NCBI GenBank assembly: GCA_021414025.1
Contig: JAIOPG010000007.1
Coordinates: forward strand, 54,008-118,007
From: Planctomycetota bacterium
Lineage (GTDB): Bacteria; Planctomycetota; Phycisphaerae; Phycisphaerales; SM1A02
Reading direction: 5' to 3'
Length of the DNA stretch: 64,000 bases
Made by a program: the position numbers and the translations under genes. Every line of letters begins with the position of its first letter. The first letter of the stretch is position 1. This document shows, piece after piece, positions 1-64,000 of this stretch. The notes under the pieces are model-generated. The model ran no database searches. It was not told where the DNA came from and saw only the letters and a list, made by a program, of their open reading frames with translations.

Positions 1-646
1 CGGGAGTTGAAATGCCGAATCCAACGGCCAGCGGCAAGGTCGTCTCGGCGCGAACTCGGCGCACCAATTCGTCGATGTCGGGCGCGCCGCCCTGCTCGCC
101 GGTGATGCCGGCCCTGGAAAGCAGATAGACGAAGCCGCGGCACATCGCGACGATTTTCTTGATTCGTTCCTGCGGCGTCAGCGGGGAGATCAGCATGGCC
201 AGCGCCATGCCGCTGGATTCCGCGGCGACCACGATCGGCCGCGCGGCGTCCAAATCGAGATCGGGAATGATGATTCCATCGAATCCCGAGGCGGCCAGCG
301 CGCGAATGAACTTCTCATTGCCCAGCCGCTGCACGATGGAGACGCTGACCATCGCCACCAGGCCCATGGCGATCCGCGGGCGGATGTGAGCCACTTCCTT
401 CAGGATGGATTCGGGTGTCGTTCCCTTCAAAAGGGAGTGATGCATCGCCTGCGCGATGACCGGTCCGTCGGCGATCGGATCCGAGAATGGGATGCCGATT
501 TCCACGATCGAACTCCCGGCTTTTTGAAGGGCTTCCAGCGTCGACGCCAGGGTGCCCGGAGCGGGAAATCCCGCCACCACGAAAGGCATCAGCGCCTTGC
601 GCTTCTTCGCGCGCAGTTCCGCGAAAATCTTCTCGATACGATTCAC
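1..646 (-). CDS. trpA: Tryptophan synthase alpha subunit (3' end runs off the window)
   Basis: Not in the ORF track because it is truncated. My minus-strand translation from GTG at 646-644 gives VNRIEKIFAELRAKKRKALMPFVVAGFP...SIVEIGIPFSDPIADGPVIAQAM...GFVYLLSRAGITGEQ...LPLAVGFGIS. These are hallmark TrpA motifs. Confidence 0.85.
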   Translation of the reverse strand, partial: MNRIEKIFAELRAKKRKALMPFVVAGFPAPGTLASTLEALQKAGSSIVEIGIPFSDPIADGPVIAQAMHHSLLKGTTPESILKEVAHIRPRIAMGLVAMVSVSIVQRLGNEKFIRALAASGFDGIIIPDLDLDAARPIVVAAESSGMALAMLISPLTPQERIKKIVAMCRGFVYLLSRAGITGEQGGAPDIDELVRRVRAETTLPLAVGFGISTP

Positions 647-670
647 AGTCGGATACTACAGTCGGCGGAT

Positions 671-744
671 GGCCTAGTAGCTCAGTGGCCCAGAGCGTCT
701 GACTCATAATCGGAAAGACCTCGGTTCGAATCCGAGCTAGGCTA
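671..744 (+). tRNA. tRNA with anticodon CAT (elongator Met or lysidine-modified Ile2; not initiator)
   Basis: 74-nt cloverleaf. Acceptor GGCCTAG/CTAGGCT with a G1-U72 pair, D-arm GCTC..GAGC, anticodon stem TCTGA/TCGGA with loop CTCATAA (CAT at 705-707), T-arm CTCGG-TTCGAAT-CCGAG. Confidence 0.85.
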
Positions 745-760
745 TTTTTGAAAGGACCCC

Positions 761-1687
761 ATGCACCACACCCACAATCCTTGCCGCTCGCGCGCACCGC
801 GGACCGCCGCCGGCCCTGTTCGAATCTTCCAGGCGCCGCCTGTGATCATCGCGCTCCTGCTGCTCGGCGCGGTTGCACTCGCGCCGGCCGCCTGCACCAC
901 GGTTGCGGGCACAAACCGCAAGCAGTTCAATGTCTATTCCACGAGCGAAGAGAAATCGATGGGTCAGCAGGCCTATCAGGAGGAGATGAAGGGAGCCAAG
1001 GTCCTCAGCTCCGGCCCCGTCAACGACCGCATCCAGACCATCGGCGCGCGGATTGCCGCGGCGGCCAAGCAGCGCTATCCCGAGATGGCCAATTCGATGG
1101 CGTGGCAATGGACCGTGGTCGACGACCCCAAGATGGTGAATGCCTGGATGCTTCCCGGCGGCTACGGCGCGGTCTACACGGGAATCATCGATTTTGCCCA
1201 GTCGGACGACGAGATCGCCGTGGTCATGGGCCATGAAGCCTCCCATGCGATCGCCCGTCACGGCGGAGAGCGCATGTCCAGCGGCGCCGCCGCGCAATTG
1301 GGAGCCGCCGCTGCGGGCGCCGCGACCAACAGCAGCGCCGTGGCCCAGGCCGCCGCGCTGGGACTTCAGGGCGGCGTGCTGCTGCCCTACAGCCGGATGC
1401 AGGAAAGCGAAGCGGACAATCTCGGCCTGCTCATCGCGGCCCAGGCGGGCTATGACCCCCGCACCGCGATCACGCTGTGGAAGCGGATGCAATCCCGCGG
1501 CGGAACCACCTTCGAGTGGCTCTCCACGCATCCCAGCGAGGGGACCCGCATCGAGCGCCTGCAGGAGGAGATGCCCGAGGCCTACGCCATCTACAAGAAG
1601 ACGCAGGGCGAGAAAAGTTCCGCCGCCCCCACCGCTCCGGCCGGCACGCCGGCTCCCGCGAGCAATGCAGCGCCGAAGGGAAAATGA
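761..1687 (+). CDS. M48-family zinc metallopeptidase, probable lipoprotein
   Basis: HEXXH motif (VMGHEASHAI) with downstream ESEAD, as in LoiP/YcaL-type M48 peptidases. Hydrophobic N-terminus ending in the lipobox-like APAAC. Confidence 0.85.
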   Translation: MHHTHNPCRSRAPRTAAGPVRIFQAPPVIIALLLLGAVALAPAACTTVAGTNRKQFNVYSTSEEKSMGQQAYQEEMKGAKVLSSGPVNDRIQTIGARIAAAAKQRYPEMANSMAWQWTVVDDPKMVNAWMLPGGYGAVYTGIIDFAQSDDEIAVVMGHEASHAIARHGGERMSSGAAAQLGAAAAGAATNSSAVAQAAALGLQGGVLLPYSRMQESEADNLGLLIAAQAGYDPRTAITLWKRMQSRGGTTFEWLSTHPSEGTRIERLQEEMPEAYAIYKKTQGEKSSAAPTAPAGTPAPASNAAPKGK

Positions 1688-1689
1688 CT

Positions 1690-3855
1690 TCAGGCGCGAT
1701 CGCGCCGCAATGACCACTTCAATCGCAGCGCGTTGCCGACCACGCTGACGTCGCTGCAGGCCATGGCGGCCGCGGCGATGGCCGGACCGTACACCCCAAG
1801 CAATGCGAAGGCCGCCAGTGGAATGGCCACGACGTTGTAGACGAAGGCCAGAAAGAGATTTTGCCGCATGCAGCGCAGCGTCGCCCGCGAGATGCGGATC
1901 ATGGCCGGCAGCGCCGCGAGCCGACCGCCGACCAGCACCACCGGGGCGCTTTCACCGGCGATCGACGTGCCGCTTCCCATGGCGACCCCCAGACCCGCGG
2001 CCGCCAGCGCCGCCGAGTCATTGACGCCGTCCCCCACCATGATGGCTCGCTCGCCGAAGCGGCGGATGACCTCGAGCTTTCCCTCCGGCGTCGAGTCGGC
2101 CGTCACCATGTCCGGATCGATGCCGGATTCCTTCGCAATCCGCAGCGCCTCGGGCCGCCGATCGCCCGTGACCAGTCCCACGGACATCCCATGGGCGCGC
2201 AGGGATTCGACTACTTGCCTCGCTCCCTCCCGAAGCGAGTCCGCCAAGGCGAAGCGAGCCGCGGCGACGCCATCGACCAGGAGCACGCACGAGGCAGTCG
2301 CGTCGCGGCGCATCTCCACAGTGAGGCCGCCGACGCGGGCTCGAACCCCGAGCCCCGGCGTCGACTCGAAGCCCGTCGCAGCGGGAATCGCCACCGATGC
2401 CTCGGCGGCGCGGCGCAGGATGGCCCGCGCGATGGGGTGCTCGCTGCCGTGTTCCACCGAAGCGGCAAGAGCGATCACCTCCTGAAGCGAAAGTGTTCCC
2501 AGCAGCTCGATGCCGGTCACCACGGGCTCGCCGCGGGTCAGCGTTCCGGTTTTGTCGAAGAGAACCGTGTCGACGCGACCGGCACGCTCCAGGGCCGCCG
2601 CGTCCTTAATCAGGATGCCGCGCAGACTCGCCTCGCCGGCGCCCACCATCACCGCCATCGGGCCGGCCAGCCCCAGCGCGCATGGGCAGGAAATGATCAG
2701 CACCGTCGTTGCCGCCGCGATGCCGGTCGGCCATGAACCCGCGAGTCCCCAGCCGATCGCCGCGGCGGCCGCGATCGCAAGCACCAGCGGAACGAAAACC
2801 GACGCGACGCGGTCGGCCATGCGCTGGATGGGCGGGCGGCTGGTCTGCGCCCGCTGCACCAGCCGGGCGATGCGGCCCAGCGAGGTGGTCCGGCCCGAGG
2901 TCGTGGCCCGCACATGCAGCATGCCCGAGAAGCACATCGTGCCGGCGCTCACCGGCTCGCCCACGCCGCGCCGAACCGGCAGCGGCTCCCCGGTCATGAC
3001 GGACTCGTCCAGGTCCGCCTCGCCAAAGGCGATGACGCCGTCGACGGGAACCCGTCCGCCCGGCCGCACCATGATGAGGTCTGATTCTTTGATGTCCTGC
3101 GAGCGGATCGATGCGCTCGCGCCGACCGCGTCGAGGCGCTCGGCCTGCTCGGGCTGAAGCTCCAGCAATTCGCGGACCGCCATGCCCGCGGACTTGGTGG
3201 CACGGGCCTCGAACCAGTGGCCCAGTGAAATGATCGCCAGCAGCGCCGCCGCCTCGCTGAACCAGGTCGTCTCTCCCTGCAAGGCATCGAAGCGCTGCGC
3301 AAGGAAGATCACCAGGCTGGCGACGTAGGCGGTCGTCGCGCCCAGGGCGATCAGGACATCCATGTTGGTGCGTCCGACGCGCAAGGCCGTCCACGCGCTG
3401 CGCCAGAAGCCGCTGCCTACGAGCACCATGGAGAGCGTGCTTCCGGCCAGCAGGATCGCATCCACCGTGGAATTGTGCGTCCCCCGCGACATGGAGATCC
3501 AGTGCAAAGTTTCCATGGGAATCCAGATCGCGAATCCGATCTGGCTGCGTCGCCTCCATTGTCGCTCCGATCGAATCTGGCTCTGCTCCGCCTCGGCCTG
3601 CAGCGCCGCGGAATCCAGCTCGGACTCGACGGGTTCGGCCTTGTAGCCGCTTCGAACCACGGCCTTCACCAGATCTCCGTCCGAACATGCGGCGTCGGTC
3701 TCGACCGTGGCGAGGCCGCCGACGTGATCGACGCTGGCTCGGTGAACGCCGCGCTGGGACTCCAGCTCTCTCTGGACCGTCAAGCCGCAGCTGGCGCAAT
3801 GCATCCCCTGGATCCGCAAAACATGGGTTTGAGGGGAAGTTATGGTTGCCGACAC
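1690..3855 (-). CDS. copA: Heavy-metal (probably Cu+) translocating P1B-type ATPase
   Basis: N-terminal HMA domain with GMHCASCG, transmembrane CPC motif (ISCPCALGLA), DKTGTLT phosphorylation site, GDGVNDS hinge, and a YN motif in the following TM helix as in Cu-type P1B-1 pumps. Confidence 0.85.
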   Translation of the reverse strand: MSATITSPQTHVLRIQGMHCASCGLTVQRELESQRGVHRASVDHVGGLATVETDAACSDGDLVKAVVRSGYKAEPVESELDSAALQAEAEQSQIRSERQWRRRSQIGFAIWIPMETLHWISMSRGTHNSTVDAILLAGSTLSMVLVGSGFWRSAWTALRVGRTNMDVLIALGATTAYVASLVIFLAQRFDALQGETTWFSEAAALLAIISLGHWFEARATKSAGMAVRELLELQPEQAERLDAVGASASIRSQDIKESDLIMVRPGGRVPVDGVIAFGEADLDESVMTGEPLPVRRGVGEPVSAGTMCFSGMLHVRATTSGRTTSLGRIARLVQRAQTSRPPIQRMADRVASVFVPLVLAIAAAAAIGWGLAGSWPTGIAAATTVLIISCPCALGLAGPMAVMVGAGEASLRGILIKDAAALERAGRVDTVLFDKTGTLTRGEPVVTGIELLGTLSLQEVIALAASVEHGSEHPIARAILRRAAEASVAIPAATGFESTPGLGVRARVGGLTVEMRRDATASCVLLVDGVAAARFALADSLREGARQVVESLRAHGMSVGLVTGDRRPEALRIAKESGIDPDMVTADSTPEGKLEVIRRFGERAIMVGDGVNDSAALAAAGLGVAMGSGTSIAGESAPVVLVGGRLAALPAMIRISRATLRCMRQNLFLAFVYNVVAIPLAAFALLGVYGPAIAAAAMACSDVSVVGNALRLKWSLRRDRA

Positions 3856-3923
3856 AATCGAATGATAGAACTTTCGTCCTCTTTCACTTGCCGCAGGGCC
3901 ACCTCCTCGCGTAGGCTCGATCC

Positions 3924-4226
3924 GTGCTCGAGAAGCGCTCCACAGTCCATCTTCGCCCCGCCGCCCTGATCGCGGTGATGTTCCTCAGCGCCATGGCGGT
4001 CACCGTCCTCGCCGGAAGCGGAATGGGTGCGGTGCACGCCAATTGCTCGCTGTGTTCGTTCACGCCCGTGACCGGGGCGCCCAACGCCGCCGGAGTGGTC
4101 GCCCCATCGTCGCTCTGCACCGCCTGCGGCACGATTCCGACCGCATCGACCGCAACCGTGTGCGCGGAGACCCCCTCCGATGCCGCGGCCTGGAAAGTCC
4201 TGGACCTGCCTCCGCCCACGCGCTGA
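3924..4226 (+). CDS. Hypothetical small signal-anchored protein with two CXXC motifs
   Basis: GTG start. Hydrophobic N-terminal segment (LIAVMFLSAMAVTVLAGSG), then CSLC and CTAC motifs plus a fifth Cys. High third-position GC is consistent with coding. Divergent from the P-type ATPase gene. Confidence 0.4.
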   Translation: MLEKRSTVHLRPAALIAVMFLSAMAVTVLAGSGMGAVHANCSLCSFTPVTGAPNAAGVVAPSSLCTACGTIPTASTATVCAETPSDAAAWKVLDLPPPTR

Positions 4227-4313
4227 GTCGGACCGGACCCTTTCCCTCTTTTTTCAAGACCATCACTGCGTTTCGCCGTTGGGCGCGGCGCACTCTTTTC
4301 AGGAGCCACTTCC

Positions 4314-8369
<4,056 letters not shown>

Positions 8370-8418
8370 GAAGGATCACCTTGCCGAGGTGTTCCGGCTT
8401 CGTTACGCTCCTCCCTTC

Positions 8419-8491
<73 letters not shown>

Positions 8492-8538
8492 TTCGACCAC
8501 TTTCGTGAAGTCCGGCCACGACTCGAAAGTGCAGGAAA

Positions 8539-8566
8539 GCCCCCGAGTTCTCGGGGGTTTTTTCAT
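8539..8566 (+). terminator. Rho-independent terminator downstream of tRNA-Lys
   Basis: GC-rich hairpin CCCCCGAG-TTC-TCGGGGG followed by a run of six T. Confidence 0.5.
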
Positions 8567-8592
8567 TTTGATATTGGGTCGGATTCCGCATC

Positions 8593-8994
8593 TCACGGCT
8601 TCTTCGGCGGCGTCAGATCCTTGGTTGGCAGCGACACGCTTCCATCGGCCAGGATGGCCGCCACGATCCGCACTCCGTCCTTGTCCATCAACGTCACGCT
8701 CGCATCTCCATTGACATAGGTTGATGCAACGATCCGTTTCGTTCCGTTCTGGTCGTACCACGCCACACCCACCTTGCCATTGTCGTTGGTTTCCGAGGCG
8801 ATCCTCACCTTGCCGTCCGCGTCCACGACTTTCCATCCCTTGCACGTGATCATGTCGAACGTTGCATCGCCGGCCGGTCGGACCGCCGCGATGAGTCCAC
8901 CCGAAAACATGATCCCAAGAAGTCCGATGTTGAGCAGACGCTGACGCTTGACGCTGGTTTGCAATGATGCGAGTTGCTGTTGAATGTTGGCCAT
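8593..8994 (-). CDS. Hypothetical membrane-anchored protein with short internal D-x-(D/N)-G-x-x-R-I-like repeats
   Basis: ORF with one N-terminal TM segment (LLNIGLLGIMFSGGLIAAV). This is followed by repeated DADGKVRIA / DQNGTKRIV / DKDGVRIVA units. No recognisable family. Confidence 0.55.
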   Translation of the reverse strand: MANIQQQLASLQTSVKRQRLLNIGLLGIMFSGGLIAAVRPAGDATFDMITCKGWKVVDADGKVRIASETNDNGKVGVAWYDQNGTKRIVASTYVNGDASVTLMDKDGVRIVAAILADGSVSLPTKDLTPPKKP

Positions 8995-9015
8995 GCGGCA
9001 AGGATAGGGCTGCCA

Positions 9016-9294
9016 TCACCAGCGCAGCCACGCCAGCAGCGGCAGCAGCATGGCGGCCACCAGCAGCAGCACGATGAGCACGGTGCGCGCCCTGCGCGTC
9101 CGCTCCTTCAGCGGGGGCCGGCGCAGCCGCTGCCCTTCGATGAAGCAGAAGCACTTGGGGCAGATCTCCGCGTCGGGATGCATCTCACTGCCGCAATCCG
9201 GGCAGTAGACCACCGCGCTTTCGGCGTCGGGAGCGTCCACGCCGTAGCGCCGGAGATCCTCCTCGCTGGGTCCTTCGTCGCGGTGCCTGGCCAT
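9016..9294 (-). CDS. Zinc-ribbon protein with C-terminal transmembrane helix
   Basis: CPDCG...CPKC four-cysteine zinc-ribbon pattern, then a basic stretch and a hydrophobic tail (VLIVLLLVAAMLLPLLAWL). Confidence 0.6.
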   Translation of the reverse strand: MARHRDEGPSEEDLRRYGVDAPDAESAVVYCPDCGSEMHPDAEICPKCFCFIEGQRLRRPPLKERTRRARTVLIVLLLVAAMLLPLLAWLRW

Positions 9295-9337
9295 TCAAAA
9301 AAGTCTACGATGAAGCGGTCCGTCCGCACCTGACAAA

Positions 9338-9907
9338 ATGGAGATCCGCATGGCCGCCACCGAAAGCTGCATGACTGCACTGAAAACCCCACTGCCCCGC
9401 TTCGACCTGCCCGACACCACTTCCGGCCGCCGCGTGCGCTCCGGCGACTTCGCCGGCCGTCCGGTGCTGGTGATGTTCATCTGCAACCACTGCCCCTTCG
9501 TCGTGCATGTGCGCGGCGAGCTCGCCAAGTTGGGCAAGGACTACGCCTCCAAGCTCGCCATCGTCGCCATTTCGAGCAATGACGTTGGCACGCACCCGCA
9601 GGACGGCCCCGAACACATGGCCAAGGAAGCGAAGAACGCCGGCTACACCTTCCCCTACTGCTTCGACGAGACCCAGGAAGTGGCGCGGCAATTTCAGGCG
9701 GCTTGCACCCCGGATTTCTTCCTCTACGACGCCGCCCACAAGCTCGCCTACCGCGGGCAGCTCGATGACAGCCGGCCCAAGAACACGCTGCCGGTCGATG
9801 GCAAGCATCTTCGCGCCGCGATCGACGCGGTGCTGGCCGGTCGCTCCGCGAACACGGAGCAAAAGCCGAGCATCGGATGCAACATCAAATGGAAAGCCAT
9901 GGCCTGA
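9338..9907 (+). CDS. Thioredoxin-fold thiol-disulfide oxidoreductase (AhpC/TSA-redoxin-like)
   Basis: FICNHCPFV active-site-like CXXC-variant motif. Length and pattern match thioredoxin-family proteins. Confidence 0.75.
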   Translation: MEIRMAATESCMTALKTPLPRFDLPDTTSGRRVRSGDFAGRPVLVMFICNHCPFVVHVRGELAKLGKDYASKLAIVAISSNDVGTHPQDGPEHMAKEAKNAGYTFPYCFDETQEVARQFQAACTPDFFLYDAAHKLAYRGQLDDSRPKNTLPVDGKHLRAAIDAVLAGRSANTEQKPSIGCNIKWKAMA

Positions 9908-9952
9908 CGCGCGAGGGCGCCCGATTCGACCTTGTGCGATTTCGCCGCGCCG

Positions 9953-10756
9953 CTAGGGAAGCGGCTTGATCCGGATGTTGCGGAAGGCGACCTCATCGCC
10001 GTGGTCCTGCAGCGCGATGTGACCCTTGGTCTTGGTTGCGTAGAGCGGGACTTTCGAGAATTTGCTCGCCGCAAGCCGGGTTTTCCAATCCGCGCTGCCG
10101 ACATCAAACGAGCAGGTCTGCACGCCGTTCAAGTAGTACTCCACATGGTTGCCGTTGCAGAGGATGCGCACCGAGTTCCACTGGCCGACGGGCTTCACGA
10201 CGCCTTTGGGCGCAGGATGCAGGGCATAGTTGGATCCGGCGCAGGTGAGCCGGTCCTTGCCATCGTTGTGCGCATCATCGTCAAGGATCTGCATCTCGGG
10301 GCCCGTCTCGTACGTGGCCTCCGCATCTTCGGAGACGTGGTACATGATGCCGGAGTTGCCGCCCTTCTGGATCTTCCAGTCAAGGGTCAGATCGAAGTTC
10401 TGGAATTGCTCGCGCGTGATCAGGTCGCCGCCCGGTCCGGTGCGCACCAGGCAGCTGTCCTTGACGGTCCAACCGGACGGAAAGGAATCCTTCTTGAATC
10501 CGCGGAAGGTCTTGGCCGGATCGCCGCCGTCAAAGAGCGTGATCCAACCCTCGCCCGGCACCGCCGCCGTCGCAGCGGGCGCCGTCGCCGGAGGAGTTTT
10601 CGTTGCGCCCGCCGTTGCATCCGATGGATTGGTCGTTGTCGCCGGCTCCGGGGAAGGCGCGGAGGATTGATTCTGCGGACTCGTGCATGCGGCCAGAATC
10701 ACGCCGAAGCTCAAGACCATCGGCGCTCCGCAGGATTTGATGAATGAGGCACTCAT
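9953..10756 (-). CDS. DUF1080 (3-keto-disaccharide hydrolase-like) domain lipoprotein
   Basis: Lipobox VILAAC. The C-terminal region carries the typical DUF1080 strings GWTVKD..., GNSGIMYH, and LQDHGDEVAFRNIRIKPL. Confidence 0.8.
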   Translation of the reverse strand: MSASFIKSCGAPMVLSFGVILAACTSPQNQSSAPSPEPATTTNPSDATAGATKTPPATAPAATAAVPGEGWITLFDGGDPAKTFRGFKKDSFPSGWTVKDSCLVRTGPGGDLITREQFQNFDLTLDWKIQKGGNSGIMYHVSEDAEATYETGPEMQILDDDAHNDGKDRLTCAGSNYALHPAPKGVVKPVGQWNSVRILCNGNHVEYYLNGVQTCSFDVGSADWKTRLAASKFSKVPLYATKTKGHIALQDHGDEVAFRNIRIKPLP

Positions 10757-10798
10757 GACATCATGGTGACCTCGTCAGCCGCTTCCTGCAATAGGTTT

Positions 10799-11362
10799 TC
10801 ACAACCCTGTGGAAGAATCTTGCACTTCTTTTTCCACCCCCTGCAAGGAGGCGACGACCAACCAGACCACGCTGGACAGCATGCACCCAATGAAGGCAAA
10901 GAGTGGCCAGACCGGCAAGGTCGCCCAAACCCCGGTGGCCACAAGGGAGCTTGCCGCGACCAGGAACAACCACATCGCACAGAGAAGCAATCGCAGCACC
11001 CCGATCAAACGCAGCACCGGATTGATGGAGCGAAGGCGGGCCTCTGAATTCAATGCATACCACCTTCTCGATGGCATGTTGACGTATTGCGGATGGTTCA
11101 GGGTCATCCAGCGGACCAAGGGATAGATCAAACCCAGCCCAAGGTTCATGAAGGTCGCCAACAAAGGCAGGAAAAACCAAGTCGCCATGCTTTTGTCCGC
11201 GAAGGAATCGGGCCGGCCAAGCAGATCGAAGTGGATCGGGATCCGGGCCGGCAGCCCCGGCCAGGCGCGAGCGGCTTCGAGCCAGGTCAATGCCAGGATG
11301 ATCCAGGATCCCCATGCAATCCAACGCTCCGTGCCACGTCTTTGCCGGGTGGTATCGATCAC
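10799..11362 (-). CDS. DUF1648-like integral membrane protein
   Basis: Four predicted TM helices. The first loop has the DUF1648 pattern LPARIPIHFDLLGRPD. Confidence 0.6.
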   Translation of the reverse strand: MIDTTRQRRGTERWIAWGSWIILALTWLEAARAWPGLPARIPIHFDLLGRPDSFADKSMATWFFLPLLATFMNLGLGLIYPLVRWMTLNHPQYVNMPSRRWYALNSEARLRSINPVLRLIGVLRLLLCAMWLFLVAASSLVATGVWATLPVWPLFAFIGCMLSSVVWLVVASLQGVEKEVQDSSTGL

Positions 11363-11431
11363 GCAGGGCTACATTAACATCCTCGCCCGCCGTTCCGCGG
11401 GGCGATACCTCTGATAGCAAAGGACCTCACC

Positions 11432-12262
11432 GTGCGACACAATCACATCAAGCATCGTTGGAATGTGTTCTCAGGCGCCGCGGCTTTCACCCTGCTGATG
11501 GCCGGACTCCTGTCCGCTGGCGCCTTCACGCACCAGGATGCGGGTTCGGCCAAGCCCACCGAAAAGGTGCTCGCCGGCGAGAAGCGCGAAGGCAAGGCCA
11601 GCGCGAAGAGCGACTGGATCTTCCCCGAATGCGCCAAGGTGGATCTGGCGGCGATCGTGGGTCCGCCTCCGGCACTGGGATCGCCTGAGCAGCTCGCCGA
11701 CATCAGCACGGTGCTCTTCGAGCAGACCGACCGGAACGCCCTGGACGAGGAGACCGCGTGGACCGGCGTGAATGTGGACGTGCCCTTCTTCAACCGCGCC
11801 CTGGGCGCGCGCTTCGAGCGTGACTGGTACCCAAAGACCTACGCGCTGGTCATGGACGCCATCAAGGACACGAAGAAGGCCAACGACGCCGCGAAGAAGA
11901 ACTTCAAGCGGCCGCGCCCCTACGCCACCGATGCACGCGTGAAACCCTGCATTCCGCTGGAGGACTCCTTTTGCTATCCCAGCGGCCACGCCATCCGCGC
12001 GATGGTGATGAGCCTGGTGCTGACCGATCTCGTTCCCGAGCGCGCCGAGCAACTGGCCAAGTACGCCCAGTTGTGCGGATACTCGCGGGTTCAGGGGGGC
12101 GTGCACTACCCGACCGACATCCTCGCCGGCTTCAAAGGCGCGGCCGAACTGGCCAAGGCGATCCTGGCCAGTCCCGAATGGGCCGCACGCAAGGCAGAAG
12201 TGATGGACGAAGTGGCCCAGCTCAAGAAGCACTCGACCTGGGGCGGAAACATTCCGCACTGA
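11432..12262 (+). CDS. PAP2-family (class A) acid phosphatase
   Basis: GTG start and signal peptide. All three PAP2 motifs are present: KRPRPY, PSGHA, SRVQGGVHYPTD. Confidence 0.85.
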   Translation: MRHNHIKHRWNVFSGAAAFTLLMAGLLSAGAFTHQDAGSAKPTEKVLAGEKREGKASAKSDWIFPECAKVDLAAIVGPPPALGSPEQLADISTVLFEQTDRNALDEETAWTGVNVDVPFFNRALGARFERDWYPKTYALVMDAIKDTKKANDAAKKNFKRPRPYATDARVKPCIPLEDSFCYPSGHAIRAMVMSLVLTDLVPERAEQLAKYAQLCGYSRVQGGVHYPTDILAGFKGAAELAKAILASPEWAARKAEVMDEVAQLKKHSTWGGNIPH

Positions 12263-12316
12263 GAGCGCTTTGACCTCCGCGGTGAGCCGATGTGGACGTG
12301 AAAGAGGTGGCCTGGT

Positions 12317-12586
12317 CTAGCGCGCTTTCTCGGGGGCCAGGCCGCAATCCTTTACGAAGTGGCGGATGGCCCCGATTTCGGCGTCGCTGTTGAGCGTGTG
12401 GTTGCCGCCCTTGGGAATGGAGAAGGACATTTCCTTCCCGGCGAGCTTTACCTTCAAGTGGTCCTTCTTGGTCTCGTCGCACACGGCGCCCAGCCCCTCG
12501 AACATGTGCACGATGTCCCGCCAGTGCAGGTTGTGGGACGTCGGATGCGCGAACAACTGCTTGAGCGTGTGGTCAACGTGTGCCAT
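12317..12586 (-). CDS. Conserved-looking hypothetical protein (89 aa)
   Basis: High GC3 ORF beginning MAHVDHTLKQLFAHPTSHNLHWRDIVHMFEGLG. I do not recognise a named family with confidence. Confidence 0.55.
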   Translation of the reverse strand: MAHVDHTLKQLFAHPTSHNLHWRDIVHMFEGLGAVCDETKKDHLKVKLAGKEMSFSIPKGGNHTLNSDAEIGAIRHFVKDCGLAPEKAR

Positions 12587-12621
12587 GGGTCGAACTCCTG
12601 GGGAATCGCAAATCGCCGAAG

Positions 12622-12695
12622 TGGACTGTACTGGGCTCGAACCAGTGACCTTCTCCGTGTCATGGAGACGCGCTAGCCAACTGCGCCAACAGTCC
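12622..12695 (-). tRNA. tRNA-Val (anticodon GAC)
   Basis: The reverse complement folds as a 74-nt cloverleaf. Acceptor GGACTGT/ACAGTCC, anticodon stem TCTCC/GGAGA with loop ATGACAC, T-arm ACTGG-TTCGAGC-CCAGT. Confidence 0.9.
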
Positions 12696-12724
12696 GTGAG
12701 CGGAACAGTATACGCAATTCCACT

Positions 12725-14395
12725 TCACGTTTTGGACGCCGCGAACGCCTCAAGGCAGCGATCGATCCGCCGCAAACTGCTGCTCTTTCCAAGGATCGCC
12801 AGCGTGTCGAAGATCGGCGGGCTCACCGTGGATCCGGTCACGCCCACCCGCAGGGGCTGGGCGACCTGGCCGATCTGCTCGGCCAGCCCCGCCGAGGCCG
12901 CCCATTCCCGGATGGACTCCTCGATGCCGGCGGGCGTCCAGGCGGCAACCCGCTCAAGCACGGCCCTGAGTTCCCGCAGCCGGTCCAGTCCGCTGGGCGT
13001 TCCAGCGAGCAGCGCCTTCTCGATCGACTTGGACTTCTCCCAGCTCACGGCCTCGTCGCCAAGAACCAGCCAGCGGTTGACGCGGAACAATTCATCCAGG
13101 GTCTTGCTGCGCTCGTGGCTGGCGTTGACCAGCAGGTTGAACTGCTCCGCGGTGATCTTCCGCATGAACTCGGGGTGGTAGGCCTCGCCGTGGGCCCGGG
13201 CCATGGCGCTGAACTCCTCGCGCGACAATTTTTGCAGCGCATCCAGGTTGAAGGCCAGCAGTTTGACGCGGTCGAACTTGGCGGGGGTCTTGAGCACCCG
13301 GTCCAGTGCAAAATGCTCGCAGAGGTAGGCGTTGTCGAACTTTTCCAGGTCATTGCCCGGCCCCCAGCCGTTGAGGGCGAGGAAATTGCACAGCACCTGG
13401 GGCAGGTAGCCGGAGCGGCGGAAATCATCCACGTTGATCTCGGGGAGGTCGATGCCCAGGGCGGCGGCCATCGCCGTGGCTTCGGCGAAATCCAGCTGCG
13501 AATTCTTGTCGCCCATCCATGCGGTGAACCGCGCCGGATCCACGGTGCCCGGCGGCGGCGCGGTGAGCTTCCGCTCCTGTGCAGTCTTGCGAAGCGCCTT
13601 GTCCTTGTCGCGCTTGCTCATCTTGCTGCCGTCGGGATTGAAGATGAGCGGCAGATGCCCGTAAGCCGGCCGGCGGAATCCCAGAGCGTCCTGCAGCACG
13701 ATGTGCTTGGCGGTGTTGTTGAAATGCTCCTGCGCCCGCAGCACGGTGGTCACGCCCATCAGTTCGTCGTCCACGACCACGGCGAAGTGGTAGGTAGGAA
13801 AGCCGTCGGCCTTGCGGATGACGAAGTCGTCGACCTCGCCCTCGGGCAGGGTGGCGTCGCCGAGAATCTCGTCGTGGATGGTGATCGCCCCCGCAGGCGT
13901 CTTGAAGCGGACCACGGAGGGGCGGCCTTCCTTGAGCCACGCCTCAACCTGGGCCTTCGAATGCGACTCGGACTTGCTGCGGTCATAGCGGTAGGCGACG
14001 TTGCGCGACTTGGATTCCTTGCGGGCCGCATCCAGCTCCGCGGCGGTGTCGAATGCGTGGTAGGCCTTGCCCTCGCGGACCAGCTGATCGAGATAGTTGT
14101 TGTAGGTCTCCAGACGCTCGCTCTGGAAATAGGGTCCGGCTTCGCCGCCGCCGCAATCCTCAAAGACCGGACCCTCCTGCCAGTCGACGCCGAGCCACTT
14201 CAGATCCTTCAGGAATCCCACGCTCGCGGCATCGCTCGATCGCTTCTGATCGGTGTCCTCGATGCGCAGAATGAATTTGCCTCCACGGCCCTTGGCGTAG
14301 GCCCAGTTGAAAAGAGCGGTGCGCGCGCCGCCCACATGGAGATGCCCGCTGGGGCTGGGCGCGAAACGGGTGCGAAGCGGAAGCGGCTTGGACAT
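12725..14395 (-). CDS. gltX: Glutamate--tRNA ligase
   Basis: Class I HIGH-type motif (PSPSGHLHVGGARTALFNW) and KMSKS motif (GSKMSKRD). The overall layout is GluRS-like. Confidence 0.9.
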   Translation of the reverse strand: MSKPLPLRTRFAPSPSGHLHVGGARTALFNWAYAKGRGGKFILRIEDTDQKRSSDAASVGFLKDLKWLGVDWQEGPVFEDCGGGEAGPYFQSERLETYNNYLDQLVREGKAYHAFDTAAELDAARKESKSRNVAYRYDRSKSESHSKAQVEAWLKEGRPSVVRFKTPAGAITIHDEILGDATLPEGEVDDFVIRKADGFPTYHFAVVVDDELMGVTTVLRAQEHFNNTAKHIVLQDALGFRRPAYGHLPLIFNPDGSKMSKRDKDKALRKTAQERKLTAPPPGTVDPARFTAWMGDKNSQLDFAEATAMAAALGIDLPEINVDDFRRSGYLPQVLCNFLALNGWGPGNDLEKFDNAYLCEHFALDRVLKTPAKFDRVKLLAFNLDALQKLSREEFSAMARAHGEAYHPEFMRKITAEQFNLLVNASHERSKTLDELFRVNRWLVLGDEAVSWEKSKSIEKALLAGTPSGLDRLRELRAVLERVAAWTPAGIEESIREWAASAGLAEQIGQVAQPLRVGVTGSTVSPPIFDTLAILGKSSSLRRIDRCLEAFAASKT

Positions 14396-14512
14396 GGCCC
14401 TAGCCTAGCCCATCGACAATGGGATGGGTCGGGTATGCGAGCCAACTCGCCGCGCGCCGCCGGGAACGTGCCCGAATCGGCCCGGCGCAGCCGGGAACGC
14501 GAGCGGCTTGCC

Positions 14513-15025
14513 ATGCCCGCAATTCGACGCGACGATGCGACGGTGAAACTCGGAATCCTTTCGGACAGCCACGGCCGTCACGAGCGCACGCGCAACGCCG
14601 TCCAGCTGCTGCTCTCGCGCGGAGCCGAGGAGCTCGCCCACTGCGGCGACATCGAGAGCGAGCAGGTGCTCGACCAACTCGCGGGAACACGTGCCCACCT
14701 GGTCTTCGGCAATTGCGACCCCAACTGGCGCGCGCTCAGTAACTACGCACTCGCACTAGATCTGCAGCCGCAGCATCCGCTGGCCCGCTTCGAGCTCGGC
14801 GGCCGGTCCTTCGCCCTGACCCACGGCCACGACAGCGCCTGCGTTGCCGCGGCGCTGGCGGAGCGCGTCGACTATCTGCTCCACGGCCACACGCATCTTT
14901 GCCGCGATGAGCGGCATGGCCCGACCCGGATCATCAATCCCGGCGCCCTGCATCGCGCCGCCGAATTCACGGTCGCATTGCTGGACACTGCGACGGATCG
15001 TCTGGAATTTCTCTCCGTAAGCTGA
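14513..15025 (+). CDS. YfcE/MJ0936-family metallophosphoesterase
   Basis: This is the C-terminal part of the 636-aa track ORF, which otherwise runs antisense to gltX. Motifs: LGILSDSHG, CGD, GNCD, THGH, GHTH. An alternative ATG at 14445 is possible. Confidence 0.8.
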   Translation: MPAIRRDDATVKLGILSDSHGRHERTRNAVQLLLSRGAEELAHCGDIESEQVLDQLAGTRAHLVFGNCDPNWRALSNYALALDLQPQHPLARFELGGRSFALTHGHDSACVAAALAERVDYLLHGHTHLCRDERHGPTRIINPGALHRAAEFTVALLDTATDRLEFLSVS

Positions 15026-15207
15026 GACGCGGTTGGCTGCGGATTCAGTTCGACCTGCACGAGAAAAAACGCCGGGATCGCTGAAACTTCGCGAAATTCA
15101 TTGAAGTTGCCTCGAACTCGGACCGACAAAATTGCTATGCTCAAACCTCGTTTGATCCTCGCCCTTTCGGGAGGATCGGTTCGGATTTCGCCCCAAAACC
15201 ACCAATC

Positions 15208-17382
15208 GTGAGAGAAGAAATGTCCCAGATGCGCATGTCCAATGACAGTTCCAAGACCGTCCAGCACGTCCGCGCCAGCGATGTTTTTGCCACCCTGACC
15301 TTCTGCGGCGACACCATGCTCAAGCGCCTGCCCAGCGACGTCTATGCCAGCCTGCAGCGGACCATCCGCGACGGCCGCCCGCTCGATCCGGCCGTGGCCA
15401 ACACCGTCGCCGTGGCGATGAAGGATTGGGCCGTCGAGAATGGGGCCACCCATTACTGCCACTGGTTCCAACCGCTCACCGGCATGACCGCCGAGAAGCA
15501 CGACGCCTTCCTCTCGATCCTCAGCGACGGCACCGCCATCGAGAAACTCTCCGGCGAGCAATTGATCCAGGGCGAGCCCGACGCCAGCAGCTTCCCCTCC
15601 GGCGGCATCCGCGACACCTACGAAGCCCGCGGCTACACCGCATGGGACGCGACCAGCCCCGCCTTCCTGCTACGCAATCCCAGCGGCGTGACCACCCTCT
15701 GCATTCCGACCGCCTTCGTCAGCTGGACCGGCGAGGCGCTCGACAAGAAGACGCCGCTGCTGCGCTCCATCCGCGCCGTCAACGACCAGGCCCTGCGCAT
15801 CCTGAAGTTCTTCGGCACCGACACCGGCGTGACCCAGGTCATCACCACCCTCGGCTGCGAGCAGGAATATTTCCTGGTCGACCGCGAGCTCTTCAATCGG
15901 CGGCTCGACCTGGTGATCACCGGTCGCACGCTGATCGGCGCTCCCGCCCCCAAGGGCCATCAGCTGGACGACCACTATTTCGGGGCGATCCCCGACCGCG
16001 TCATTCGCTTCATGACCGACGCGGAAACCCGGCTCTTCGAGCTGGGCATCCCCGTGAAGACCCGGCACAACGAGGTCGCCCCCGGCCAGTACGAACTGGC
16101 CCCGACCTACGAGAACGCCAACATCGCGGCGGACCACCAGATGCTCTGCATGCACATCCTGCGCATCACGGCGCGGCAGCACGGCTTTGAGTGCCTGATT
16201 CACGAGAAGCCCTTCGCCGGCGTCAACGGCAGCGGCAAGCACAACAACTGGAGCATCTCCACCAACACCGGCGTCAATCTGCTTGATCCGCGCGAGGAGA
16301 CCCACAACAACCTGCAGTTCCTCACCTTCCTCTGCGCCATCATCCGCGCCGTCGACACCAACGCCGCCCTGCTCCGCGCCAGCATCGCCAGCGCCGCCAA
16401 CGACCACCGTCTCGGCGCCAATGAGGCGCCGCCGGCCATCATGAGCATCTATCTCGGATCGATGCTCACCGACATCCTCGACCAGCTCGAGAATGGCGGC
16501 CCGAAGAAGACCATCCGCGGCGGCAGCCTGGACCTGGGCGAGAAGACGCTGCCCATGCTTCCCCGCGCCGCCAGCGACCGCAACCGCACCAGCCCCTTCG
16601 CCTTCACCGGCAACAAGTTCGAGTTCCGCGCCGTGGGCAGCAGTCAGAGCGTGGCCTGGCCCAACACCGTGCTCAACACCATGATCGCCGAGAGCCTGGA
16701 CCATGTCGCCACCGAACTCGAGAAGAAGGCCGGCAAGAATCCCTCGGAGGCCAAGATGGAATCCGCGGTCCGCGCCGTGCTCAAGGACCTGGTCAAGCAG
16801 CACCGCCGCGTCTGCTTCGACGGCGACGGCTATTCGGAGGCCTGGCACAAGGAAGCCGCCAAGCGCGGCCTGCCCAACATGCAGAGCACGGCGGAGTCCC
16901 TCCCCTGCTTCGCGACCAAGTCGGCGCGCGACCTCTTCTCCAAGTACGGCGTGCTTTCCCCGGTGGAACTGAAGGCCCGCGCCGACGTGCTCGTCGAGAC
17001 CTACGTCAAGGTGGTCCGCATCGAGGCCCGCACGCTCATCACGATGGTGAAGAAGACCGTGCTTCCCGTGGCCAGCAAATGGCAGGCCGAGCTGGCCGAC
17101 GTGGTCGGAGCCAGCCAGGCGGCCGGCATGGAATGCCCCGAGGACGAGGCCGCTCTTCGCGACTGGATGAAGAAAGTCTCCAGCCTTCGCGCCGCTTTGG
17201 CGGCATTGGAGCTGTCGGAAGCGCGGCATGTCGATGACGCCAACAAGCACATGCGCCAGGTGCGCGACGAAGTGGTGCCGGCCATGACCCAGACCCGGCA
17301 GGCGTGCGACGCGATCGAGCCGTGGGTGCCCAACGAGCTCTGGACCCTGCCGACCTACGCCGAGATGCTGCTGAACCGCTGA
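15208..17382 (+). CDS. glnN: Glutamine synthetase type III
   Basis: 724 aa, the typical GSIII length. N-terminal [11 protein letters not shown] region and GSIII-like catalytic core ([30 protein letters not shown]). Confidence 0.9.
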
Positions 17383-17523
17383 ATCGGAAGTTTTTTGCGT
17401 CGATTCGACGATTTTTGGCGATTACCCAAGTTTCATCGACGGACCCGTCCCTCACGACGGGTCCGTTTTCATATACTTTCCGGCCCTCAAGCTTTCGCGT
17501 GAGTCCTTTCAAAAGAGAGATCC

Positions 17524-19053
17524 ATGAGCCCATCCGCCCCCATCGCCGAAACCAACCAGGTCAAAATTGAAGATGCGGGTCCGGCCCGCAAGCGCATCAC
17601 CGTCACGGTCTCCGCCGCGGCCGTGAAGGAGCGCCTCGAAACCGGCTACGGCTCCCTGAAGAACGAGACCGCGCTGCCGGGTTTCCGCAAGGGCCGCGCC
17701 CCGCGCGAGCTGCTCCAGCGCCGCTTCGGCGACGCGCTGCTGAAGGAGACCCGCGACCAGATCCTCTCGGAGGCCTACGGCCAGGCGATCGAGGCGAACA
17801 AGCTGCAGCCGGTCGGCGCTCCCGAAATCGCCCCCGAAAGCCGCGACGCGGCGATCGAGGTCGGCAAGCCCTTCACCTTCAGCATTGAGGTGGAGGTCGC
17901 CCCGGAATTCAAGCTTCCCAACACCGACGGCATCGAGGTCAAGCGGCCCATCTTTGAGATTGGTGATGAGCATGTCGACCTCGAGATCCGGCGCCAGGGC
18001 TACCGCTTCGGCAACGCGGCGCGTATCACCGGCCCCTTCCAGCCGCTGGACCGCCTGCTCTGCGAAGTGAAGGCCTACAAGAACAGCGAAGAGGAGCCCT
18101 TCTTCAGCAACGACCGCGCCTTGGTCGTGATTCCGGACACCGCCGACGAGGGCAAGGGTCAGCTGCTCGGCCTGATGGTCGAGGATCTGGGCCCGCGCAC
18201 CGAGGGCAAGAAGGTCGGCGACCACATCACCGTCAAGACCACGGGTCCCGACCAGCATGAGCGCGAGGATCTTCGCGGCGCCTCCATCCGCATCGAGCTG
18301 CAGGTCAAGGACGCCGACCGGATCGACCCGCTCTCCGAGCAGGGTCTGGCCGAGAAGCTCTCGCTCGACACCGTCGACAACCTCAAGGGCCAGGTGCGCC
18401 TTGCCCTGGAGCGCCAGCGCGACGCCGAGCAGCGCTCCGCCGAGCGCGAGCAGGTCTACGCCTTCCTGGCCAAGTCCGTGGACTTCCCGCTGCCGGAGAA
18501 GTTGACCCTGGCCCAGAGCACCCGCAACATCGAGATGGCCCGCATGGACCTGCTGCAGCGCGGCGTCGATCCCAACGAGGTCGAGACCAAGCTCGCGGAG
18601 ATCCGCGGCGAGAGCGAGGCCAACACGCAGCGCCGCCTGAAGCTCTTCTTCATCCTGGGCCGCCTCGCGGAGGAGATGAAGATCGACGTGACCGAAGCCG
18701 AGCTCAACGCCCGGATCGCCGGCATCGCCATGCAGCGCGGCACGCGTCCCGACCAGCTGCGCAACGAGATCGAGAAGGCCGGCAAGCTCAACGAACTCGC
18801 CCACTCCATCCGCGAGCACAAGACCGCGGATCGCATCCTGGAGAAGGCGAAATTCACCGACATCCCCGCAGAGCAATGGAACGACGAGCAGAACAAGCAG
18901 ATCGCCGGCAAGCGCGCCGCCCTGAAGGGAAAGGCCCCGGCGGCCGACAAGCCGCATGCCCATCACGGGAAGTCGGAGAAATCGCATGCTCCGCACGCGA
19001 AATCCGAGAAGCCGGATGACAAGTCCTCGAAATCCTCCAAGGCGAAGAAGTAG
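17524..19053 (+). CDS. tig: Trigger factor with Lys/His-rich C-terminal tail
   Basis: N-terminal ribosome-binding signature (LPGFRKGRAPRELL), then a PPIase-like middle and helical C-terminal arm. The extra tail reads KPHAHHGKSEKSHAPHAKSEK...KSSKAKK. Confidence 0.9.
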   Translation: MSPSAPIAETNQVKIEDAGPARKRITVTVSAAAVKERLETGYGSLKNETALPGFRKGRAPRELLQRRFGDALLKETRDQILSEAYGQAIEANKLQPVGAPEIAPESRDAAIEVGKPFTFSIEVEVAPEFKLPNTDGIEVKRPIFEIGDEHVDLEIRRQGYRFGNAARITGPFQPLDRLLCEVKAYKNSEEEPFFSNDRALVVIPDTADEGKGQLLGLMVEDLGPRTEGKKVGDHITVKTTGPDQHEREDLRGASIRIELQVKDADRIDPLSEQGLAEKLSLDTVDNLKGQVRLALERQRDAEQRSAEREQVYAFLAKSVDFPLPEKLTLAQSTRNIEMARMDLLQRGVDPNEVETKLAEIRGESEANTQRRLKLFFILGRLAEEMKIDVTEAELNARIAGIAMQRGTRPDQLRNEIEKAGKLNELAHSIREHKTADRILEKAKFTDIPAEQWNDEQNKQIAGKRAALKGKAPAADKPHAHHGKSEKSHAPHAKSEKPDDKSSKSSKAKK

Positions 19054-19065
19054 CCTTTTCCGGGG

Positions 19066-19392
19066 TTGACCGTGCCCACCACGCTGGCCGCGACCGACCT
19101 GTTCCGGCAGATTCTTCCATGGCTCGGAGCGCTGGTCGTGGTGGCGGTGATTGGCGGTTTCATCATGAGCGCCGCGCGGCGGATGTTGACAAGCGATGCC
19201 TCCGACGCCTCGGCTGAGGGATTCACGCTGCATGACCTGCGCCGGCTGAAGGAGCGCGGCGAGATCACGCCGGAGGAATACGAGCGGGCCAAGGCGAACT
19301 TCATGCACCAGGCCAACCCCGCGGCGGGACATTCTGCGCCGCCGGCCGATGGTGCAGACCGCAAAACCGGCGCCAAACCACCGGATCGGTAG
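19066..19392 (+). CDS. Small membrane protein with SHOCT domain
   Basis: TTG start (alternative GTG at 19072). One TM helix, then the SHOCT-like [25 protein letters not shown]. Confidence 0.6.
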
Positions 19393-19463
19393 TTCCTGCC
19401 GCCAAGGTCCGTCCAATAAGGAGAAGGGGTTCCGGTCATTCCGCCGATCATTCCATTTCCCCG

Positions 19464-20966
<1,503 letters not shown>

Positions 20967-20970
20967 CGCC

Positions 20971-21456
20971 ATGGCCAGCGCGCGGCCCTGGCGGGACATC
21001 GAATTGGAACTCGCGCGGATGTCGCGCGCATCTGCGGATCGCCGGAGGCTCATGCGCCTTTTCCTGGACGCCGCGTGGCCCCGGCTCAGGGATTGCGGCG
21101 TGAGTTGGATGGGTTTCTACGAAGCTGACGCACCGGACGCTTCCGCCACCTGCATGCTGCTGGCGGAACGCGAACCCAAGCCGGCCTGCAGCCCCATCGG
21201 GTTGCACGGCGCCTGCGGCTCCTGCTTCAAGACCGGCAAGACCCTTGTGGTGCGCGATGTCGCGGAACTTGGCAAGGACTACATCGCCTGCGATCCGAGG
21301 GACCGGAGCGAACTGGTCGTTCCCTGCCTTGAAGCCGGCGGCCGCCCCTGGGGGGTCCTCGACCTGGACAGTTTCGAGGTCGGCAGCTTCAACGAGGGCG
21401 ACGCCCGGATCGTTGAGACCCTGCTTGAACTTGCTCATTTGACCGTGAAATCTTGA
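20971..21456 (+). CDS. GAF-domain protein (YebR / free methionine-R-sulfoxide reductase-like)
   Basis: Single GAF-domain size. Pattern GFYEAD...CSPIGLHGACG...ACDPRDRSELVVP...GVLDLDS as in YebR/MsrC-type proteins. Confidence 0.75.
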   Translation: MASARPWRDIELELARMSRASADRRRLMRLFLDAAWPRLRDCGVSWMGFYEADAPDASATCMLLAEREPKPACSPIGLHGACGSCFKTGKTLVVRDVAELGKDYIACDPRDRSELVVPCLEAGGRPWGVLDLDSFEVGSFNEGDARIVETLLELAHLTVKS

Positions 21457-21485
21457 AATTCCGGCTGAAAACATCGGCCTATCAC

Positions 21486-21515
21486 TTGCACCCCCGATCC
21501 CGTTTCCAGTACACT
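21486..21515 (+). promoter_or_regulatory. Candidate sigma70-type promoter for rpmB
   Basis: TTGCAC (21486-21491), an 18-nt spacer, then TACACT (21510-21515). GAGGAG RBS at 21528-21533 precedes the ATG at 21542. Pattern match only. Confidence 0.3.
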
Positions 21516-21541
21516 CGACGACCCAACGAGGAGATCGAATC

Positions 21542-21823
21542 ATGCCACGCGTCTGCCACTTCACCGGATCCAAGACATCTTCTGGAAATGTTCTCAAGCG
21601 ACGCGGCAAGGCGAAGTACCTTGGCGGAGTCGGCATCAAGACCACCAGCGTGAAAAAGCGGACATTCAAGCCGAATCTGCAGAATGTCACGGCGGTCATC
21701 GATGGCAAGCCCACCCGCATCAAGGCCAGTGTTCGCGCGATCCGCTCCGGACTGGTCGAGAAGCCCCTTCGCCGCAAGTTCGTCTACACGCGACCTCGCA
21801 AAGAAGCCGCCGCCGGCGTCTGA
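21542..21823 (+). CDS. rpmB: 50S ribosomal protein L28
   Basis: MPRVCHFTGSKTSSGNVL..., then the RTFKPNLQ motif typical of bL28. Confidence 0.9.
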   Translation: MPRVCHFTGSKTSSGNVLKRRGKAKYLGGVGIKTTSVKKRTFKPNLQNVTAVIDGKPTRIKASVRAIRSGLVEKPLRRKFVYTRPRKEAAAGV

Positions 21824-22146
21824 TTCCTGAATCTCGCGGCATGGAATTGTCCCGTCGGTGAATAACCCCGATTTGGCTCTATTTTTGCCCTTCAATGGCG
21901 TTTTTTGAGCAATTGTTCAGGTTTCATCATTGACTTCGGGATTTTTCGGCGTAACTTTCCCCGTCCCTCGGCGAATCAAGGCTTCGATGACTATGCAGGA
22001 TCAAGGTCGATCCACAAACGCATTTCACAAGCAAACCTGCCTGCCGAGCGAATGTTGGACCCAGTTGTAGGTCCGTTTGGTCCGGTGGTTGAAGGTTTTG
22101 AGCACGGGAGTCCCGCGCTCAGAACGGCTCTTCCACGGGAAAAACG

Positions 22147-22177
22147 CCGCTCGATGCTCGCATCGGCGGAGGTTTTT
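22147..22177 (+). terminator. Terminator-like hairpin inside the long rpmB-dnaG intergenic region
   Basis: 9-bp stem CCGC(T)CGATG / CATCGGCGG with loop CTCG, followed 3 nt later by TTTTT. What it terminates is unknown. Confidence 0.3.
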
Positions 22178-22271
22178 CAAGGTCGCGGCCTTGAAAGGCT
22201 CTCGGTGGTTCCGCGGCAAACCCATGGACGGGTCTTGCATTGCAGGTGGTTCTTTTGAATGAAAGCAGGCG

Positions 22272-24197
22272 ATGGTGACTTCGCAACAAAGCGATCGCGA
22301 TCTCATTTTGGACGCAACCGACCTTGTGTCCCTGATCGGCGAGCACGTTTCTCTCAAGCCACGCGGCCGGGAGCACGTGGGGCTTTGTCCATTCCATGAC
22401 GACAAGTCGCCGAGCCTGGCGGTGGTGACCCACAAGGGAAGCGCCTTCTACAAGTGCTTCGCCTGCGGCGCTGCCGGAAACGCCATCGACTTCGCGATGA
22501 ACTACCACAAGATGGAGTTCCGGGAGGCGCTGAAGTTCCTGGGACAGAAGTGCGGCATCGCCCTGCGCGACACGCGCGATGACGCCCCCAAGAATCCCGC
22601 CACCAGCAAGGAGCTGCTCCGCAAGGCCATGGCCGCGGCCGTCAAGTTCTACCAGCGCTGCCTGGCCGACGACACGCTGGGCGCCGCGGCGCGCTCTCAT
22701 CTGGATGACCGTTCGCTCAGCGCCGAGACCCGCGAGGCGTTCCAGTTGGGCGCCGCTCCGGAAGGCTGGGATCATCTCGTGCGCCAGGTCGAGCGCCTGG
22801 CCAAGCACAACGCCAACACCGGCGAGAAGATTCCGCGCGAGAGCTTCGAGGCCCTGGGCCTGATCCGCAGCGGACAGCGCGGCCCGATGGATGGCTTCCG
22901 CAACCGCCTGCTCTTTCCCATCCACGACGAGCTCGGAAATCCGATCGCCCTGGGCGCCCGCCGCCTCGATCCCAACGACGAGCCCAAGTACCTGAACAGC
23001 CCTGATTCCCCGCTGTTTTCCAAGGGCCGCACGCTCTACGCCCTGCACCGGGCGCGGCGCACCATCATCGAGACCAAGCACGCGATCGTGGTGGAGGGCT
23101 ACGTCGACGCGGTCGCCCTGCACCAGGCTGGCGTGACCAATGTCGTGGCCACCCTGGGCACGGCCCTCACCAGGGATCACGCGCGCTCCCTGCAGCGCAT
23201 GGCCGAGCGCATCACCGTGGTGTTCGATCCCGACCTCGCCGGCGAGCGCGCCGCCGACCGCGCCGTGGAGACCTTCCTGGCGGTCCCGGTCGACGTTCGC
23301 ATCGCCACCCTGCCCGACGGCCTGGATGCCGACGAATTGCTGCAACGAGCCAACGGCCTGGAAGAGTTCCACGCGGCGCTGGCCCGAGGCGAAGAGGCCC
23401 TCTCCTGGATGGTGCGCCGATTCAAGGCCAACCTCCAATCCTCCGAGGGCATGTCGGCGAAGCAGCAGCGCCTGCAGGAACTGTTGCGCAAACTCGGCGA
23501 GCTGGGATTTCGATCGATGGAGCCGATCCGCCGCAGCTTCGTGATGACCGAGTTGTCCAAGCTCACCGGCGTCGCGGCGCGCACGCTCGAACAGGCGATG
23601 CCGCAGTCGCGCTCCGAGCTGAAATTGAACGACACCGCGCCGGCCCCGGCCGCCCCGGCTCCGCCCTCCAGCGCCCGGCAGCGCGCCCGCCGGACCGCGG
23701 AGCGGAATTTCCTCGCGGCCCTCATGGCCGACCCGGACGCCGCGCAGGTCCGCGTGGCCCTGGGCGAAGAGGGCCTTCTGCCTGTTTCCGAGGCGTTCAC
23801 TCCGGAGCATTTCGAGCAGGCCGATCTGCGCCAGATCTGGAATCTGCTCGTGGAACGGCTTGAATCCGGACGACCCTTCCACGTGCAGGACGTGCAGGCC
23901 GACACCGACGATCCCGGACTGAAGGGCCTCTGCGTCGAGCTGTTCCAGATGGGAAGCGGACGCCACGAGGCGACGGATCCCTCGGAGGCCGTTCGCCGCA
24001 CCGCCGCTGAATTCGACCGCCTCTTGCACGACGCCGAACCGGCGCCGGACTCGAAAAGATTCCTGGACCCAGTCGACGCCGACGCCCGCCTTGCGCAATT
24101 GCGCCGAGGAGGCCATAACCCCACCGCCATCGCCCGAAATGCACGAAATGACGCGCGAACTGAAACCGCGACGCGAACGTCTGCGGATCTCTCTTGA
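22272..24197 (+). CDS. dnaG: DNA primase
   Basis: CHC2 zinc finger (CPFHDDKSPSLAV...YKCFACG) and TOPRIM region (VVEGYVDAVAL...DPDLAGERAA). Confidence 0.92.
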   Translation: MVTSQQSDRDLILDATDLVSLIGEHVSLKPRGREHVGLCPFHDDKSPSLAVVTHKGSAFYKCFACGAAGNAIDFAMNYHKMEFREALKFLGQKCGIALRDTRDDAPKNPATSKELLRKAMAAAVKFYQRCLADDTLGAAARSHLDDRSLSAETREAFQLGAAPEGWDHLVRQVERLAKHNANTGEKIPRESFEALGLIRSGQRGPMDGFRNRLLFPIHDELGNPIALGARRLDPNDEPKYLNSPDSPLFSKGRTLYALHRARRTIIETKHAIVVEGYVDAVALHQAGVTNVVATLGTALTRDHARSLQRMAERITVVFDPDLAGERAADRAVETFLAVPVDVRIATLPDGLDADELLQRANGLEEFHAALARGEEALSWMVRRFKANLQSSEGMSAKQQRLQELLRKLGELGFRSMEPIRRSFVMTELSKLTGVAARTLEQAMPQSRSELKLNDTAPAPAAPAPPSSARQRARRTAERNFLAALMADPDAAQVRVALGEEGLLPVSEAFTPEHFEQADLRQIWNLLVERLESGRPFHVQDVQADTDDPGLKGLCVELFQMGSGRHEATDPSEAVRRTAAEFDRLLHDAEPAPDSKRFLDPVDADARLAQLRRGGHNPTAIARNARNDARTETATRTSADLS

Positions 24198-24237
24198 CCG
24201 ATTTTTCCACCCTTTCACAGAGAATTGGAGCTGAACC

Positions 24238-26181
24238 GTGAGCCTTGCCATCAAAGATCTGAAAGCCACCCTTCGCCGCCTGGTCGAGACCGGAAAGCAG
24301 CGGAAGTGGATTAGCTACGAGGAACTCAACACCTGCCTGCCGGATGAGTTCGTCAACGCCGACCGGATCGACGAGCTCTTTGTTCTGCTCAGCGAGAATG
24401 GCATCGACATGATGGACGAGGTCGAGGTGCAGCGCAACAAGCTGACGCCGATCGACGCGCCGCTGCAGACCAACCTGAAGTTCCACCGCGACAATCCCAA
24501 GCACCGCAAGGAGAAGGCGATCTCGGTTCCGGCCGCCATCCAGGGACCGCCGCCGGCGCCGATCCTCGGCGCGGGCACGCAGCCCAAGCTTCCCAAGCAG
24601 GTCAAGGATGTCGTGGAGGTTCCCTCCACCAAGGCGGGACCCGATCCGGCGGAGCTGGACGATGAGATCCTCGACGACGCGGAGGCACAGGCGATCCTGG
24701 AGCAGGCCCTCGCCGAGCAGGGCAGCAAGCGCATCGACGATCCCATCCGCATGTACCTCACGCAGATGGGAACCATCCCGCTGCTGACCCGCGAGCAGGA
24801 GATCCGGCTGGCCAAGAAGATCGAGACCACCCGCATGATCTTCCGCCGCAAGACGCTCGAGAGCGACTACGTGGCCCGCCTGGCGACCGAGACGCTCAAG
24901 CAGGTGCGCGACGGCAAGCTGCCCTTCGACCGGACCATGCGCATCTCCACCGCCGAGGAGGACGCCAAGGGCAAGATCGCGGCGCGGATTCCGGTCAACG
25001 TGGAGACCATCGCCAAGCTGATCGTGCTCAACGAGCGGCAGTGGAACCAACTCGAGGACTCGTCGATCTCCGCGGAGCGCAAGAGCGCCATTCGGAGCGA
25101 GCTGCGCCTGCGCCGCCGCAAGGTGACCACGCTGCTGGAGGAGTGCTGCCTGCGCACCGGCCGCATCCAGCCGCTGATGCGCCGCCTGCAGTCCATCCAC
25201 CGCAAGATGCGCGAGCTGATCCGTCAGCTGCAGAAGGCCGAGAAATTCCCGGAGCGATTCGACCCCGAGGACCAGATCGTGATGCGCGAAGAGCTCTCCG
25301 GCCTGCGCTCCATCGTGTTCGAGGAGCCCGAGGAGCTCGAGGCTCGCATGAAGGCGATCGAGCGCGTCTTCGGCGAGTACGAGCAGGCCAAGCGCGACCT
25401 CTCCGGCGGCAACCTCCGCCTGGTGGTCAGCATCGCCAAGAAGTATCGCAACCGCGGACTCCCCTTCCTGGACATCATCCAGGAGGGCAACACCGGCCTG
25501 ATGCGCGCCGTGGACAAGTACGAATACCAGCGCGGCTACAAGTTCAGCACCTACGCGACCTGGTGGATCCGCCAGGCGATCACCCGCGCCATCGCGGACC
25601 ACGCGCGGACGATCCGCGTTCCGGTGCACATGATCGAGACCATGAGCAAGCTGCGCAACATCCAGAAGCACCTGCTGCAGGAGCTGGGGCGCGAGCCCAC
25701 CGGCGAGGAGATCGCGGCCAAGGCCAAGATGCCCGCGGAGGAAGTGCGCCGCGTGATGAAGATCAGCCGCCATCCGATCTCGCTCGACCGCCCCGTGGGC
25801 GAGAGCGAGGACAGCCACTTCGGCGACTTCATCGAGGACGAGCGGCAGTCGAGCCCGTCCGAGGCGGCCAGCAACGAGCTGCTGCGCCAGCGCATCAACG
25901 ACGTGCTCAAGACCCTCACCTACCGAGAGCGAGAAATTCTGAAGCTGCGCTACGGCATCGGCGACGGATACACCTACACCCTCGAGGAAGTGGGACGCAT
26001 CTTCAAGGTCACCCGCGAGCGCGTGCGCCAAGTCGAGAGCAAGGCCCTGAAGAAGCTGCAGCATCCGGTGCGGAGCCAGCGGCTCTCCAGCTTCCTGGTT
26101 TCTCAGGATGACGGGGACGACGCCGGCGACGGCGAAGTGCTCGACACCGGCGAGGATGTGCCCGACGACTCCGAGGATTGA
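24238..26181 (+). CDS. rpoD: Primary RNA polymerase sigma factor (sigma-70)
   Basis: GTG start. Regions 1.2-4.2 are present: [66 protein letters not shown]. Acidic C-terminal tail. Confidence 0.95.
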
Positions 26182-26276
26182 CGGACATGGCCCTGCCCGC
26201 TTGGGCAAGGCCCTTCGGAAGGTTGTTTTTCAGCGGCAGGCAAGCCCAAAGGCGGCTGAGTACACTTTGCCCTCTT

Positions 26277-26360
26277 GCGGATGTGGCGAAATTGGCAGAC
26301 GCGCAAGATTCAGGTTCTTGTGGGGTCACACCCATGGAGGTTCGATTCCTCTCATCCGCA
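26277..26360 (+). tRNA. tRNA-Leu (anticodon CAG)
   Basis: 84-nt class II tRNA. Acceptor GCGGATG/CATCCGC, anticodon stem CAAGA/TCTTG with loop TTCAGGT, a long variable arm, and T-loop TTCGATT. Confidence 0.9.
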
Positions 26361-26366
26361 TTCCCG

Positions 26367-26400
26367 AAGCCCGGTCCTTGGCCGGGCTTCCGGTGTTTTT
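26367..26400 (+). terminator. Rho-independent terminator after tRNA-Leu
   Basis: Hairpin GAAGCCCGG...CCGGGCTTC followed by CGGTGTTTTT. Confidence 0.45.
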
Positions 26401-26456
26401 GAGGGGCGTGACCGCGGTGTGTTTGCGGCGCCTCGCCACGGCCCTACCCTTGCCCT

Positions 26457-27632
26457 GTGATCTATCTGGATAACAACGCGACCACCATGCCGCTGCCAGC
26501 GGTCGTGGAGTCGATGCGCGAGGCGCTGGAGGAGAACTGGGGCAATCCCAGCAGCGTCCACCGTCTGGGCCAAGCCGCGCGGTCGCTGATCGAGCGGGCC
26601 CGCGAAGTCGTCGCCCGGCTGATTGACTGTTCGGATCGTGAACTGATCTTCACCTCCGGGGGCACCGAGTCCGTGGCGCTGGCCTTGCACGGGGTGCTGG
26701 AGGCGCACCCCAAGAAGAGCGCGATCGTCACCAGCCGGCTTGAGCATGCTGCGGTCCGAAACCTGGCGGAACGCCTGGAGTCCGAGGGCCGATGCAAGGT
26801 CCATTGGATCCAGCATTCCGGCACGGGCGCCGTCGATCTCGATCACCTGCGCGATGTATTGACAAAGCATGCCAAGGAGCTCGCGCTGGTGTCTCTCATG
26901 TCCGCCAACAACGAGACCGGCGTCCTCCTTCCCGCGGGCGAGGTCGGAGCCTTGTGCCGGGAGCATGGAATTCTCTTCCACACCGACGCGACCCAATCCG
27001 CCGGACGGGTTCCCTTCGATGTGTCCTTGTCGAGCGCGGACCTGGCCACCTTTTCCGCGCACAAAATGCATGGACCCAAGGGGGCCGGAGCCCTGTTCGT
27101 CCGCCGCGGCGTCGGTCTGTCACCCCAGGTGGTGGGCGGACCGCAGGAACGCGATCGTCGCGGCGGAACCGAAAATGTTCCGGGGATCGCCGGCTTCGCT
27201 GCCGCCGCCGAGGCATCCATGGCGTGGCTCCTCTCCGCGGACCGGCTCGCCATGGAGTTGATGAAAAATGAATTTGAGAAATCGATTCGATCCGCTCTGC
27301 CGGACGCCGTGGTCAACGGCGCCGCAGCTCCACGACTCTGGAACACCAGCAACATCGCATTTCCCCAGCTCGAGGCGGAGGCGATTCTGCTGGCGCTTTC
27401 CGACCGGGGGGTCTGCGCCAGCGCCGGCGCCGCGTGCAGTTCCGGGTCACTCGACCCCTCGCCGGTGCTGCTGGCCATGGGCGTGCCGCCGCTGCTCGCC
27501 CACGGCAGCATCCGCTTCAGCCTCTCGCGATTCACGACCCGCGAGGAACTGGCTGAAGCCGCCGCCATCGTCAGCTCCTGCGTGAAGAAGCTCCATGCCA
27601 GCACGGGCGCCGCGGTCAGAGCCCGGCGCTGA
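26457..27632 (+). CDS. Cysteine desulfurase (class V aminotransferase, NifS/IscS-like)
   Basis: GTG start. IYLDNNATT N-terminus, SANNETGV, the HTDATQS..., FSAHKMHGPKG PLP-lysine region, and the catalytic-loop CASAGAACSSG. Confidence 0.85.
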   Translation: MIYLDNNATTMPLPAVVESMREALEENWGNPSSVHRLGQAARSLIERAREVVARLIDCSDRELIFTSGGTESVALALHGVLEAHPKKSAIVTSRLEHAAVRNLAERLESEGRCKVHWIQHSGTGAVDLDHLRDVLTKHAKELALVSLMSANNETGVLLPAGEVGALCREHGILFHTDATQSAGRVPFDVSLSSADLATFSAHKMHGPKGAGALFVRRGVGLSPQVVGGPQERDRRGGTENVPGIAGFAAAAEASMAWLLSADRLAMELMKNEFEKSIRSALPDAVVNGAAAPRLWNTSNIAFPQLEAEAILLALSDRGVCASAGAACSSGSLDPSPVLLAMGVPPLLAHGSIRFSLSRFTTREELAEAAAIVSSCVKKLHASTGAAVRARR

Positions 27633-27655
27633 GCGCTCCACAGCCCAAAGTTCTA

Positions 27656-30600
27656 TCAGTGGAAGAGCGCGGCGAGCACTTCGGTCGAGGGAATCTCGAA
27701 GGGACGAAAGCGCTCGGTGGCCCCCTTCTCCTCGCTGAAGATCAAGGCGCGGTCGGCCCCAAGGCGCGAGGCCGTGGGCATGTCCATCAGGTAGCTCGAG
27801 TCCACGGCGCTCATCTGCATCAGGATGCGGCTGTCGAACTCGCGCAGCGCGTTGCGGTCGATGCAGCGCTGCAGGCTCGGCGCCGTGTCGGCCCACGCCA
27901 CCACATGAACGCCGACGCTGGGGCCGTCGCGCAGGATTCCTCCGAAGACCTTGTCCGGCTTGGGCGGGCCGTCCGTGGAGACGGAAAAATCGTCCTCGTC
28001 CCTGCGGAGAGTGCGGAATCGCTGCAGTCCGTGGATCATCAGCAGGATCGGCGGCTGATCCTGCCGGCCCTCCGCGACGCGCCGGGCGACTTCGACACCC
28101 AGCTGGATGATGGCGGCGTCGGTGTCGCGGTAGCCGGGAAGCTCGGCCTTCAGCTTGAGCGTCTCGACGGCGGCCTGCAGCGCGCCCGTCGTGAGTGAAT
28201 CGGGTGTGGTGCCGTCGAGCAGCACGACCCGCCCGGGCAAGGTTCGGGTCGCCGCCGCGAAACTGGCCAGCGCCGCCACACTCAAGCCCGTGGCGACGTC
28301 CTCGCGCTGGCCGACGACGATGAGATTCGCCCCCGACTGCCGGCGGAACGTGACCGAGCTGGCGTTGCGGATCGCCACCGGATTCCCGACGAAGAACTGC
28401 AGCGCGGGCACGCCCGACGCAGGCGGCTTGGCAATCAGCTCCTTGAGCGGCTGGCACTGTTCGATGCGGGCCGATGCGGTTCCGTCGAAGACGATCATCT
28501 TGCGGTCGGCAACGCCGCGGGTGCGGGCGGCTGTGGCCAGATCGCGCACCCGTTCGTCGCGCTGGACATCGGTGAGCCACACCACCTGGAAGGGACTGTT
28601 GCCTTCGATCAATCCGCCCGCGTCGTTGTAGATCGCCTCGCCCGGCCTCGAAAGCAGGCGCGCCGCGGTGTTGTCATCGGAGAGGATCATGGCCGAGTCG
28701 GCTTCGTTGCATTGCAGCGCGATGCGGATGCCCATCTGCCCCATCGTGGTGCGCGGCAGCGCGTAGGTGCCGCCCAGGGTCTGCGAGCCCAGGATCACGT
28801 GCATGCCGAAGGCGCGGCCCTGGCGGACCAGGCGGTCCAGCAGCAGCGAGGCGTCCTGGGCCACCTTGTCCTCCTCCACGAAAAGCTCCTGGAACTCGTC
28901 GACGATCAGCAGCGTGCGCGGCATCGGATCGGGCTTGCCCAGCAGCCGCCACGCGGCGAGATCCTGCACGCCCGCCATGCGGAAGAGGTCGCCGCGGCGC
29001 TTGAGCTCGGCGTCGAGACCCTGCAGCACGCTCAGGCCGAACTCGCGGTCGCTTTCCACCGCCACCGCCCGTGCATGGGGCAGCCCGTTGGTCGCGTAGG
29101 CTTTGAACTCGACTCCCTTCTTGAAGTCGATCAGCCAGAGCTCGACCTCGTCGGGCGAATACCAGAGCGCCACATTGGTGATGAGGGCGTGCAGCAACGT
29201 GCTTTTGCCGGAGCCGGTCTTGCCGGCGAGCAGCACATGCTGTCGCGTGCCCTCGCCGATCTCCACGTACTGCAACTTGTTGGCGCCGCTGCGGCCCACC
29301 GGCACGCGCAGCATCTTGGCGCTGGAGGAGCTCCAGCGCTGCTCCTTGCCGGGCTCGATGGCCTGGAAGGGAACTTCGACGCGTGAGCCCGCCTTCGCCG
29401 CGCGTCCGACGCTTTTCAGCACCGTCTGCAGCAGCGCGGCTGCCGGCATGGTGGCGGGGATAAAGGGAACGTCCTCGAGCCCGGGTGCGTCGACCACAAA
29501 GCGATCCTGCTTCCACTGAATGCGCTGGCAGCGCTGCAGCAGCTCCTCCTCCTTGATCTGGGCGGGAAGCGGCTGGGCGGGATCGCGCAGCAGCAGGAAG
29601 TGGATGCCGCAGCGCGCCCCGGACTGCAGCAGGCTGGCGAAGCGCTTGCTGCCGGCATCGCTCAGGCCCGCGGGAAAGTCGGCGAAGACGATCACGCGCA
29701 GCGGCTCGGCCAGCTCACCCGCCTGCAGGTTGTAGTCCGCGATCGTGTCGAATTCGTCGCGCAGGTACTTCTGGATCACGGTTTCGACGTGCTCGGTCAG
29801 GTCGGTCAGCTTCTGCTCGATGTGGCGCGGCTCGCTCCAGATGCGCTCCCCCACCAGCGACTCCATTTCGTCGGCCAGGTGCATGAAACCGGCGAAGCTC
29901 TGGCCCAGACCGACGGGGTCGAAGAAGTAGAAGCGCACCTTGCCGGGGGGCGCCTGCGTGAGCAATCGCAGCGCCGCGCTCTGGATCATCTCCAGCCCCT
30001 TGTCGCGACCTGAAAGCGGGGTCTCCACCAGGAGCGAAGGCGCCTCGGGCAGAGGGCGGAAGGCGGGTATCTCCCATGAGGGCGGCGCGTCCGCCGACGG
30101 ACTCCAGGCGCAATCAGGCTCGGCGGGCATGCCGTCGGCAACCGACGCGAGGTCGAGCTTCAACCGGCCGAACGCCAGGCCCTCCGAGATGTGCCCGGGC
30201 AGATTGTCCTCGCGAGCCGACGCCTGCCAATCCGCCATCAGCGACTTGCCCTTCTCCTCCATGACCGCAGTCCAATCCTTGAAGGCATCCCGCTGCTTCA
30301 GCCATGCGGCACTGCGCTGCGCCGCGTGAGTCTGCTCGATCGCGTCCAGTTCCGCCCGGTTCTCGGCGGTCTTTTTCTTTTCCGCCGAAGCCGCGCTTTT
30401 CTCGACCTTTTCGTACGACGCGCGGGCGGCCTGCGCCACGGCCTCGATCTCCTGGAGACGCTTCGCCTTGCGGGCCCCGACCGTGGCGAGCTGCTCGTCG
30501 CGCTGCCGACGCGCCTGGTGCAGCGCCGTGCGGCTCTTCTCCTGCAGATCCTCGATGATGGGCTTCCACTTCTCCTTCGCGGCCTTCACTTCGCGGTCAC

Positions 30601-31531
30601 GGGTGGCGACCGCGGCGGCCGTCGCGGCGCGGCGCTGATCGGCCGCAAGCTTCAAGGCGGCCTCGCCGGCCGCAGCGCCCATCTGCTCGGCGATCGAGAT
30701 CGGAATCCAGGCGCGACGAACCTGCGTGCGCGCCATGAACCAGAGGGCGCTGATGCCGACCAAGCTCAGCACCACGCCCGCGCCGAGCGCCCCCAGCAAG
30801 GGCAGGCCGCGCACGCCCGCCATGGCCGCGACTCCCGTCAGGGTTCCGGTGAGAAGGATCGAGGGAACCAGGAGGATCGGTCCGCGCAGCAGCCCGGGAA
30901 TCTTCAGCTTGCGAAAGCGCTCGACCGCATCCATGGCGATCCCGGCCTGGGTGGTGAGGATCCCTTCGCACGCCTTGGGCGAAAAATTCAAGTCGACCGG
31001 GTGCGGCGGCGGGCGGGTCTGGCGAAATCGCCTCAATTGCACCAGGGCCGCGGCGAGTGATTCCTTCAGCGTGGTCTGCAGGTGGACGATGCGGCTGCGG
31101 GTCTCCTCGAATTCGACGCGCGGGGCCGCCTCCCCGGTTTCCAGCACGCTTTCGGCGAGCCAGATGGCCTCCTCCATGTGCTGCTTGCTGGAATGCTGAT
31201 TCTCGCGGAGATTGTTCTTGATCTCCTCGGCGCGGACTCGAGCCCCATCCTCGATGTTCTTGAGCTCCTGATCGGCCTCCGCGCCGGCGACGCGCAGACC
31301 CTCCTCGCGGATCTTCTCGCATTCGTCGGCGCGCTGCTGCCGCTCCTGCTCGATGCGGTTCAGCTCAATCTGGTGGCGCGACAGCTCCGCCTCGCGCAGC
31401 TTCAGCATTTTCTCGCGCGATCCCGCCAGCGACTGGGCGTACTCATGGCAAGCCTTGCGCAGCAGCGTCCAGCGCCTTCCGCACTCCTTCAGGGGATCGG
31501 GATGCTCGATGTCCGGTGGTGCGTCGATCAC
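27656..31531 (-). CDS. Membrane-anchored multi-domain FtsK/SpoIIIE-family ATPase (EssC/EccC-like, type VII secretion-type)
   Basis: GTG start, 1291 aa. Residues 1-200 are charged and coiled-coil-like. Two hydrophobic helices lie at about 214-266, followed by a second coiled-coil region. Three FtsK/SpoIIIE-like modules follow. Only the middle one has a canonical Walker A (AGKTGSGKST, nt 29198-29224) and Walker B (LLIVDEF, nt 28892-28912). It lies in an operon with WXG100-like genes. Confidence 0.85.
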   Translation of the reverse strand: MIDAPPDIEHPDPLKECGRRWTLLRKACHEYAQSLAGSREKMLKLREAELSRHQIELNRIEQERQQRADECEKIREEGLRVAGAEADQELKNIEDGARVRAEEIKNNLRENQHSSKQHMEEAIWLAESVLETGEAAPRVEFEETRSRIVHLQTTLKESLAAALVQLRRFRQTRPPPHPVDLNFSPKACEGILTTQAGIAMDAVERFRKLKIPGLLRGPILLVPSILLTGTLTGVAAMAGVRGLPLLGALGAGVVLSLVGISALWFMARTQVRRAWIPISIAEQMGAAAGEAALKLAADQRRAATAAAVATRDREVKAAKEKWKPIIEDLQEKSRTALHQARRQRDEQLATVGARKAKRLQEIEAVAQAARASYEKVEKSAASAEKKKTAENRAELDAIEQTHAAQRSAAWLKQRDAFKDWTAVMEEKGKSLMADWQASAREDNLPGHISEGLAFGRLKLDLASVADGMPAEPDCAWSPSADAPPSWEIPAFRPLPEAPSLLVETPLSGRDKGLEMIQSAALRLLTQAPPGKVRFYFFDPVGLGQSFAGFMHLADEMESLVGERIWSEPRHIEQKLTDLTEHVETVIQKYLRDEFDTIADYNLQAGELAEPLRVIVFADFPAGLSDAGSKRFASLLQSGARCGIHFLLLRDPAQPLPAQIKEEELLQRCQRIQWKQDRFVVDAPGLEDVPFIPATMPAAALLQTVLKSVGRAAKAGSRVEVPFQAIEPGKEQRWSSSSAKMLRVPVGRSGANKLQYVEIGEGTRQHVLLAGKTGSGKSTLLHALITNVALWYSPDEVELWLIDFKKGVEFKAYATNGLPHARAVAVESDREFGLSVLQGLDAELKRRGDLFRMAGVQDLAAWRLLGKPDPMPRTLLIVDEFQELFVEEDKVAQDASLLLDRLVRQGRAFGMHVILGSQTLGGTYALPRTTMGQMGIRIALQCNEADSAMILSDDNTAARLLSRPGEAIYNDAGGLIEGNSPFQVVWLTDVQRDERVRDLATAARTRGVADRKMIVFDGTASARIEQCQPLKELIAKPPASGVPALQFFVGNPVAIRNASSVTFRRQSGANLIVVGQREDVATGLSVAALASFAAATRTLPGRVVLLDGTTPDSLTTGALQAAVETLKLKAELPGYRDTDAAIIQLGVEVARRVAEGRQDQPPILLMIHGLQRFRTLRRDEDDFSVSTDGPPKPDKVFGGILRDGPSVGVHVVAWADTAPSLQRCIDRNALREFDSRILMQMSAVDSSYLMDMPTASRLGADRALIFSEEKGATERFRPFEIPSTEVLAALFH

Positions 31532-31575
31532 TGCGGTCTATCGTACAAGTGGATTCGTTCCCGACCCGGCCGGCG

Positions 31576-31806
31576 CTACTGGAGCGCGTTGGGATCGTTG
31601 CAATCGCTGCGGATCCGGGCGATCAGATCGCGCATGACTTCCATGGCCTGGATGGCGGACTTGCCGCTGGCCTCCAGGGGCACAACGTATTTCTTTTCCA
31701 GCGTTTGCGAGGCCTGGTCCTTCCACTGGCTCTCGGATTCCGACCATTTGATGCGGAATTCCTTCAAGGCGCCGTAGAGTCGCTGCCGTCCGCCCTCGAC
31801 GCTCAT
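31576..31806 (-). CDS. Small helical WXG100-like protein (76 aa) with W-K-D-Q motif
   Basis: Size, predicted all-helical composition and the central SQWKDQAS motif are paralogous to TWRDQEQ in the 90-aa neighbour. Its start overlaps the stop of the upstream gene by 4 nt. Confidence 0.5.
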   Translation of the reverse strand: MSVEGGRQRLYGALKEFRIKWSESESQWKDQASQTLEKKYVVPLEASGKSAIQAMEVMRDLIARIRSDCNDPNALQ

Positions 31807-32432
31807 GAGGGGCGCTCCTCTTCCTTCGTCGTCTCGTTCGCGCCCTCATCAACGGATGCGGGCGCCTCGCCGGCGCCGCGCCGCATGCTGGTAGTCTTCT
31901 CGCTCTGCGCGATCTCATCCTCGAGCAGCTTGGTCAGATCGGGCGGCTCGCCGCGGACGTAGCGCTCGATCGACACCGCCATCTTGCCCAGCGCGACGAT
32001 GGCCGCGGGCAGGTCGCGATCGTGCATCGCGGAGACCGCGGAGGTGCCCCCCTTGTAGAGCGCCTGCTCGCGGGGGAAGGCCTGGGCCCAGGTCCGGGTG
32101 CGGGCGGCGCGCTTCTCGGCATCTTCGAGCATCGCCTTCACCTTGGCCAGCGTCTTGCGCTCGTCCACGGTGCTGGGCTTGGAGTCCTTGCTGCTGACCA
32201 CCGTCTCCTTGCGAAAGAGGGCGCTGCGGGCGTTGTTCAGGTCCTCGCGCAGGCGGTTGATGCGGTTGCGCCAATAGTTGACGCGGTCGTTCTGCAGCCA
32301 GGTCACCATGCGATCGACCTCGGTGTCGGCCTCGGAGAGCGCCAAGCCCACCTCCTCGCGGCAGCGGATGAAGGCGGCGCGGGTCCGCTCGAGCACGTCG
32401 ATCGACTGGAGATTGGCCTGCTGCGGATCCAT
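31803..32432 (-). CDS. Hypothetical protein (209 aa) of the T7SS-like operon
   Basis: High GC3 ORF. Helical N-terminal half with W45 (VTWLQND), and an acidic, disordered-looking C-terminus. No family recognised. Confidence 0.6.
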   Translation of the reverse strand: MDPQQANLQSIDVLERTRAAFIRCREEVGLALSEADTEVDRMVTWLQNDRVNYWRNRINRLREDLNNARSALFRKETVVSSKDSKPSTVDERKTLAKVKAMLEDAEKRAARTRTWAQAFPREQALYKGGTSAVSAMHDRDLPAAIVALGKMAVSIERYVRGEPPDLTKLLEDEIAQSEKTTSMRRGAGEAPASVDEGANETTKEEERPS

Positions 32433-32457
32433 GGAGAGTCTCGGCGGTGCGGCGCCG

Positions 32458-32730
32458 TCAGCGCTGGTTCAGGTATTCCTCGATGCGCTCCGCCTTGCGG
32501 ACCAGGAACGGGATGTGCGTGTCGCAGGCCTTGACAAACTTCTGCAGTGCCCGCATGGTCTGCTCGAACTCCTCGGAGAACTTCACCTGCTCCTGGTCGC
32601 GCCAAGTCTGCTGCAGTCCGCCCAGCGAGGCCCCGACGCGCGACATCTGAGTCTGCACGTCACTATTGAATTTCTTCAGGTCGGCGGCGAATCGACGGAG
32701 CTCGTTGGGATCGACAATTGCTTTGGCCAT
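32458..32730 (-). CDS. WXG100-family-like protein (90 aa) with W-R-D instead of W-x-G
   Basis: The N-terminus MAKAIVDPNELRRFAADLKKF matches the typical WXG100/YukE-type start (I-x-V-x-P-x-EL). Trp is at residue 43, the same position as W43 of ESAT-6. Length is about 90 aa. AGAGGTG RBS lies 5 nt upstream. Confidence 0.65.
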   Translation of the reverse strand: MAKAIVDPNELRRFAADLKKFNSDVQTQMSRVGASLGGLQQTWRDQEQVKFSEEFEQTMRALQKFVKACDTHIPFLVRKAERIEEYLNQR

Positions 32731-32767
32731 GGGTCACCTCTGGGCCAAGTGTACGCTTGGAGCGCCC

Positions 32768-34204
32768 ATGGAAACGCGGAATTTGATCGACGGTCAGTGG
32801 AGGGAGTCCGTTTCGGGGCGGCGCTTCGAGGTCCGCAACCCCGCCACCGACGAGGTCATCGCCGCGGTGCCGATGTGTGGCGCGGCCGAGGCGCGGGCGG
32901 CGCTGGATTCCGCCTTTGCGTTCCAGCCCGAGTGGGAGGCCGAAGCGCCGGATCATCGCGCCGGCATCCTGGAGAGGACCGCGGCGCTGATGGCTGCCAA
33001 GCTGGATTCACTGGCCAACATCATCACTCTGGAATGCGGCAAGCCGCTGGCCGAGGCCCGCCTTGAAGTGCAGTACGCCGCGGATTATTTCTCCAGCGCC
33101 GCCCACGAAATCCGCATGCTCCGCGATGTCGAAGCGCCCCTGAAGCGGCCCGGCGTTCGCGGGGTCGTGCGGATGAGGGGCATCGGAGTCTGCGCTGCGA
33201 TCACCCCCTGGAACTTTCCGCTGGCGATGCTGGCGCGCAAGGCGGCCCCCGCCCTGGCGGCCGGCTGCGTCCAACTGGCCAAACCCGCCGAGGAAACTCC
33301 GCTCTCCTCCTTTGCCCTGGCTGAGATTCTGCTTGAGAGCGAGCTGCCGCCGCGCTGCCTGCACGTGCTCACCGGCGAGCCGCGCGAGATCGCCGCGGCC
33401 TGGCTCGAGGATGGCCGTGTCCGCAAGCTCAGTTTCACCGGCAGCACCGAAACCGGGAGGATTCTTCTTGAGCAATCCGCCAAGCAACTGGTCCGCTGCT
33501 CGATGGAGCTCGGTGGTCACGCGGCCTTCCTGGTGCTCGAGGACGCCGATCTGGACTTGGCCGTGCAGGGCGCCGTGCAAGCCAAGTTCCGCAACGCGGG
33601 CCAGACCTGCATCTGTCCGAACCGTTTCCTGGTGCATCACTCCATCGCCGGCGAGTTCGGCCGGCGCGTCGCGCTCGCCGCAGCAAGCCTGAAGGTCGCC
33701 CCGGGCATGGAGGAGGGTTCACAGATCGGACCGCTCATCAACGAAGCGGCCGTGGCCAAGGTCCGCTCCCATGTGGCGGACGCGATGGCTCGCGGCGGCA
33801 AGATCCTGTGCGGCGGAAAGACCGCGAAACTTCCCGACCGCCCCGATCGCTTTTTCCAGCCCACGGTGATCGCCGAATGCAATCCGGACATGCTCTGCTA
33901 CCGCGAGGAGACCTTCGGCCCCGTGGTACCAATCATGGGCGTCGGTTCACCGAATGAGGCGATCGAGGTCGCGAATTCCAGCCCCTGGGGTCTTGCGGGC
34001 TATGTCTTCGGCGCTTCCGACACCGCGCGCCACGTCGCTGAGCAATTGCAGTGCGGCGTGATCGGCGTCAACGAAGCGGCACCCAGCAACGCCCGCGCTC
34101 CCTTCGGCGGTGTGAAGTGGAGCGGATTCGGCCGCGAAGGCGGCGTCTGGGGCCTGATGGAATATGTCGCCACGCAATATCTGGCGATTCGATCGCGGGA
34201 ATAG
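32768..34204 (+). CDS. gabD: NAD(P)-dependent succinate-semialdehyde / aldehyde dehydrogenase
   Basis: ITPWNFPLAM, ELGGHAAF and the catalytic FRNAGQTCICPNR motifs. Start is taken at METRNLIDGQW, with a TGGAG RBS. The track ORF extends upstream to 32666 and would overlap the divergent gene. Confidence 0.82.
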   Translation: METRNLIDGQWRESVSGRRFEVRNPATDEVIAAVPMCGAAEARAALDSAFAFQPEWEAEAPDHRAGILERTAALMAAKLDSLANIITLECGKPLAEARLEVQYAADYFSSAAHEIRMLRDVEAPLKRPGVRGVVRMRGIGVCAAITPWNFPLAMLARKAAPALAAGCVQLAKPAEETPLSSFALAEILLESELPPRCLHVLTGEPREIAAAWLEDGRVRKLSFTGSTETGRILLEQSAKQLVRCSMELGGHAAFLVLEDADLDLAVQGAVQAKFRNAGQTCICPNRFLVHHSIAGEFGRRVALAAASLKVAPGMEEGSQIGPLINEAAVAKVRSHVADAMARGGKILCGGKTAKLPDRPDRFFQPTVIAECNPDMLCYREETFGPVVPIMGVGSPNEAIEVANSSPWGLAGYVFGASDTARHVAEQLQCGVIGVNEAAPSNARAPFGGVKWSGFGREGGVWGLMEYVATQYLAIRSRE

Positions 34205-34242
34205 GCGGCTCCGTCGAGAACCGCCTATTCCCCGCGTGCGCG

Positions 34243-35604
34243 TCAATCGTCGTCGTCGCTCTCGGCTTCATCCTTCAGCTTCACGGGAGTGCCGGCGGGA
34301 TTGGCCAGGCGCTTGGCCATGACCGTCTTGCGGATCTCGTCCAGAAGCGTCAGGTTCTCCCGCAGGAAGAGCTTGGCGCCTTCGCGGCCCTGGCCCAAAC
34401 GGGTCGGTCCGTAGCTGAACCACGAGCCGCTCTTCTCCACCACGCCCTCGTTCACCGCCATGTCCAGCACGTCGCCCGAGGTCGAGATGCCCTCGTCGAA
34501 CATGATGTCAAACTCCGCCTCGCGGAATGGCGGGGCCATCTTGTTCTTGACCACCTTGGTCTTCACCCGGTTGCCGACGATGCGATCGCCTTCCTTGATC
34601 TGGCCGATCCGGCGAATGTCGATGCGGACCGAGGCGTAGAACTTGAGCGCGCGGCCGCCGGTCGTCGTCTCGGGACTGCCGAACATGACGCCGATTTTTT
34701 CGCGGAGCTGGTTGATGAACACCACGACGCAATCGCTCTTGGATATGGCGCCGGTCAGCTTGCGAAGAGCCTGGCTCATCAGGCGGGCCTGGAGCCCCAT
34801 GTGGCTGTCGCCCATTTCGCCTTCAATCTCGGCCCGCGGAATCAGCGCCGCGACCGAGTCGATCACCACCATGTTGACGGCGTTGGAGCGGACCAGCATT
34901 TCGCAGATTTCCAGCGCCTGCTCGCCCGTGTCCGGTTGCGAAACGAGAATTTCATCCAGATTCACGCCGATGCGCTTCGCCCATGAGGGATCCAGCGCAT
35001 GCTCGGCGTCGATGAACGCGGCCACGCCCCCTTCGCGCTGCGTGTTGGCGATGGCTGTGAGCGCCAGCGTGGTCTTTCCGCTGGACTCCGGCCCGAAGAT
35101 CTCGACCACGCGTCCGCGCGGCAGTCCGCGTCCGCCCAGGGCGAGATCCAGGCTCAGCGCGCCGGTGGAGATGCCCTGGATCGGCGCAGGAAGATTGCCG
35201 TCGAGGCGCATGATGCTTCCCTTGCCATAGGCCTTCTCGATCTGGCCCATCGCCTGATCGATGGCTTTAAATCGGGCCTTCTGATCGCTGGATTCCTTGG
35301 CGCTCTCCTTGGCCGTGGAAGCCTTGTCGGACTTGGGTTCGGACTTCGACTCGATGACTTGCTTGGACATGCCTGGCCTTTCCGTTGCGCTGGCTCCGCC
35401 AATCGCTGCGGCGGGTTTCGCTGCTTGACGATTTGTAGCGGACTCGGGGCTCGACGCCACGGCCGCGCCTGGATTTCCTGACGAGATTCTCGAATTCCCC
35501 GTACCGGCGGCCGTGGCCGCGCGCGGATCCGACTTCGCGTCCTTGCCCGATCCGTTCATGACTCCGCCCTTTGCATCCGCTGCGACTGTGTTTGCTGAAA
35601 CCAT
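34243..35604 (-). CDS. recA: Recombinase RecA (start uncertain; possible low-complexity N-terminal extension)
   Basis: Core motifs: [23 protein letters not shown] Walker [20 protein letters not shown]. The start at 35604 follows a strong AAGGAAGG RBS. Alternatives are 35370 (MSKQV, GGAAAGG RBS, canonical length) and the track start at 35706. Confidence 0.9.
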
Positions 35605-35838
35605 TGTGTCACCTTCCTTGGTCATTGTTTCTTTTTGAGAAACGAGTTTGAAACCGCCTGAACATTGATTTTCCCTCGCATCTGACCTGCTCCAATGCAG
35701 AATCATCTGTTCGGTATCTGATAGGTACCTGAATCCAATCGGCTCGTCAACCCTTTGTTCGGTAATTTTTAGGGTTGAATTCTTGCGTGAAATCTACCCC
35801 CCATTCAGTCGATTTCGAAAATGGCGGCCCTTTTTCCC

Positions 35839-36816
<978 letters not shown>

Positions 36817-36884
36817 GGAGTAAATGTAGCGAAACCCCTCCAAAACTGCTCGACGGAACGGATCCGGGCGGGGAGGATGCCCTC

Positions 36885-38060
36885 GTGGAACGGCTCTCCT
36901 CCAGCTCAACGCTCGAAGCGGCTCAGTCGAGTCCGCGCGTGGCCCTTGGAGCGATGACCGGCACGAGCCTCGACGCGCTCGACCTGGCGCTGGTGGAGAT
37001 CAAGGACCGCGGACTCTGCTCGCACGCCTCGCTGCTGCACCACCAGACCTTCGACCTGGGCCCGCTGCGACCGCGGCTGCGCGCCGCCTCGCTGGGCAAG
37101 TCGTTTTCAGCGGGCGACTTCCTGCGACTGGCCCTGGACTTTGGAAATTTCCACGCCGCCTGCGCCACGGAGTTGCTCAAGAATTACAACCGCAGCGCCG
37201 GAACCACCGTCTCGGTCAAGGTGGCGGGCCTGCATGGGCAGACCATTTTCCACGCGCCGCCACTCTCGTGGCAGATCATCAATCCCTATCCGGTGGCGCG
37301 GGCTCTGGGCTGTCCGGTTGCCAGCGACCTGCGCGGCGCCGACCTGGCCGCGGGCGGACAGGGCGCGCCCATCACCCCTCTGGCCGACTGGATCCTGTTC
37401 CGTGGGCATCGCCCGCGGACCATCGTCAACCTGGGCGGTTTCTGCAACATCACCTGGCTGCCCTCGAGCGTGGACGACCCCGCCAAGATCAGCGGCTGCG
37501 ACGTCTGCCCCTGCAATCACATCCTCGACCACGCCGCCAAGCTGGCTCTGGACATTGACTTCGATCCTGAAGGAAGCAACGCCGCCAAGGGCAGCGTCCA
37601 CCCCGCGGCCGAGAGCGCCCTGACCCAGTCTCTGAAGAAATTGACGGCCCAGAACCGCTCCCTCGGCAGCGGCGACGAGGGCTTCGAATGGGTCAATCAA
37701 TGGGCTTCTCAGCTGACCTCGTGCGACCTGCTGGCGACCGCGGTGAACGCCCTGGCGCGGGCGATCGCCACGTCGATCACCTCCAGCGCCACGCCGTCGC
37801 AGGAGGTGCTGCTGGCCGGAGGCGGGGCGCTCAATGCCACGCTGGCACAAAAAATCGCTGAGTTCGTCAACCAGCCGGTCTACAACACGCAGGTCGCCGC
37901 GGCGATCCATGTCTCCGCGCGGGAGTCGGTGGCGATGGCGGTGCTGGCCGCGCTGGCGTGGGACGGTTATCCAACCACGCTCTCCAGCGTCACACATCGC
38001 GGCGCATCCAATTGCCGCGACGGACTCTGGTGCCTGCCCAGAGACGAAACACAATCTTAA
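36885..38060 (+). CDS. anmK: Anhydro-N-acetylmuramic acid kinase
   Basis: [13 protein letters not shown]-terminal motif and [17 protein letters not shown]. Alternative GTG start at 36939. Confidence 0.82.
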
Positions 38061-38106
38061 CCAAATCAAAATCGGCACCAAGCCCAAGGAGTTCTAACTT
38101 CGAGCC

Positions 38107-38816
<710 letters not shown>

Positions 38817-38820
<4 letters not shown>

Positions 38821-40172
38821 AACCCATCGCCTCCTCCGCACTCGGCTGGTTCGCAACGGCGCTGATCGCGATCGGCGCCTGGGCCGCCTTCGCGCCGGAG
38901 ACCGCCGCGGTGATCGCCATCGCCGCCGTGCTGCTGGCCGGAATCCAGCAGATGCGCCTTGCCGCCGACGTGGAGCGGCTCAACGACGCCCTGCGCCGCG
39001 CCCGCACCGGCGCCGCCGCAACCAGCTTTCCGATCTTTCGCCGGCCGCTTCTTTCGCAGCTCTCGCAGCAATGCGCCTCGGTCTCCGAGCAGCACGACCG
39101 CGCCCGGCGCGACCTGGAGAGCGAGCGTCTGCAGCGCCAGCTCTTCGAGCAGTCGATGCGCGACGGTCTGGTGGTGCTGGACGCCCAGCAGCGCGTCCTC
39201 TCCGCCAACGCCGCGGCGGCGCGCCTGCTGGGCTTCGACGCCGCCACCGCGCCGGGACGCCTCTTCCAGGAACTCGGCCGCATTCCCGAGGTCAACGCCA
39301 TGCTCGAGGCCAGCTACCGCGACGGCGAGCGGCGGCATGGCCTGATGGAGCCCTCCACGTCGCCGGGCTCGATCGTGGATGCCGCCGTCGAGACGCTGCG
39401 CGACGAGTGGCAACAACCGGTCGGCGCGCTGCTGCTGGTGGCGGACGTCACCTCGGAGCAGCGCCTGGAGCGGATGCGCAGCGATTTTGCGGCCAATGTG
39501 AGCCACGAGCTGCGCACGCCGATCACCAACATCAAGGGCTACATCGAGACGATCCAGCAGATCGGATTCGCCGACGAGGGGCAGGTGCACCGCTTCCTGG
39601 AGATCGTCGAGCGCAACGCCTCGCGGCTGGCGGCGCTGGTGGAGGATCTGCTCTCCATCTCGTTCCTGGAGTCCCCCAACACCCGGGAGCGCATCACCAT
39701 GGCGAGCACCCCGGTGAACCAGCTCATCGACTGGGTCGACGCCGAGCTCGGCCTGGCCGCCGAGGCCCGCGGCGTCACGCTCAAGCGCGACCTCCAACCC
39801 GGCCTGCGCCTGCACGCCAACGCGCTGCTGATCGAACAGGCGATCGGCAACCTGGTCAGCAACGCCATCCGCTACGCGCCGCGCGGATCGGCAATCGAGA
39901 TCACCGCCCGCGCGAGCGACGAGGAGGGCGGAGGCATGGCGCGGATCACCGTTGTGGACCAGGGCCCGGGCATTCACGAGAAGCACCTGCCGAGATTGTT
40001 CGAGCGCTTCTACCGCGTGGACACGGCGCGGAGCCGCGACGAGGGAGGCACCGGCCTGGGACTGGCGATCGTGAAGCACATCGCCATGGTGCATGGCGGC
40101 GAAGTCTCCGTGGAAAGCGCGATCGGCCGCGGCAGCCGCTTCTGCCTCGCCATTCCAGTCGCGAAAACGTGA
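38817..40172 (+). CDS. phoR: Sensor histidine kinase (PhoR-like)
   Basis: ATGA overlap with the regulator gene. Two N-terminal TM helices, PAS-like region, H-box FAANVSHELRTPITNIKGY, N-box NLVSNAIRYA, G-boxes DQGPGI and GGTGLGLAIVKH. Confidence 0.85.
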
Positions 40173-40214
40173 GTCCCCATGAAATCAGACAAATTGCCCA
40201 ATTCCAACGACCTT

Positions 40215-40232
40215 CTTAACCAAACCTGAACG
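40215..40232 (+). promoter_or_regulatory. Candidate Pho box upstream of pstS
   Basis: Two 7-nt direct repeats, CTTAACC and CTGAACG, separated by the A-rich 4-nt spacer AAAC. This gives the 11-bp periodicity of PhoB sites. It lies about 62 nt upstream of the pstS ATG. Pattern only. Confidence 0.25.
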
Positions 40233-40294
40233 AAGTCCGGCGACTCTACTCCCGCGTCGAAGATCCAACACCCCACCTGCCCCAAGGATTACCC

Positions 40295-41293
40295 ATGAGA
40301 CTCCCAGCTTCGCTCGCCCTCTCCTTCCTGGCCCTTCCCCTGGCGCTGGCCGCCGCGCTGCAAACCGCGGATGCGGACCTCTCCAAGCTGACCGGCTCGA
40401 TCAAGGTGGACGGCTCCTCGACCGTTTATCCGATCACCGAGGCGGTGGCCGAGGATTTCCAGGCAAGGGCCCCTAAGTCGCGGCCCACCGTGGGCATCAG
40501 CGGCACCGGCGGCGGCTTCAAGCGATTCTGCGCGGGCGAGACCGACATCTCCAATGCGAGCCGGCCGATCACCCAATCGGAAGTGGAGATGGCCAAGAAC
40601 AACAAGATCGACTTCATCGAGATCCCGGTCGCCTTCGACGGCCTTTCGATCGTGGTCAATCCCGCCAACACCTGGGTCACGGAGCTCAAGGTCGACCAGA
40701 TCAAGAAGATCTTCACTGCCGACAATCCCGCCAAGAAATGGTCCGACCTGAATCCCGCCTGGCCCGCCGAGACGATCAAGGTGTTCAGTCCCGGCACCGA
40801 CAGCGGAACCTTCGACTATTTCAAGGAGGCGACGGTCGGCAAGGAGGGCAAGATCCGCTCCGATCTCTCGGTGAGCGAGGATGACAACGTGCTGGTGACC
40901 GGCGTCGCCGGCGACAAGAACGCGATCGGCTACTTCGGCTTCGCCTACTACAGCGAGAACCAGAGCAAGCTCAAGCTGGTGCCCGTCGACGGCGGCAAGG
41001 GAGCGGTCACGCCCAATGCCAAGACCATCGAGGATGGAACCTACACCCCGTTCAGCCGCCCGCTCTTCATCTATGTCAACGCAAAATCCGCCCAGCGGCC
41101 GGAGATCGCGGCCTTCGTCGACTTCTATGTCGCCAACACCGCCAAGCTTTCCAAGCAGGTCGGCTACACGCCGCTGCCAACGGCCATCACCGACCGCGCC
41201 GCGGCGAACTGGAAGGCGCGCAAGCCGGGAACCCAGTACCTCGACGCGGGCGGCAACAAGGTGCAGGGACCGATCTTGAGCGTCTACAAATAA
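40295..41293 (+). CDS. pstS: Phosphate ABC transporter substrate-binding protein
   Basis: Signal peptide, then GSIKVDGSSTVYPITEAVAEDF and SGTGGGFKRF motifs typical of PstS. Confidence 0.9.
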   Translation: MRLPASLALSFLALPLALAAALQTADADLSKLTGSIKVDGSSTVYPITEAVAEDFQARAPKSRPTVGISGTGGGFKRFCAGETDISNASRPITQSEVEMAKNNKIDFIEIPVAFDGLSIVVNPANTWVTELKVDQIKKIFTADNPAKKWSDLNPAWPAETIKVFSPGTDSGTFDYFKEATVGKEGKIRSDLSVSEDDNVLVTGVAGDKNAIGYFGFAYYSENQSKLKLVPVDGGKGAVTPNAKTIEDGTYTPFSRPLFIYVNAKSAQRPEIAAFVDFYVANTAKLSKQVGYTPLPTAITDRAAANWKARKPGTQYLDAGGNKVQGPILSVYK

Positions 41294-41303
41294 TCCGCCG
41301 ATC

Positions 41304-42287
41304 TTGATGAACGCACTCTCCGCCCAAGCCGCCTCCTCCGCGGCCGCCCTCGCGCGGCGCGGCACGCCGCGCTCCACGCTGGTGCGCAACCTCTGGGAGA
41401 GGGCGATTCGCGGAGTGCTGGGGGTGACCGCGATCATCAGCGTTGCGATCACGGTGGGCATCATCGCCATCCTGCTGCGCGAGACCGTCGCCTTCATCCA
41501 GCTGCCCGAGATCGAGCTGACGGATTTCCTCTTCGGGACGACCTGGAGTCCGCTGCTGGGCGCCGAGAAGCATTTCGGCATCTGGCCGCTGATCTGCGGC
41601 ACCTTCCTGGTCGCCGCGGTCGCCGCCGTCACCGCCATTCCGCTGGGCTTGATCACCGCGATCTACATGAGCGAGTACGCCACGCCGCGAAGTCGCGCCA
41701 TCCTGAAGCCCGTCATCGAGATCCTGGCCGGCGTGCCCACCGTGGTCTACGGCTTTTTCGCGCTGCTGGTGATCACGCCGGCGCTGCAGAGCGCCTGCAA
41801 TTTTCTTTTTGGCACGCAGGTCTTCTCCGGCTACAACGCCGGCGCTGCGGGCATCGCGGTGGGCATCATGATCCTGCCCATCGTGGCCTCGATGAGTGAG
41901 GACGCCATGCAGTCGGTGCCGCGTTCGCTGCGCGAGGGGGCCTATGCCCTGGGCAGCACCAAGTTCGACGTGAGCATGAAGGTGGTGACGCCGGCGGCGC
42001 TGAGCGGCATCATGGCCAGCTGCTTCCTGGCGATCACGCGTGCCATCGGCGAGACCATGGTGGTGGCGCTGGCCGCGGGCGGGCTGGCCCACATGACGCT
42101 CAACCCCGCGGACCAGGTGCAGACCATGACGGCATACATGGTGCAGATCTTTTTGGGCGACGCTCCGGCCTTCGGCGTGGAAAACCTCTCCAGCTACGCA
42201 GTGGCGATGGTGCTGTTTACGCTCACGCTCGTGCTGTCCATCGCGGGCAACCTGCTGCTGAAGCGCTTCCGCGAGGCCTACGAATGA
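41304..42287 (+). CDS. pstC: Phosphate ABC transporter permease PstC
   Basis: Six-TM permease with an EAA-like loop (SLREGAYALGSTKFDV). Its position in the pst operon fits. Confidence 0.9.
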   Translation: MMNALSAQAASSAAALARRGTPRSTLVRNLWERAIRGVLGVTAIISVAITVGIIAILLRETVAFIQLPEIELTDFLFGTTWSPLLGAEKHFGIWPLICGTFLVAAVAAVTAIPLGLITAIYMSEYATPRSRAILKPVIEILAGVPTVVYGFFALLVITPALQSACNFLFGTQVFSGYNAGAAGIAVGIMILPIVASMSEDAMQSVPRSLREGAYALGSTKFDVSMKVVTPAALSGIMASCFLAITRAIGETMVVALAAGGLAHMTLNPADQVQTMTAYMVQIFLGDAPAFGVENLSSYAVAMVLFTLTLVLSIAGNLLLKRFREAYE

Positions 42288-43297
42288 ACGCCGCGGCACC
42301 GCACACTTCGCTCCGCGCCCGGCGCGTCTTCAAGAATCGCGCGTTTCTGGCGCTCTGCCTGGCCAGCACCACGCTGGCCATTGTGATCCTGGCCATCCTG
42401 ATCCTCTCGATCGTGATGCAGGGGTCGCACTTTCTTTTCAACAGCGAGGCCGCGGGCGCCGTCTTCGGCCACGGCGACCTCACGCAACTCACCCGCATCG
42501 TGCGCTGGGAATTTCTCACCAACTTCGCCAGCCGCCGGCCGGAGAACGCCGGCATCTATGCGGCGATCATCGGCACGGTGTGGGTCTGCGGCATCTGCGC
42601 GGCGCTCACCCTGCCGCTGGGCATCGGCACGGCGATCTATCTGGAGGAGTTCGCACCCAAGAACCGCTGGACCGCGCTGATCGACTTCAACATCCGCAAC
42701 CTCGCGGGCGTGCCGAGCATCGTCTACGGCATTCTGGGTCTGACCGCCTTCACGCGCATGTTCGGCCTCTTCGGCAGCGACCGCAACGCCGCATGGAGCT
42801 TCGGCCCAGCCGACGCGTGGTGGCATTTCCAATTGCCCTTCGGCCAGGGGCTGCTCGCGGGCGGATTGACGCTGATGCTGGTGGTGCTGCCGATCGTGAT
42901 CATCTCCAGCCGCGAGGCGCTGCGCGCCGTGCCCTCGAGCCTGCGGCAGGCGAGCCTGGCCATCGGCGCCACGCCCTGGCAGACGGTTTCGCGCATCACC
43001 TTGCCCGCGGCATTGCCCAGCATTCTGACCGGCGCCATCCTGGCCATGAGCCGCGCCGTCGGCGAGGCCGCCCCGCTGCTGGTGCTGGGCATCCCGGTGT
43101 TCATCGCCAGCACACCGGATAACCTCACCGATAGTTTCACCGTGCTTCCCTTTCAAATCTTCAACTGGGCGGGTCGGCCGCAGGAGGCCTTCCACCAGCT
43201 CGCCGCTTCCGCGATCGTGATCCTGCTCCTCGTGCTGATCTGCTTCAATGGCATCGCGGTCTATCTTCGACAGAAGCTCCGCAAGCCGCTCGCCTGA
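42284..43297 (+). CDS. pstA: Phosphate ABC transporter permease PstA
   Basis: 4-nt overlap with pstC. Permease with the loop [16 protein letters not shown]. Confidence 0.9.
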
Positions 43298-43299
43298 AC

Positions 43300-44148
43300 A
43301 TGCCGCTGCAAGACTTCAAACCCATGCCCGACCGAACCGCACCCATTCTTGCCAAACCCGCCGCGATCTCCGCGCCCGGAACGCCCGGCGCCGAGCAGGT
43401 CACGGTGCGGGCAAAGGATTTCAACGCTTGGTACGGCACATTCCAAGCGCTGCACAAGATCACGCTGGACATTCCCTCGCAGCGGGTGACTTCGTTGATC
43501 GGTCCCTCCGGCTGCGGCAAGAGCACTTTCCTGCGCTGGATCAACCGCATGAACGACCTGGTGCCCAGCGCTCGCGCCGAAGGCGTGCTGCTGCTGGATC
43601 ACGACGACGTGTTGGACACGGCCTTCGATGTGGTCGAGCTGCGCCGCCGCGTGGGCATGGTCTTCCAGAAGCCCAATCCATTTCCCAAGAGCATCTACGA
43701 GAACATCGCCTTCGGGCCGCGCTTGCACAAGCGCTTCCACCGCAGCGAGCTGGACGCGCTGGTCGAGGCCAGCCTTCGCGCCGCGGCGATCTGGGACGAG
43801 GTCAAGGATCGCCTGCATCAAAGCGCGTTGGGACTCTCGGGCGGCCAGCAGCAGCGGCTCTGCATCGCCCGCGCCATCGCGGTCGGTCCCGAAGTGCTTT
43901 TGATGGACGAGCCCTGCTCGGCGCTGGATCCGCGCAGCACCGCCAGCGTGGAGGCCCTGATCCGCGAGCTGCGCCAGACCTTCACCATCGTGGTGGTGAC
44001 GCACAACATGCAGCAGGCCGCCCGCGTGAGCGACCTCACCGCCTTCTTCTTCGAGGGCAAGCTGGTCGAGGCGGGCCCGACCGACGGCATCTTCACCAAT
44101 CCCAGGAACAAGCAGACGGAGGATTACGTGACCGGCCGCTTTGGCTGA
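43300..44148 (+). CDS. pstB: Phosphate ABC transporter ATP-binding protein
   Basis: Walker [10 protein letters not shown], signature [14 protein letters not shown], Walker [12 protein letters not shown], and the PstB-typical [16 protein letters not shown]. Confidence 0.95.
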
Positions 44149-44181
44149 GCCGGCGCACTCCACGATTCAGAGGAACCCACA

Positions 44182-44841
44182 ATGGCAGTCGATCTTCGAA
44201 ATGAAATGGTGGATTTGCGGCGCAACCTGCTGGCCATGGGGGCCATGGTGGAGCAGCGCGTCACGCGCGTGATCGAGGTGATGATCGACGGCGACTTGCA
44301 GCTGGCCGAGGTGGTCCGCGCCGGCGACGCCGAGGTGGACCAGATGGAGCTGGAACTGGAGGCGACCTGCATGCGGCTGCTGGCCCTGGCCCAGCCGGTC
44401 GCGGGTGATTTGCGGCTGATTCTCGCGGTCATCCGCATCAGCAACGAGCTGGAGCGCATCGCGGATCTCGCCCGCGGCATCGCCAAGAAACTCATCAAGC
44501 TCGGGGCCACCGACGGACCCGCACTGCCGCCGGCCATGATCGACCTGGCCTTCGCCAGCCGCACGATGCTCAGCGATGTGCTGGCCGCCATGGCCAACGA
44601 GGACGCCTCGCTCTGCCGGCAGGTGCGCCGCGCCGACCAGCGCGTGGACGACTTGCACAAGGAAGTGCTGCTCTGGGCAAGGCAGGAAATTCCTCGCGAT
44701 GTCGCCACCTCGGGACAGACCATCGAGATGCTCACCATCGCTCAGCGCTTCGAGCGCATCGCCGACATGACCACCAACATCGCCGAGGATGTGATCTTCC
44801 TGGTCGAGGGGCGGATCGTGCGGCACACGCCGGATGAATAG
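44182..44841 (+). CDS. phoU: Phosphate signalling complex protein PhoU
   Basis: Two PhoU repeats with the E(R)IAD motifs NELERIADLA and RFERIADMTTNIAEDV. Confidence 0.9.
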   Translation: MAVDLRNEMVDLRRNLLAMGAMVEQRVTRVIEVMIDGDLQLAEVVRAGDAEVDQMELELEATCMRLLALAQPVAGDLRLILAVIRISNELERIADLARGIAKKLIKLGATDGPALPPAMIDLAFASRTMLSDVLAAMANEDASLCRQVRRADQRVDDLHKEVLLWARQEIPRDVATSGQTIEMLTIAQRFERIADMTTNIAEDVIFLVEGRIVRHTPDE

Positions 44842-44942
44842 GCTGAGTGTCCGTTGTTATTTCGGACTTTCTGAAATCACTTTTTTCGCCAAATCTCAGA
44901 TTTTCCCCCTGTGAAGCATGGATCTGGGTCCATAATGGGGTG

Positions 44943-46571
44943 ATGACCCTTGCCCCGCAATTTGTGCTTGCCTCGATCGCATCGTTGCTGCTTGCCGCGG
45001 ACAACGCGCCGCGGCAATTCGGGCACGCGCGGACATCGGCGTCGGACATTGCGACTTCCAAAATTGGCGATGCCTCGCCGGTGTGGGTCTTCTTCCGCGA
45101 GGCGCGAACCGCGCCCTGCGACGCCTGCGACACTGCGATCACCGACCTGGCCATCGAGCGCCGTGCCCACCGACGGACGCTGCCGGGACTGGTCGATGTC
45201 CGCGATGTGCCGGTGCCAACGGAATTCACCGACGCGGTCGCCGCCACCGGCGCCACCATCCGCGTCACCAGCCGCTGGCTCAACGCCGTCAGCGCCATGG
45301 CCACGCCCGCCCAGGTCGCGGCGCTCAAGCAACTTCCCGGCGTACTCCGCGTCGAGGGCGTCCGCCGTGGTCGCTCAATCGGACAGGATGAATGCGATTC
45401 GCTCACGGCGGCGCCGGAATTCCAGAGGTTCGGCAGCGACTTCTATGGCAACGCCGCCACGCAGACGGACCAGATCGACCTGCGGAATCTGCACAACGCC
45501 GGCTACCGCGGCGCGGGCATCGTGATCGGCGTGCTGGACTGCGGATTCAACCGCGTCCACGAGGCTTTCCACAGCGCCGAGCATCCGCTGCAGGTGATTG
45601 CCGAATGGGATTTCGTGAAGAACGACGGCAACACCGGCATCGAAGCCGGCGACTACTCCGAGCAGCACAAGCACGGCACCTGGATCCTGGGAACGATGGC
45701 GGCCTACATGCCCAATCAACTCGTGGGCACCGCCTACGAGGCGAAGTTCGTGCTGGCCAAGACCGAGAAGGTGGACACTGAGACCTCCATCGAGGAGGAC
45801 TGGTACGTCGGGGGGCTGGAGTTCGTCGAGGCTCACGGCGCCGATCTGGCGACCAGCTCGCTGGGCTACATCGATTGGTATTCACAGGACGACATGGACG
45901 GACACACTGCGGTCACCACGATCGCGGTGAATCAAGCCACCGCCAACGGGCTGATCTGCCTGACCGCCGCGGGCAATGAGGGCCACGATGCCGATCCCGC
46001 GACCAACACGCTGATCGCGCCGGCCGACGCGCTGCAGGTGATCTCCTGCGGCGCGGTGTATGACACCGGTGCGATCGCGGAATTTTCCTCCAGCGGCCCC
46101 ACCTTCGACGGCCGCGTGAAGCCGGAGATCCTGGCGATGGGAGTGCAGACGGCGACGATCAACAGCACCGCCGCGACGGGCTTCAGCGCGGTCAGCGGCA
46201 CCAGCCTGAGCACGCCGGTCCTGGCCGGCGCGGTGGCCTGCATGCTGCAGGCGCGGCCCGATTTCACGGTGGACTCCATCCGCCAGGCGCTCTTCGCGAC
46301 CGCCACGCAGTCGGATGAGTTCGGCCTGCATCCCGATCCGCTCTTTGTAACTGGCTACGGCATCGCTCAGGCGTACAAGGCCTCGCAATATGCGCCGCCC
46401 TGCCCGAGCGACCTGGACGGCTCCGGCGAAGTCGATGGCGGCGACATTGGTTTGGTGCTGCTTGATTTCGGGCCTTGCCCCGGCTGCTCCACGGATCTCG
46501 ACGGCTCGGGCGAGGTCGATGGCGGCGACATTGGCTTGGTGCTGCTCAGCTTCGGCCCTTGCAACAGTTGA
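44943..46571 (+). CDS. Secreted S8-family (subtilisin-like) serine peptidase with two C-terminal dockerin-like modules
   Basis: Signal peptide from MTLAPQFVLASIASLLLAA. Catalytic triad contexts GVLDCGF (D), HGTWILGTMA (H), SGTSLSTPVLAG (S). The C-terminus is DLDGSGEVDGGDIGLVLLDFGPC, present twice. Confidence 0.85.
   Translation: MTLAPQFVLASIASLLLAADNAPRQFGHARTSASDIATSKIGDASPVWVFFREARTAPCDACDTAITDLAIERRAHRRTLPGLVDVRDVPVPTEFTDAVAATGATIRVTSRWLNAVSAMATPAQVAALKQLPGVLRVEGVRRGRSIGQDECDSLTAAPEFQRFGSDFYGNAATQTDQIDLRNLHNAGYRGAGIVIGVLDCGFNRVHEAFHSAEHPLQVIAEWDFVKNDGNTGIEAGDYSEQHKHGTWILGTMAAYMPNQLVGTAYEAKFVLAKTEKVDTETSIEEDWYVGGLEFVEAHGADLATSSLGYIDWYSQDDMDGHTAVTTIAVNQATANGLICLTAAGNEGHDADPATNTLIAPADALQVISCGAVYDTGAIAEFSSSGPTFDGRVKPEILAMGVQTATINSTAATGFSAVSGTSLSTPVLAGAVACMLQARPDFTVDSIRQALFATATQSDEFGLHPDPLFVTGYGIAQAYKASQYAPPCPSDLDGSGEVDGGDIGLVLLDFGPCPGCSTDLDGSGEVDGGDIGLVLLSFGPCNS
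46410..46568 (+). repeat. Tandem coding repeat: two dockerin/EF-hand-like D-x-D-G-S-G-E-V-D-G-G-D-x-G-L-V-L-L-x-F-G-P-C modules
   Basis: Two near-identical units of about 26 codons at the 3' end of the S8 peptidase gene. A related pair occurs at 47274-47420 in the next gene. Confidence 0.8.
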
Positions 46572-46582
46572 TGCGATTGTTC

Positions 46583-46687
46583 GTGAGCGGCGAGAAAAGT
46601 GCTATCACCAAGCGAGTTTAGCGCAGGGCGAGTCTGCGAGCCCGGAGCGTTGTCTGAGCGACTGATAGCACTTTTCTTGCCGCTCAC
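46583..46687. repeat. Long intergenic inverted repeat (25-nt arms, 55-nt spacer), REP/MITE-like
   Basis: Left arm GTGAGCGGCGAGAAAAGTGCTATCA (46583-46607). Right arm TGATAGCACTTTTCTTGCCGCTCAC (46663-46687). The arms are complementary except for one position, which would be a G-U pair in RNA. The element shares a 17-mer with a hairpin at 48933-48959. Confidence 0.7.
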
Positions 46688-46745
46688 CTACCGAAACTCT
46701 TTATTATGTGCTTGAATCAAGGCAAATTGCGAGTATCTTGCGGGC

Positions 46746-47423
46746 ATGATTCAACTCTCGCTTCTCAAGCGGCGCATGTTCCCGCTCGTTGCCATCGTCT
46801 CGCTGGCCACTTCGTCGGCGGCCTTCGCCCATGACGAGGAGAAGGAAATTCACATCGGCCGCAACTCGGCGGGCCAGCTGGTCGCCGAAGTCGCCTTCCA
46901 TCAGCCCGGACACATCGAAGTCTCGGTCTTCCCAGGCTATGACGGCTACGCGACCGGGCTGATCGGAATCCACTCCGCGGAGCTTGACGAGCCCGACGAG
47001 GACTTCTACACGATGAGCGAGACCTGCGACATCCAGGCGATCTTCGTGAGCGCAGATTACGGCCTGAAGGTCTACAACGGCCCGAATCCCATGTCTTTCG
47101 GCGACATCATGCCGCTGGGCACTCCCTTCTTCGACTACCACCCGGTGTTTCACATCTTTGACGGCCAGGTGGGCGAAAGCTTCGAGCTGCAGATGTACCT
47201 GCACGATGTCAGCGGCCAGTTCTCAGACAGCGAGATCTTCACGGTCAGCTTTGCGCCGGAGCCGGAGTTTGGCGACATCAACGAGGACGGATCCGTCGAC
47301 GGCGGCGATCTTGGCTTGGTGCTGCTTGACTTCGGCCCATGCGACCACTGCGAAACCGATCTCGACGAGTCGGGCGAAGTCGACGGCGGCGATGTCGGCC
47401 TGCTGCTGCTGAGCTACTCCTGA
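46746..47423 (+). CDS. Hypothetical secreted protein with two C-terminal dockerin-like modules
   Basis: Signal peptide (LVAIVSLATSSAAFA), an unrecognised domain of about 150 aa, then DINEDGSVDGGDLGLVLLDFGPC and DLDESGEVDGGDVGLLLLSYS. Confidence 0.7.
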   Translation: MIQLSLLKRRMFPLVAIVSLATSSAAFAHDEEKEIHIGRNSAGQLVAEVAFHQPGHIEVSVFPGYDGYATGLIGIHSAELDEPDEDFYTMSETCDIQAIFVSADYGLKVYNGPNPMSFGDIMPLGTPFFDYHPVFHIFDGQVGESFELQMYLHDVSGQFSDSEIFTVSFAPEPEFGDINEDGSVDGGDLGLVLLDFGPCDHCETDLDESGEVDGGDVGLLLLSYS

Positions 47424-47493
47424 CCCGCTTGTCGAGATTCTTGATTGCCGGCGAATGCGCTGTAGCGCACGAGTTGGCCGCAAGCGGGATTTT

Positions 47494-48876
47494 CTACAGC
47501 AAGGTTCCCCGCAGGATCAAGGCCGCGACGCTGAAGTAGATCACCAGTCCCGTGACATCGACCAGCGTCGCCACGAAAGGCGCCGAGCTTGTCGCCGGAT
47601 CCAGCTTCACAGCCCTGAGCATGAAAGGCAGCATGCTTCCAACGATCGTGCCGAAGGTCATGACTCCGATCAGGCTCAGCCAGACCGTCACGCCGATCAG
47701 CAGATAGTGCGGGCCGTAGTCGAACCAGCCGATGTGCTGCCAGAGATAGACGCGGAGGAAACCGATGAATCCCAGCCACGTGCCCAGCAGCAAGCCCGAG
47801 GCGAGCTCGCGTCGGGCCACGTGCCACCAGTCGGAAAGCTTGAGTTCGGTCAGGGCCAGTGCGCGGATGATCAGCGTGGTCGCCTGCGAGCCGGAGTTGC
47901 CGCCGCTGGAAATGATGAGCGGAATGAACAGCGCAAGCACCACCGCCTTCTCGATCTCGATCTGGAAGTGCGCCATGGCCGAGGCCGTGAGCATCTCTCC
48001 CAGAAAAAGAACGGAGAGCCAGCCGCCGCGCTTCTTCAGCAGGGTCAGGAAGGGCGTCTGGGTGTAGGGCGTATCGATCGCCTCCATGCCGCCGAGCTTC
48101 TGCATGTCCTCGGTGGCCTCCTTGCGGGCGACATCGAGCACGTCGTCCACCGTGATGATGCCCAGCATCTTTCCGTCGGCGTCGACCACGGGCAGCGCGG
48201 TGCGATCGTAGTGCTCGAAGGACTTGACGACCTCGGATTCGGTCGCCCGCACCGGGATCGTCACCACCGGGGAATCCTGCAGCGAGCCGACGACCGTTCC
48301 GGGCTCGGCGCGGATCACGGTGGCGAGGCGGAGATCCTCGATCAGCTTGCCGCTGGAGTCCACGACGTAAACGATGTTGAGCGTCTCGGTGGTCTTGGGC
48401 GAGCGGCGGATGTGCTCCAAGGCCTGCTCCACGGTCATCTCGGAGCGCAGGGCGACGTAGTTGGGCGTCATCAAGTGGCCGGCGGTTCCCGGCGGATAGT
48501 TGAGCAGCGCGCGGGTGGCGGCGAGTTCCTTGGGCGGCAGAACATCCAGCAGGCGACGCGTGACTTCCGCGGGCAATTCGTCGAGCAGGCGAACGCGATC
48601 GTCGGGCGTCATGGCGGCGAAGATGTCTCGGGTCTGATCCGTCGTGAGCGACTGGATCAGCTCCTCCTGCTTTTCCACCGGCAGATAGGAGAAGACCGAG
48701 GCGGAGCGGTCCCGTGGAAGCAGCCGGAAGATGACGCCCTCGTCCTCGGCCGGCAGGTCGATCGCCAGCTCAGCCAAGTCCTGGTCGGTGAGACCGACGA
48801 TGGCCTTGCGCAACTCGTCCCAATTCTTTTCCTGGATGAGCTCTTCCAAATCAAGTTGTAGAAGATGGCCGAGCAT
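47494..48876 (-). CDS. mgtE: Magnesium transporter MgtE
   Basis: MgtE N-domain, tandem CBS domains, and a C-terminal five-TM channel with the SSGGNSGSQ and PFVATLVDVTGL motifs. Confidence 0.9.
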   Translation of the reverse strand: MLGHLLQLDLEELIQEKNWDELRKAIVGLTDQDLAELAIDLPAEDEGVIFRLLPRDRSASVFSYLPVEKQEELIQSLTTDQTRDIFAAMTPDDRVRLLDELPAEVTRRLLDVLPPKELAATRALLNYPPGTAGHLMTPNYVALRSEMTVEQALEHIRRSPKTTETLNIVYVVDSSGKLIEDLRLATVIRAEPGTVVGSLQDSPVVTIPVRATESEVVKSFEHYDRTALPVVDADGKMLGIITVDDVLDVARKEATEDMQKLGGMEAIDTPYTQTPFLTLLKKRGGWLSVLFLGEMLTASAMAHFQIEIEKAVVLALFIPLIISSGGNSGSQATTLIIRALALTELKLSDWWHVARRELASGLLLGTWLGFIGFLRVYLWQHIGWFDYGPHYLLIGVTVWLSLIGVMTFGTIVGSMLPFMLRAVKLDPATSSAPFVATLVDVTGLVIYFSVAALILRGTLL

Positions 48877-48932
48877 GCGGAGTCTCCGGGGCGACGATTT
48901 CCAAGACCGCGGACAGTGTAAGCATTTGCTCC

Positions 48933-48959
48933 GTGAGCGAGGTGCTATCAGTCGCTCAC
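48933..48959. repeat. Short palindromic element related to the 46583-46687 inverted repeat
   Basis: GTGAGCGA-GGTGCTATCAG-TCGCTCAC hairpin overlapping the stop codon of the GNAT gene. The 17-mer GTGCTATCAGTCGCTCA (48942-48958) is the exact reverse complement of 46655-46671. Confidence 0.55.
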
Positions 48960-49459
48960 TTCGTCAACACTTTCTCGAAGTAAATGAGCGGAGCCTTGCG
49001 ATAGGTGACGCGGCCGACTTCGCGGAGGCCGCACTTGGCGTAGAACTCGCCGGCTCCGGCGTCGGCGTCGAAGGCATCCAGGCGGATCGCGTCGGCCGGC
49101 CAGGATCGGGCTTGTTTCACGGCTTCTTCGAGAAGCTGGCGCCCGATGCCTTTGCGCTGCATCGTGGGGAACACCGCCATGCTGGTCAGGTAAAGCGGCT
49201 TCTTCACCGGCGCGAAATAGGAGACGTCGATCGCCCAGGGCTTCTTGGTGTGCAGGTCGAGCGTGCCGACGATGCGCCTGCCTTTGCGGGCGACGACCAC
49301 GCGCAGGTTCTTGGCGCTGAACCACTGGCCTTTGAGGGAGGACGCCGAGGTCCAAGGTCCCTTGCCGAATGTGCGAAAGAGCTCTTCAGCGGCCGCACGG
49401 TGCAGAGCGGCCAGTTCAGGTCCATCTGCTTCCGCAGCCAGTGAGAAGGAAAGTTTCAT
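48956..49459 (-). CDS. GNAT-family N-acetyltransferase
   Basis: 167 aa with the acetyl-CoA-binding motif A, MQRKGIGRQLL (Q/R-x-x-G-x-G/A). Confidence 0.82.
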   Translation of the reverse strand: MKLSFSLAAEADGPELAALHRAAAEELFRTFGKGPWTSASSLKGQWFSAKNLRVVVARKGRRIVGTLDLHTKKPWAIDVSYFAPVKKPLYLTSMAVFPTMQRKGIGRQLLEEAVKQARSWPADAIRLDAFDADAGAGEFYAKCGLREVGRVTYRKAPLIYFEKVLTK

Positions 49460-49478
49460 TTCAGTTCAGCAACGGTGA

Positions 49479-50471
49479 TCAAATCCACCACGGCTTGCCG
49501 GCCTTCTCGTGGATGATGCAATCGTGCAGGAAATCCGCGGCTTTCACAAACCCCTCCTCGATGCTCATGAGCGCATCTTCGTGCTCGATGGAGAGCACGT
49601 GGTCGTAGCCCTGACGCCGCAGCATGGCGACGAAGGGTTTCCAGAACTCGTGCCCGTTCCCCGACCCGCAGGTGCAAAAGCTCCACGACCGCTCGTGCAG
49701 ATTGTCGTACGGCCGCGCGTCCAGATACCCGTTGCGAGACCCCTCATGTGAATCCAGCCGCGTGTCCTTGGCGTGCACATGGAAGAGCAGTCCCGCCTCG
49801 CCAAGGTCCTGCGCCGCCAGCACTGGATCGATCCCCTGCCAGAAAAGATGCGAGGGATCGAGATTGACTCCCAGCCTCGGCTTGCCGCGCACTTTCGAAG
49901 CCTTCATCGCCGCCTGCGAAAGACGGATCATGGTGTCGCTGTTGTAGACGCAGAATCCCGGATGGGGCTCGATGGCAGTGCGCACGTCGAACTTGGCGCA
50001 GTACTTCATGGCCTTCGCCCAATAGGGCACGAGCACCTTGTTCCATTGATAGTCGAGCACCTTCAGGAACTCGCCGGGCCACGGACAAGTCACCCAGTTG
50101 GGCATCGTGTCGCGGGCGCTGCCGCCAGGGCAGCCGCTGAAGGTGATGACGATGTCGGTGCCAAGCTTCGGCGCCAACTGCACCGCGGTTTCCCACGCGG
50201 CGTGATGGTCGCGGGCGATTTTCTTGTCGGGGTGCACCGGATTGCCATGCACCGCCAGCGCGCTGAGCGTGAGCCCGTAATCCCGCAGCGTGCTCTTGAT
50301 GCGATCCTGTTCCTTGGCGCTTGAGAGCACCTTCTTCGGGTCGAAAAATCCCTTGCCGGGATAGGCGCCAGCCGGCAATTCGATGGCCTCAAGCCCATGC
50401 TCGGCGAGGAATTGGCAGACTTCATCCAGGGGCCGACCGGAAAACAACGCGCTCATGACGCCAAGTTTCAT
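49479..50471 (-). CDS. Sugar phosphate isomerase/epimerase (xylose isomerase-like TIM barrel)
   Basis: Start taken at MKLGVMSALF. Typical family pattern with conserved E/H/D metal-ligand contexts (AIEPHPG, HVHAKD, LSIEHED). Confidence 0.8.
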   Translation of the reverse strand: MKLGVMSALFSGRPLDEVCQFLAEHGLEAIELPAGAYPGKGFFDPKKVLSSAKEQDRIKSTLRDYGLTLSALAVHGNPVHPDKKIARDHHAAWETAVQLAPKLGTDIVITFSGCPGGSARDTMPNWVTCPWPGEFLKVLDYQWNKVLVPYWAKAMKYCAKFDVRTAIEPHPGFCVYNSDTMIRLSQAAMKASKVRGKPRLGVNLDPSHLFWQGIDPVLAAQDLGEAGLLFHVHAKDTRLDSHEGSRNGYLDARPYDNLHERSWSFCTCGSGNGHEFWKPFVAMLRRQGYDHVLSIEHEDALMSIEEGFVKAADFLHDCIIHEKAGKPWWI

Positions 50472-50597
50472 AGGGGATTCTCCTGTGGAAACGCTACCCG
50501 AAATCTTGCGACGTTGACTCATGATCCTGCCGCGGCGGCGCTCTGGGGAGCCGCAGTTGGCACGCGTGGCGATTCATGTCAGAATGCTCGACGACCC

Positions 50598-52094
50598 ATG
50601 TTTTTGAGCCTCTTCCTATGTTTGCTCGCTCCGCCGGCAGAGCCCGCGACCACGCCGCCGGCCCCGCCTGCAGCGACTTCGCCCGCGAACCCTCCCACGG
50701 CAACACCTCCAACTGCGCCTGCAACAGCGCCCTCGACCAAGCCTCCCTCCAACGCCGATTCTTCGATACCCGAGGCGCCGCCGGTCGCCGCGCCCGCACC
50801 GCGTCAGGTGCGCGTGCTCATCGACCGCTTCAAGGAAAGCGGTGGCACGATCGTGCGCGAAGACGATTCGGTGCTGGTGATTCGCACGCCCGAGGGCCTG
50901 GAAAAATCATTCGACAAGTCGCTGCTGCTGGGCGTCTTCCCTCTGCTGGACGCCCCCGAAGGCACGCCGGTCATCGTGCAGTTCCGCGACGGCCGGCGCG
51001 TGGAAGCCGAGCTGATCCGCGACGAGCTGAACTCGGCCCGCGTCCGCATCGCCAACATCGAGGTCACGCTGCCGCGCGACAACTTCTGGGCCCTTGAGCT
51101 GGCCCCCTCCTTCGAGGATTCGCTCGCCGCGCTGCGGGCGGGCATTGCGCCGACCGCCTGGCCGCAGCGCGTGCAGCTGGCCAAGTGGATGCTCGAGCAG
51201 AACCAGCCGCTGGCCGCCAAGGAAGAGCTCACGGAAATTCTGCGCTCCTACGACTCGCAGGAGGCCCATGACCTGATGACCCGCGCCGACGCGCTGATCC
51301 GCATCCAGGCCTCGGGCAATTCCACCAGCTCCAAGAACAAGAAGCCCCGCACCGGATCCTCCAAGCCCACCATGGATCAGCCCGGCCTGCCGACGCAGCG
51401 ACTCAGCCCCGACGACGTGAACATCCTCAAGGTTTTCGAGGTCAACTTCGAGCGGCCGCCGCGCATGGAGGCAAGCCCCGATCTCGCCCGCAAGATCATC
51501 GCCCGCTACGCCACCAGCGACCTGCTGCCCGCCGATCCCGACGCCCGCAAGGCCATGGACACCTGGAGCCCGGAGCAGCTGCTCAAGCTGCTCTTCGCGC
51601 TCAAGGCGCGCGAGCTCTACCAGGACATCACCGTCACCGGCGAGCCCATCGCGCTGGAACTCTTTCATCGCCGCGTGCACGACACCTGGCTGATCCCCAA
51701 CTGCTCCACCAGCCGCTGTCACGGCGGCCTGAACGGCGGTGGCTTCTTCATGTTCTCCACCGACTACCGCAACGAGCGCACCCGCTACACCAACCTGCTC
51801 ATCCTGCTGCGCTCGCCGCCGCTGGAGGGCAAGCCGCCCCTGATTGACTTTGCCCACCCTGACCAGTCGCTGCTGATCCAATACGCGCGGCCGAGGATCG
51901 ACGCCAAGTTCCCCCATCCGGACGTCCCCGGCTGGAAGCCCGCCCTGATTCCCGGCCGCGAATCCCTGCTCAACGACGCCCTGCTGTGGATCCGCGGCAT
52001 GCACCAGCCGCGCGCCGAGTACCCCATCGATTACACCCCGCCCTCGCTGAAAAGTCCGCGGGCCCTGGAGCCCGGCAGCGGGCCCGATCGATAG
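50598..52094 (+). CDS. Hypothetical secreted protein with Pro/Thr/Ala-rich N-terminal linker
   Basis: Start taken at MFLSLFLCLLAPPA within the longer track ORF. High GC3. No family recognised. Contains NCSTSRCHGGLNGGG. Confidence 0.65.
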   Translation: MFLSLFLCLLAPPAEPATTPPAPPAATSPANPPTATPPTAPATAPSTKPPSNADSSIPEAPPVAAPAPRQVRVLIDRFKESGGTIVREDDSVLVIRTPEGLEKSFDKSLLLGVFPLLDAPEGTPVIVQFRDGRRVEAELIRDELNSARVRIANIEVTLPRDNFWALELAPSFEDSLAALRAGIAPTAWPQRVQLAKWMLEQNQPLAAKEELTEILRSYDSQEAHDLMTRADALIRIQASGNSTSSKNKKPRTGSSKPTMDQPGLPTQRLSPDDVNILKVFEVNFERPPRMEASPDLARKIIARYATSDLLPADPDARKAMDTWSPEQLLKLLFALKARELYQDITVTGEPIALELFHRRVHDTWLIPNCSTSRCHGGLNGGGFFMFSTDYRNERTRYTNLLILLRSPPLEGKPPLIDFAHPDQSLLIQYARPRIDAKFPHPDVPGWKPALIPGRESLLNDALLWIRGMHQPRAEYPIDYTPPSLKSPRALEPGSGPDR

Positions 52095-52118
52095 CCATTT
52101 CCTCGTTAGAATCCCCCG

Positions 52119-53732
52119 ATGCGCTCCCCGACTCAACTTGCGGCAGTTTCGCTCGTCCTCTTCTGCGGCTGCCTCAGCGGCTGCATGGACGAGGCGGCGC
52201 TGGCGCAGCGCGAGGCCGCCAAGAAACTCAAGGACACCGTGACCGCGAGCCAGAAGGCGATGGCGGAAGTTTCCGCGATCGATCCTGCGGGCAACCGGGC
52301 CAGCGCCGAGAAGCTGCGCAGCATCGCGGCCAGCGCCACGCCGACCGCGGGCTCCATGGCCAGCCAGAAGGCGGCCATGGCAATGATCGGTTCGCAGTTG
52401 CTGGTGCAGGCGGCGCGATTGGACGCGGCGGCGATCGAGCAGATCGAGAAGGCCCAGCGCACCGACGCCGATGACACGATCTTTCTTGCCAGCCTGAGCC
52501 ACCAGTTCCAGATGCTTTCCAAGAGTTCCGTGGTGGAGGTGCCGCCGGAGGCCCGCGCGATGCTGGAGCAGGACCGCCAAGCCGGCGAGATGGCGGTGAC
52601 CGCGATCTCGGCCCAGTCCGACAAGCTCAAGAGCGTCGTCGACAGCGCCAACAGCACGATCGCCGCCCACGAAAAGAACGCGCTGGAGCTGGAGAAGAAG
52701 GCGGGCGAGCTGAAGCAGCAGGCTGCGGCCGCCGGTCCGATCGGCGGATTCCAATTGACCGTCCAGTCGCAGAAATCGCTGGCCGATTCGCGCAAATACC
52801 GCAGCCAGGCGGCGACCCTGGATCTGGACACTCAGCAGACGGCATTGGAGCAGCGACTCGCCTCGAAGACCGGCGCGGCCTTCCAGGAAAGTCTGGACCG
52901 CAACAAGTCGGGTCTCGAGGCCATCGAAAAGATCGAGTCGGTGCGCGAGGCCTCGGTGAAGGATCTGGCCAAGATCGCCGGGCAATACCGCGAGGCGGCG
53001 CTTGCCTCTGCGAAATCGACGCGCGACGCATCGGCCAAGGCCGGGGAGCTCTACAACGGCGCGATCGAAAGCCTGGAGAAGGCCGTGAGCCTGGCTCAGC
53101 AGGCCTCCAGCGGCGGCAGCGAGATGGCCAAGAGCGCCAAGTCCTCGCTGGTCGCGGCGCAATTGTCGCTGGCCGCGATGGCGGAGCGGCGCGCGGGCGC
53201 GTCCTCGATGGAAATCGCCGCCTACAACGCGGCCGCCAAGGTCGATCCCGATGGCTCGTGGACCAAAGACGCCGCGGCAGCGCAGACCACGCGCAGCGCC
53301 GCGATTGCCAAGGCAGCCGAGGCCCTTGAGGCCGCTCTGGCCGGGCTTCCCGAGGGCAGCGCCGAGGACAACGCGGGAAAGTTCCGCAAGGGCATCGAGC
53401 AGGCGAAGGCAAATCTGACCGGAGGCAAGGCGCCGGTCAAGACTCCCGAGAAAACTGATGACAAGGGCGAGGCGCCCAAGGATGCGCCCGCGGGCGATGC
53501 ACCGGCCGCCGATCCAGCTGCAGAGAAACCCGCTGATCCGGCGAGCCCACCGGCGACTGATCCCGCGACGGCACCTGCGACGGATCCGGCGACACCACCT
53601 GCGGAACCTGCCACGGACCCCGCAGTACCGCCTGCCGATCCATCAACGACGCCGCCAACCGATCCCGCCCCACCCGCGGATCCCGCGACCACGCCGCCGG
53701 CCGATCCACCGGCGACTCCATCATTGTCTTGA
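52119..53732 (+). CDS. Hypothetical Ala-rich coiled-coil lipoprotein with C-terminal Pro/Ala/Thr/Asp repeats
   Basis: Lipobox LFCGCLSGC. Long helical Ala/Lys/Glu-rich body. The C-terminal 80 aa are made of PATDPAT-like units. Confidence 0.65.
   Translation: MRSPTQLAAVSLVLFCGCLSGCMDEAALAQREAAKKLKDTVTASQKAMAEVSAIDPAGNRASAEKLRSIAASATPTAGSMASQKAAMAMIGSQLLVQAARLDAAAIEQIEKAQRTDADDTIFLASLSHQFQMLSKSSVVEVPPEARAMLEQDRQAGEMAVTAISAQSDKLKSVVDSANSTIAAHEKNALELEKKAGELKQQAAAAGPIGGFQLTVQSQKSLADSRKYRSQAATLDLDTQQTALEQRLASKTGAAFQESLDRNKSGLEAIEKIESVREASVKDLAKIAGQYREAALASAKSTRDASAKAGELYNGAIESLEKAVSLAQQASSGGSEMAKSAKSSLVAAQLSLAAMAERRAGASSMEIAAYNAAAKVDPDGSWTKDAAAAQTTRSAAIAKAAEALEAALAGLPEGSAEDNAGKFRKGIEQAKANLTGGKAPVKTPEKTDDKGEAPKDAPAGDAPAADPAAEKPADPASPPATDPATAPATDPATPPAEPATDPAVPPADPSTTPPTDPAPPADPATTPPADPPATPSLS
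53490..53729 (+). repeat. Low-complexity coding repeat (P-A-T-D-P units)
   Basis: The translation reads ...PADPASPPATDPATAPATDPATPPAEPATDPAVPPADPSTTPPTDPAPPADPATTPPADPPATP. The DNA shows reiterated GATCC(C/G)GC-type units. Confidence 0.7.
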
Positions 53733-53756
53733 ATTCCCGCTCGTGCGGACTGGCTC

Positions 53757-54836
53757 TCACCGGCTCGCATTGCCGCGCCGTTGCAGCAGCATCGCGGCTT
53801 TTTGCCGCAGCCATGGCTCCTCCGCGGAGTCGTCGGAAATCTTCTGAAGCGCCGCGACCAGCGCTTGCGACCAAGTCGCAGCTTCGCTCCCCGCGATGAT
53901 CAGCATTGCGTTGCGCTTCCACATCGAGAGCTTCGCCCGCAGCAGCACCTTGGAAAGTTTCATCGCCGCCTGCGATTCCTCGCTCCATTGCAGCACCTCG
54001 GCCAGATCAAAGTCCGCGTGGAGCGGCTGGTAGTGCGGATGGGGCTTGATCCGCGCCGATCGCTCGCGCGGCTGCGAATGCGGACAGGCCTCGATGCAGG
54101 CGTCGCAGCCGAAGAGCCAGTCATCGCTGCGACCCTCGAACCACGCCGCGGGCTCGGCGCGATGCTCGATGGTGAGGTAGGAGATGCAGCGCTGGGCGTT
54201 GAGCTTCCACGGCTCGATGGCCTGCGTGGGACAGGCGTCGATGCAGCGCGTGCAGGTGCCGCAGGGATCGCCCGCGACCGCCTGCGAGGGCGCCAGGTCG
54301 AGCGAGGTCACGATCTCCCCCAGCATGATCCAGCTGCCGACGCTTTCCTCGCCGATGAGCAGCGTGTGCTTGCCGACGCGGCCCAGCCCCGCCCGCTGGG
54401 CGTGCTCACGCTCCAGGATCGGCGCTGTGTCGACGCAGACGCGGAAGCGGTTGCCGGGATGGCGGCGGCGCAGGTCGTCGGCGATGGGTTCGAGGCGCTC
54501 GCGGATCACGCGGTGGTAGTCGCGGCCGCGCGCGTAGCGCGCGATCCGGCCGCGCGGCGAGGCTCCGACATTTTTCGGGTCAGGCTCGCCGCTCGCATAA
54601 CGGTCGGCGACGCAGATGATCGATCGCGCCGTGGGCACGAACGTTCCGGGATCCATCCGCTGCTCGATGTGCTCGGTGAGGTAGGTCATCTCGCCGCAGC
54701 CAAGCTCCGTCAGCCATTGATTGAACTGCGCGCGATGCGAGGTTTCCTCGGCCCGGCAGATTCCATAGAGCGCGAAGCCCGCCCCGCGCAGCGTTTCGAG
54801 AATTTCCTGCGTCAGCGCCTGGTCGGGCCCGCTCAT
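53757..54836 (-). CDS. queG: tRNA epoxyqueuosine(34) reductase
   Basis: Start taken at MSGPDQALTQ. Two 4Fe-4S ferredoxin motifs (CGTCTRCIDACPT and CDACIEACP), a QueG-type N-terminal region and a HEAT-like C-terminus. Confidence 0.82.
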   Translation of the reverse strand: MSGPDQALTQEILETLRGAGFALYGICRAEETSHRAQFNQWLTELGCGEMTYLTEHIEQRMDPGTFVPTARSIICVADRYASGEPDPKNVGASPRGRIARYARGRDYHRVIRERLEPIADDLRRRHPGNRFRVCVDTAPILEREHAQRAGLGRVGKHTLLIGEESVGSWIMLGEIVTSLDLAPSQAVAGDPCGTCTRCIDACPTQAIEPWKLNAQRCISYLTIEHRAEPAAWFEGRSDDWLFGCDACIEACPHSQPRERSARIKPHPHYQPLHADFDLAEVLQWSEESQAAMKLSKVLLRAKLSMWKRNAMLIIAGSEAATWSQALVAALQKISDDSAEEPWLRQKAAMLLQRRGNASR

Positions 54837-54843
54837 GGCTCGC

Positions 54844-56229
54844 TCAACCCAGACCCGCGGCGCGGGCCAGAATCGCCACGGGCAGATCGGCCTGGAGCGA
54901 CGATTGATTGGTGATGGCATCCGCCGCGGCGTAGCCCGAGCGCACAGCGCCTTCCATGGTGGCGGGCCAACCGGTGTCGCACCAGTCCCCCGCCAGGATC
55001 AGATTGTCGACGCCGCCGGTCGGACACGGGCGCGGGCCGGGCCGCAGCGCCTCGAAGCCGGGAAGCGCGGCGAAGGTTGCCCGCTTTTCCTTGACCGAGC
55101 GCACCTCGACCGGCTCGCGGCCGCGGGCATCGGGGCAGGCCCATTCAATGTCCAGGCGAACGCGCCGCGAAATCTCCGCCTCGTCCAGTTCCATCCACGC
55201 GTCGGCCGCGGAGATGACCGCGTGGATGTGCTGCCGGCCTGACTCGTCGATGCCCTTGTTGAAGAGCCACTGCGTGGCGCGGGCGGGCAGCACGAGATGC
55301 GGTTGCTTGAGCACCGGGGTTTCATAGACCAGATGCACGCCCAGGATCGGGCTGGTGGAAATTTCATCCAGGTGCTGCAGCCGCGCGTCGGCCGCCTGCA
55401 AAACGGGCGAGCACAATTTCTGCAGTCGATCGGGCGGCACCGTGGAGATCACCGCCACCGCATCGACCAGCCCCTCGTCGGTCACCACGCCGGTCGCGCG
55501 CCGCCCATCGAAAGCGATTGCCTGGGCACTCACGCCAAGCCGGACTTCGCCGCCGGCCTGGGCGATGATCGACTCGGCGGGGTCGTAGAGATCCAGCAGC
55601 GGCACGGCGCTCAGCGCCATCTGGCTGGCGAAGCGATGACTGAGAAACCCTTCCTGAAACACCTTCATGGCGAAGGGCGCGTCCACCCGCGACGAGGGCA
55701 GGTTGCAGGCGCTCACCACCACGGGCTCCCAGAAACGCTGGATCGCATTCAAGGTCTGCCGCGTCTCGGTGAGAAACTCCAGGAAGACTCGCCCGCGCCA
55801 GCGATCGCGCCCCGCGAAACCAAGCCGCATCAGCTTGAGCATGGCTCGCGCGATCGCGACCTTGTCCATGAGCGAGATCATGCGCATCCGCAGAAAGCTT
55901 CCGGTGAACTGGGCCGGCGCCGGCAGCCAACCGGCGCGCATCTCGTCGGGCGCGTGGGGCGGATTCGCCCAATAGGTCGCCGGATGCCACTGCATCCGAT
56001 CGAGGACACCCAGGCGCTGGTAGAAATCCAGCAGGTTCACGCAGCAGCCCATCGCCACATGCTGGCAGTTGTCCAGCATTTTTCCGGTGCGCGGATCGGC
56101 GAAGCTGGTGGCTCGGCCGCCGAGTTTCTTTCGTGTCTCCAGCACGATCGGCGTCAGTCCCGCCTCGGCCAGGCGGATCGCCGCGGCGATTCCGGCGATG
56201 CCTCCGCCGACGATCGCCACTCTCCTCAC
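54844..56229 (-). CDS. hpnE: FAD-dependent hydroxysqualene dehydroxylase (HpnE-like amine oxidase/phytoene desaturase family)
   Basis: GTG start giving VRRVAIVGGGIAGIAAAIRLAEAG (dinucleotide-binding fold). The track ORF extends upstream artificially. Located immediately downstream of two squalene/phytoene synthase paralogs. Confidence 0.78.
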   Translation of the reverse strand: MRRVAIVGGGIAGIAAAIRLAEAGLTPIVLETRKKLGGRATSFADPRTGKMLDNCQHVAMGCCVNLLDFYQRLGVLDRMQWHPATYWANPPHAPDEMRAGWLPAPAQFTGSFLRMRMISLMDKVAIARAMLKLMRLGFAGRDRWRGRVFLEFLTETRQTLNAIQRFWEPVVVSACNLPSSRVDAPFAMKVFQEGFLSHRFASQMALSAVPLLDLYDPAESIIAQAGGEVRLGVSAQAIAFDGRRATGVVTDEGLVDAVAVISTVPPDRLQKLCSPVLQAADARLQHLDEISTSPILGVHLVYETPVLKQPHLVLPARATQWLFNKGIDESGRQHIHAVISAADAWMELDEAEISRRVRLDIEWACPDARGREPVEVRSVKEKRATFAALPGFEALRPGPRPCPTGGVDNLILAGDWCDTGWPATMEGAVRSGYAAADAITNQSSLQADLPVAILARAAGLG

Positions 56230-57098
56230 CGCGCGGCCCCGGCGTGGGCGCGCTTGGCCCGCAGCGCGATCCACACCTTGCGCAGGGCGCTGAGCCGCGC
56301 CCGCCCATGCACGGCCAGCTGCGGATCGGCCTCGATCTTGGTCAGCACGCTCTTGTAGATCTCCGTCATCGCCCAGAGCGTGGGCAGGCACGAAGGATCG
56401 ATCATGCTGTCCAGCGGCGCGCTGCGGTCGTAATGGGCGCGGGCGCGCTGGCACTGGGCGAGGATGAACTCGCCGCAGCGGTCGGGGGCCGACCAGTCGC
56501 GCACGATTTCCGGCGTCAATTCCATCGCCTGGAACTCCGAGAGCGGCAGGTAGCAGCGCCCGCTGTCGGCGTCCTCGCGGAAGTCGCGCAGGATGTTGGT
56601 CAATTGAAAGGCGATCCCCCGCTCCACCGCCAGCTTGGTCGCCTCCTCGCCGCGGTAGCCCCAGATACGGATGCACACCAGACCCACCGTGCCCGCCACC
56701 TGGTAGCAGAAGCGGCGCAGCTGCGGCCACGTTTCGAATTTCGCGGGCTCGAGATCGCTGACCTGCCCGTCGAGCATGTCGTGAAACTCCTGCTTCTCAA
56801 GCTTGAAGCGCTTCGCCGCCTCGGTCAGCGCGATCAGCGCCGGCGTCTGCGTCTGCACGCGGCCCTCCAGCGCTGCGTCGGTCGCCTCGCGGTAGGCCTG
56901 CAGGCGCCGATTGCGCTCGTTGGGATCGCGCTCGATGTCATCGACCAGGTCATCGGCCTCGCGCATCCAGGCGTAGACCGCGTACATGGCCCAGCGCCGA
57001 TCGGGCGGCGTGAGCCGAAGTCCGTAGTGGAAGTTGCGGGCCCGCTGCCGCGTGATGGTCTCGCACGCCTCCACCGCCTCCTGGAGGGATGGATTCAC
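56226..57098 (-). CDS. hpnD: Presqualene diphosphate synthase (HpnD-like squalene/phytoene synthase family)
   Basis: GTG start. Asp-rich motifs YAWMREADDLVD and NILRDFREDADSG of the trans-isoprenyl diphosphate synthase head-to-head family. Confidence 0.78.
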   Translation of the reverse strand: MNPSLQEAVEACETITRQRARNFHYGLRLTPPDRRWAMYAVYAWMREADDLVDDIERDPNERNRRLQAYREATDAALEGRVQTQTPALIALTEAAKRFKLEKQEFHDMLDGQVSDLEPAKFETWPQLRRFCYQVAGTVGLVCIRIWGYRGEEATKLAVERGIAFQLTNILRDFREDADSGRCYLPLSEFQAMELTPEIVRDWSAPDRCGEFILAQCQRARAHYDRSAPLDSMIDPSCLPTLWAMTEIYKSVLTKIEADPQLAVHGRARLSALRKVWIALRAKRAHAGAAR

Positions 57099-58027
57099 GC
57101 CGCGCTCCGTCCCAGGCGCGAGGCCAGCCAGGATTTGGCGATCAGGAGGAGCTTCTCCGCGCGGCCCATGCTCGGCCTGCGGATGCAGGTTTCGTAGTCC
57201 CAGAGGCGGATGTGCCTGAGCACGCCGCGGCCTCCGGCGGCGAAGAGACCGACGACGGGGCGCGAGCGCGGGGAAATCCCTTCCAGCAGCGCGTCGCCCT
57301 GGTTGAAAAGCGCCTCGGTGTGGTCGCAGAGCTTGGCGAGCATCTCACGGTAGGCGGGCAGGAACTCCAGATCCGGGGCCCAGCCTTGCCGCGCCGTGGC
57401 CAGAAGCCGCTCCTCGAAGTCCGGGATGTGATTCCACGCCTCACGCGGCAGGTAGATGCGGTCGCGCGCCAGCAGATCGCGGCGAACGTCCTGCCAGTGG
57501 TTGACCAATTGCAGCGCGGTGCAGACGCAATCCGACAGCTCGCTGATGGATTCGTCGCGCGACTCGCCCAGCACGGCAAGCACCAGACGCCCCACCGGAT
57601 CGGCGCTGAGCGAGCAGTAGCGCTCAAGCTCATCCATGGATTCCCAGCGGTTCTGGCGGTTGTCCCATTCGAAGGCCTGAATCAGCTGGTCGAAGAGGTG
57701 CTCGGGCAGATCGTGGCGCTGGATCACCGGCGCCAGCGCGACCATGATGGGGTGCTTCGGCGCACCGCGGTAGCACTCCTGCAATTCCTGTCGCCACCAG
57801 GCGAGCAGCTCAAGCGCCTTCTCGGGGCTCGTCGCCTCGTCGCCCAGGTCGTCGGCCCAGCGGCAGAAGGCGTAGATCGCCGCGAAGTCACCGCGCGACT
57901 TTTCCGGAAGCAGCGCACTGAGCACGGGAAAATTCTCACTGCGCGAGCGGGTGAACTCTCGGCACCACGTGGCGGCCTCGGCTTGAGTCATGCCCGCGCG
58001 AACACCGGGCCCCCAGCGCTGCAGCAT
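57095..58027 (-). CDS. hpnC: Hydroxysqualene synthase (HpnC-like squalene/phytoene synthase family)
   Basis: ENFPVLSALLP, YAFCRWADDLGDE and NHWQDVRRDL motifs. The start is either 58027 (MLQRWG) or 57991 (MTQAEA). The track ORF to 58447 overlaps rpoN and is too long. Confidence 0.78.
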   Translation of the reverse strand: MLQRWGPGVRAGMTQAEAATWCREFTRSRSENFPVLSALLPEKSRGDFAAIYAFCRWADDLGDEATSPEKALELLAWWRQELQECYRGAPKHPIMVALAPVIQRHDLPEHLFDQLIQAFEWDNRQNRWESMDELERYCSLSADPVGRLVLAVLGESRDESISELSDCVCTALQLVNHWQDVRRDLLARDRIYLPREAWNHIPDFEERLLATARQGWAPDLEFLPAYREMLAKLCDHTEALFNQGDALLEGISPRSRPVVGLFAAGGRGVLRHIRLWDYETCIRRPSMGRAEKLLLIAKSWLASRLGRSAA

Positions 58028-58056
58028 CGCCGTGGCCGGCGTCTCAAGAGCCTGAC

Positions 58057-59640
58057 TCACGCGTGCTCTCCATTGGTGTGTCGTCGTCGGCGGCGCGCCG
58101 GCTGGATGCCCATCTGCTCGCGGTATTTCACCACGGTGCGCCGGGCGATGGTGATCCCGCGCTCGCGCAACTGCGTGGCGATGGCCTCGTCCGAGAGCGG
58201 CCGGGTTTTGTCCTCGGCGTCGACGATCTCCTGCAGCACCGTGCGGACGGCCTCCCAGCTCACGCTCTCGCCATCGGCGTTTTCGGTGCCGCCGGTGAAG
58301 AACTTGCGCAGCTCCACCAGGCCGCGCGGCGTCTGCATCCACTTGCCGGCGACGGCGCGGCTGACCGTTGCCACGTGCACGCCGATGCGCTCCGCCACAT
58401 CCATCATCGGCAGCGGGCGCAGATGTCCCGAGCCCTCGTCGAACCATTCGCGCTGCCGCTCCAGGACGATCTCCACCACCTTCAGCAGGGTGTTCTTGCG
58501 CTGGGTGATGGCGTCGATGAGCCAGCTCGCCGAGCGGATGCCGTCCTGCACGAATTTCTTGGTCGCCGGATCGGTGGAATCGCGCTCCGCCATGGCGGAG
58601 TAGCGCGTGCTTACCCGCAGCGGCGGCACCGAGCCGTCGCAGATCGCCGCGATGTAGCGGTCCTGCTCCGGGTCGAACTCGACCATGACGTCGGGCACCA
58701 CCGGGCGCTCGGTCTCATCGGTCAGGTCGCGGCCGGGCGAGATGGTGAGGCGGCGCAGGCGCTCCTTGGCGGCCTCGATGCGCTCCACGTTCATGCCGCT
58801 GCGCGAGGCGATCTTGGGAAGCCGGTTCTCGAGGAAGTCGTCGTAGTAATCGCGCACCAGGATGCGTGCGTCGTTCCACGCCGCCTCGTCCTGCGCCGAG
58901 GGGCGCTCGTTCCAGCGCCGCGAGTCCAGCTTGGCGTCGATCTGGATGAGCAGGCTCTCCTGGACATCCCGCGCCGCCACGCCGGCGGGCTCGAGCCACT
59001 GCTGCAGCAGCGGCAGCACGCGCTCCAGTTCGCGGGCGGAGAAGTGCCGGCCTTCGTGCTCTCCATTCTTGGTTCCGTTTTTCGTCCCGTCCTGCGTTCC
59101 ATCCTTGGCGCCATGGGCCGCGATCGCCTCCAGGTCCGCAGAGAGCAGGCCGTCGTCGTCCACGAAATCCAGGATCGCCCGGCCCGCCTCCAGCGTGGCG
59201 GCGTCGGTTTCGATCAGGCTCCATTGCTTGCGCAGCTGCTCGCTCAGCGGCTCGCGCCGGGCGGCGGTCTGGGCCAGCATCTCGTATTTCACGTCTCGGT
59301 CGCCGTCGGAGCGGCGCGTCGCCTGCACCCCCTCGCCGTAGTCGCGCTCGAACTCGCGGGCCCGCTCGAAGGCCTCGCCGGTCTCGCCGCTTTCACCGCT
59401 GAGCAGCGGCTTCTCCGGGATTTCCTGCTCCACCGCCTCGGGCGCCTCGGCGGGCTCCTCGTCGCCGGCCTCGGGCTCGACCTGCTCGATGGCGACGTTG
59501 CGCTCCAGCTCCTGCTCCACGCGCTCCTGCAACTGGGCCAGCGGCATCTGCAGCACTTCCATGCTCTGGATCAGCCGCGGCGCCAGGCGCAGCTGCTGTG
59601 AGGTGCGGAGTTTTTGCGAGAGGTCGAAACGCATCCGCAC
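58057..59640 (-). CDS. rpoN: RNA polymerase sigma-54 factor
   Basis: N-terminal Gln/Leu-rich region I (LRTSQQLRLAPRLIQSMEVLQMP), an acidic region II, a core-binding region, and the C-terminal RpoN box ARRTVVKYRE. Confidence 0.92.
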   Translation of the reverse strand: MRMRFDLSQKLRTSQQLRLAPRLIQSMEVLQMPLAQLQERVEQELERNVAIEQVEPEAGDEEPAEAPEAVEQEIPEKPLLSGESGETGEAFERAREFERDYGEGVQATRRSDGDRDVKYEMLAQTAARREPLSEQLRKQWSLIETDAATLEAGRAILDFVDDDGLLSADLEAIAAHGAKDGTQDGTKNGTKNGEHEGRHFSARELERVLPLLQQWLEPAGVAARDVQESLLIQIDAKLDSRRWNERPSAQDEAAWNDARILVRDYYDDFLENRLPKIASRSGMNVERIEAAKERLRRLTISPGRDLTDETERPVVPDVMVEFDPEQDRYIAAICDGSVPPLRVSTRYSAMAERDSTDPATKKFVQDGIRSASWLIDAITQRKNTLLKVVEIVLERQREWFDEGSGHLRPLPMMDVAERIGVHVATVSRAVAGKWMQTPRGLVELRKFFTGGTENADGESVSWEAVRTVLQEIVDAEDKTRPLSDEAIATQLRERGITIARRTVVKYREQMGIQPARRRRRHTNGEHA

Positions 59641-59675
59641 ATACTACGGCGGCGGCGCGGACGCGACGCGTCGAA

Positions 59676-60317
59676 TCAGCTCATCGGACGACGTCCGGCG
59701 ACGGCGTCTGCCAAAGCGGCGCGGTTGGCGAACTCGATCTGGCTGCCCGCGGGAAGTCCGCGCGCCAAACGGGTGACCTGGACCCCCAGGGATTGCAGCG
59801 GTTCGGCGAGATAGAGCCCGGTGCTGTCGCCCTCCATGTCGGGATTGAGCGCCAGGATCACCTCTGTCACTTTGACACCCCGCGCATTTTTTGACGCTTC
59901 GCGCACGCGGCGCAATAGATCGTTGGCGGTCAGGCTGTCGGCGCCGACGCCCTCCAGCGGCGAGAGCCTTCCCATCAGGATGTGGTAGACGCCGCGGAAC
60001 ATGCCGGTCTGCTCCAGGTTCCACAGGTCCTTGGGCTGCTCCACCACCATCACCATCGACGCGTCGCGCCGCGCGTCGGCGCAGATGCTGCAGGGATCGC
60101 CGTCGGTCAGGTTCCAGCAGACGCTGCAATGATGCACGTCGGTCTTCACGTCGGCGATCGCCTTGGAGAGGCGCATGGCCTCCTCGCGGGTGGATTTCAG
60201 CAGATGAAAGGCGAGCCGCTCCGCGGTGCGACGGCCCACGCCGGGCAGGCGCGAGAGCTCGTCGACCAGCCGGGTGACCGGCTCGGGCTGGGCGGAATTG
60301 GTGCGCTCCTTCGCCAT
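59676..60317 (-). CDS. recR: Recombination protein RecR
   Basis: Helix-hairpin-helix LPGVGRRTAERLAFHLL, C4 zinc finger CSVC...CSIC, and a Toprim domain. Confidence 0.95.
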   Translation of the reverse strand: MAKERTNSAQPEPVTRLVDELSRLPGVGRRTAERLAFHLLKSTREEAMRLSKAIADVKTDVHHCSVCWNLTDGDPCSICADARRDASMVMVVEQPKDLWNLEQTGMFRGVYHILMGRLSPLEGVGADSLTANDLLRRVREASKNARGVKVTEVILALNPDMEGDSTGLYLAEPLQSLGVQVTRLARGLPAGSQIEFANRAALADAVAGRRPMS

Positions 60318-60326
60318 GGTCCGATC

Positions 60327-62135
60327 CTACGCCTCCGCCGAATCGGTTTGCGGCGGCGCGGCTGCCAGCAGCGCGGCGCCGGGCTGCTCCACCTTGACCA
60401 CGATCGCGTCGAAGGCCTCCATGGCCTCGCGCACCAGCGGCATCTGCAGCAGATCCTTGTCGAGTCCGTGCATCGGCTTGACCGCCTGGGGCGGCGCCTC
60501 GGCGGCGGCCTCGAACTCCAGCTTCCAACCGGGGCCCAGCGCCCGGGTCGCCATGGTCTGCAGCATCTCGCTGCGCCGCGCGGCGTAGTTGGCGGCGCCG
60601 CCGGCGTTCTCGGCGGCGCGAAGCGTGAGCCTGCGGTCGCGCAGCGACACGGGCACGAAGGACTCCGCGAGCGTGCGCTCGGGGGTCGAGTTGGCCACGG
60701 TCGAGATTTTCTTCCAGGCCTCCTCGGCGCTGAGTGCATCATTGGAAGAGAGCGATGAATTTGGCGCCGCAACAGGAGCCGCGGGTTGAGCGGGCCGGGT
60801 CGTCGGCGTGGCGAGCGAACTCCTCGGCGCAGCGGGAGCCGTGAAGCCCGCCCCCGCCGCCTCCGGGCTACCTACCTTTTTTTTTTCGCCCTCGATGGGG
60901 CGTGACACACCGGCGACGGCTTGCTCCACCCGCTGGAACTCGCGGTGCAGGCAGAGCCTCGCCACGGTGGCGTCGAAGATCGTCCGCGGCGAGCCGCTGT
61001 TGCGGATGCTCTTGATGGCGGCCTCGCAGACCGCCACAAAATGCACGAGCTCGTGAGGTTCGAAGTGATCCGCCTGCTTGGCGGCCATCGCCCGGCCCTC
61101 CGCGGAAAGATCCACCAGGTCCGTCTCCTTGCCGCACGTCCGCACCACCAGGAAATCGCGCCACCGCGCGGCGAAGTATTCCAGAGCCTGCTCCGCCGGA
61201 CAGCCTGATTCCAGCAGCGCCGCCGCGGCTTCGAGCCCGGCCTTGGCGTCGCCGTCGGCGATCGCGGTGGTGACCGCCGAGACCAGTCCCGCGTCGGGAA
61301 GACCCAGCACCTCTTCGGCCATCCGAGTGGAAATGTCCCCGCTGGCTGCGGCGATCAGCCGGTCCAGCAGGCTCAGCGCGTCGCGCATGCTTCCGTTGCC
61401 GAGCTTGGCGACCAGGTGAATGGCGGCGTCTTCGGCCTTCAGGCCTTCCTTGCCAATGACGGCGCGCAGATGCTCGGCAATTTTTCCCGTGGCGATGGGC
61501 TTGAAGTCGAAGCGCTGGCAGCGGCTCTGAATGGTCGCGGGCACCTTGTGCGGTTCGGTGGTGCACAAAATAAACTTCACGTGCGGCGGCGGCTCCTCCA
61601 TGGTCTTGAGCAGCGCGTTGAAGGCCGGCGTGGTGAGCATGTGCACTTCGTCGATGATGTAGATCTTGTAGGGGCTCCGCGCCGGCAGGATGCCCGCCTT
61701 GGAAATCAGGTCGCGGGCGTCGTCCACGCCGCGGTTGCTGGCGCCGTCGATCTCGATGACGTCCATGTCCTCGCCGCGCAGGATGCTGGCGGAGATGGCG
61801 GCGGCCTGGGTCAATTCCTTGGGCGCGTTGAGGGCCCGGGCCAGCACACGCGCCATGCTGGTCTTGCCCACGCCGCGCGTGCCGCAGAAAAGGTAAGCAT
61901 GGGCGATGCGGTTCATGGCGATCGCATTCTGCAGCGTGCGGGAAATGCTCTCCTGCCCGATCAATTCGTCGAAATGGGCGGAGCGGTAGCGCCGCGCCAG
62001 CACGGTGTAGCCGCCGGTGGATCCATCGGCGCGGGCGACCGGCTCCAGGGCTCCGGGGATGAGCGCCTCGGGCATCGCAGTGGCGTCGCCGGATTCGGAA
62101 GTTGTTTTGGGTTTCTTCGCCAAGGTTCGATCCAT
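60327..62135 (-). CDS. dnaX: DNA polymerase III subunits gamma and tau
   Basis: YRSAHFDELIGQE, Walker A GTRGVGKTS, Walker B YIIDEVHML, sensor motifs, and a tau-type C-terminal domain. The first ATG, at 62135, has a GGAAG RBS. The track ORF starts at a TTG at 62204. Confidence 0.95.
   Translation of the reverse strand: MDRTLAKKPKTTSESGDATAMPEALIPGALEPVARADGSTGGYTVLARRYRSAHFDELIGQESISRTLQNAIAMNRIAHAYLFCGTRGVGKTSMARVLARALNAPKELTQAAAISASILRGEDMDVIEIDGASNRGVDDARDLISKAGILPARSPYKIYIIDEVHMLTTPAFNALLKTMEEPPPHVKFILCTTEPHKVPATIQSRCQRFDFKPIATGKIAEHLRAVIGKEGLKAEDAAIHLVAKLGNGSMRDALSLLDRLIAAASGDISTRMAEEVLGLPDAGLVSAVTTAIADGDAKAGLEAAAALLESGCPAEQALEYFAARWRDFLVVRTCGKETDLVDLSAEGRAMAAKQADHFEPHELVHFVAVCEAAIKSIRNSGSPRTIFDATVARLCLHREFQRVEQAVAGVSRPIEGEKKKVGSPEAAGAGFTAPAAPRSSLATPTTRPAQPAAPVAAPNSSLSSNDALSAEEAWKKISTVANSTPERTLAESFVPVSLRDRRLTLRAAENAGGAANYAARRSEMLQTMATRALGPGWKLEFEAAAEAPPQAVKPMHGLDKDLLQMPLVREAMEAFDAIVVKVEQPGAALLAAAPPQTDSAEA
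60868..60890 (-). other. Candidate programmed frameshift / transcriptional slippage site in dnaX
   Basis: The mRNA reads GGC GAA AAA AAA AAG GTA GGT AGC. It has ten consecutive A then G, which contains the A AAA AAG heptamer. TAG stops occur in both alternative frames within 9 nt (-1 frame: GGT AGG TAG; +1 frame: AGG TAG). Confidence 0.5.
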
Positions 62136-62308
62136 CCCAATGCTTCCGAGGACGGTCAGGCTGGCGCTTGCATGGGCTCCGCTGCTTATGGCTGCTGCCG
62201 TCAAGCTCTGACCAGGTTCACATGGCGTCCATCAAGCGGGCCCGACCGTCCTCGAAAGCACTGAAGCCCGAATCCTAGCCTCGCCCTCCGCCGCCGTACA
62301 ATCGCGCC

Positions 62309-63592
62309 ATGCCCCAGGAGACACCGGCGGATTCCCCCGAGGAAAAACGCAAAGAATCGAACGACCTTCCGGAGGTCGGCGGCGGCTTCTCCGCGACCAC
62401 CAGCGATCCGCCGCTCTCCAGCGTGGAATCCACCGACGCCCGCAGCGGCCGCTTCATGATGCAGGCGGTGCGGTTTCTGTTCATCGTGCTTCTGGTCTGC
62501 CTGACGTTGCTCACCGTGAGCAGCGTGAAGACCACGTTCGATTTCAGCTTCTCCATGATCGCTGGATTGGTGATCGCGACGGTGGCGGTCGGCGTGCTGG
62601 TGGTGGTGATCGACGCGCTGACCCCCAACAAGCGGATGGCGGGCGTGGTCGGCATCTACATCGGCGTCTGCTTCGGGCTGGTCGGCGCCGTGGCCTTCGG
62701 CGCGTTGCTGGACACGGTGGCCAATGCCTGGGAAATCGGCGACGCCACGGTGAAGATCTACTTGAACCTGAGCAAGTCGGTCGTCGGCCTGATCATCTGC
62801 TACTTCAGCGTGAGCGTGGTGCTCAACACCAAGGACGACTTCCGCCTGGTGATTCCCTACGTGGAGTTCAGCCGCACGCGCCGCGGCGTGCGCCCCTGGC
62901 TGGTGGACACCAGCGTGCTCATCGACGGCCGCATCATTCCGCTCTCCAACACGAAGCTGCTCGACGCACCGCTGGTCATCGCCAATTTCGTGGTGGACGA
63001 GCTGCAGCGCCTGGCCGACAGCTCCGACCGGTCCAAGCGCACGCGCGGGCGGCGCGGCCTGGAGAACCTGATCAAGCTGCGCGAGAACGCCTGGACCGAG
63101 GTCTCGCTGCAGAACTTCCGCGTCTCCGGCCTGAGCGTGGACCGCCTGCTGCTTGAGGCCGCACAGGGGGACGGGCTGCGCATTCTCACCACCGACTCGA
63201 ACCTGGAGTCGGTGGGCAAGATCCAGGGGGTGACCATCGTCAACATCGGCACCATGGTGGCGTCGCTGCGTCCAACCTTCGGCGTGGGCGATGTGGTGAC
63301 GGTGGCGATCATCAAGGCGGGCGAGGCCGCCGGCCAGGGCGTGGGCTATCTGCCCGATGGAACCATGGTGGTGGTCGAGGACGCGGTGAATCGCATCGGA
63401 GCGACGGTGGATGCGACGGTCGGAAACTCCGTGCAGACCAACGCGGGGCGATTGCTTTTCGCCAAGCTCGAGGGCCCGGCCCCCGCGACGCGGGCCAGCA
63501 TGGCCGCGGCGGCGACGCATCAGCCAAGGGAGCCGCATGTCCCGGCGTCCAGCAGCGAGCCCGATCCAAGGCGCAATCCGCGGCGCGGCTGA
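62309..63592 (+). CDS. Integral membrane PIN/TRAM-domain protein (YacL-like)
   Basis: Four N-terminal TM helices, a PIN-domain start WLVDTSVLIDGRI, and a C-terminal TRAM-like GDVVTVAIIKAGEAAGQGVGYLPDGTMVVVEDA. Confidence 0.78.
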   Translation: MPQETPADSPEEKRKESNDLPEVGGGFSATTSDPPLSSVESTDARSGRFMMQAVRFLFIVLLVCLTLLTVSSVKTTFDFSFSMIAGLVIATVAVGVLVVVIDALTPNKRMAGVVGIYIGVCFGLVGAVAFGALLDTVANAWEIGDATVKIYLNLSKSVVGLIICYFSVSVVLNTKDDFRLVIPYVEFSRTRRGVRPWLVDTSVLIDGRIIPLSNTKLLDAPLVIANFVVDELQRLADSSDRSKRTRGRRGLENLIKLRENAWTEVSLQNFRVSGLSVDRLLLEAAQGDGLRILTTDSNLESVGKIQGVTIVNIGTMVASLRPTFGVGDVVTVAIIKAGEAAGQGVGYLPDGTMVVVEDAVNRIGATVDATVGNSVQTNAGRLLFAKLEGPAPATRASMAAAATHQPREPHVPASSSEPDPRRNPRRG

Positions 63593-63654
63593 ACGATGGT
63601 TTCAATGGCGAATCAAAACGACTGCTGCGTGTCAGCGCCGCTGAGTTTTTGAAA

Positions 63655-64000
63655 TCACGCGGCGGCGCGGAGCGAAATCATCGCTTCGGCAAGAGCTCGC
63701 ACCTGCTGCGGCGAGACCGCGGTCGCGGGCTGACGGATCGCCTGCTCGAGCACATCCAGCGAGCGGTTGGGCAGCACGGCAAGAATCCGCGAGGCCGCCC
63801 AGGGCTCCAGCTCCAGCATCAGCGTGGCCACCTCCTGGCGCGACGAGGGCGCCGACTCGAGGCGCTCTACCAGCGAAGCCGCGATCAGCGCCGGCCTTTC
63901 CGCGACCCCCGTGTGCAGGGCCAGGGCGAGCGGCTCGCTCCAGAGCTCCGGCTTGGCGATCGGCAGGTTCGATGTCAGCGCCAGCGGCGGGTAGTGATGG
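63655..64000 (-). CDS. Partial CDS (C-terminal end only), unknown function
   Basis: Not in the track because there is no start in the window. The minus-strand frame reads ...LPIAKPELWSEPLALALHTGVAERPALIAASLVERLESAPSSRQEVATLMLELEPWAASRILAVLPNRSLDVLEQAIRQPATAVSPQQVRALAEAMISLRAAA*, with the stop at 63655-63657. It has high GC3. The helical-repeat pattern is reminiscent of MgtE-N/FliG-like domains. Confidence 0.45.
   Translation of the reverse strand, partial: HHYPPLALTSNLPIAKPELWSEPLALALHTGVAERPALIAASLVERLESAPSSRQEVATLMLELEPWAASRILAVLPNRSLDVLEQAIRQPATAVSPQQVRALAEAMISLRAAA

Follow-up and report, generated by a model that had tools for sequence, protein, structure and literature searches.

The locus consists of four open reading frames, all on the minus strand of the window (the whole 64,000-nucleotide stretch of DNA that was analyzed) and read in the same direction. 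In order of transcription, they encode W, a 90-amino-acid (aa) WXG100-family hairpin protein (32458-32730); M, a 209-aa protein predicted to form a two-helix hairpin (31803-32432); S, a 76-aa divergent WXG100-like hairpin protein (31576-31806); and an EssC/EccC-like membrane ATPase of 1,291 aa with a GTG start (27656-31531). The preliminary description of this DNA had placed all four frames on the correct strand and exactly to the base, and the 4-nt overlap that it reported between the stop of M and the start of S was confirmed (31803-31806). The stop of W is separated from the start of M by 25 nt and the stop of S from the start of the ATPase gene by 44 nt. The GC3 of the four genes is 0.83 to 0.92, and homologues of each are found in unchanged order in dozens of other genomes, indicating genuine genes and not chance reading frames.

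The flanks are occupied by housekeeping genes, as originally claimed, with dnaG, rpoD, and a class-V aminotransferase of the cysteine desulfurase type on one side and an aldehyde dehydrogenase gene and recA on the other. A divergent intergenic spacer of 37 nt, read from the sequence, lies between the start of W and the likely aldehyde dehydrogenase start (32731-32767; ATG at 32768); its counterpart at the syntenic locus L001 is one nucleotide shorter (36 nt), and a consensus scan detected no sigma-70-like promoter in it. The GC content of the cassette equals that of its flanks, and the window represents core chromosome, in which no integrase, transposase, toxin, or polymorphic cassette was found. 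In line with the reported absence of other type VII secretion system (T7SS) components nearby, no match to the Ecc, Ess, Esa, YukD, or mycosin families was obtained within the annotated ±8 kb of the operon. The sole subtilase of the window lies 12 kb away, carries dockerin-like repeats, and lacks a C-terminal anchor.

W matched the Pfam WXG100 model PF06013 (E value, 6.9e-12) at 45.9 bits, exceeding the gathering threshold of 27.3, and scored 39.8 bits against TIGR03930, under the cut-off of 44.85. The proposed WXG100 assignment is thus upheld by Pfam. The hairpin turn is W-x-D rather than W-x-G; it reads W-R-D-Q-E in W, and WRDQE is present in 49/62 family members. The C-terminus is also conserved (...RKAERIEEYLNQR), with 58 of the 63 family members ending in Y[LM]xQ[RHK]. 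Across the phylum, alignment columns of W average 66% identity versus 51% for the ATPase, and W is the slowest-evolving part of the cassette; such identity is high for a secreted effector, so that W fits better as a part of the machine than as its cargo.

Judged by sequence, S is a remote WXG100 paralogue. Its turn reads W-K-D, and a Cys near its C-terminus is almost invariant; W-x-D occurs in 71/71 S members, and three of 36 give a weak Pfam WXG100 match. Comparison of the W and S families with hhalign (probability, 87%; E value, 3.8e-6; 60 columns) placed W-x-D in register, and reciprocal jackhmmer searches with the two families retrieved each other, which bears out the earlier view of S as WXG100-like. 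M had been described as helical, in agreement with its high-confidence AF2 model (pLDDT, 82), an antiparallel ~110-Å hairpin of helices 3-77 and 89-160, each of ~75 residues, beyond which come a short helix and an acidic, disordered tail (residues 182-209) containing S-M-R-R-G. No Pfam or NCBIfam family was found for M or 36 relatives, and Foldseek returned generic coiled-coil hairpins only (best E value, 0.02). The M family comprises 2,094 clusters at 50% identity, the M domain is N-terminal in 150/150 among the matches listed, and some Phycisphaerae carry an additional Imm33-like (immunity-type) domain on M. Neither a signal peptide nor a transmembrane (TM) segment was detected in W, M, or S.

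The ATPase (PF01580; E value, 1e-32) begins with a cytoplasmic coiled-coil-rich domain (about aa 1-216; 30884-31531; E+K+R+Q+A+L fraction, 0.57), which is conserved less than the C-terminal part and gave no FHA domain match. EssC carries FHA domains at this position. Two adjacent TM helices follow (aa 217-267; 30731-30883), joined by a very short R-G loop; here, 19-residue Kyte-Doolittle windows peak at 1.9 to 2.2, and 80/82 full-length planctomycete homologues have a corresponding hydrophobic block. A coiled-coil stalk (about aa 268-440; 30212-30730; E+K+R+Q+A+L fraction, 0.67), with weak matches to apolipoprotein A-I-type amphipathic helices at aa 271-438, leads from the membrane to the ATPase modules. 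Three FtsK/SpoIIIE-like P-loop modules had been proposed; AF2 and Foldseek support three RecA-like modules, but only the middle one possesses a P-loop.

Module 1 (about aa 490-722; 29366-30064), delimited by alignment blocks and an AF2 alpha/beta module, is degenerate, with no Walker A and with "ADFP" at the Walker B site, and is strongly conserved. It is located where EccC has its "DUF" pseudo-ATPase domain, which in EccC5 represents an ATPase domain that has degenerated (PMC11154593). Module 2 (about aa 730-990; 28562-29344) is the sole catalytic FtsK/SpoIIIE module, with its Walker A motif (GKTGSGKST) at 29198-29224 and its Walker B motif (LLIVDEFQE) at 28886-28912. It aligns with the D1 part of EccCa (positions 412-653 of TIGR03924) and, in YukB, with a single stretch (residues 576-878 of chain 9qks). 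In module 3 (about aa 1000-1291; 27659-28534), recognized by alignment, AF2, and Foldseek, "VVGQRE" and "HGLQRF" stand in place of Walker A and B; by analogy with EccC D3, this module is a candidate partner- or substrate-binding module. Modules 1 and 3, each searched alone, gave no sequence match in the PDB. The closest NCBIfam models for the ATPase were EccCa, EssC, and EccCb, each scoring under its cut-off, and the PDB sequence search returned EccC 4nh0 (2e-34), YukB 9qks (1e-28), EccC5 (5e-27), and FtsK (1e-9). By Foldseek, the three modules align to EccC 4nh0 and also to the D2-D3 structures 4n1a and 4lya, the best fold match reaching 8e-27 over about 920 columns, compared with 6e-12 for FtsK. 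By sequence and modeled fold, the ATPase thus groups with EccC, YukB, and EssC and not with DNA-translocating FtsK, in line with the type VII-like reading of the preliminary description.

In related genomes, the small genes likewise accompany the ATPase: among 63 informative loci from two classes of Planctomycetota, Planctomycetia and Phycisphaerae, 54 have W, M, and S upstream of the ATPase gene. No other M/S spacing comes near the 4-nt overlap in frequency (29 occurrences). The neighbors are housekeeping genes that vary between loci, in several unrelated contexts, and no fifth conserved gene was found within ±6 kb at 89 loci. The ATPase gene adjoins topA without the small genes in 7/63 loci, and one contig carries W-M without the ATPase. 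Synteny is common to relatives with 52 to 72% ATPase identity. The ATPase tree agrees with taxonomy for the most part, which, together with a GC content like that of the flanks, suggests that the operon is a chromosomal feature typical of Planctomycetota and inherited mainly vertically.

Outside the phylum, the nearest ATPase relatives are encoded on plasmids of Caballeronia, Deinococcus, Helicobacter, and Rhodococcus. W-like genes lie near them, Rhodococcus alone offers support for an M-like gene, and the S-like matches are weak. These ATPases belong to the same three-module subfamily and lack the TM hairpin, suggesting that a channel may not be needed for the core activity of the subfamily; some lie amid VWA, CARF, PP2C, kinase, or Hsp70/GrpE genes. 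On the Helicobacter plasmid, the M position is taken by a gene whose product has a C-terminal WHH nuclease toxin domain, and a SUKH immunity gene comes next, a layout matching that of exported T7SS toxins.

We favor, by a modest degree of confidence, the reading that the operon is a stripped-down type VII-like export module. The WXG100 homology of W and S, an ATPase nearest to EccC, YukB, and EssC, the prevalent TM hairpin (80/82) with an EccC-like module order, the conserved linkage of W, M, and S to the ATPase without any other conserved neighbor, and the tie of the Helicobacter relative to an exported-type toxin all argue for it. The lack of signal peptides and TM segments in the small proteins and the nearly invariant C-terminus of W are as expected of Sec-independent substrates. 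If it behaves like EccC and EssC, the ATPase would form a hexamer in the cytoplasmic membrane, whose 12 TM helices may form or gate a channel. W and S would probably pair as a four-helix bundle, with M probably a co-substrate or adaptor joining them. The W tail (…EEYLxQR) is the best candidate signal and might bind the degenerate C-terminal module in the way that EsxB binds EccC D3, with ATP hydrolysis in the single active module driving passage over the cytoplasmic membrane into the periplasm. We infer both export itself and the destination of the exported proteins; the diderm envelope of Planctomycetes (PMC10632474), the taxonomy-congruent tree, and the flank-like GC content agree with the reading, whereas no outer-membrane component is evident, which speaks against export. 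The reading is further weakened by the high conservation of W, by the hairpin-less plasmid relatives, by ATP hydrolysis being possible in only one of three modules, by the lone ATPase genes (7/63 loci) and the W-M contig, and by the difference from characterized T7SSa and T7SSb, which require further membrane proteins, none of them linked to this operon.

The absence of a membrane anchor from the plasmid-borne ATPases leaves room for a non-secretory machine, which we consider unlikely but of real weight, in which the ATPase would assemble, remodel, or sense a helical complex of W, S, and M at the cytoplasmic membrane face without export, with a housekeeping function, for instance in envelope or membrane organization, division, or stress signaling. 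The W-like genes beside those hairpin-less ATPases, the VWA, CARF, PP2C, kinase, and Hsp70/GrpE surroundings of some, the slow evolution of W, and the phylum-wide presence of the module among core genes (dnaG-rpoD, recA, topA, mutL), with no toxin, immunity, or outer-membrane gene linked to the planctomycete cassette, are consistent with such a role. However, the planctomycete proteins nearly all retain the hairpin within an EssC-type overall topology, the characterized relatives EccC, EssC, and YukB are all translocases, and the Helicobacter relative adjoins its toxin-immunity pair. That the four genes are merely the linked core of a larger system, with additional membrane or outer-membrane parts specified by genes at other sites in the genome, appears rather improbable. 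T7SSa, T7SSb, and all subtypes c to j have additional components (PMC11217815), and the topA-linked ATPases and the W-M contig indicate that parts can be unlinked; yet no further family recurs within ±6 kb of 89 loci of very different context, the known component families are unmatched in the annotated ±8 kb, and the window's one subtilase is distant and unanchored.

A mobile conflict, toxin-delivery, or defense module is very improbable. Although relatives exist on plasmids, M bears an Imm33-like domain in some Phycisphaerae, loci of this kind have been labeled mobile by Zhang et al. (2012; PMC3482391), and the ATPase domain matches the PADLOC models SspH and mad8, these matches span the generic P-loop domain only and leave W, M, and S unmatched. 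The core-chromosome setting free of mobility and toxin genes, the flank-like GC content, the synteny in relatives with 52 to 72% ATPase identity, and the taxonomy-congruent tree likewise argue against mobility. Identity as a DNA-translocating FtsK/SpoIIIE protein or conjugative coupling protein is effectively refuted: the protein does contain the Pfam FtsK_SpoIIIE domain, and the identical NCBI entry is titled "cell division protein FtsK," but there is no FtsK gamma-domain match, the score of 25 bits with the FtsK model NF007615 falls far below its cut-off of 1566, FtsK structures fit one module only and about 15 to 25 orders of magnitude more weakly than EccC, and no relaxase or T4SS genes giving a conjugative context were found at the locus.

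Such an architecture was already noted in 2012 by Zhang et al. (Table 1, footnote 6; PMC3482391), who termed solo WXG plus YueA-like ATPase loci of Gram-negatives "mobile versions of T7SS," and reviews mention it without characterization (PMC10765036; PMC11217815), in agreement with the preliminary description, which called such pairs noted bioinformatically and never characterized. Export has been demonstrated neither for this nor for any related system (PMC10765036), and the T7SSa-j classification does not include this architecture (PMC11217815). The present analysis shows the gene structure, family memberships, predicted folds, motif degeneracy, conserved membrane hairpin, and phylum-wide linkage, with no other conserved neighbor. 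Among known systems, the ATPase shares with EssC the succession of N-terminal cytoplasmic domain, TM hairpin, stalk, and modules, and its degenerate module followed by a catalytic one parallels the DUF-D1 order of EccC.

Translation of the open reading frames reproduced exactly the four minus-strand genes of the preliminary description. These encode a 90-aa WXG100 protein (W; 32458-32730), a 209-aa helical-hairpin protein (M; 31803-32432), a 76-aa WXG100-like protein (S; 31576-31806), and a 1291-aa EssC/EccC-like ATPase with a GTG start (27656-31531). A 25-nt gap separates W from M, the M and S genes share 4 nt, and 44 nt lie between S and the ATPase gene. All four genes of this cassette have GC3 values of 0.83 to 0.92, which are typical of coding sequence in a window of 65% GC, and the GC content of the cassette shows no anomaly relative to its surroundings. 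The flanks had been described as housekeeping genes, and annotation of both sides agreed: one carries clpX, dnaG, rpoD, and a class-V aminotransferase gene, and the other carries an aldehyde dehydrogenase gene, recA, an epimerase gene, anmK, and a two-component pair. The remainder of the window is core chromosome, with secA, a class-I Glu/Gln-tRNA synthetase, glutamine synthetase III, trigger factor, a phosphate ABC transporter, mgtE, rpoN, recR, and dnaX.

Several further features of the window were recorded. The divergent W and aldehyde dehydrogenase genes (likely ATG of the latter at 32768) are separated by 37 nt (32731-32767), and the corresponding spacer in a syntenic locus from another genome (L001) is 36 nt long. 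With so short a spacer, either both promoters overlap coding sequence or transcription of W starts farther upstream; a scan of the locus for promoter and terminator consensus sequences was uninformative. The RecA open reading frame (34243-35706, minus strand) encodes 487 aa, with the RecA domain beginning only at residue 147; since RecA is 444 to 450 aa long in syntenic relatives, an N-terminal extension of ~100 residues appears to be conserved. SecA (4314-8369, plus strand) is unusually long at 1351 aa, and its SecA_DEAD and wing/scaffold domains were each matched as two separate stretches, implying large insertions. An S8 subtilase (44847-46571, plus strand) carries two C-terminal dockerin/EF-hand-like repeats (DLDGSGEVDGGDIGLVLL, twice). 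Three plus-strand open reading frames of 565, 537, and 427 aa (50397-52094, 52119-53732, and 62309-63592; GC3 of 0.81 to 0.90) matched no Pfam family at an E value of 1e-5 or below.

W matched the Pfam WXG100 family (PF06013) at 45.9 bits (E value, 6.9e-12), passing the gathering threshold of 27.3 bits and confirming the identity proposed for it, and scored slightly under the cut-off of the NCBIfam subfamily. Proteins of the W family are named "WXG100 family type VII secretion target" by NCBI. S alone gave no significant match in the profile libraries, and 3 of 36 S-family members had a weak Pfam WXG100 match. An iterative search seeded with W recovered the S family, and one seeded with S recovered the W family. 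Furthermore, hhalign comparison of independently built W and S alignments gave a probability of 87% (E value, 3.8e-6; 60 columns), with the tryptophan turns of the two proteins in register. Together with the reciprocal searches, this alignment upholds the earlier classification of S as WXG100-like. Both families possess W-x-D in place of W-x-G, the tryptophan being retained and the glycine substituted; WRDQE was present in 49 of 62 W-family members and W-x-D in all 71 S-family members. The C-terminus of the W family (...EEYLxQR) is near-invariant, and mean column identity is highest for W (66%), followed by the ATPase (51%), S (40%), and M (31%). No signal peptide or hydrophobic segment was detected in the sequences of W, M, or S.

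M could be assigned to no family, either in Pfam, which was searched with M and 36 relatives, or in NCBIfam, which was searched with M. AlphaFold2 (pLDDT, 82), using a shallow alignment of homologues mostly 44 to 72% identical to the M protein of the window, predicted two helices of ~75 residues forming a long antiparallel hairpin, followed by a short helix and an acidic tail that is disordered. Foldseek returned only generic coiled-coil hairpins (Smc arms, AhlC, HP0958, YscO, and chemoreceptors; best E value, 0.02), and a link between M and FliJ/YscO-type ATPase stalk proteins was dropped because these scores are non-specific. Comparisons using hhalign revealed no relation of M to W or to the N-terminus of a Helicobacter WHH toxin, and a weak match (23% probability) to a 436-aa Caballeronia protein. 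The tail motif S-M-x-R was found in just 24 of 68 M proteins and is therefore not a family-wide signal.

The M family comprises ~2,100 clusters at 50% identity, the M domain being N-terminal in all 150 matches listed. It occurs in two forms, a short one as in the window and one of ~350 aa with a C-terminal Imm33-like domain, the latter mostly in Phycisphaerae. In many Phycisphaerae, this long M (~330 to 430 aa) has the same N-terminal helical hairpin joined to an Imm33-like domain (PF24719; E values down to 1e-14), as seen at homologous loci L019 (4281-5345), L023 (4476-5549), L030 (4258-5340), L083 (309-1346), and L095 (6293-7279), among others. The long form thus joins an immunity-type domain to an N-domain resembling T7SS substrates, and no toxin lies close by. 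In one family member, P0285 (674 aa), the place of the Imm33-like domain is taken by a type I phosphodiesterase domain.

The ATPase consists of a coiled-coil-rich N-domain, two adjacent transmembrane helices (aa 217 to 267), a coiled-coil stalk, and three tandem alpha/beta modules, here numbered 1 to 3 from the N-terminus; the AlphaFold2 model covers aa 435 to 1291 (pLDDT, 78). The transmembrane segments thus lie N-terminal to the modules, and a hydrophobic block occupies the equivalent position in 80 of 82 planctomycete homologues. The protein had been described as having three FtsK/SpoIIIE-like P-loop modules. The three modules are present, but Walker A (GKTGSGKST) and Walker B (LLIVDEFQE) motifs are confined to the middle one, rather than occurring in each of three nucleotide-binding domains (D1 to D3), and degeneration of modules 1 and 3 was seen in each of the 18 homologues aligned. 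Module 1 and module 3, each searched on its own against PDB sequences, returned nothing even at an E value of 10, so their FtsK-like character is seen by fold comparison only. The catalytic module aligns to the D1 part of EccCa and, in YukB, to a single stretch. The "DUF" of EccC is a degenerated ATPase domain (PMC11154593), and with module 1 at the DUF position and module 2 on D1, the architecture reads as pseudo-ATPase, D1, pseudo-ATPase.

The affinities of the ATPase were consistent across three comparisons. In a PDB sequence search, T. curvata EccC was the best match (2e-34), followed by B. subtilis YukB (1e-28) and EccC5 (5e-27), with FtsK at 1e-9; the clustering with DNA-translocating FtsK that would have spoken against the preliminary description was not seen. 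The best Foldseek match was the EccC three-ATPase cytoplasmic domain (8e-27 over ~920 columns), followed by EccC and EssC D2-D3 structures, and the FtsK motor fold matched one module (6e-12). The top NCBIfam models were EccCa, EssC, and EccCb, with scores of 117 bits (cut-off, 509) for TIGR03924, 96 bits (cut-off, 778) for TIGR03928, and 83 bits (cut-off, 347) for TIGR03925. All three comparisons place the protein with EccC/EssC-type ATPases rather than with DNA translocases. Neither an FHA domain nor the FtsK gamma domain (PF09397) was found by Pfam search, and the score for the FtsK model NF007615 was 25 bits (cut-off, 1566). The protein was accordingly rejected as an FtsK/SpoIIIE DNA translocase, and neither a DNA translocation nor a conjugation reading of the cassette is supported.

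Full-length homologues of the ATPase (34 to 74% identity) were found in Planctomycetota only. A scan of species-representative genomes identified at least 495 genomes with an ATPase relative, in both major classes, including Planctomycetaceae, Isosphaeraceae (with the cultured Singulisphaera sp. Ch08), Gemmataceae, Pirellulales, Thermoguttaceae, Phycisphaerales, Tepidisphaerales, and Sedimentisphaerales. Linkage was counted at 63 non-redundant loci for which the upstream sequence extended 2.3 kb or more: W, M, and S were all encoded upstream of the ATPase on the same strand at 54, a partial set at 2, and none at 7, so that the small genes do co-occur with the ATPase across Planctomycetota. The order W-M-S was retained in every locus inspected, and no other spacing of M and S was nearly as common as the 4-nt overlap (29 cases). 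The neighbors of the cassette are wholly different between lineages (for example, aldehyde dehydrogenase and recA, a lectin/NHL gene and mutL, methylmalonyl-CoA mutase, ATP-grasp/transglutaminase genes, glycosidases, or ftsX), and no further gene family recurred within ±6 kb in 89 loci. A lone ATPase gene in some Phycisphaerae, lacking W, M, and S in its vicinity, usually lies directly downstream of topA, and one contig carries W-M without the ATPase, indicating that parts of the cassette can separate yet be retained. The topA-linked ATPase lies at ~5.8 to 8.0 kb in each of L003, L008, L040, and L064; in some lineages, the operon has been broken up and its parts retained.

A neighbor-joining tree of the ATPase mainly followed taxonomy, with a few exceptions and one deep second clade. 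The second clade (L005, L009, L029, L033, and L062) includes Isosphaeraceae-labelled MAGs, a family also present in the main Planctomycetia clade; an old duplication, horizontal transfer, or mislabelled MAGs could account for it.

Outside the phylum, a translated plasmid search yielded five ATPase relatives with 28 to 35% identity, from Rhodococcus (NZ_CP126457, L090; NZ_CP070617, L094), Deinococcus (CP029776), Caballeronia (NZ_CP049321, L091), and Helicobacter (NZ_AP024820, L093). Coverage of the three modules was 90 to 96% in three of these, 60% in Caballeronia, and 35% in Helicobacter. W-like genes were adjacent at every locus except that of Rhodococcus NZ_CP070617 (4 of 5; E values, 2e-24 to 5e-9). 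An M-like protein was supported only in Rhodococcus NZ_CP126457 (hhalign probability, 72%; E value, 3.5e-5), where an S-like small open reading frame was weakly matched (E value, 0.04); elsewhere, S-like candidates were weak or positional, and mid-size helical proteins occupied the M-equivalent position. Gene order varied among the plasmid loci. The plasmid ATPases examined lack the transmembrane hairpin that is present in 80 of the 82 planctomycete proteins, and the N-terminal segment of one appeared TerD-like by eye.

The plasmid contexts are of a conflict or stress type, with genes for VWA, CARF (DUF1887), PP2C phosphatase, Ser/Thr kinase, and a large AAA protein, or for Hsp70, TPR, and GrpE proteins, or with TerD genes beside the ATPase with the TerD-like N-terminus, or with toxin-immunity genes. 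Such contexts surround soluble ATPase relatives in Caballeronia (L091, 3546-15473) and Rhodococcus (L094, 2469-10686; L090, 5492-14607). The plasmid of Helicobacter sp. NHP19-012, an epsilonproteobacterium, encodes, from the W-like gene to the ATPase (L093, 3125-7530), a 90-aa W-like protein, a 340-aa protein whose C-terminus is a Tox-WHH HNH nuclease domain, an SMI1/KNR4 (SUKH) immunity protein, a 77-aa protein, and an 823-aa three-module FtsK-like ATPase without transmembrane helices. This gene layout is that of an exported T7SS toxin, and the locus represents a toxin-immunity version, carried on a plasmid, of the same ATPase subfamily.

Collectively, these findings are best accommodated by reading the cassette as a T7SS-like export module, which we regard as somewhat probable; the observations behind it are the EssC topology of the ATPase and the presence of substrate-like hairpin proteins without Sec signals. 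In such a module, W and S would form a WXG100-type bundle that M may join as a co-substrate or adaptor, the near-invariant tail of W, or the tail of M, would be read by the degenerate C-terminal module, and the single live module would power transfer across the cytoplasmic membrane. The analogy for tail reading is EsxB, which is read by D3 of EccC (structure 4n1a); 4n1a was also among the Foldseek matches of the ATPase. The main alternative, a non-secretory role at the membrane, is possible if rather unlikely. It draws on plasmid relatives that are soluble, on the extremely high conservation of W, and on a context of housekeeping genes, and is to be set against the conserved membrane hairpin and EssC topology of the planctomycete ATPases. 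It seems quite improbable that further components are encoded elsewhere in the genome; the 89 loci share no neighbor beyond the cassette itself. Among the linked genes, no candidate for outer-membrane passage was found. A defence-system reading was rejected because PADLOC returned matches to the generic P-loop only. The supplementary text of a P. limnophila Tn-seq study (PMC10632474) contains no FtsK/SpoIIIE or WXG entries.

An extension of the export reading, which we consider unlikely, is that the cassette is a self-sufficient, phylum-wide housekeeping translocon. Here, a hexamer of the ATPase alone, with 12 transmembrane helices and one active ring, would form the channel and deliver the W-S-M bundle to the large periplasm for a phylum-specific role in the envelope or cell biology. 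Planctomycetota are FtsZ-less diderms with a large periplasm. If true, this would be the natural minimal T7SS, as well as the first to have a core cellular role within a diderm lineage. To our knowledge, the T7SS of Actinomycetota and Bacillota, on which the field is based, invariably pair the ATPase with several further membrane proteins, and the channel-forming component is still debated. An ATPase with three small helical partners would provide a natural minimal case for an EssC/EccC-type ATPase as sole translocon, and the cassette bears on whether such an ATPase alone can act in this way; its one live module between two dead ones could also reveal the role of degenerate modules. The core-gene surroundings and absence of toxin partners suggest a cellular role rather than warfare. 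Genetic tools are available for Planctopirus limnophila, and together with a cultured carrier of the cassette (Singulisphaera sp. Ch08), such planctomycete tools make it experimentally approachable.

The cassette contains the generic T7SS core, a membrane EccC/EssC-type ATPase encoded with a WXG100 protein (PMC11217815, PMC4010439). It resembles T7SSb (EssC/YukB) in the N-terminal cytoplasmic domain, two transmembrane helices, and tandem FtsK-like modules of its ATPase, and in the adjoining WXG100 gene; YukB was the second-best PDB match, and EssC D2-D3 ranked high among the folds. In contrast to T7SSb, its ATPase has no FHA domain and one active P-loop instead of three, and its host is diderm. 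The T7SSb partner genes are EsxA/YukE, EsaA, EssA, EssB, and the ubiquitin-like EsaB/YukD, and neither EsaA, EssA, EssB, nor an EsaB/YukD-like protein was found near the cassette, in the annotated stretch or within ±6 kb in 89 loci. Assignment to T7SSb was rejected on the missing FHA domain, the coiled-coil N-terminus, the missing partner genes, and the TIGR03928 score (96 versus 778). With T7SSa (ESX), the cassette shares T. curvata EccC as best overall match, a WXG100-type gene pair, and a degenerate module ahead of the catalytic one, like the EccC DUF (PMC11154593). It differs in having no EccB, EccD, EccE, or mycosin, a nucleotide-dead last module, and W-x-D rather than W-x-G; the absence of EccB/D/E and mycosin from the annotated 19.4-40.2 kb, together with the TIGR03924 (117/509) and TIGR03925 (83/347) scores, led to rejection of a T7SSa assignment. 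The earlier claim that no other T7SS components lie nearby therefore holds for this stretch and the 89 loci. The S8 subtilase at 44847-46571 was rejected as a mycosin, given its 12-kb distance from the cassette, its dockerin-like repeats, and the lack of a C-terminal membrane anchor.

LXG toxins with Lap targeting factors belong to T7SSb (PMC9600955). M resembles them by analogy only, as a helical N-terminal domain of ~200 residues encoded between or beside two small WXG100-like proteins, with a variable C-terminus (tail or Imm33-like domain); on the Helicobacter plasmid, it is the M-position protein that bears the WHH nuclease domain, and the SUKH immunity gene comes next. However, neither M nor its 36 relatives match Pfam LXG, and M has no toxin domain in planctomycetes; M was thus rejected as an LXG-domain substrate, the general layout alone being similar.

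Solo WXG domains accompanied by a distinct YueA-like ATPase have been described in planctomycetes and some other Gram-negative lineages by Zhang, de Souza, Anantharaman, Iyer, and Aravind (2012, Biol Direct, PMC3482391), who termed such loci "mobile versions of T7SS" and noted in footnote 6 of their Table 1 three HerA/FtsK domains, just the middle one being active. The cassette has this architecture, with three modules, an active middle one, and an adjoining solo WXG100 gene, in a phylum that they named. A passage of a 2023 review, citing Sutcliffe 2011 and Unnikrishnan 2017, treats Gram-negative pairs of WXG100 and FtsK/SpoIIIE proteins as functionally unconfirmed (PMC10765036), the 2024 T7SSa-j classification covers Bacillota and Actinomycetota only (PMC11217815), and our literature search found no functional study of T7SS in Planctomycetota. 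The preliminary remark that such pairs were noted bioinformatically and never characterised matches the 2012 paper and this passage of the review. The WXG100/ATPase association has been on record since 2011-2012, and W is automatically annotated as a T7SS target; given the 2012 footnote, the 2023 review, and the NCBI naming, the pairing and the ATPase architecture were already known. The locus is therefore one member of a large, earlier-flagged T7SS-like variant and not new in kind, and the minimal T7SS-like interpretation is supported with small corrections, its function being putative.

The 2012 footnote is a single sentence without a component list and does not mention M and S, which are two further conserved partners. 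A fixed gene order with translational coupling is likewise added here, as is the absence of any other conserved neighbor. The same comparisons show a phylum-wide, mainly vertical distribution in core-gene contexts: the cassette is core-chromosomal, with shared synteny, normal GC content, and a mostly congruent tree, which conflicts with the "mobile" label for the planctomycete lineage. Finally, the planctomycete ATPases possess an N-terminal coiled coil and a transmembrane hairpin, whereas the plasmid relatives examined have neither, and this membrane hairpin sets the planctomycete proteins apart.

Follow-up and report, generated by a model that had tools for sequence, protein, structure and literature searches.

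Tau, the full-length product of dnaX, is essential, and in E. coli its C-terminal region binds DnaB and the polymerase. The E. coli gene also gives rise to gamma, without this region, by -1 ribosomal frameshifting on an in-frame A_AAA_AAG heptamer that is soon followed by a stop in the -1 frame. A different solution is found in Thermus thermophilus, where, according to the summaries of Larsen et al. (2000) in PMC5009743 and PMC1088944, a run of nine A residues with stops in both alternative frames yields tau and gamma at a ratio of ca. 1:1. Runs of 9 A or T are sites of efficient slippage by bacterial RNA polymerase (PMC5009743, PMC1088944), and the presence of a second, AAG-cognate Lys tRNA has been argued to explain why Thermus uses polymerase slippage rather than ribosomal shifting (PMC5009743). 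Antonov et al. (2013; PMC3711429) described a two-ORF version of dnaX with an A10 motif, for which realignment of the polymerase was inferred, and regarded transcriptional realignment as indicated when members of a single gene family shift in either direction. For Roseiflexus IS630, the summary of Penno et al. (2015) in PMC5009743 describes a heteropolymeric motif (U5C5) that slips only with the help of a nascent-RNA hairpin.

The gene studied here belongs to a Phycisphaerae-like metagenome-assembled genome (MAG) of the Planctomycetota and lies in a stretch of 64,000 bases, referred to as the window. It occupies positions 60327..62075 of the minus strand and encodes a tau of 582 aa and 61.7 kDa when started at Met44, as in the annotated NCBI protein (P0001), which is 100% identical to it; in the ORF list, upstream starts in the same frame extend as far as 62204. 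The product contains the Pfam domains DNA_pol3_delta2, ATPase lid, and gamma domain III, the last of which extends to residue 430 when counted from the start of the longest ORF (ca. 387 in Met44 numbering), and its best PDB matches are the E. coli tau/gamma structures (E = 2e-66). The identity of the gene is thus unambiguous, and the original prediction, which had named it dnaX and placed a candidate recoding site after domains I to III, was right about the gene and the position.

This site is an A10 homopolymer (T10 on the plus strand) at 60886..60877 of the minus strand, directly followed by a G at 60876. Reading of the minus strand confirmed the predicted mRNA, ...AUC GAG GGC GAA AAA AAA AAG GUA GGU AGC CCG.... 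The run covers codons 397-400 from Met44, 417-420 from Met24, and 440-443 in the longest ORF, which starts at TTG. It had been called conspicuous for DNA of ca. 65% GC, and indeed no other homopolymer in the window (65.5% GC) exceeds 6 nt; an iid model expects 0.0025 runs of A10 or T10. Both alternative frames close just after it, as foreseen from the overlapping UAGGUAG: a UAG at 60870..60868 ends the -1 frame two codons past the run (GGU AGG UAG), and another at 60874..60872 ends the +1 frame after one codon (AGG UAG). The first of these is corroborated by an overlapping minus-strand ORF (60868..61566) that ends in ...GRKKKGR.

As far as the cited summaries describe T. thermophilus dnaX, the arrangement is the same. 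A single tau ORF carries, in the dnaX sense strand, a stretch of nine or more A residues located 3' of the shared clamp-loader domains I to III, with nearby stops in both alternative frames and a Lys tRNA cognate for AAG, and one gene is predicted to provide tau plus a truncated gamma through standard translation of heterogeneous mRNAs. The differences are the length of the run (A10 here, A9 in Thermus), the host phylum, the fact that the planctomycete case is known from sequence alone, and a GC hairpin that may adjoin the 5' end of the run.

The A10 run is a probable programmed transcriptional slippage site of the T. thermophilus dnaX type. On the T10 template, RNA polymerase would form an all-A:T RNA-DNA hybrid that can realign, leading to a mixture of mRNAs in which A10 is accompanied by A11, A12, A9, and other lengths. 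By standard translation, the A10 mRNA (or A13 or A7) would produce the full-length tau, while any run length off by a non-multiple of three would bring a UAG within one or two codons and result in a gamma-like subunit of ca. 43 kDa, retaining domains I to III without the tau C-terminal region. The predicted ends are ...EGEKKKGR for the A11 mRNA or a -1 ribosomal shift (402 aa, -1 frame stop), ...EGEKKR for A9 (400 aa, +1 frame stop), and ...EGEKKKR for A12 (401 aa, +1 frame stop). This scheme assumes that the planctomycete RNA polymerase slips on A10 like the E. coli and Thermus enzymes; we infer the polymerase step as the place of slippage, its efficiency, and the gamma function of the short product. 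A minor contribution could come from -1 ribosomal shifting on the zero-frame A_AAA_AAG (60876..60882, minus strand), a possible secondary site.

For comparison, we used 161 Planctomycetota dnaX loci with 110 unique sites, all of them from MAGs or metagenome assemblies. The run was located just after domain III in 138 loci, and most of the other 23 end before this region. Its length was A10 in 124 cases, A9 in 12, and A11 and A13 in one each, which means that 136 of the 138 run-bearing loci have A9-A10 at the homologous position; GC content spans 46% to 73%. Flanking sequence amounting to 470 kb held only 14 other A/T runs of at least 8 nt. In two pairs of loci that share their flanks, the run lengths are unequal (A10 in L015 and A11 in L092; A10 in L119, L121, and L122 and A13 in L118), an indication that homopolymer length calls are not infallible.

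Among the unique sites, the codon phase of the run was 1, 2, and 0 in 70, 36, and 4 cases, the base after it was G, C, and T in 64, 29, and 17, and A_AAA_AAG was in frame in only 29. Since the run stays at 9-10 nt while its phase moves, the encoded residues differ (EKKK, QKKK, xKKK, KKKx, KKN). In the protein alignment, KKK was kept down to 46% identity and the flanking residues varied freely. Both non-tau frames were closed within 7 codons at 89-90% of the loci and at 4% of background positions in the same genes, an enrichment of ca. 20-fold. Comparison of these loci shows that the dnaX run site is under selection in Planctomycetota; what is constrained is the string of nucleotides itself, not the codons or the heptamer. 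The conservation check proposed with the original prediction, made here for the run and for the out-of-frame stops, came out positive (138/161 for the run, stops at ca. 90% over a background of 4%), and the designation as a gamma/tau recoding site is strongly supported by this conservation across the phylum.

The long C-terminal ORF was in the same frame as the N-terminus at 93 of the 110 unique sites, in the +1 frame at 8, and in the -1 frame at 9, and the shifted-frame ORFs encode the tau C-terminus (tblastn, E = 1e-31 to 1e-75). Because tau is essential, these 17 of 110 relatives with an out-of-frame tau C-terminus must shift frame on the run. In several loci (L013, L016, L019-L021, L023-L025, L027, L030, and L055), gamma is encoded in the N-terminal frame and tau is reached by a shift. 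The run is thus conserved regardless of phase and 3' base, and orthologues shift in both directions, as expected for a Thermus-type site. Several of these relatives match exactly the two-ORF architecture of Antonov et al. (PMC3711429), which differs from the window in that here the standard product is tau and the recoded one is the short form. At the DNA level, all shifts reported in that study were -1, whereas the Planctomycetota set includes both +1 and -1.

The original prediction had stressed E. coli-like details. In the corresponding rival explanation, E. coli-type -1 programmed ribosomal frameshifting on A_AAA_AAG would be the main mechanism, with GAGGG and a downstream stem-loop as stimulators, and ribosomes would read GGU AGG before the stop, for a gamma ending in ...KKKGR. 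The window resembles the E. coli cassette in the gene, in the relative position of the site, in the zero-frame heptamer with a -1 frame stop two codons on, and in the output, a gamma without the tau C-terminus. It also has the GAGGG (60893..60889, minus strand) 6 nt 5' of the heptamer, as originally reported, and a GC-rich region downstream that is capable of pairing. However, the internal SD element of E. coli is said to lie ~10 nt from the heptamer, a figure reportedly due to Larsen et al. in 1994, and the GAGGG of the window has neither that spacing nor conservation beyond the closest clade, where it spells Glu-Gly; it is absent from L004, L005, L007-L010, and more distant relatives. We discarded the motif as an SD-like stimulator and take it either for plain Glu-Gly codons or for the 3' half of a weak hairpin stem (see below). 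The E. coli cassette also calls for a stable stem-loop 5-6 nt 3' of the heptamer. The arms of the proposed stem, AGCCCG (60869..60864) and CGGGCU (60850..60845), exist as written (together 60845..60869, minus strand), but they do not pair in the minimum-energy structure predicted for this region, and the 87 nt that follow the run fold no more stably than shuffled sequences (z = -0.16). Its stability is at the 19th percentile within the gene and is inconsistent among relatives, with a median percentile of 0.39, near background, although in L010 the downstream fold is among the most stable 4% of windows in its gene. Lacking both significance and conservation, the stem is not supported as a stimulator.

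The Rfam DnaX frameshift element had no match in 60700..61050 at E <= 10, where the only two matches were by chance (mir-978 and PK-BYV). E. coli-type shifting also goes with a sole tRNA-Lys, a UUU derivative, that reads AAG weakly. Here, ARAGORN detected a gene for tRNA-Lys with anticodon CUU, cognate for AAG (8419..8491, plus strand), so slipping off AAG should be disfavoured; no tRNA-Lys(UUU) gene was seen within the 64-kb window. Furthermore, a conserved stop in the +1 frame serves no purpose in a pure -1 shift, and this mechanism fits neither the retention of A9-A10 in all three phases before G, C, or T, with the heptamer in frame at only 29 of the 110 unique sites, nor the occurrence of tau in either shifted frame. 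Conservation in the relatives follows the length of the run, not the framed heptamer. Ribosomal frameshifting as the main mechanism therefore seems unlikely to us, and the evidence from these sequences favours transcriptional slippage of the Thermus type, which the original prediction had mentioned as an alternative.

Two other readings would dispense with polymerase slippage altogether. The run could simply encode three conserved lysines in the linker that follows domain III, the stops being incidental. KKK is indeed conserved at the protein level, and tau is one uninterrupted ORF at 93 of the 110 unique sites, so that standard decoding alone would give a functional protein there. However, Lys would not be spelled AAA AAA AA by chance in a 65% GC genome that favours AAG over AAA by 37:13 (dnaX, recR, and rpoN, with the site itself counted), and a protein-level requirement would not keep the run at 9-10 nt while phase and residues change, raise the dual-frame stops so far above background, or provide tau where its C-terminus is out of frame. 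We regard this explanation as very improbable. Even less credible is that the T10 has a plus-strand role unrelated to dnaX decoding, for example in antisense signalling or in an intrinsic terminator, where it would be the U-tract, or that it is an assembly artefact. A GC-rich inverted repeat does precede T10 by 8 nt on the plus strand, and homopolymers are error-prone in assemblies, but a scan of 60300..62300 found no terminator-like site on either strand, and the plus strand holds no credible gene, just antisense ORFs inside dnaX. As for an artefact, A10 is conserved in ca. 100 independent assemblies and the ORF of the window is intact. A terminator or promoter role of T10 on the plus strand was discarded, since the scan found neither.

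Returning to transcriptional slippage, a possible nascent-RNA hairpin, CGCCC-CAUCGA-GGGCG (60887..60902, minus strand), adjoins the 5' end of the run and includes the GAGGG. Its 5-bp stem has a predicted fold of -8.5 kcal/mol, which places it no higher than the 29th percentile of its gene. In 34 of 78 loci, compared with a background of 21%, a hairpin ended 0-2 nt before the run. In the best clade the stem has 6 bp, of which one pair covaries, a score equalled by 33 of 500 shuffles; in the window's own clade the hairpin is weak. The situation recalls Roseiflexus IS630, as described in PMC5009743, in that some dnaX genes of Planctomycetota, and weakly that of the window, have a short GC-rich hairpin directly 5' of their slippery sequence. 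It differs in that A10 should slip unaided, while the U5C5 motif depends on its hairpin (PMC5009743), and in that the planctomycete hairpin is not universal and its covariation, from a single pair, is weak. We did not adopt it as a general feature and list it as tentative only.

The locus is a new example of a mechanism known from Thermus, with no new mechanism or principle, and its additions are modest, namely the phylum-wide conservation and the possible hairpin 5' of the run. More speculatively, and with slightly less than even confidence, the dnaX run may be an ancient realignment signal of transcription spanning the phylum (Phycisphaerae and Pirellulales), in which the templated product, tau or gamma, has been switched repeatedly in both directions, and slippage may be tuned in some lineages by a terminator-like hairpin of the nascent RNA next to the run. 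We found no report of such a signal with product switching in the searchable literature, and the text of the Antonov 2013 supplement names no species for its 17 A10 genes. If this broader reading is correct, Planctomycetota would be a natural series in which to study what governs how efficiently, and in which direction, the polymerase slips.

Slippage at the run would also mean that a mechanism with experimental proof only from Thermus operates in a large and distant phylum, and the >100 natural variants, which differ in phase, in 3' sequence, in the hairpin on the 5' side, and in A9 versus A10, would serve to test what sets its efficiency. The annotation of dnaX would then be incomplete here and in the majority of Planctomycetota, which would encode a second replisome subunit, gamma. 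In ca. 15% of the relatives, the short ORF annotated as "gamma/tau" would conceal the essential tau, to which slippage is the only access. Several database entries of 400-430 aa would be cases of this kind.

The A10 run lies on the minus strand at 60886..60877, followed by a G at 60876, in the reading CCCC AUC GAG GGC GAA AAA AAA AAG GUA GGU AGC CCG GAG (60900..60860, 5' to 3'). As the original prediction had it, stop codons close both alternative frames nearby, a UAG at 60870..60868 in the -1 frame (post-run reading GGU AGG UAG) and a UAG at 60874..60872 in the +1 frame (AGG UAG). No other homopolymer in the 64,000-base window (65.5% GC) exceeds 6 nt, and an iid model predicts 0.0025 A10 or T10 runs. 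Pfam identified a delta-prime-like AAA+ module, the DnaX ATPase lid, and gamma/tau domain III in the ORF, and the closest solved structures are those of E. coli tau/gamma (E = 2e-66); by these homologies the gene is dnaX (60327..62075, minus strand). NCBI holds an identical 582-aa protein from a Planctomycetes MAG, labeled "DNA polymerase III subunit gamma/tau," whose start corresponds to Met44 (62075); counted from there, the run covers codons 397 to 400, ca. 10 codons past domain III (ending at residue 430 in longest-ORF numbering). The recR gene (59676..60317, minus) starts 9 nt past the stop codon of dnaX, without an intervening ybaB/ebfC gene, and is followed by rpoN (sigma-54; 58057..59640, minus). 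Upstream of dnaX is a PIN/TRAM-like ORF with sub-threshold Pfam scores only (62309..63592, plus).

Conservation of the run in related dnaX genes, an expectation of the original prediction, was borne out. In the protein search, KKK was kept at exactly the run position down to 46% identity, with flanks free to vary, and many database entries of just 400 to 430 aa terminated right after KKK. At the DNA level, we compared the window with 80 dnaX loci from GTDB species representatives and 80 from metagenomes, all from Planctomycetota (Phycisphaerae and Pirellulales) and ranging from 46% to 73% GC. Eight or more consecutive A's directly after domain III were found in 138 of 161 loci (A10 in 124, A9 in 12, A11 in 1, and A13 in 1), and most of the remaining 23 end before the run region; elsewhere in the 470 kb of these loci there were only 14 A/T runs of ≥8. 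Both frames lacking the long C-terminus were closed within 7 codons in ca. 90% of loci, versus 4% for background positions within those genes. This run conservation and stop enrichment show the run and its two nearby stops to be under selection as one unit.

Among 110 unique sites, the run started in codon phase 1, 2, or 0 in 70, 36, and 4 cases and was followed by G in 64, C in 29, and T in 17, a pattern indicating that what is conserved is the nucleotide run itself rather than a heptamer in a fixed frame. In 17 unique relatives, a long downstream ORF lies out of the N-terminal frame, in +1 in eight (among them L016, L019, L020, L021, L023, L024, and L025) and in -1 in nine (among them L013, L027, L030, and L055). 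In these listed loci the N-terminal frame closes 1 to 6 codons past the run. The displaced ORF of the two-frame relatives proved, by tblastn, homologous to the tau C-terminus that single-ORF relatives encode in frame (E = 1e-31 to 1e-75). The 400- to 430-aa "gamma/tau" database proteins (e.g., P0092, P0095, P0100, and P0104) are probably gamma-frame ORFs of such two-frame genes. Tau is essential, and with its C-terminus out of frame these relatives must, as their sequences indicate, change frame on the run, in both directions. Antonov et al. take the occurrence of opposite shifts among members of a gene family as the signature of transcriptional realignment, as against ribosomal frameshifting (PMC3711429).

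Bacterial RNA polymerase slips efficiently on runs of 9 A/T, and Thermus dnaX, whose one tau ORF contains an A9 run and has stops in each of the alternative frames, yields tau and gamma at ca. 1:1 (PMC5009743; PMC1088944). The window gene shares this design, with A10 in place of A9, and the Thermus-like alternative originally raised gains further from the frame shifts in both directions among relatives. The window A10 is thus probably a new example of a transcriptional slippage site of the Thermus dnaX type. On the T10 template, the polymerase would realign to give A10 mRNA plus A11, A12, A9, and so on. The A10, A13, and A7 messages would encode tau (582 ±1 aa, 61.7 kDa), while A11, A12, and A9 would end in ...EGEKKKGR (402 aa), ...EGEKKKR (401 aa), and ...EGEKKR (400 aa). 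These three predicted products, ca. 43 kDa each, would keep clamp-loader domains I to III and lose the C-terminal region, the part of E. coli tau that binds DnaB and the polymerase. We infer the polymerase as the slipping step, and with it the efficiency of slippage and a function for the short products.

That -1 ribosomal frameshifting should be the main route to gamma seems unlikely, given the shifts in both directions and a run kept in all codon phases. The E. coli-like A_AAA_AAG heptamer is indeed in frame in the window, so some -1 shifting may contribute to the ...KKKGR product, but it is in frame at just 29 of the 110 unique sites. The region 3' of the run folds no better than shuffles (z = -0.16) and across relatives is near background stability (median percentile, 0.39), and the SD-like GAGGG, which lies 6 nt from the heptamer and codes for Glu-Gly, does not occur beyond the closest clade. 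The Rfam DnaX frameshift element did not match the window site even at E ≤ 10, and E. coli-type stimulators are not supported by the sequence. The window carries a tRNA-Lys(CUU) gene (8419..8491, plus) and no tRNA-Lys(UUU) gene; a second Lys tRNA pairing tightly with AAG has been held to explain polymerase slippage in Thermus versus ribosomal shifting in E. coli (Atkins et al., PMC5009743).

It is very improbable that the run simply encodes Lys-Lys-Lys, as AAG outnumbers AAA 37:13 in three neighboring genes (the site itself counted), phase shifts alter the encoded residues, alternative-frame stops are enriched, and two-frame relatives exist. We give almost no credence to T10 as a plus-strand terminator or to an assembly artifact: a scan of 60300..62300 gave no terminator-like site on either strand, and A10 recurs in ca. 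100 independent assemblies. Single calls nevertheless need caution, since two groups of identical-flank loci differ in run length (A10 in L015 versus A11 in L092; A10 in L119, L121, and L122 versus A13 in L118). The L118 and L092 differences could reflect assembly error, population polymorphism, or, if from metatranscriptome contigs, RNA-level slippage products.

That dnaX is recoded through ribosomal frameshifting in E. coli and through transcriptional slippage in Thermus is textbook knowledge. A 2013 survey covering just two planctomycete genomes reported two-ORF dnaX genes with A10 runs (17 genes, 12 genera; PMC3711429). Our literature search found no paper tying dnaX slippage to Planctomycetes. 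The additions are modest and introduce no new principle: phylum-wide conservation, a templated product that has switched both ways, and a possible 5' hairpin.

The 28 nt directly 5' of the run were more stably folded than other stretches of the same genes (median percentile, 0.21, across phylogenetically related loci), and a hairpin ending 0 to 2 nt before the run was found in 34 of 78 loci versus 21% of control positions. A Phycisphaerae clade with tau in +1 (L016, L019 to L021, and L023 to L025) and L018, a single-ORF A9 relative of that clade, share a 6-bp GC stem, AC(U/C)CGC-N5-GCG(A/G)GU, then one C and the run (L016:3685-3701 and equivalents in L018-L025). Covariation weakly supports this stem, with one covarying pair (U-A to C-G through a U-G intermediate) and 33 of 500 shuffles scoring equally high. 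The hairpin is most consistent in this clade, whose +1 tau frame an mRNA short of one A or with two A's added would reach. The window equivalent, CGCCC-CAUCGA-GGGCG (60902..60887, minus), adjoins the run; it is unexceptional in its own GC-rich gene (29th percentile) and poorly kept in the closest clade. The arrangement is reminiscent of Roseiflexus IS630, in which a nascent-RNA hairpin stimulates slippage (PMC5009743), and we treat it only as a lead to a possible extra element of the dnaX site.

A Phycisphaerales locus, L014, has only A7 at the site (3631-3637) and yet is two-frame, with 4 codons left in the zero frame before its stop and 172 open codons in the -1 frame, like the short-run Chlorobium cases of Antonov 2013 (PMC3711429). 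A second A8-A9 run, absent from the window dnaX, occurs near codon 230 (...LGEKKIT...) in L019:3192-3200, L020:3240-3248, L026:3186-3193, and L067:3199-3206.
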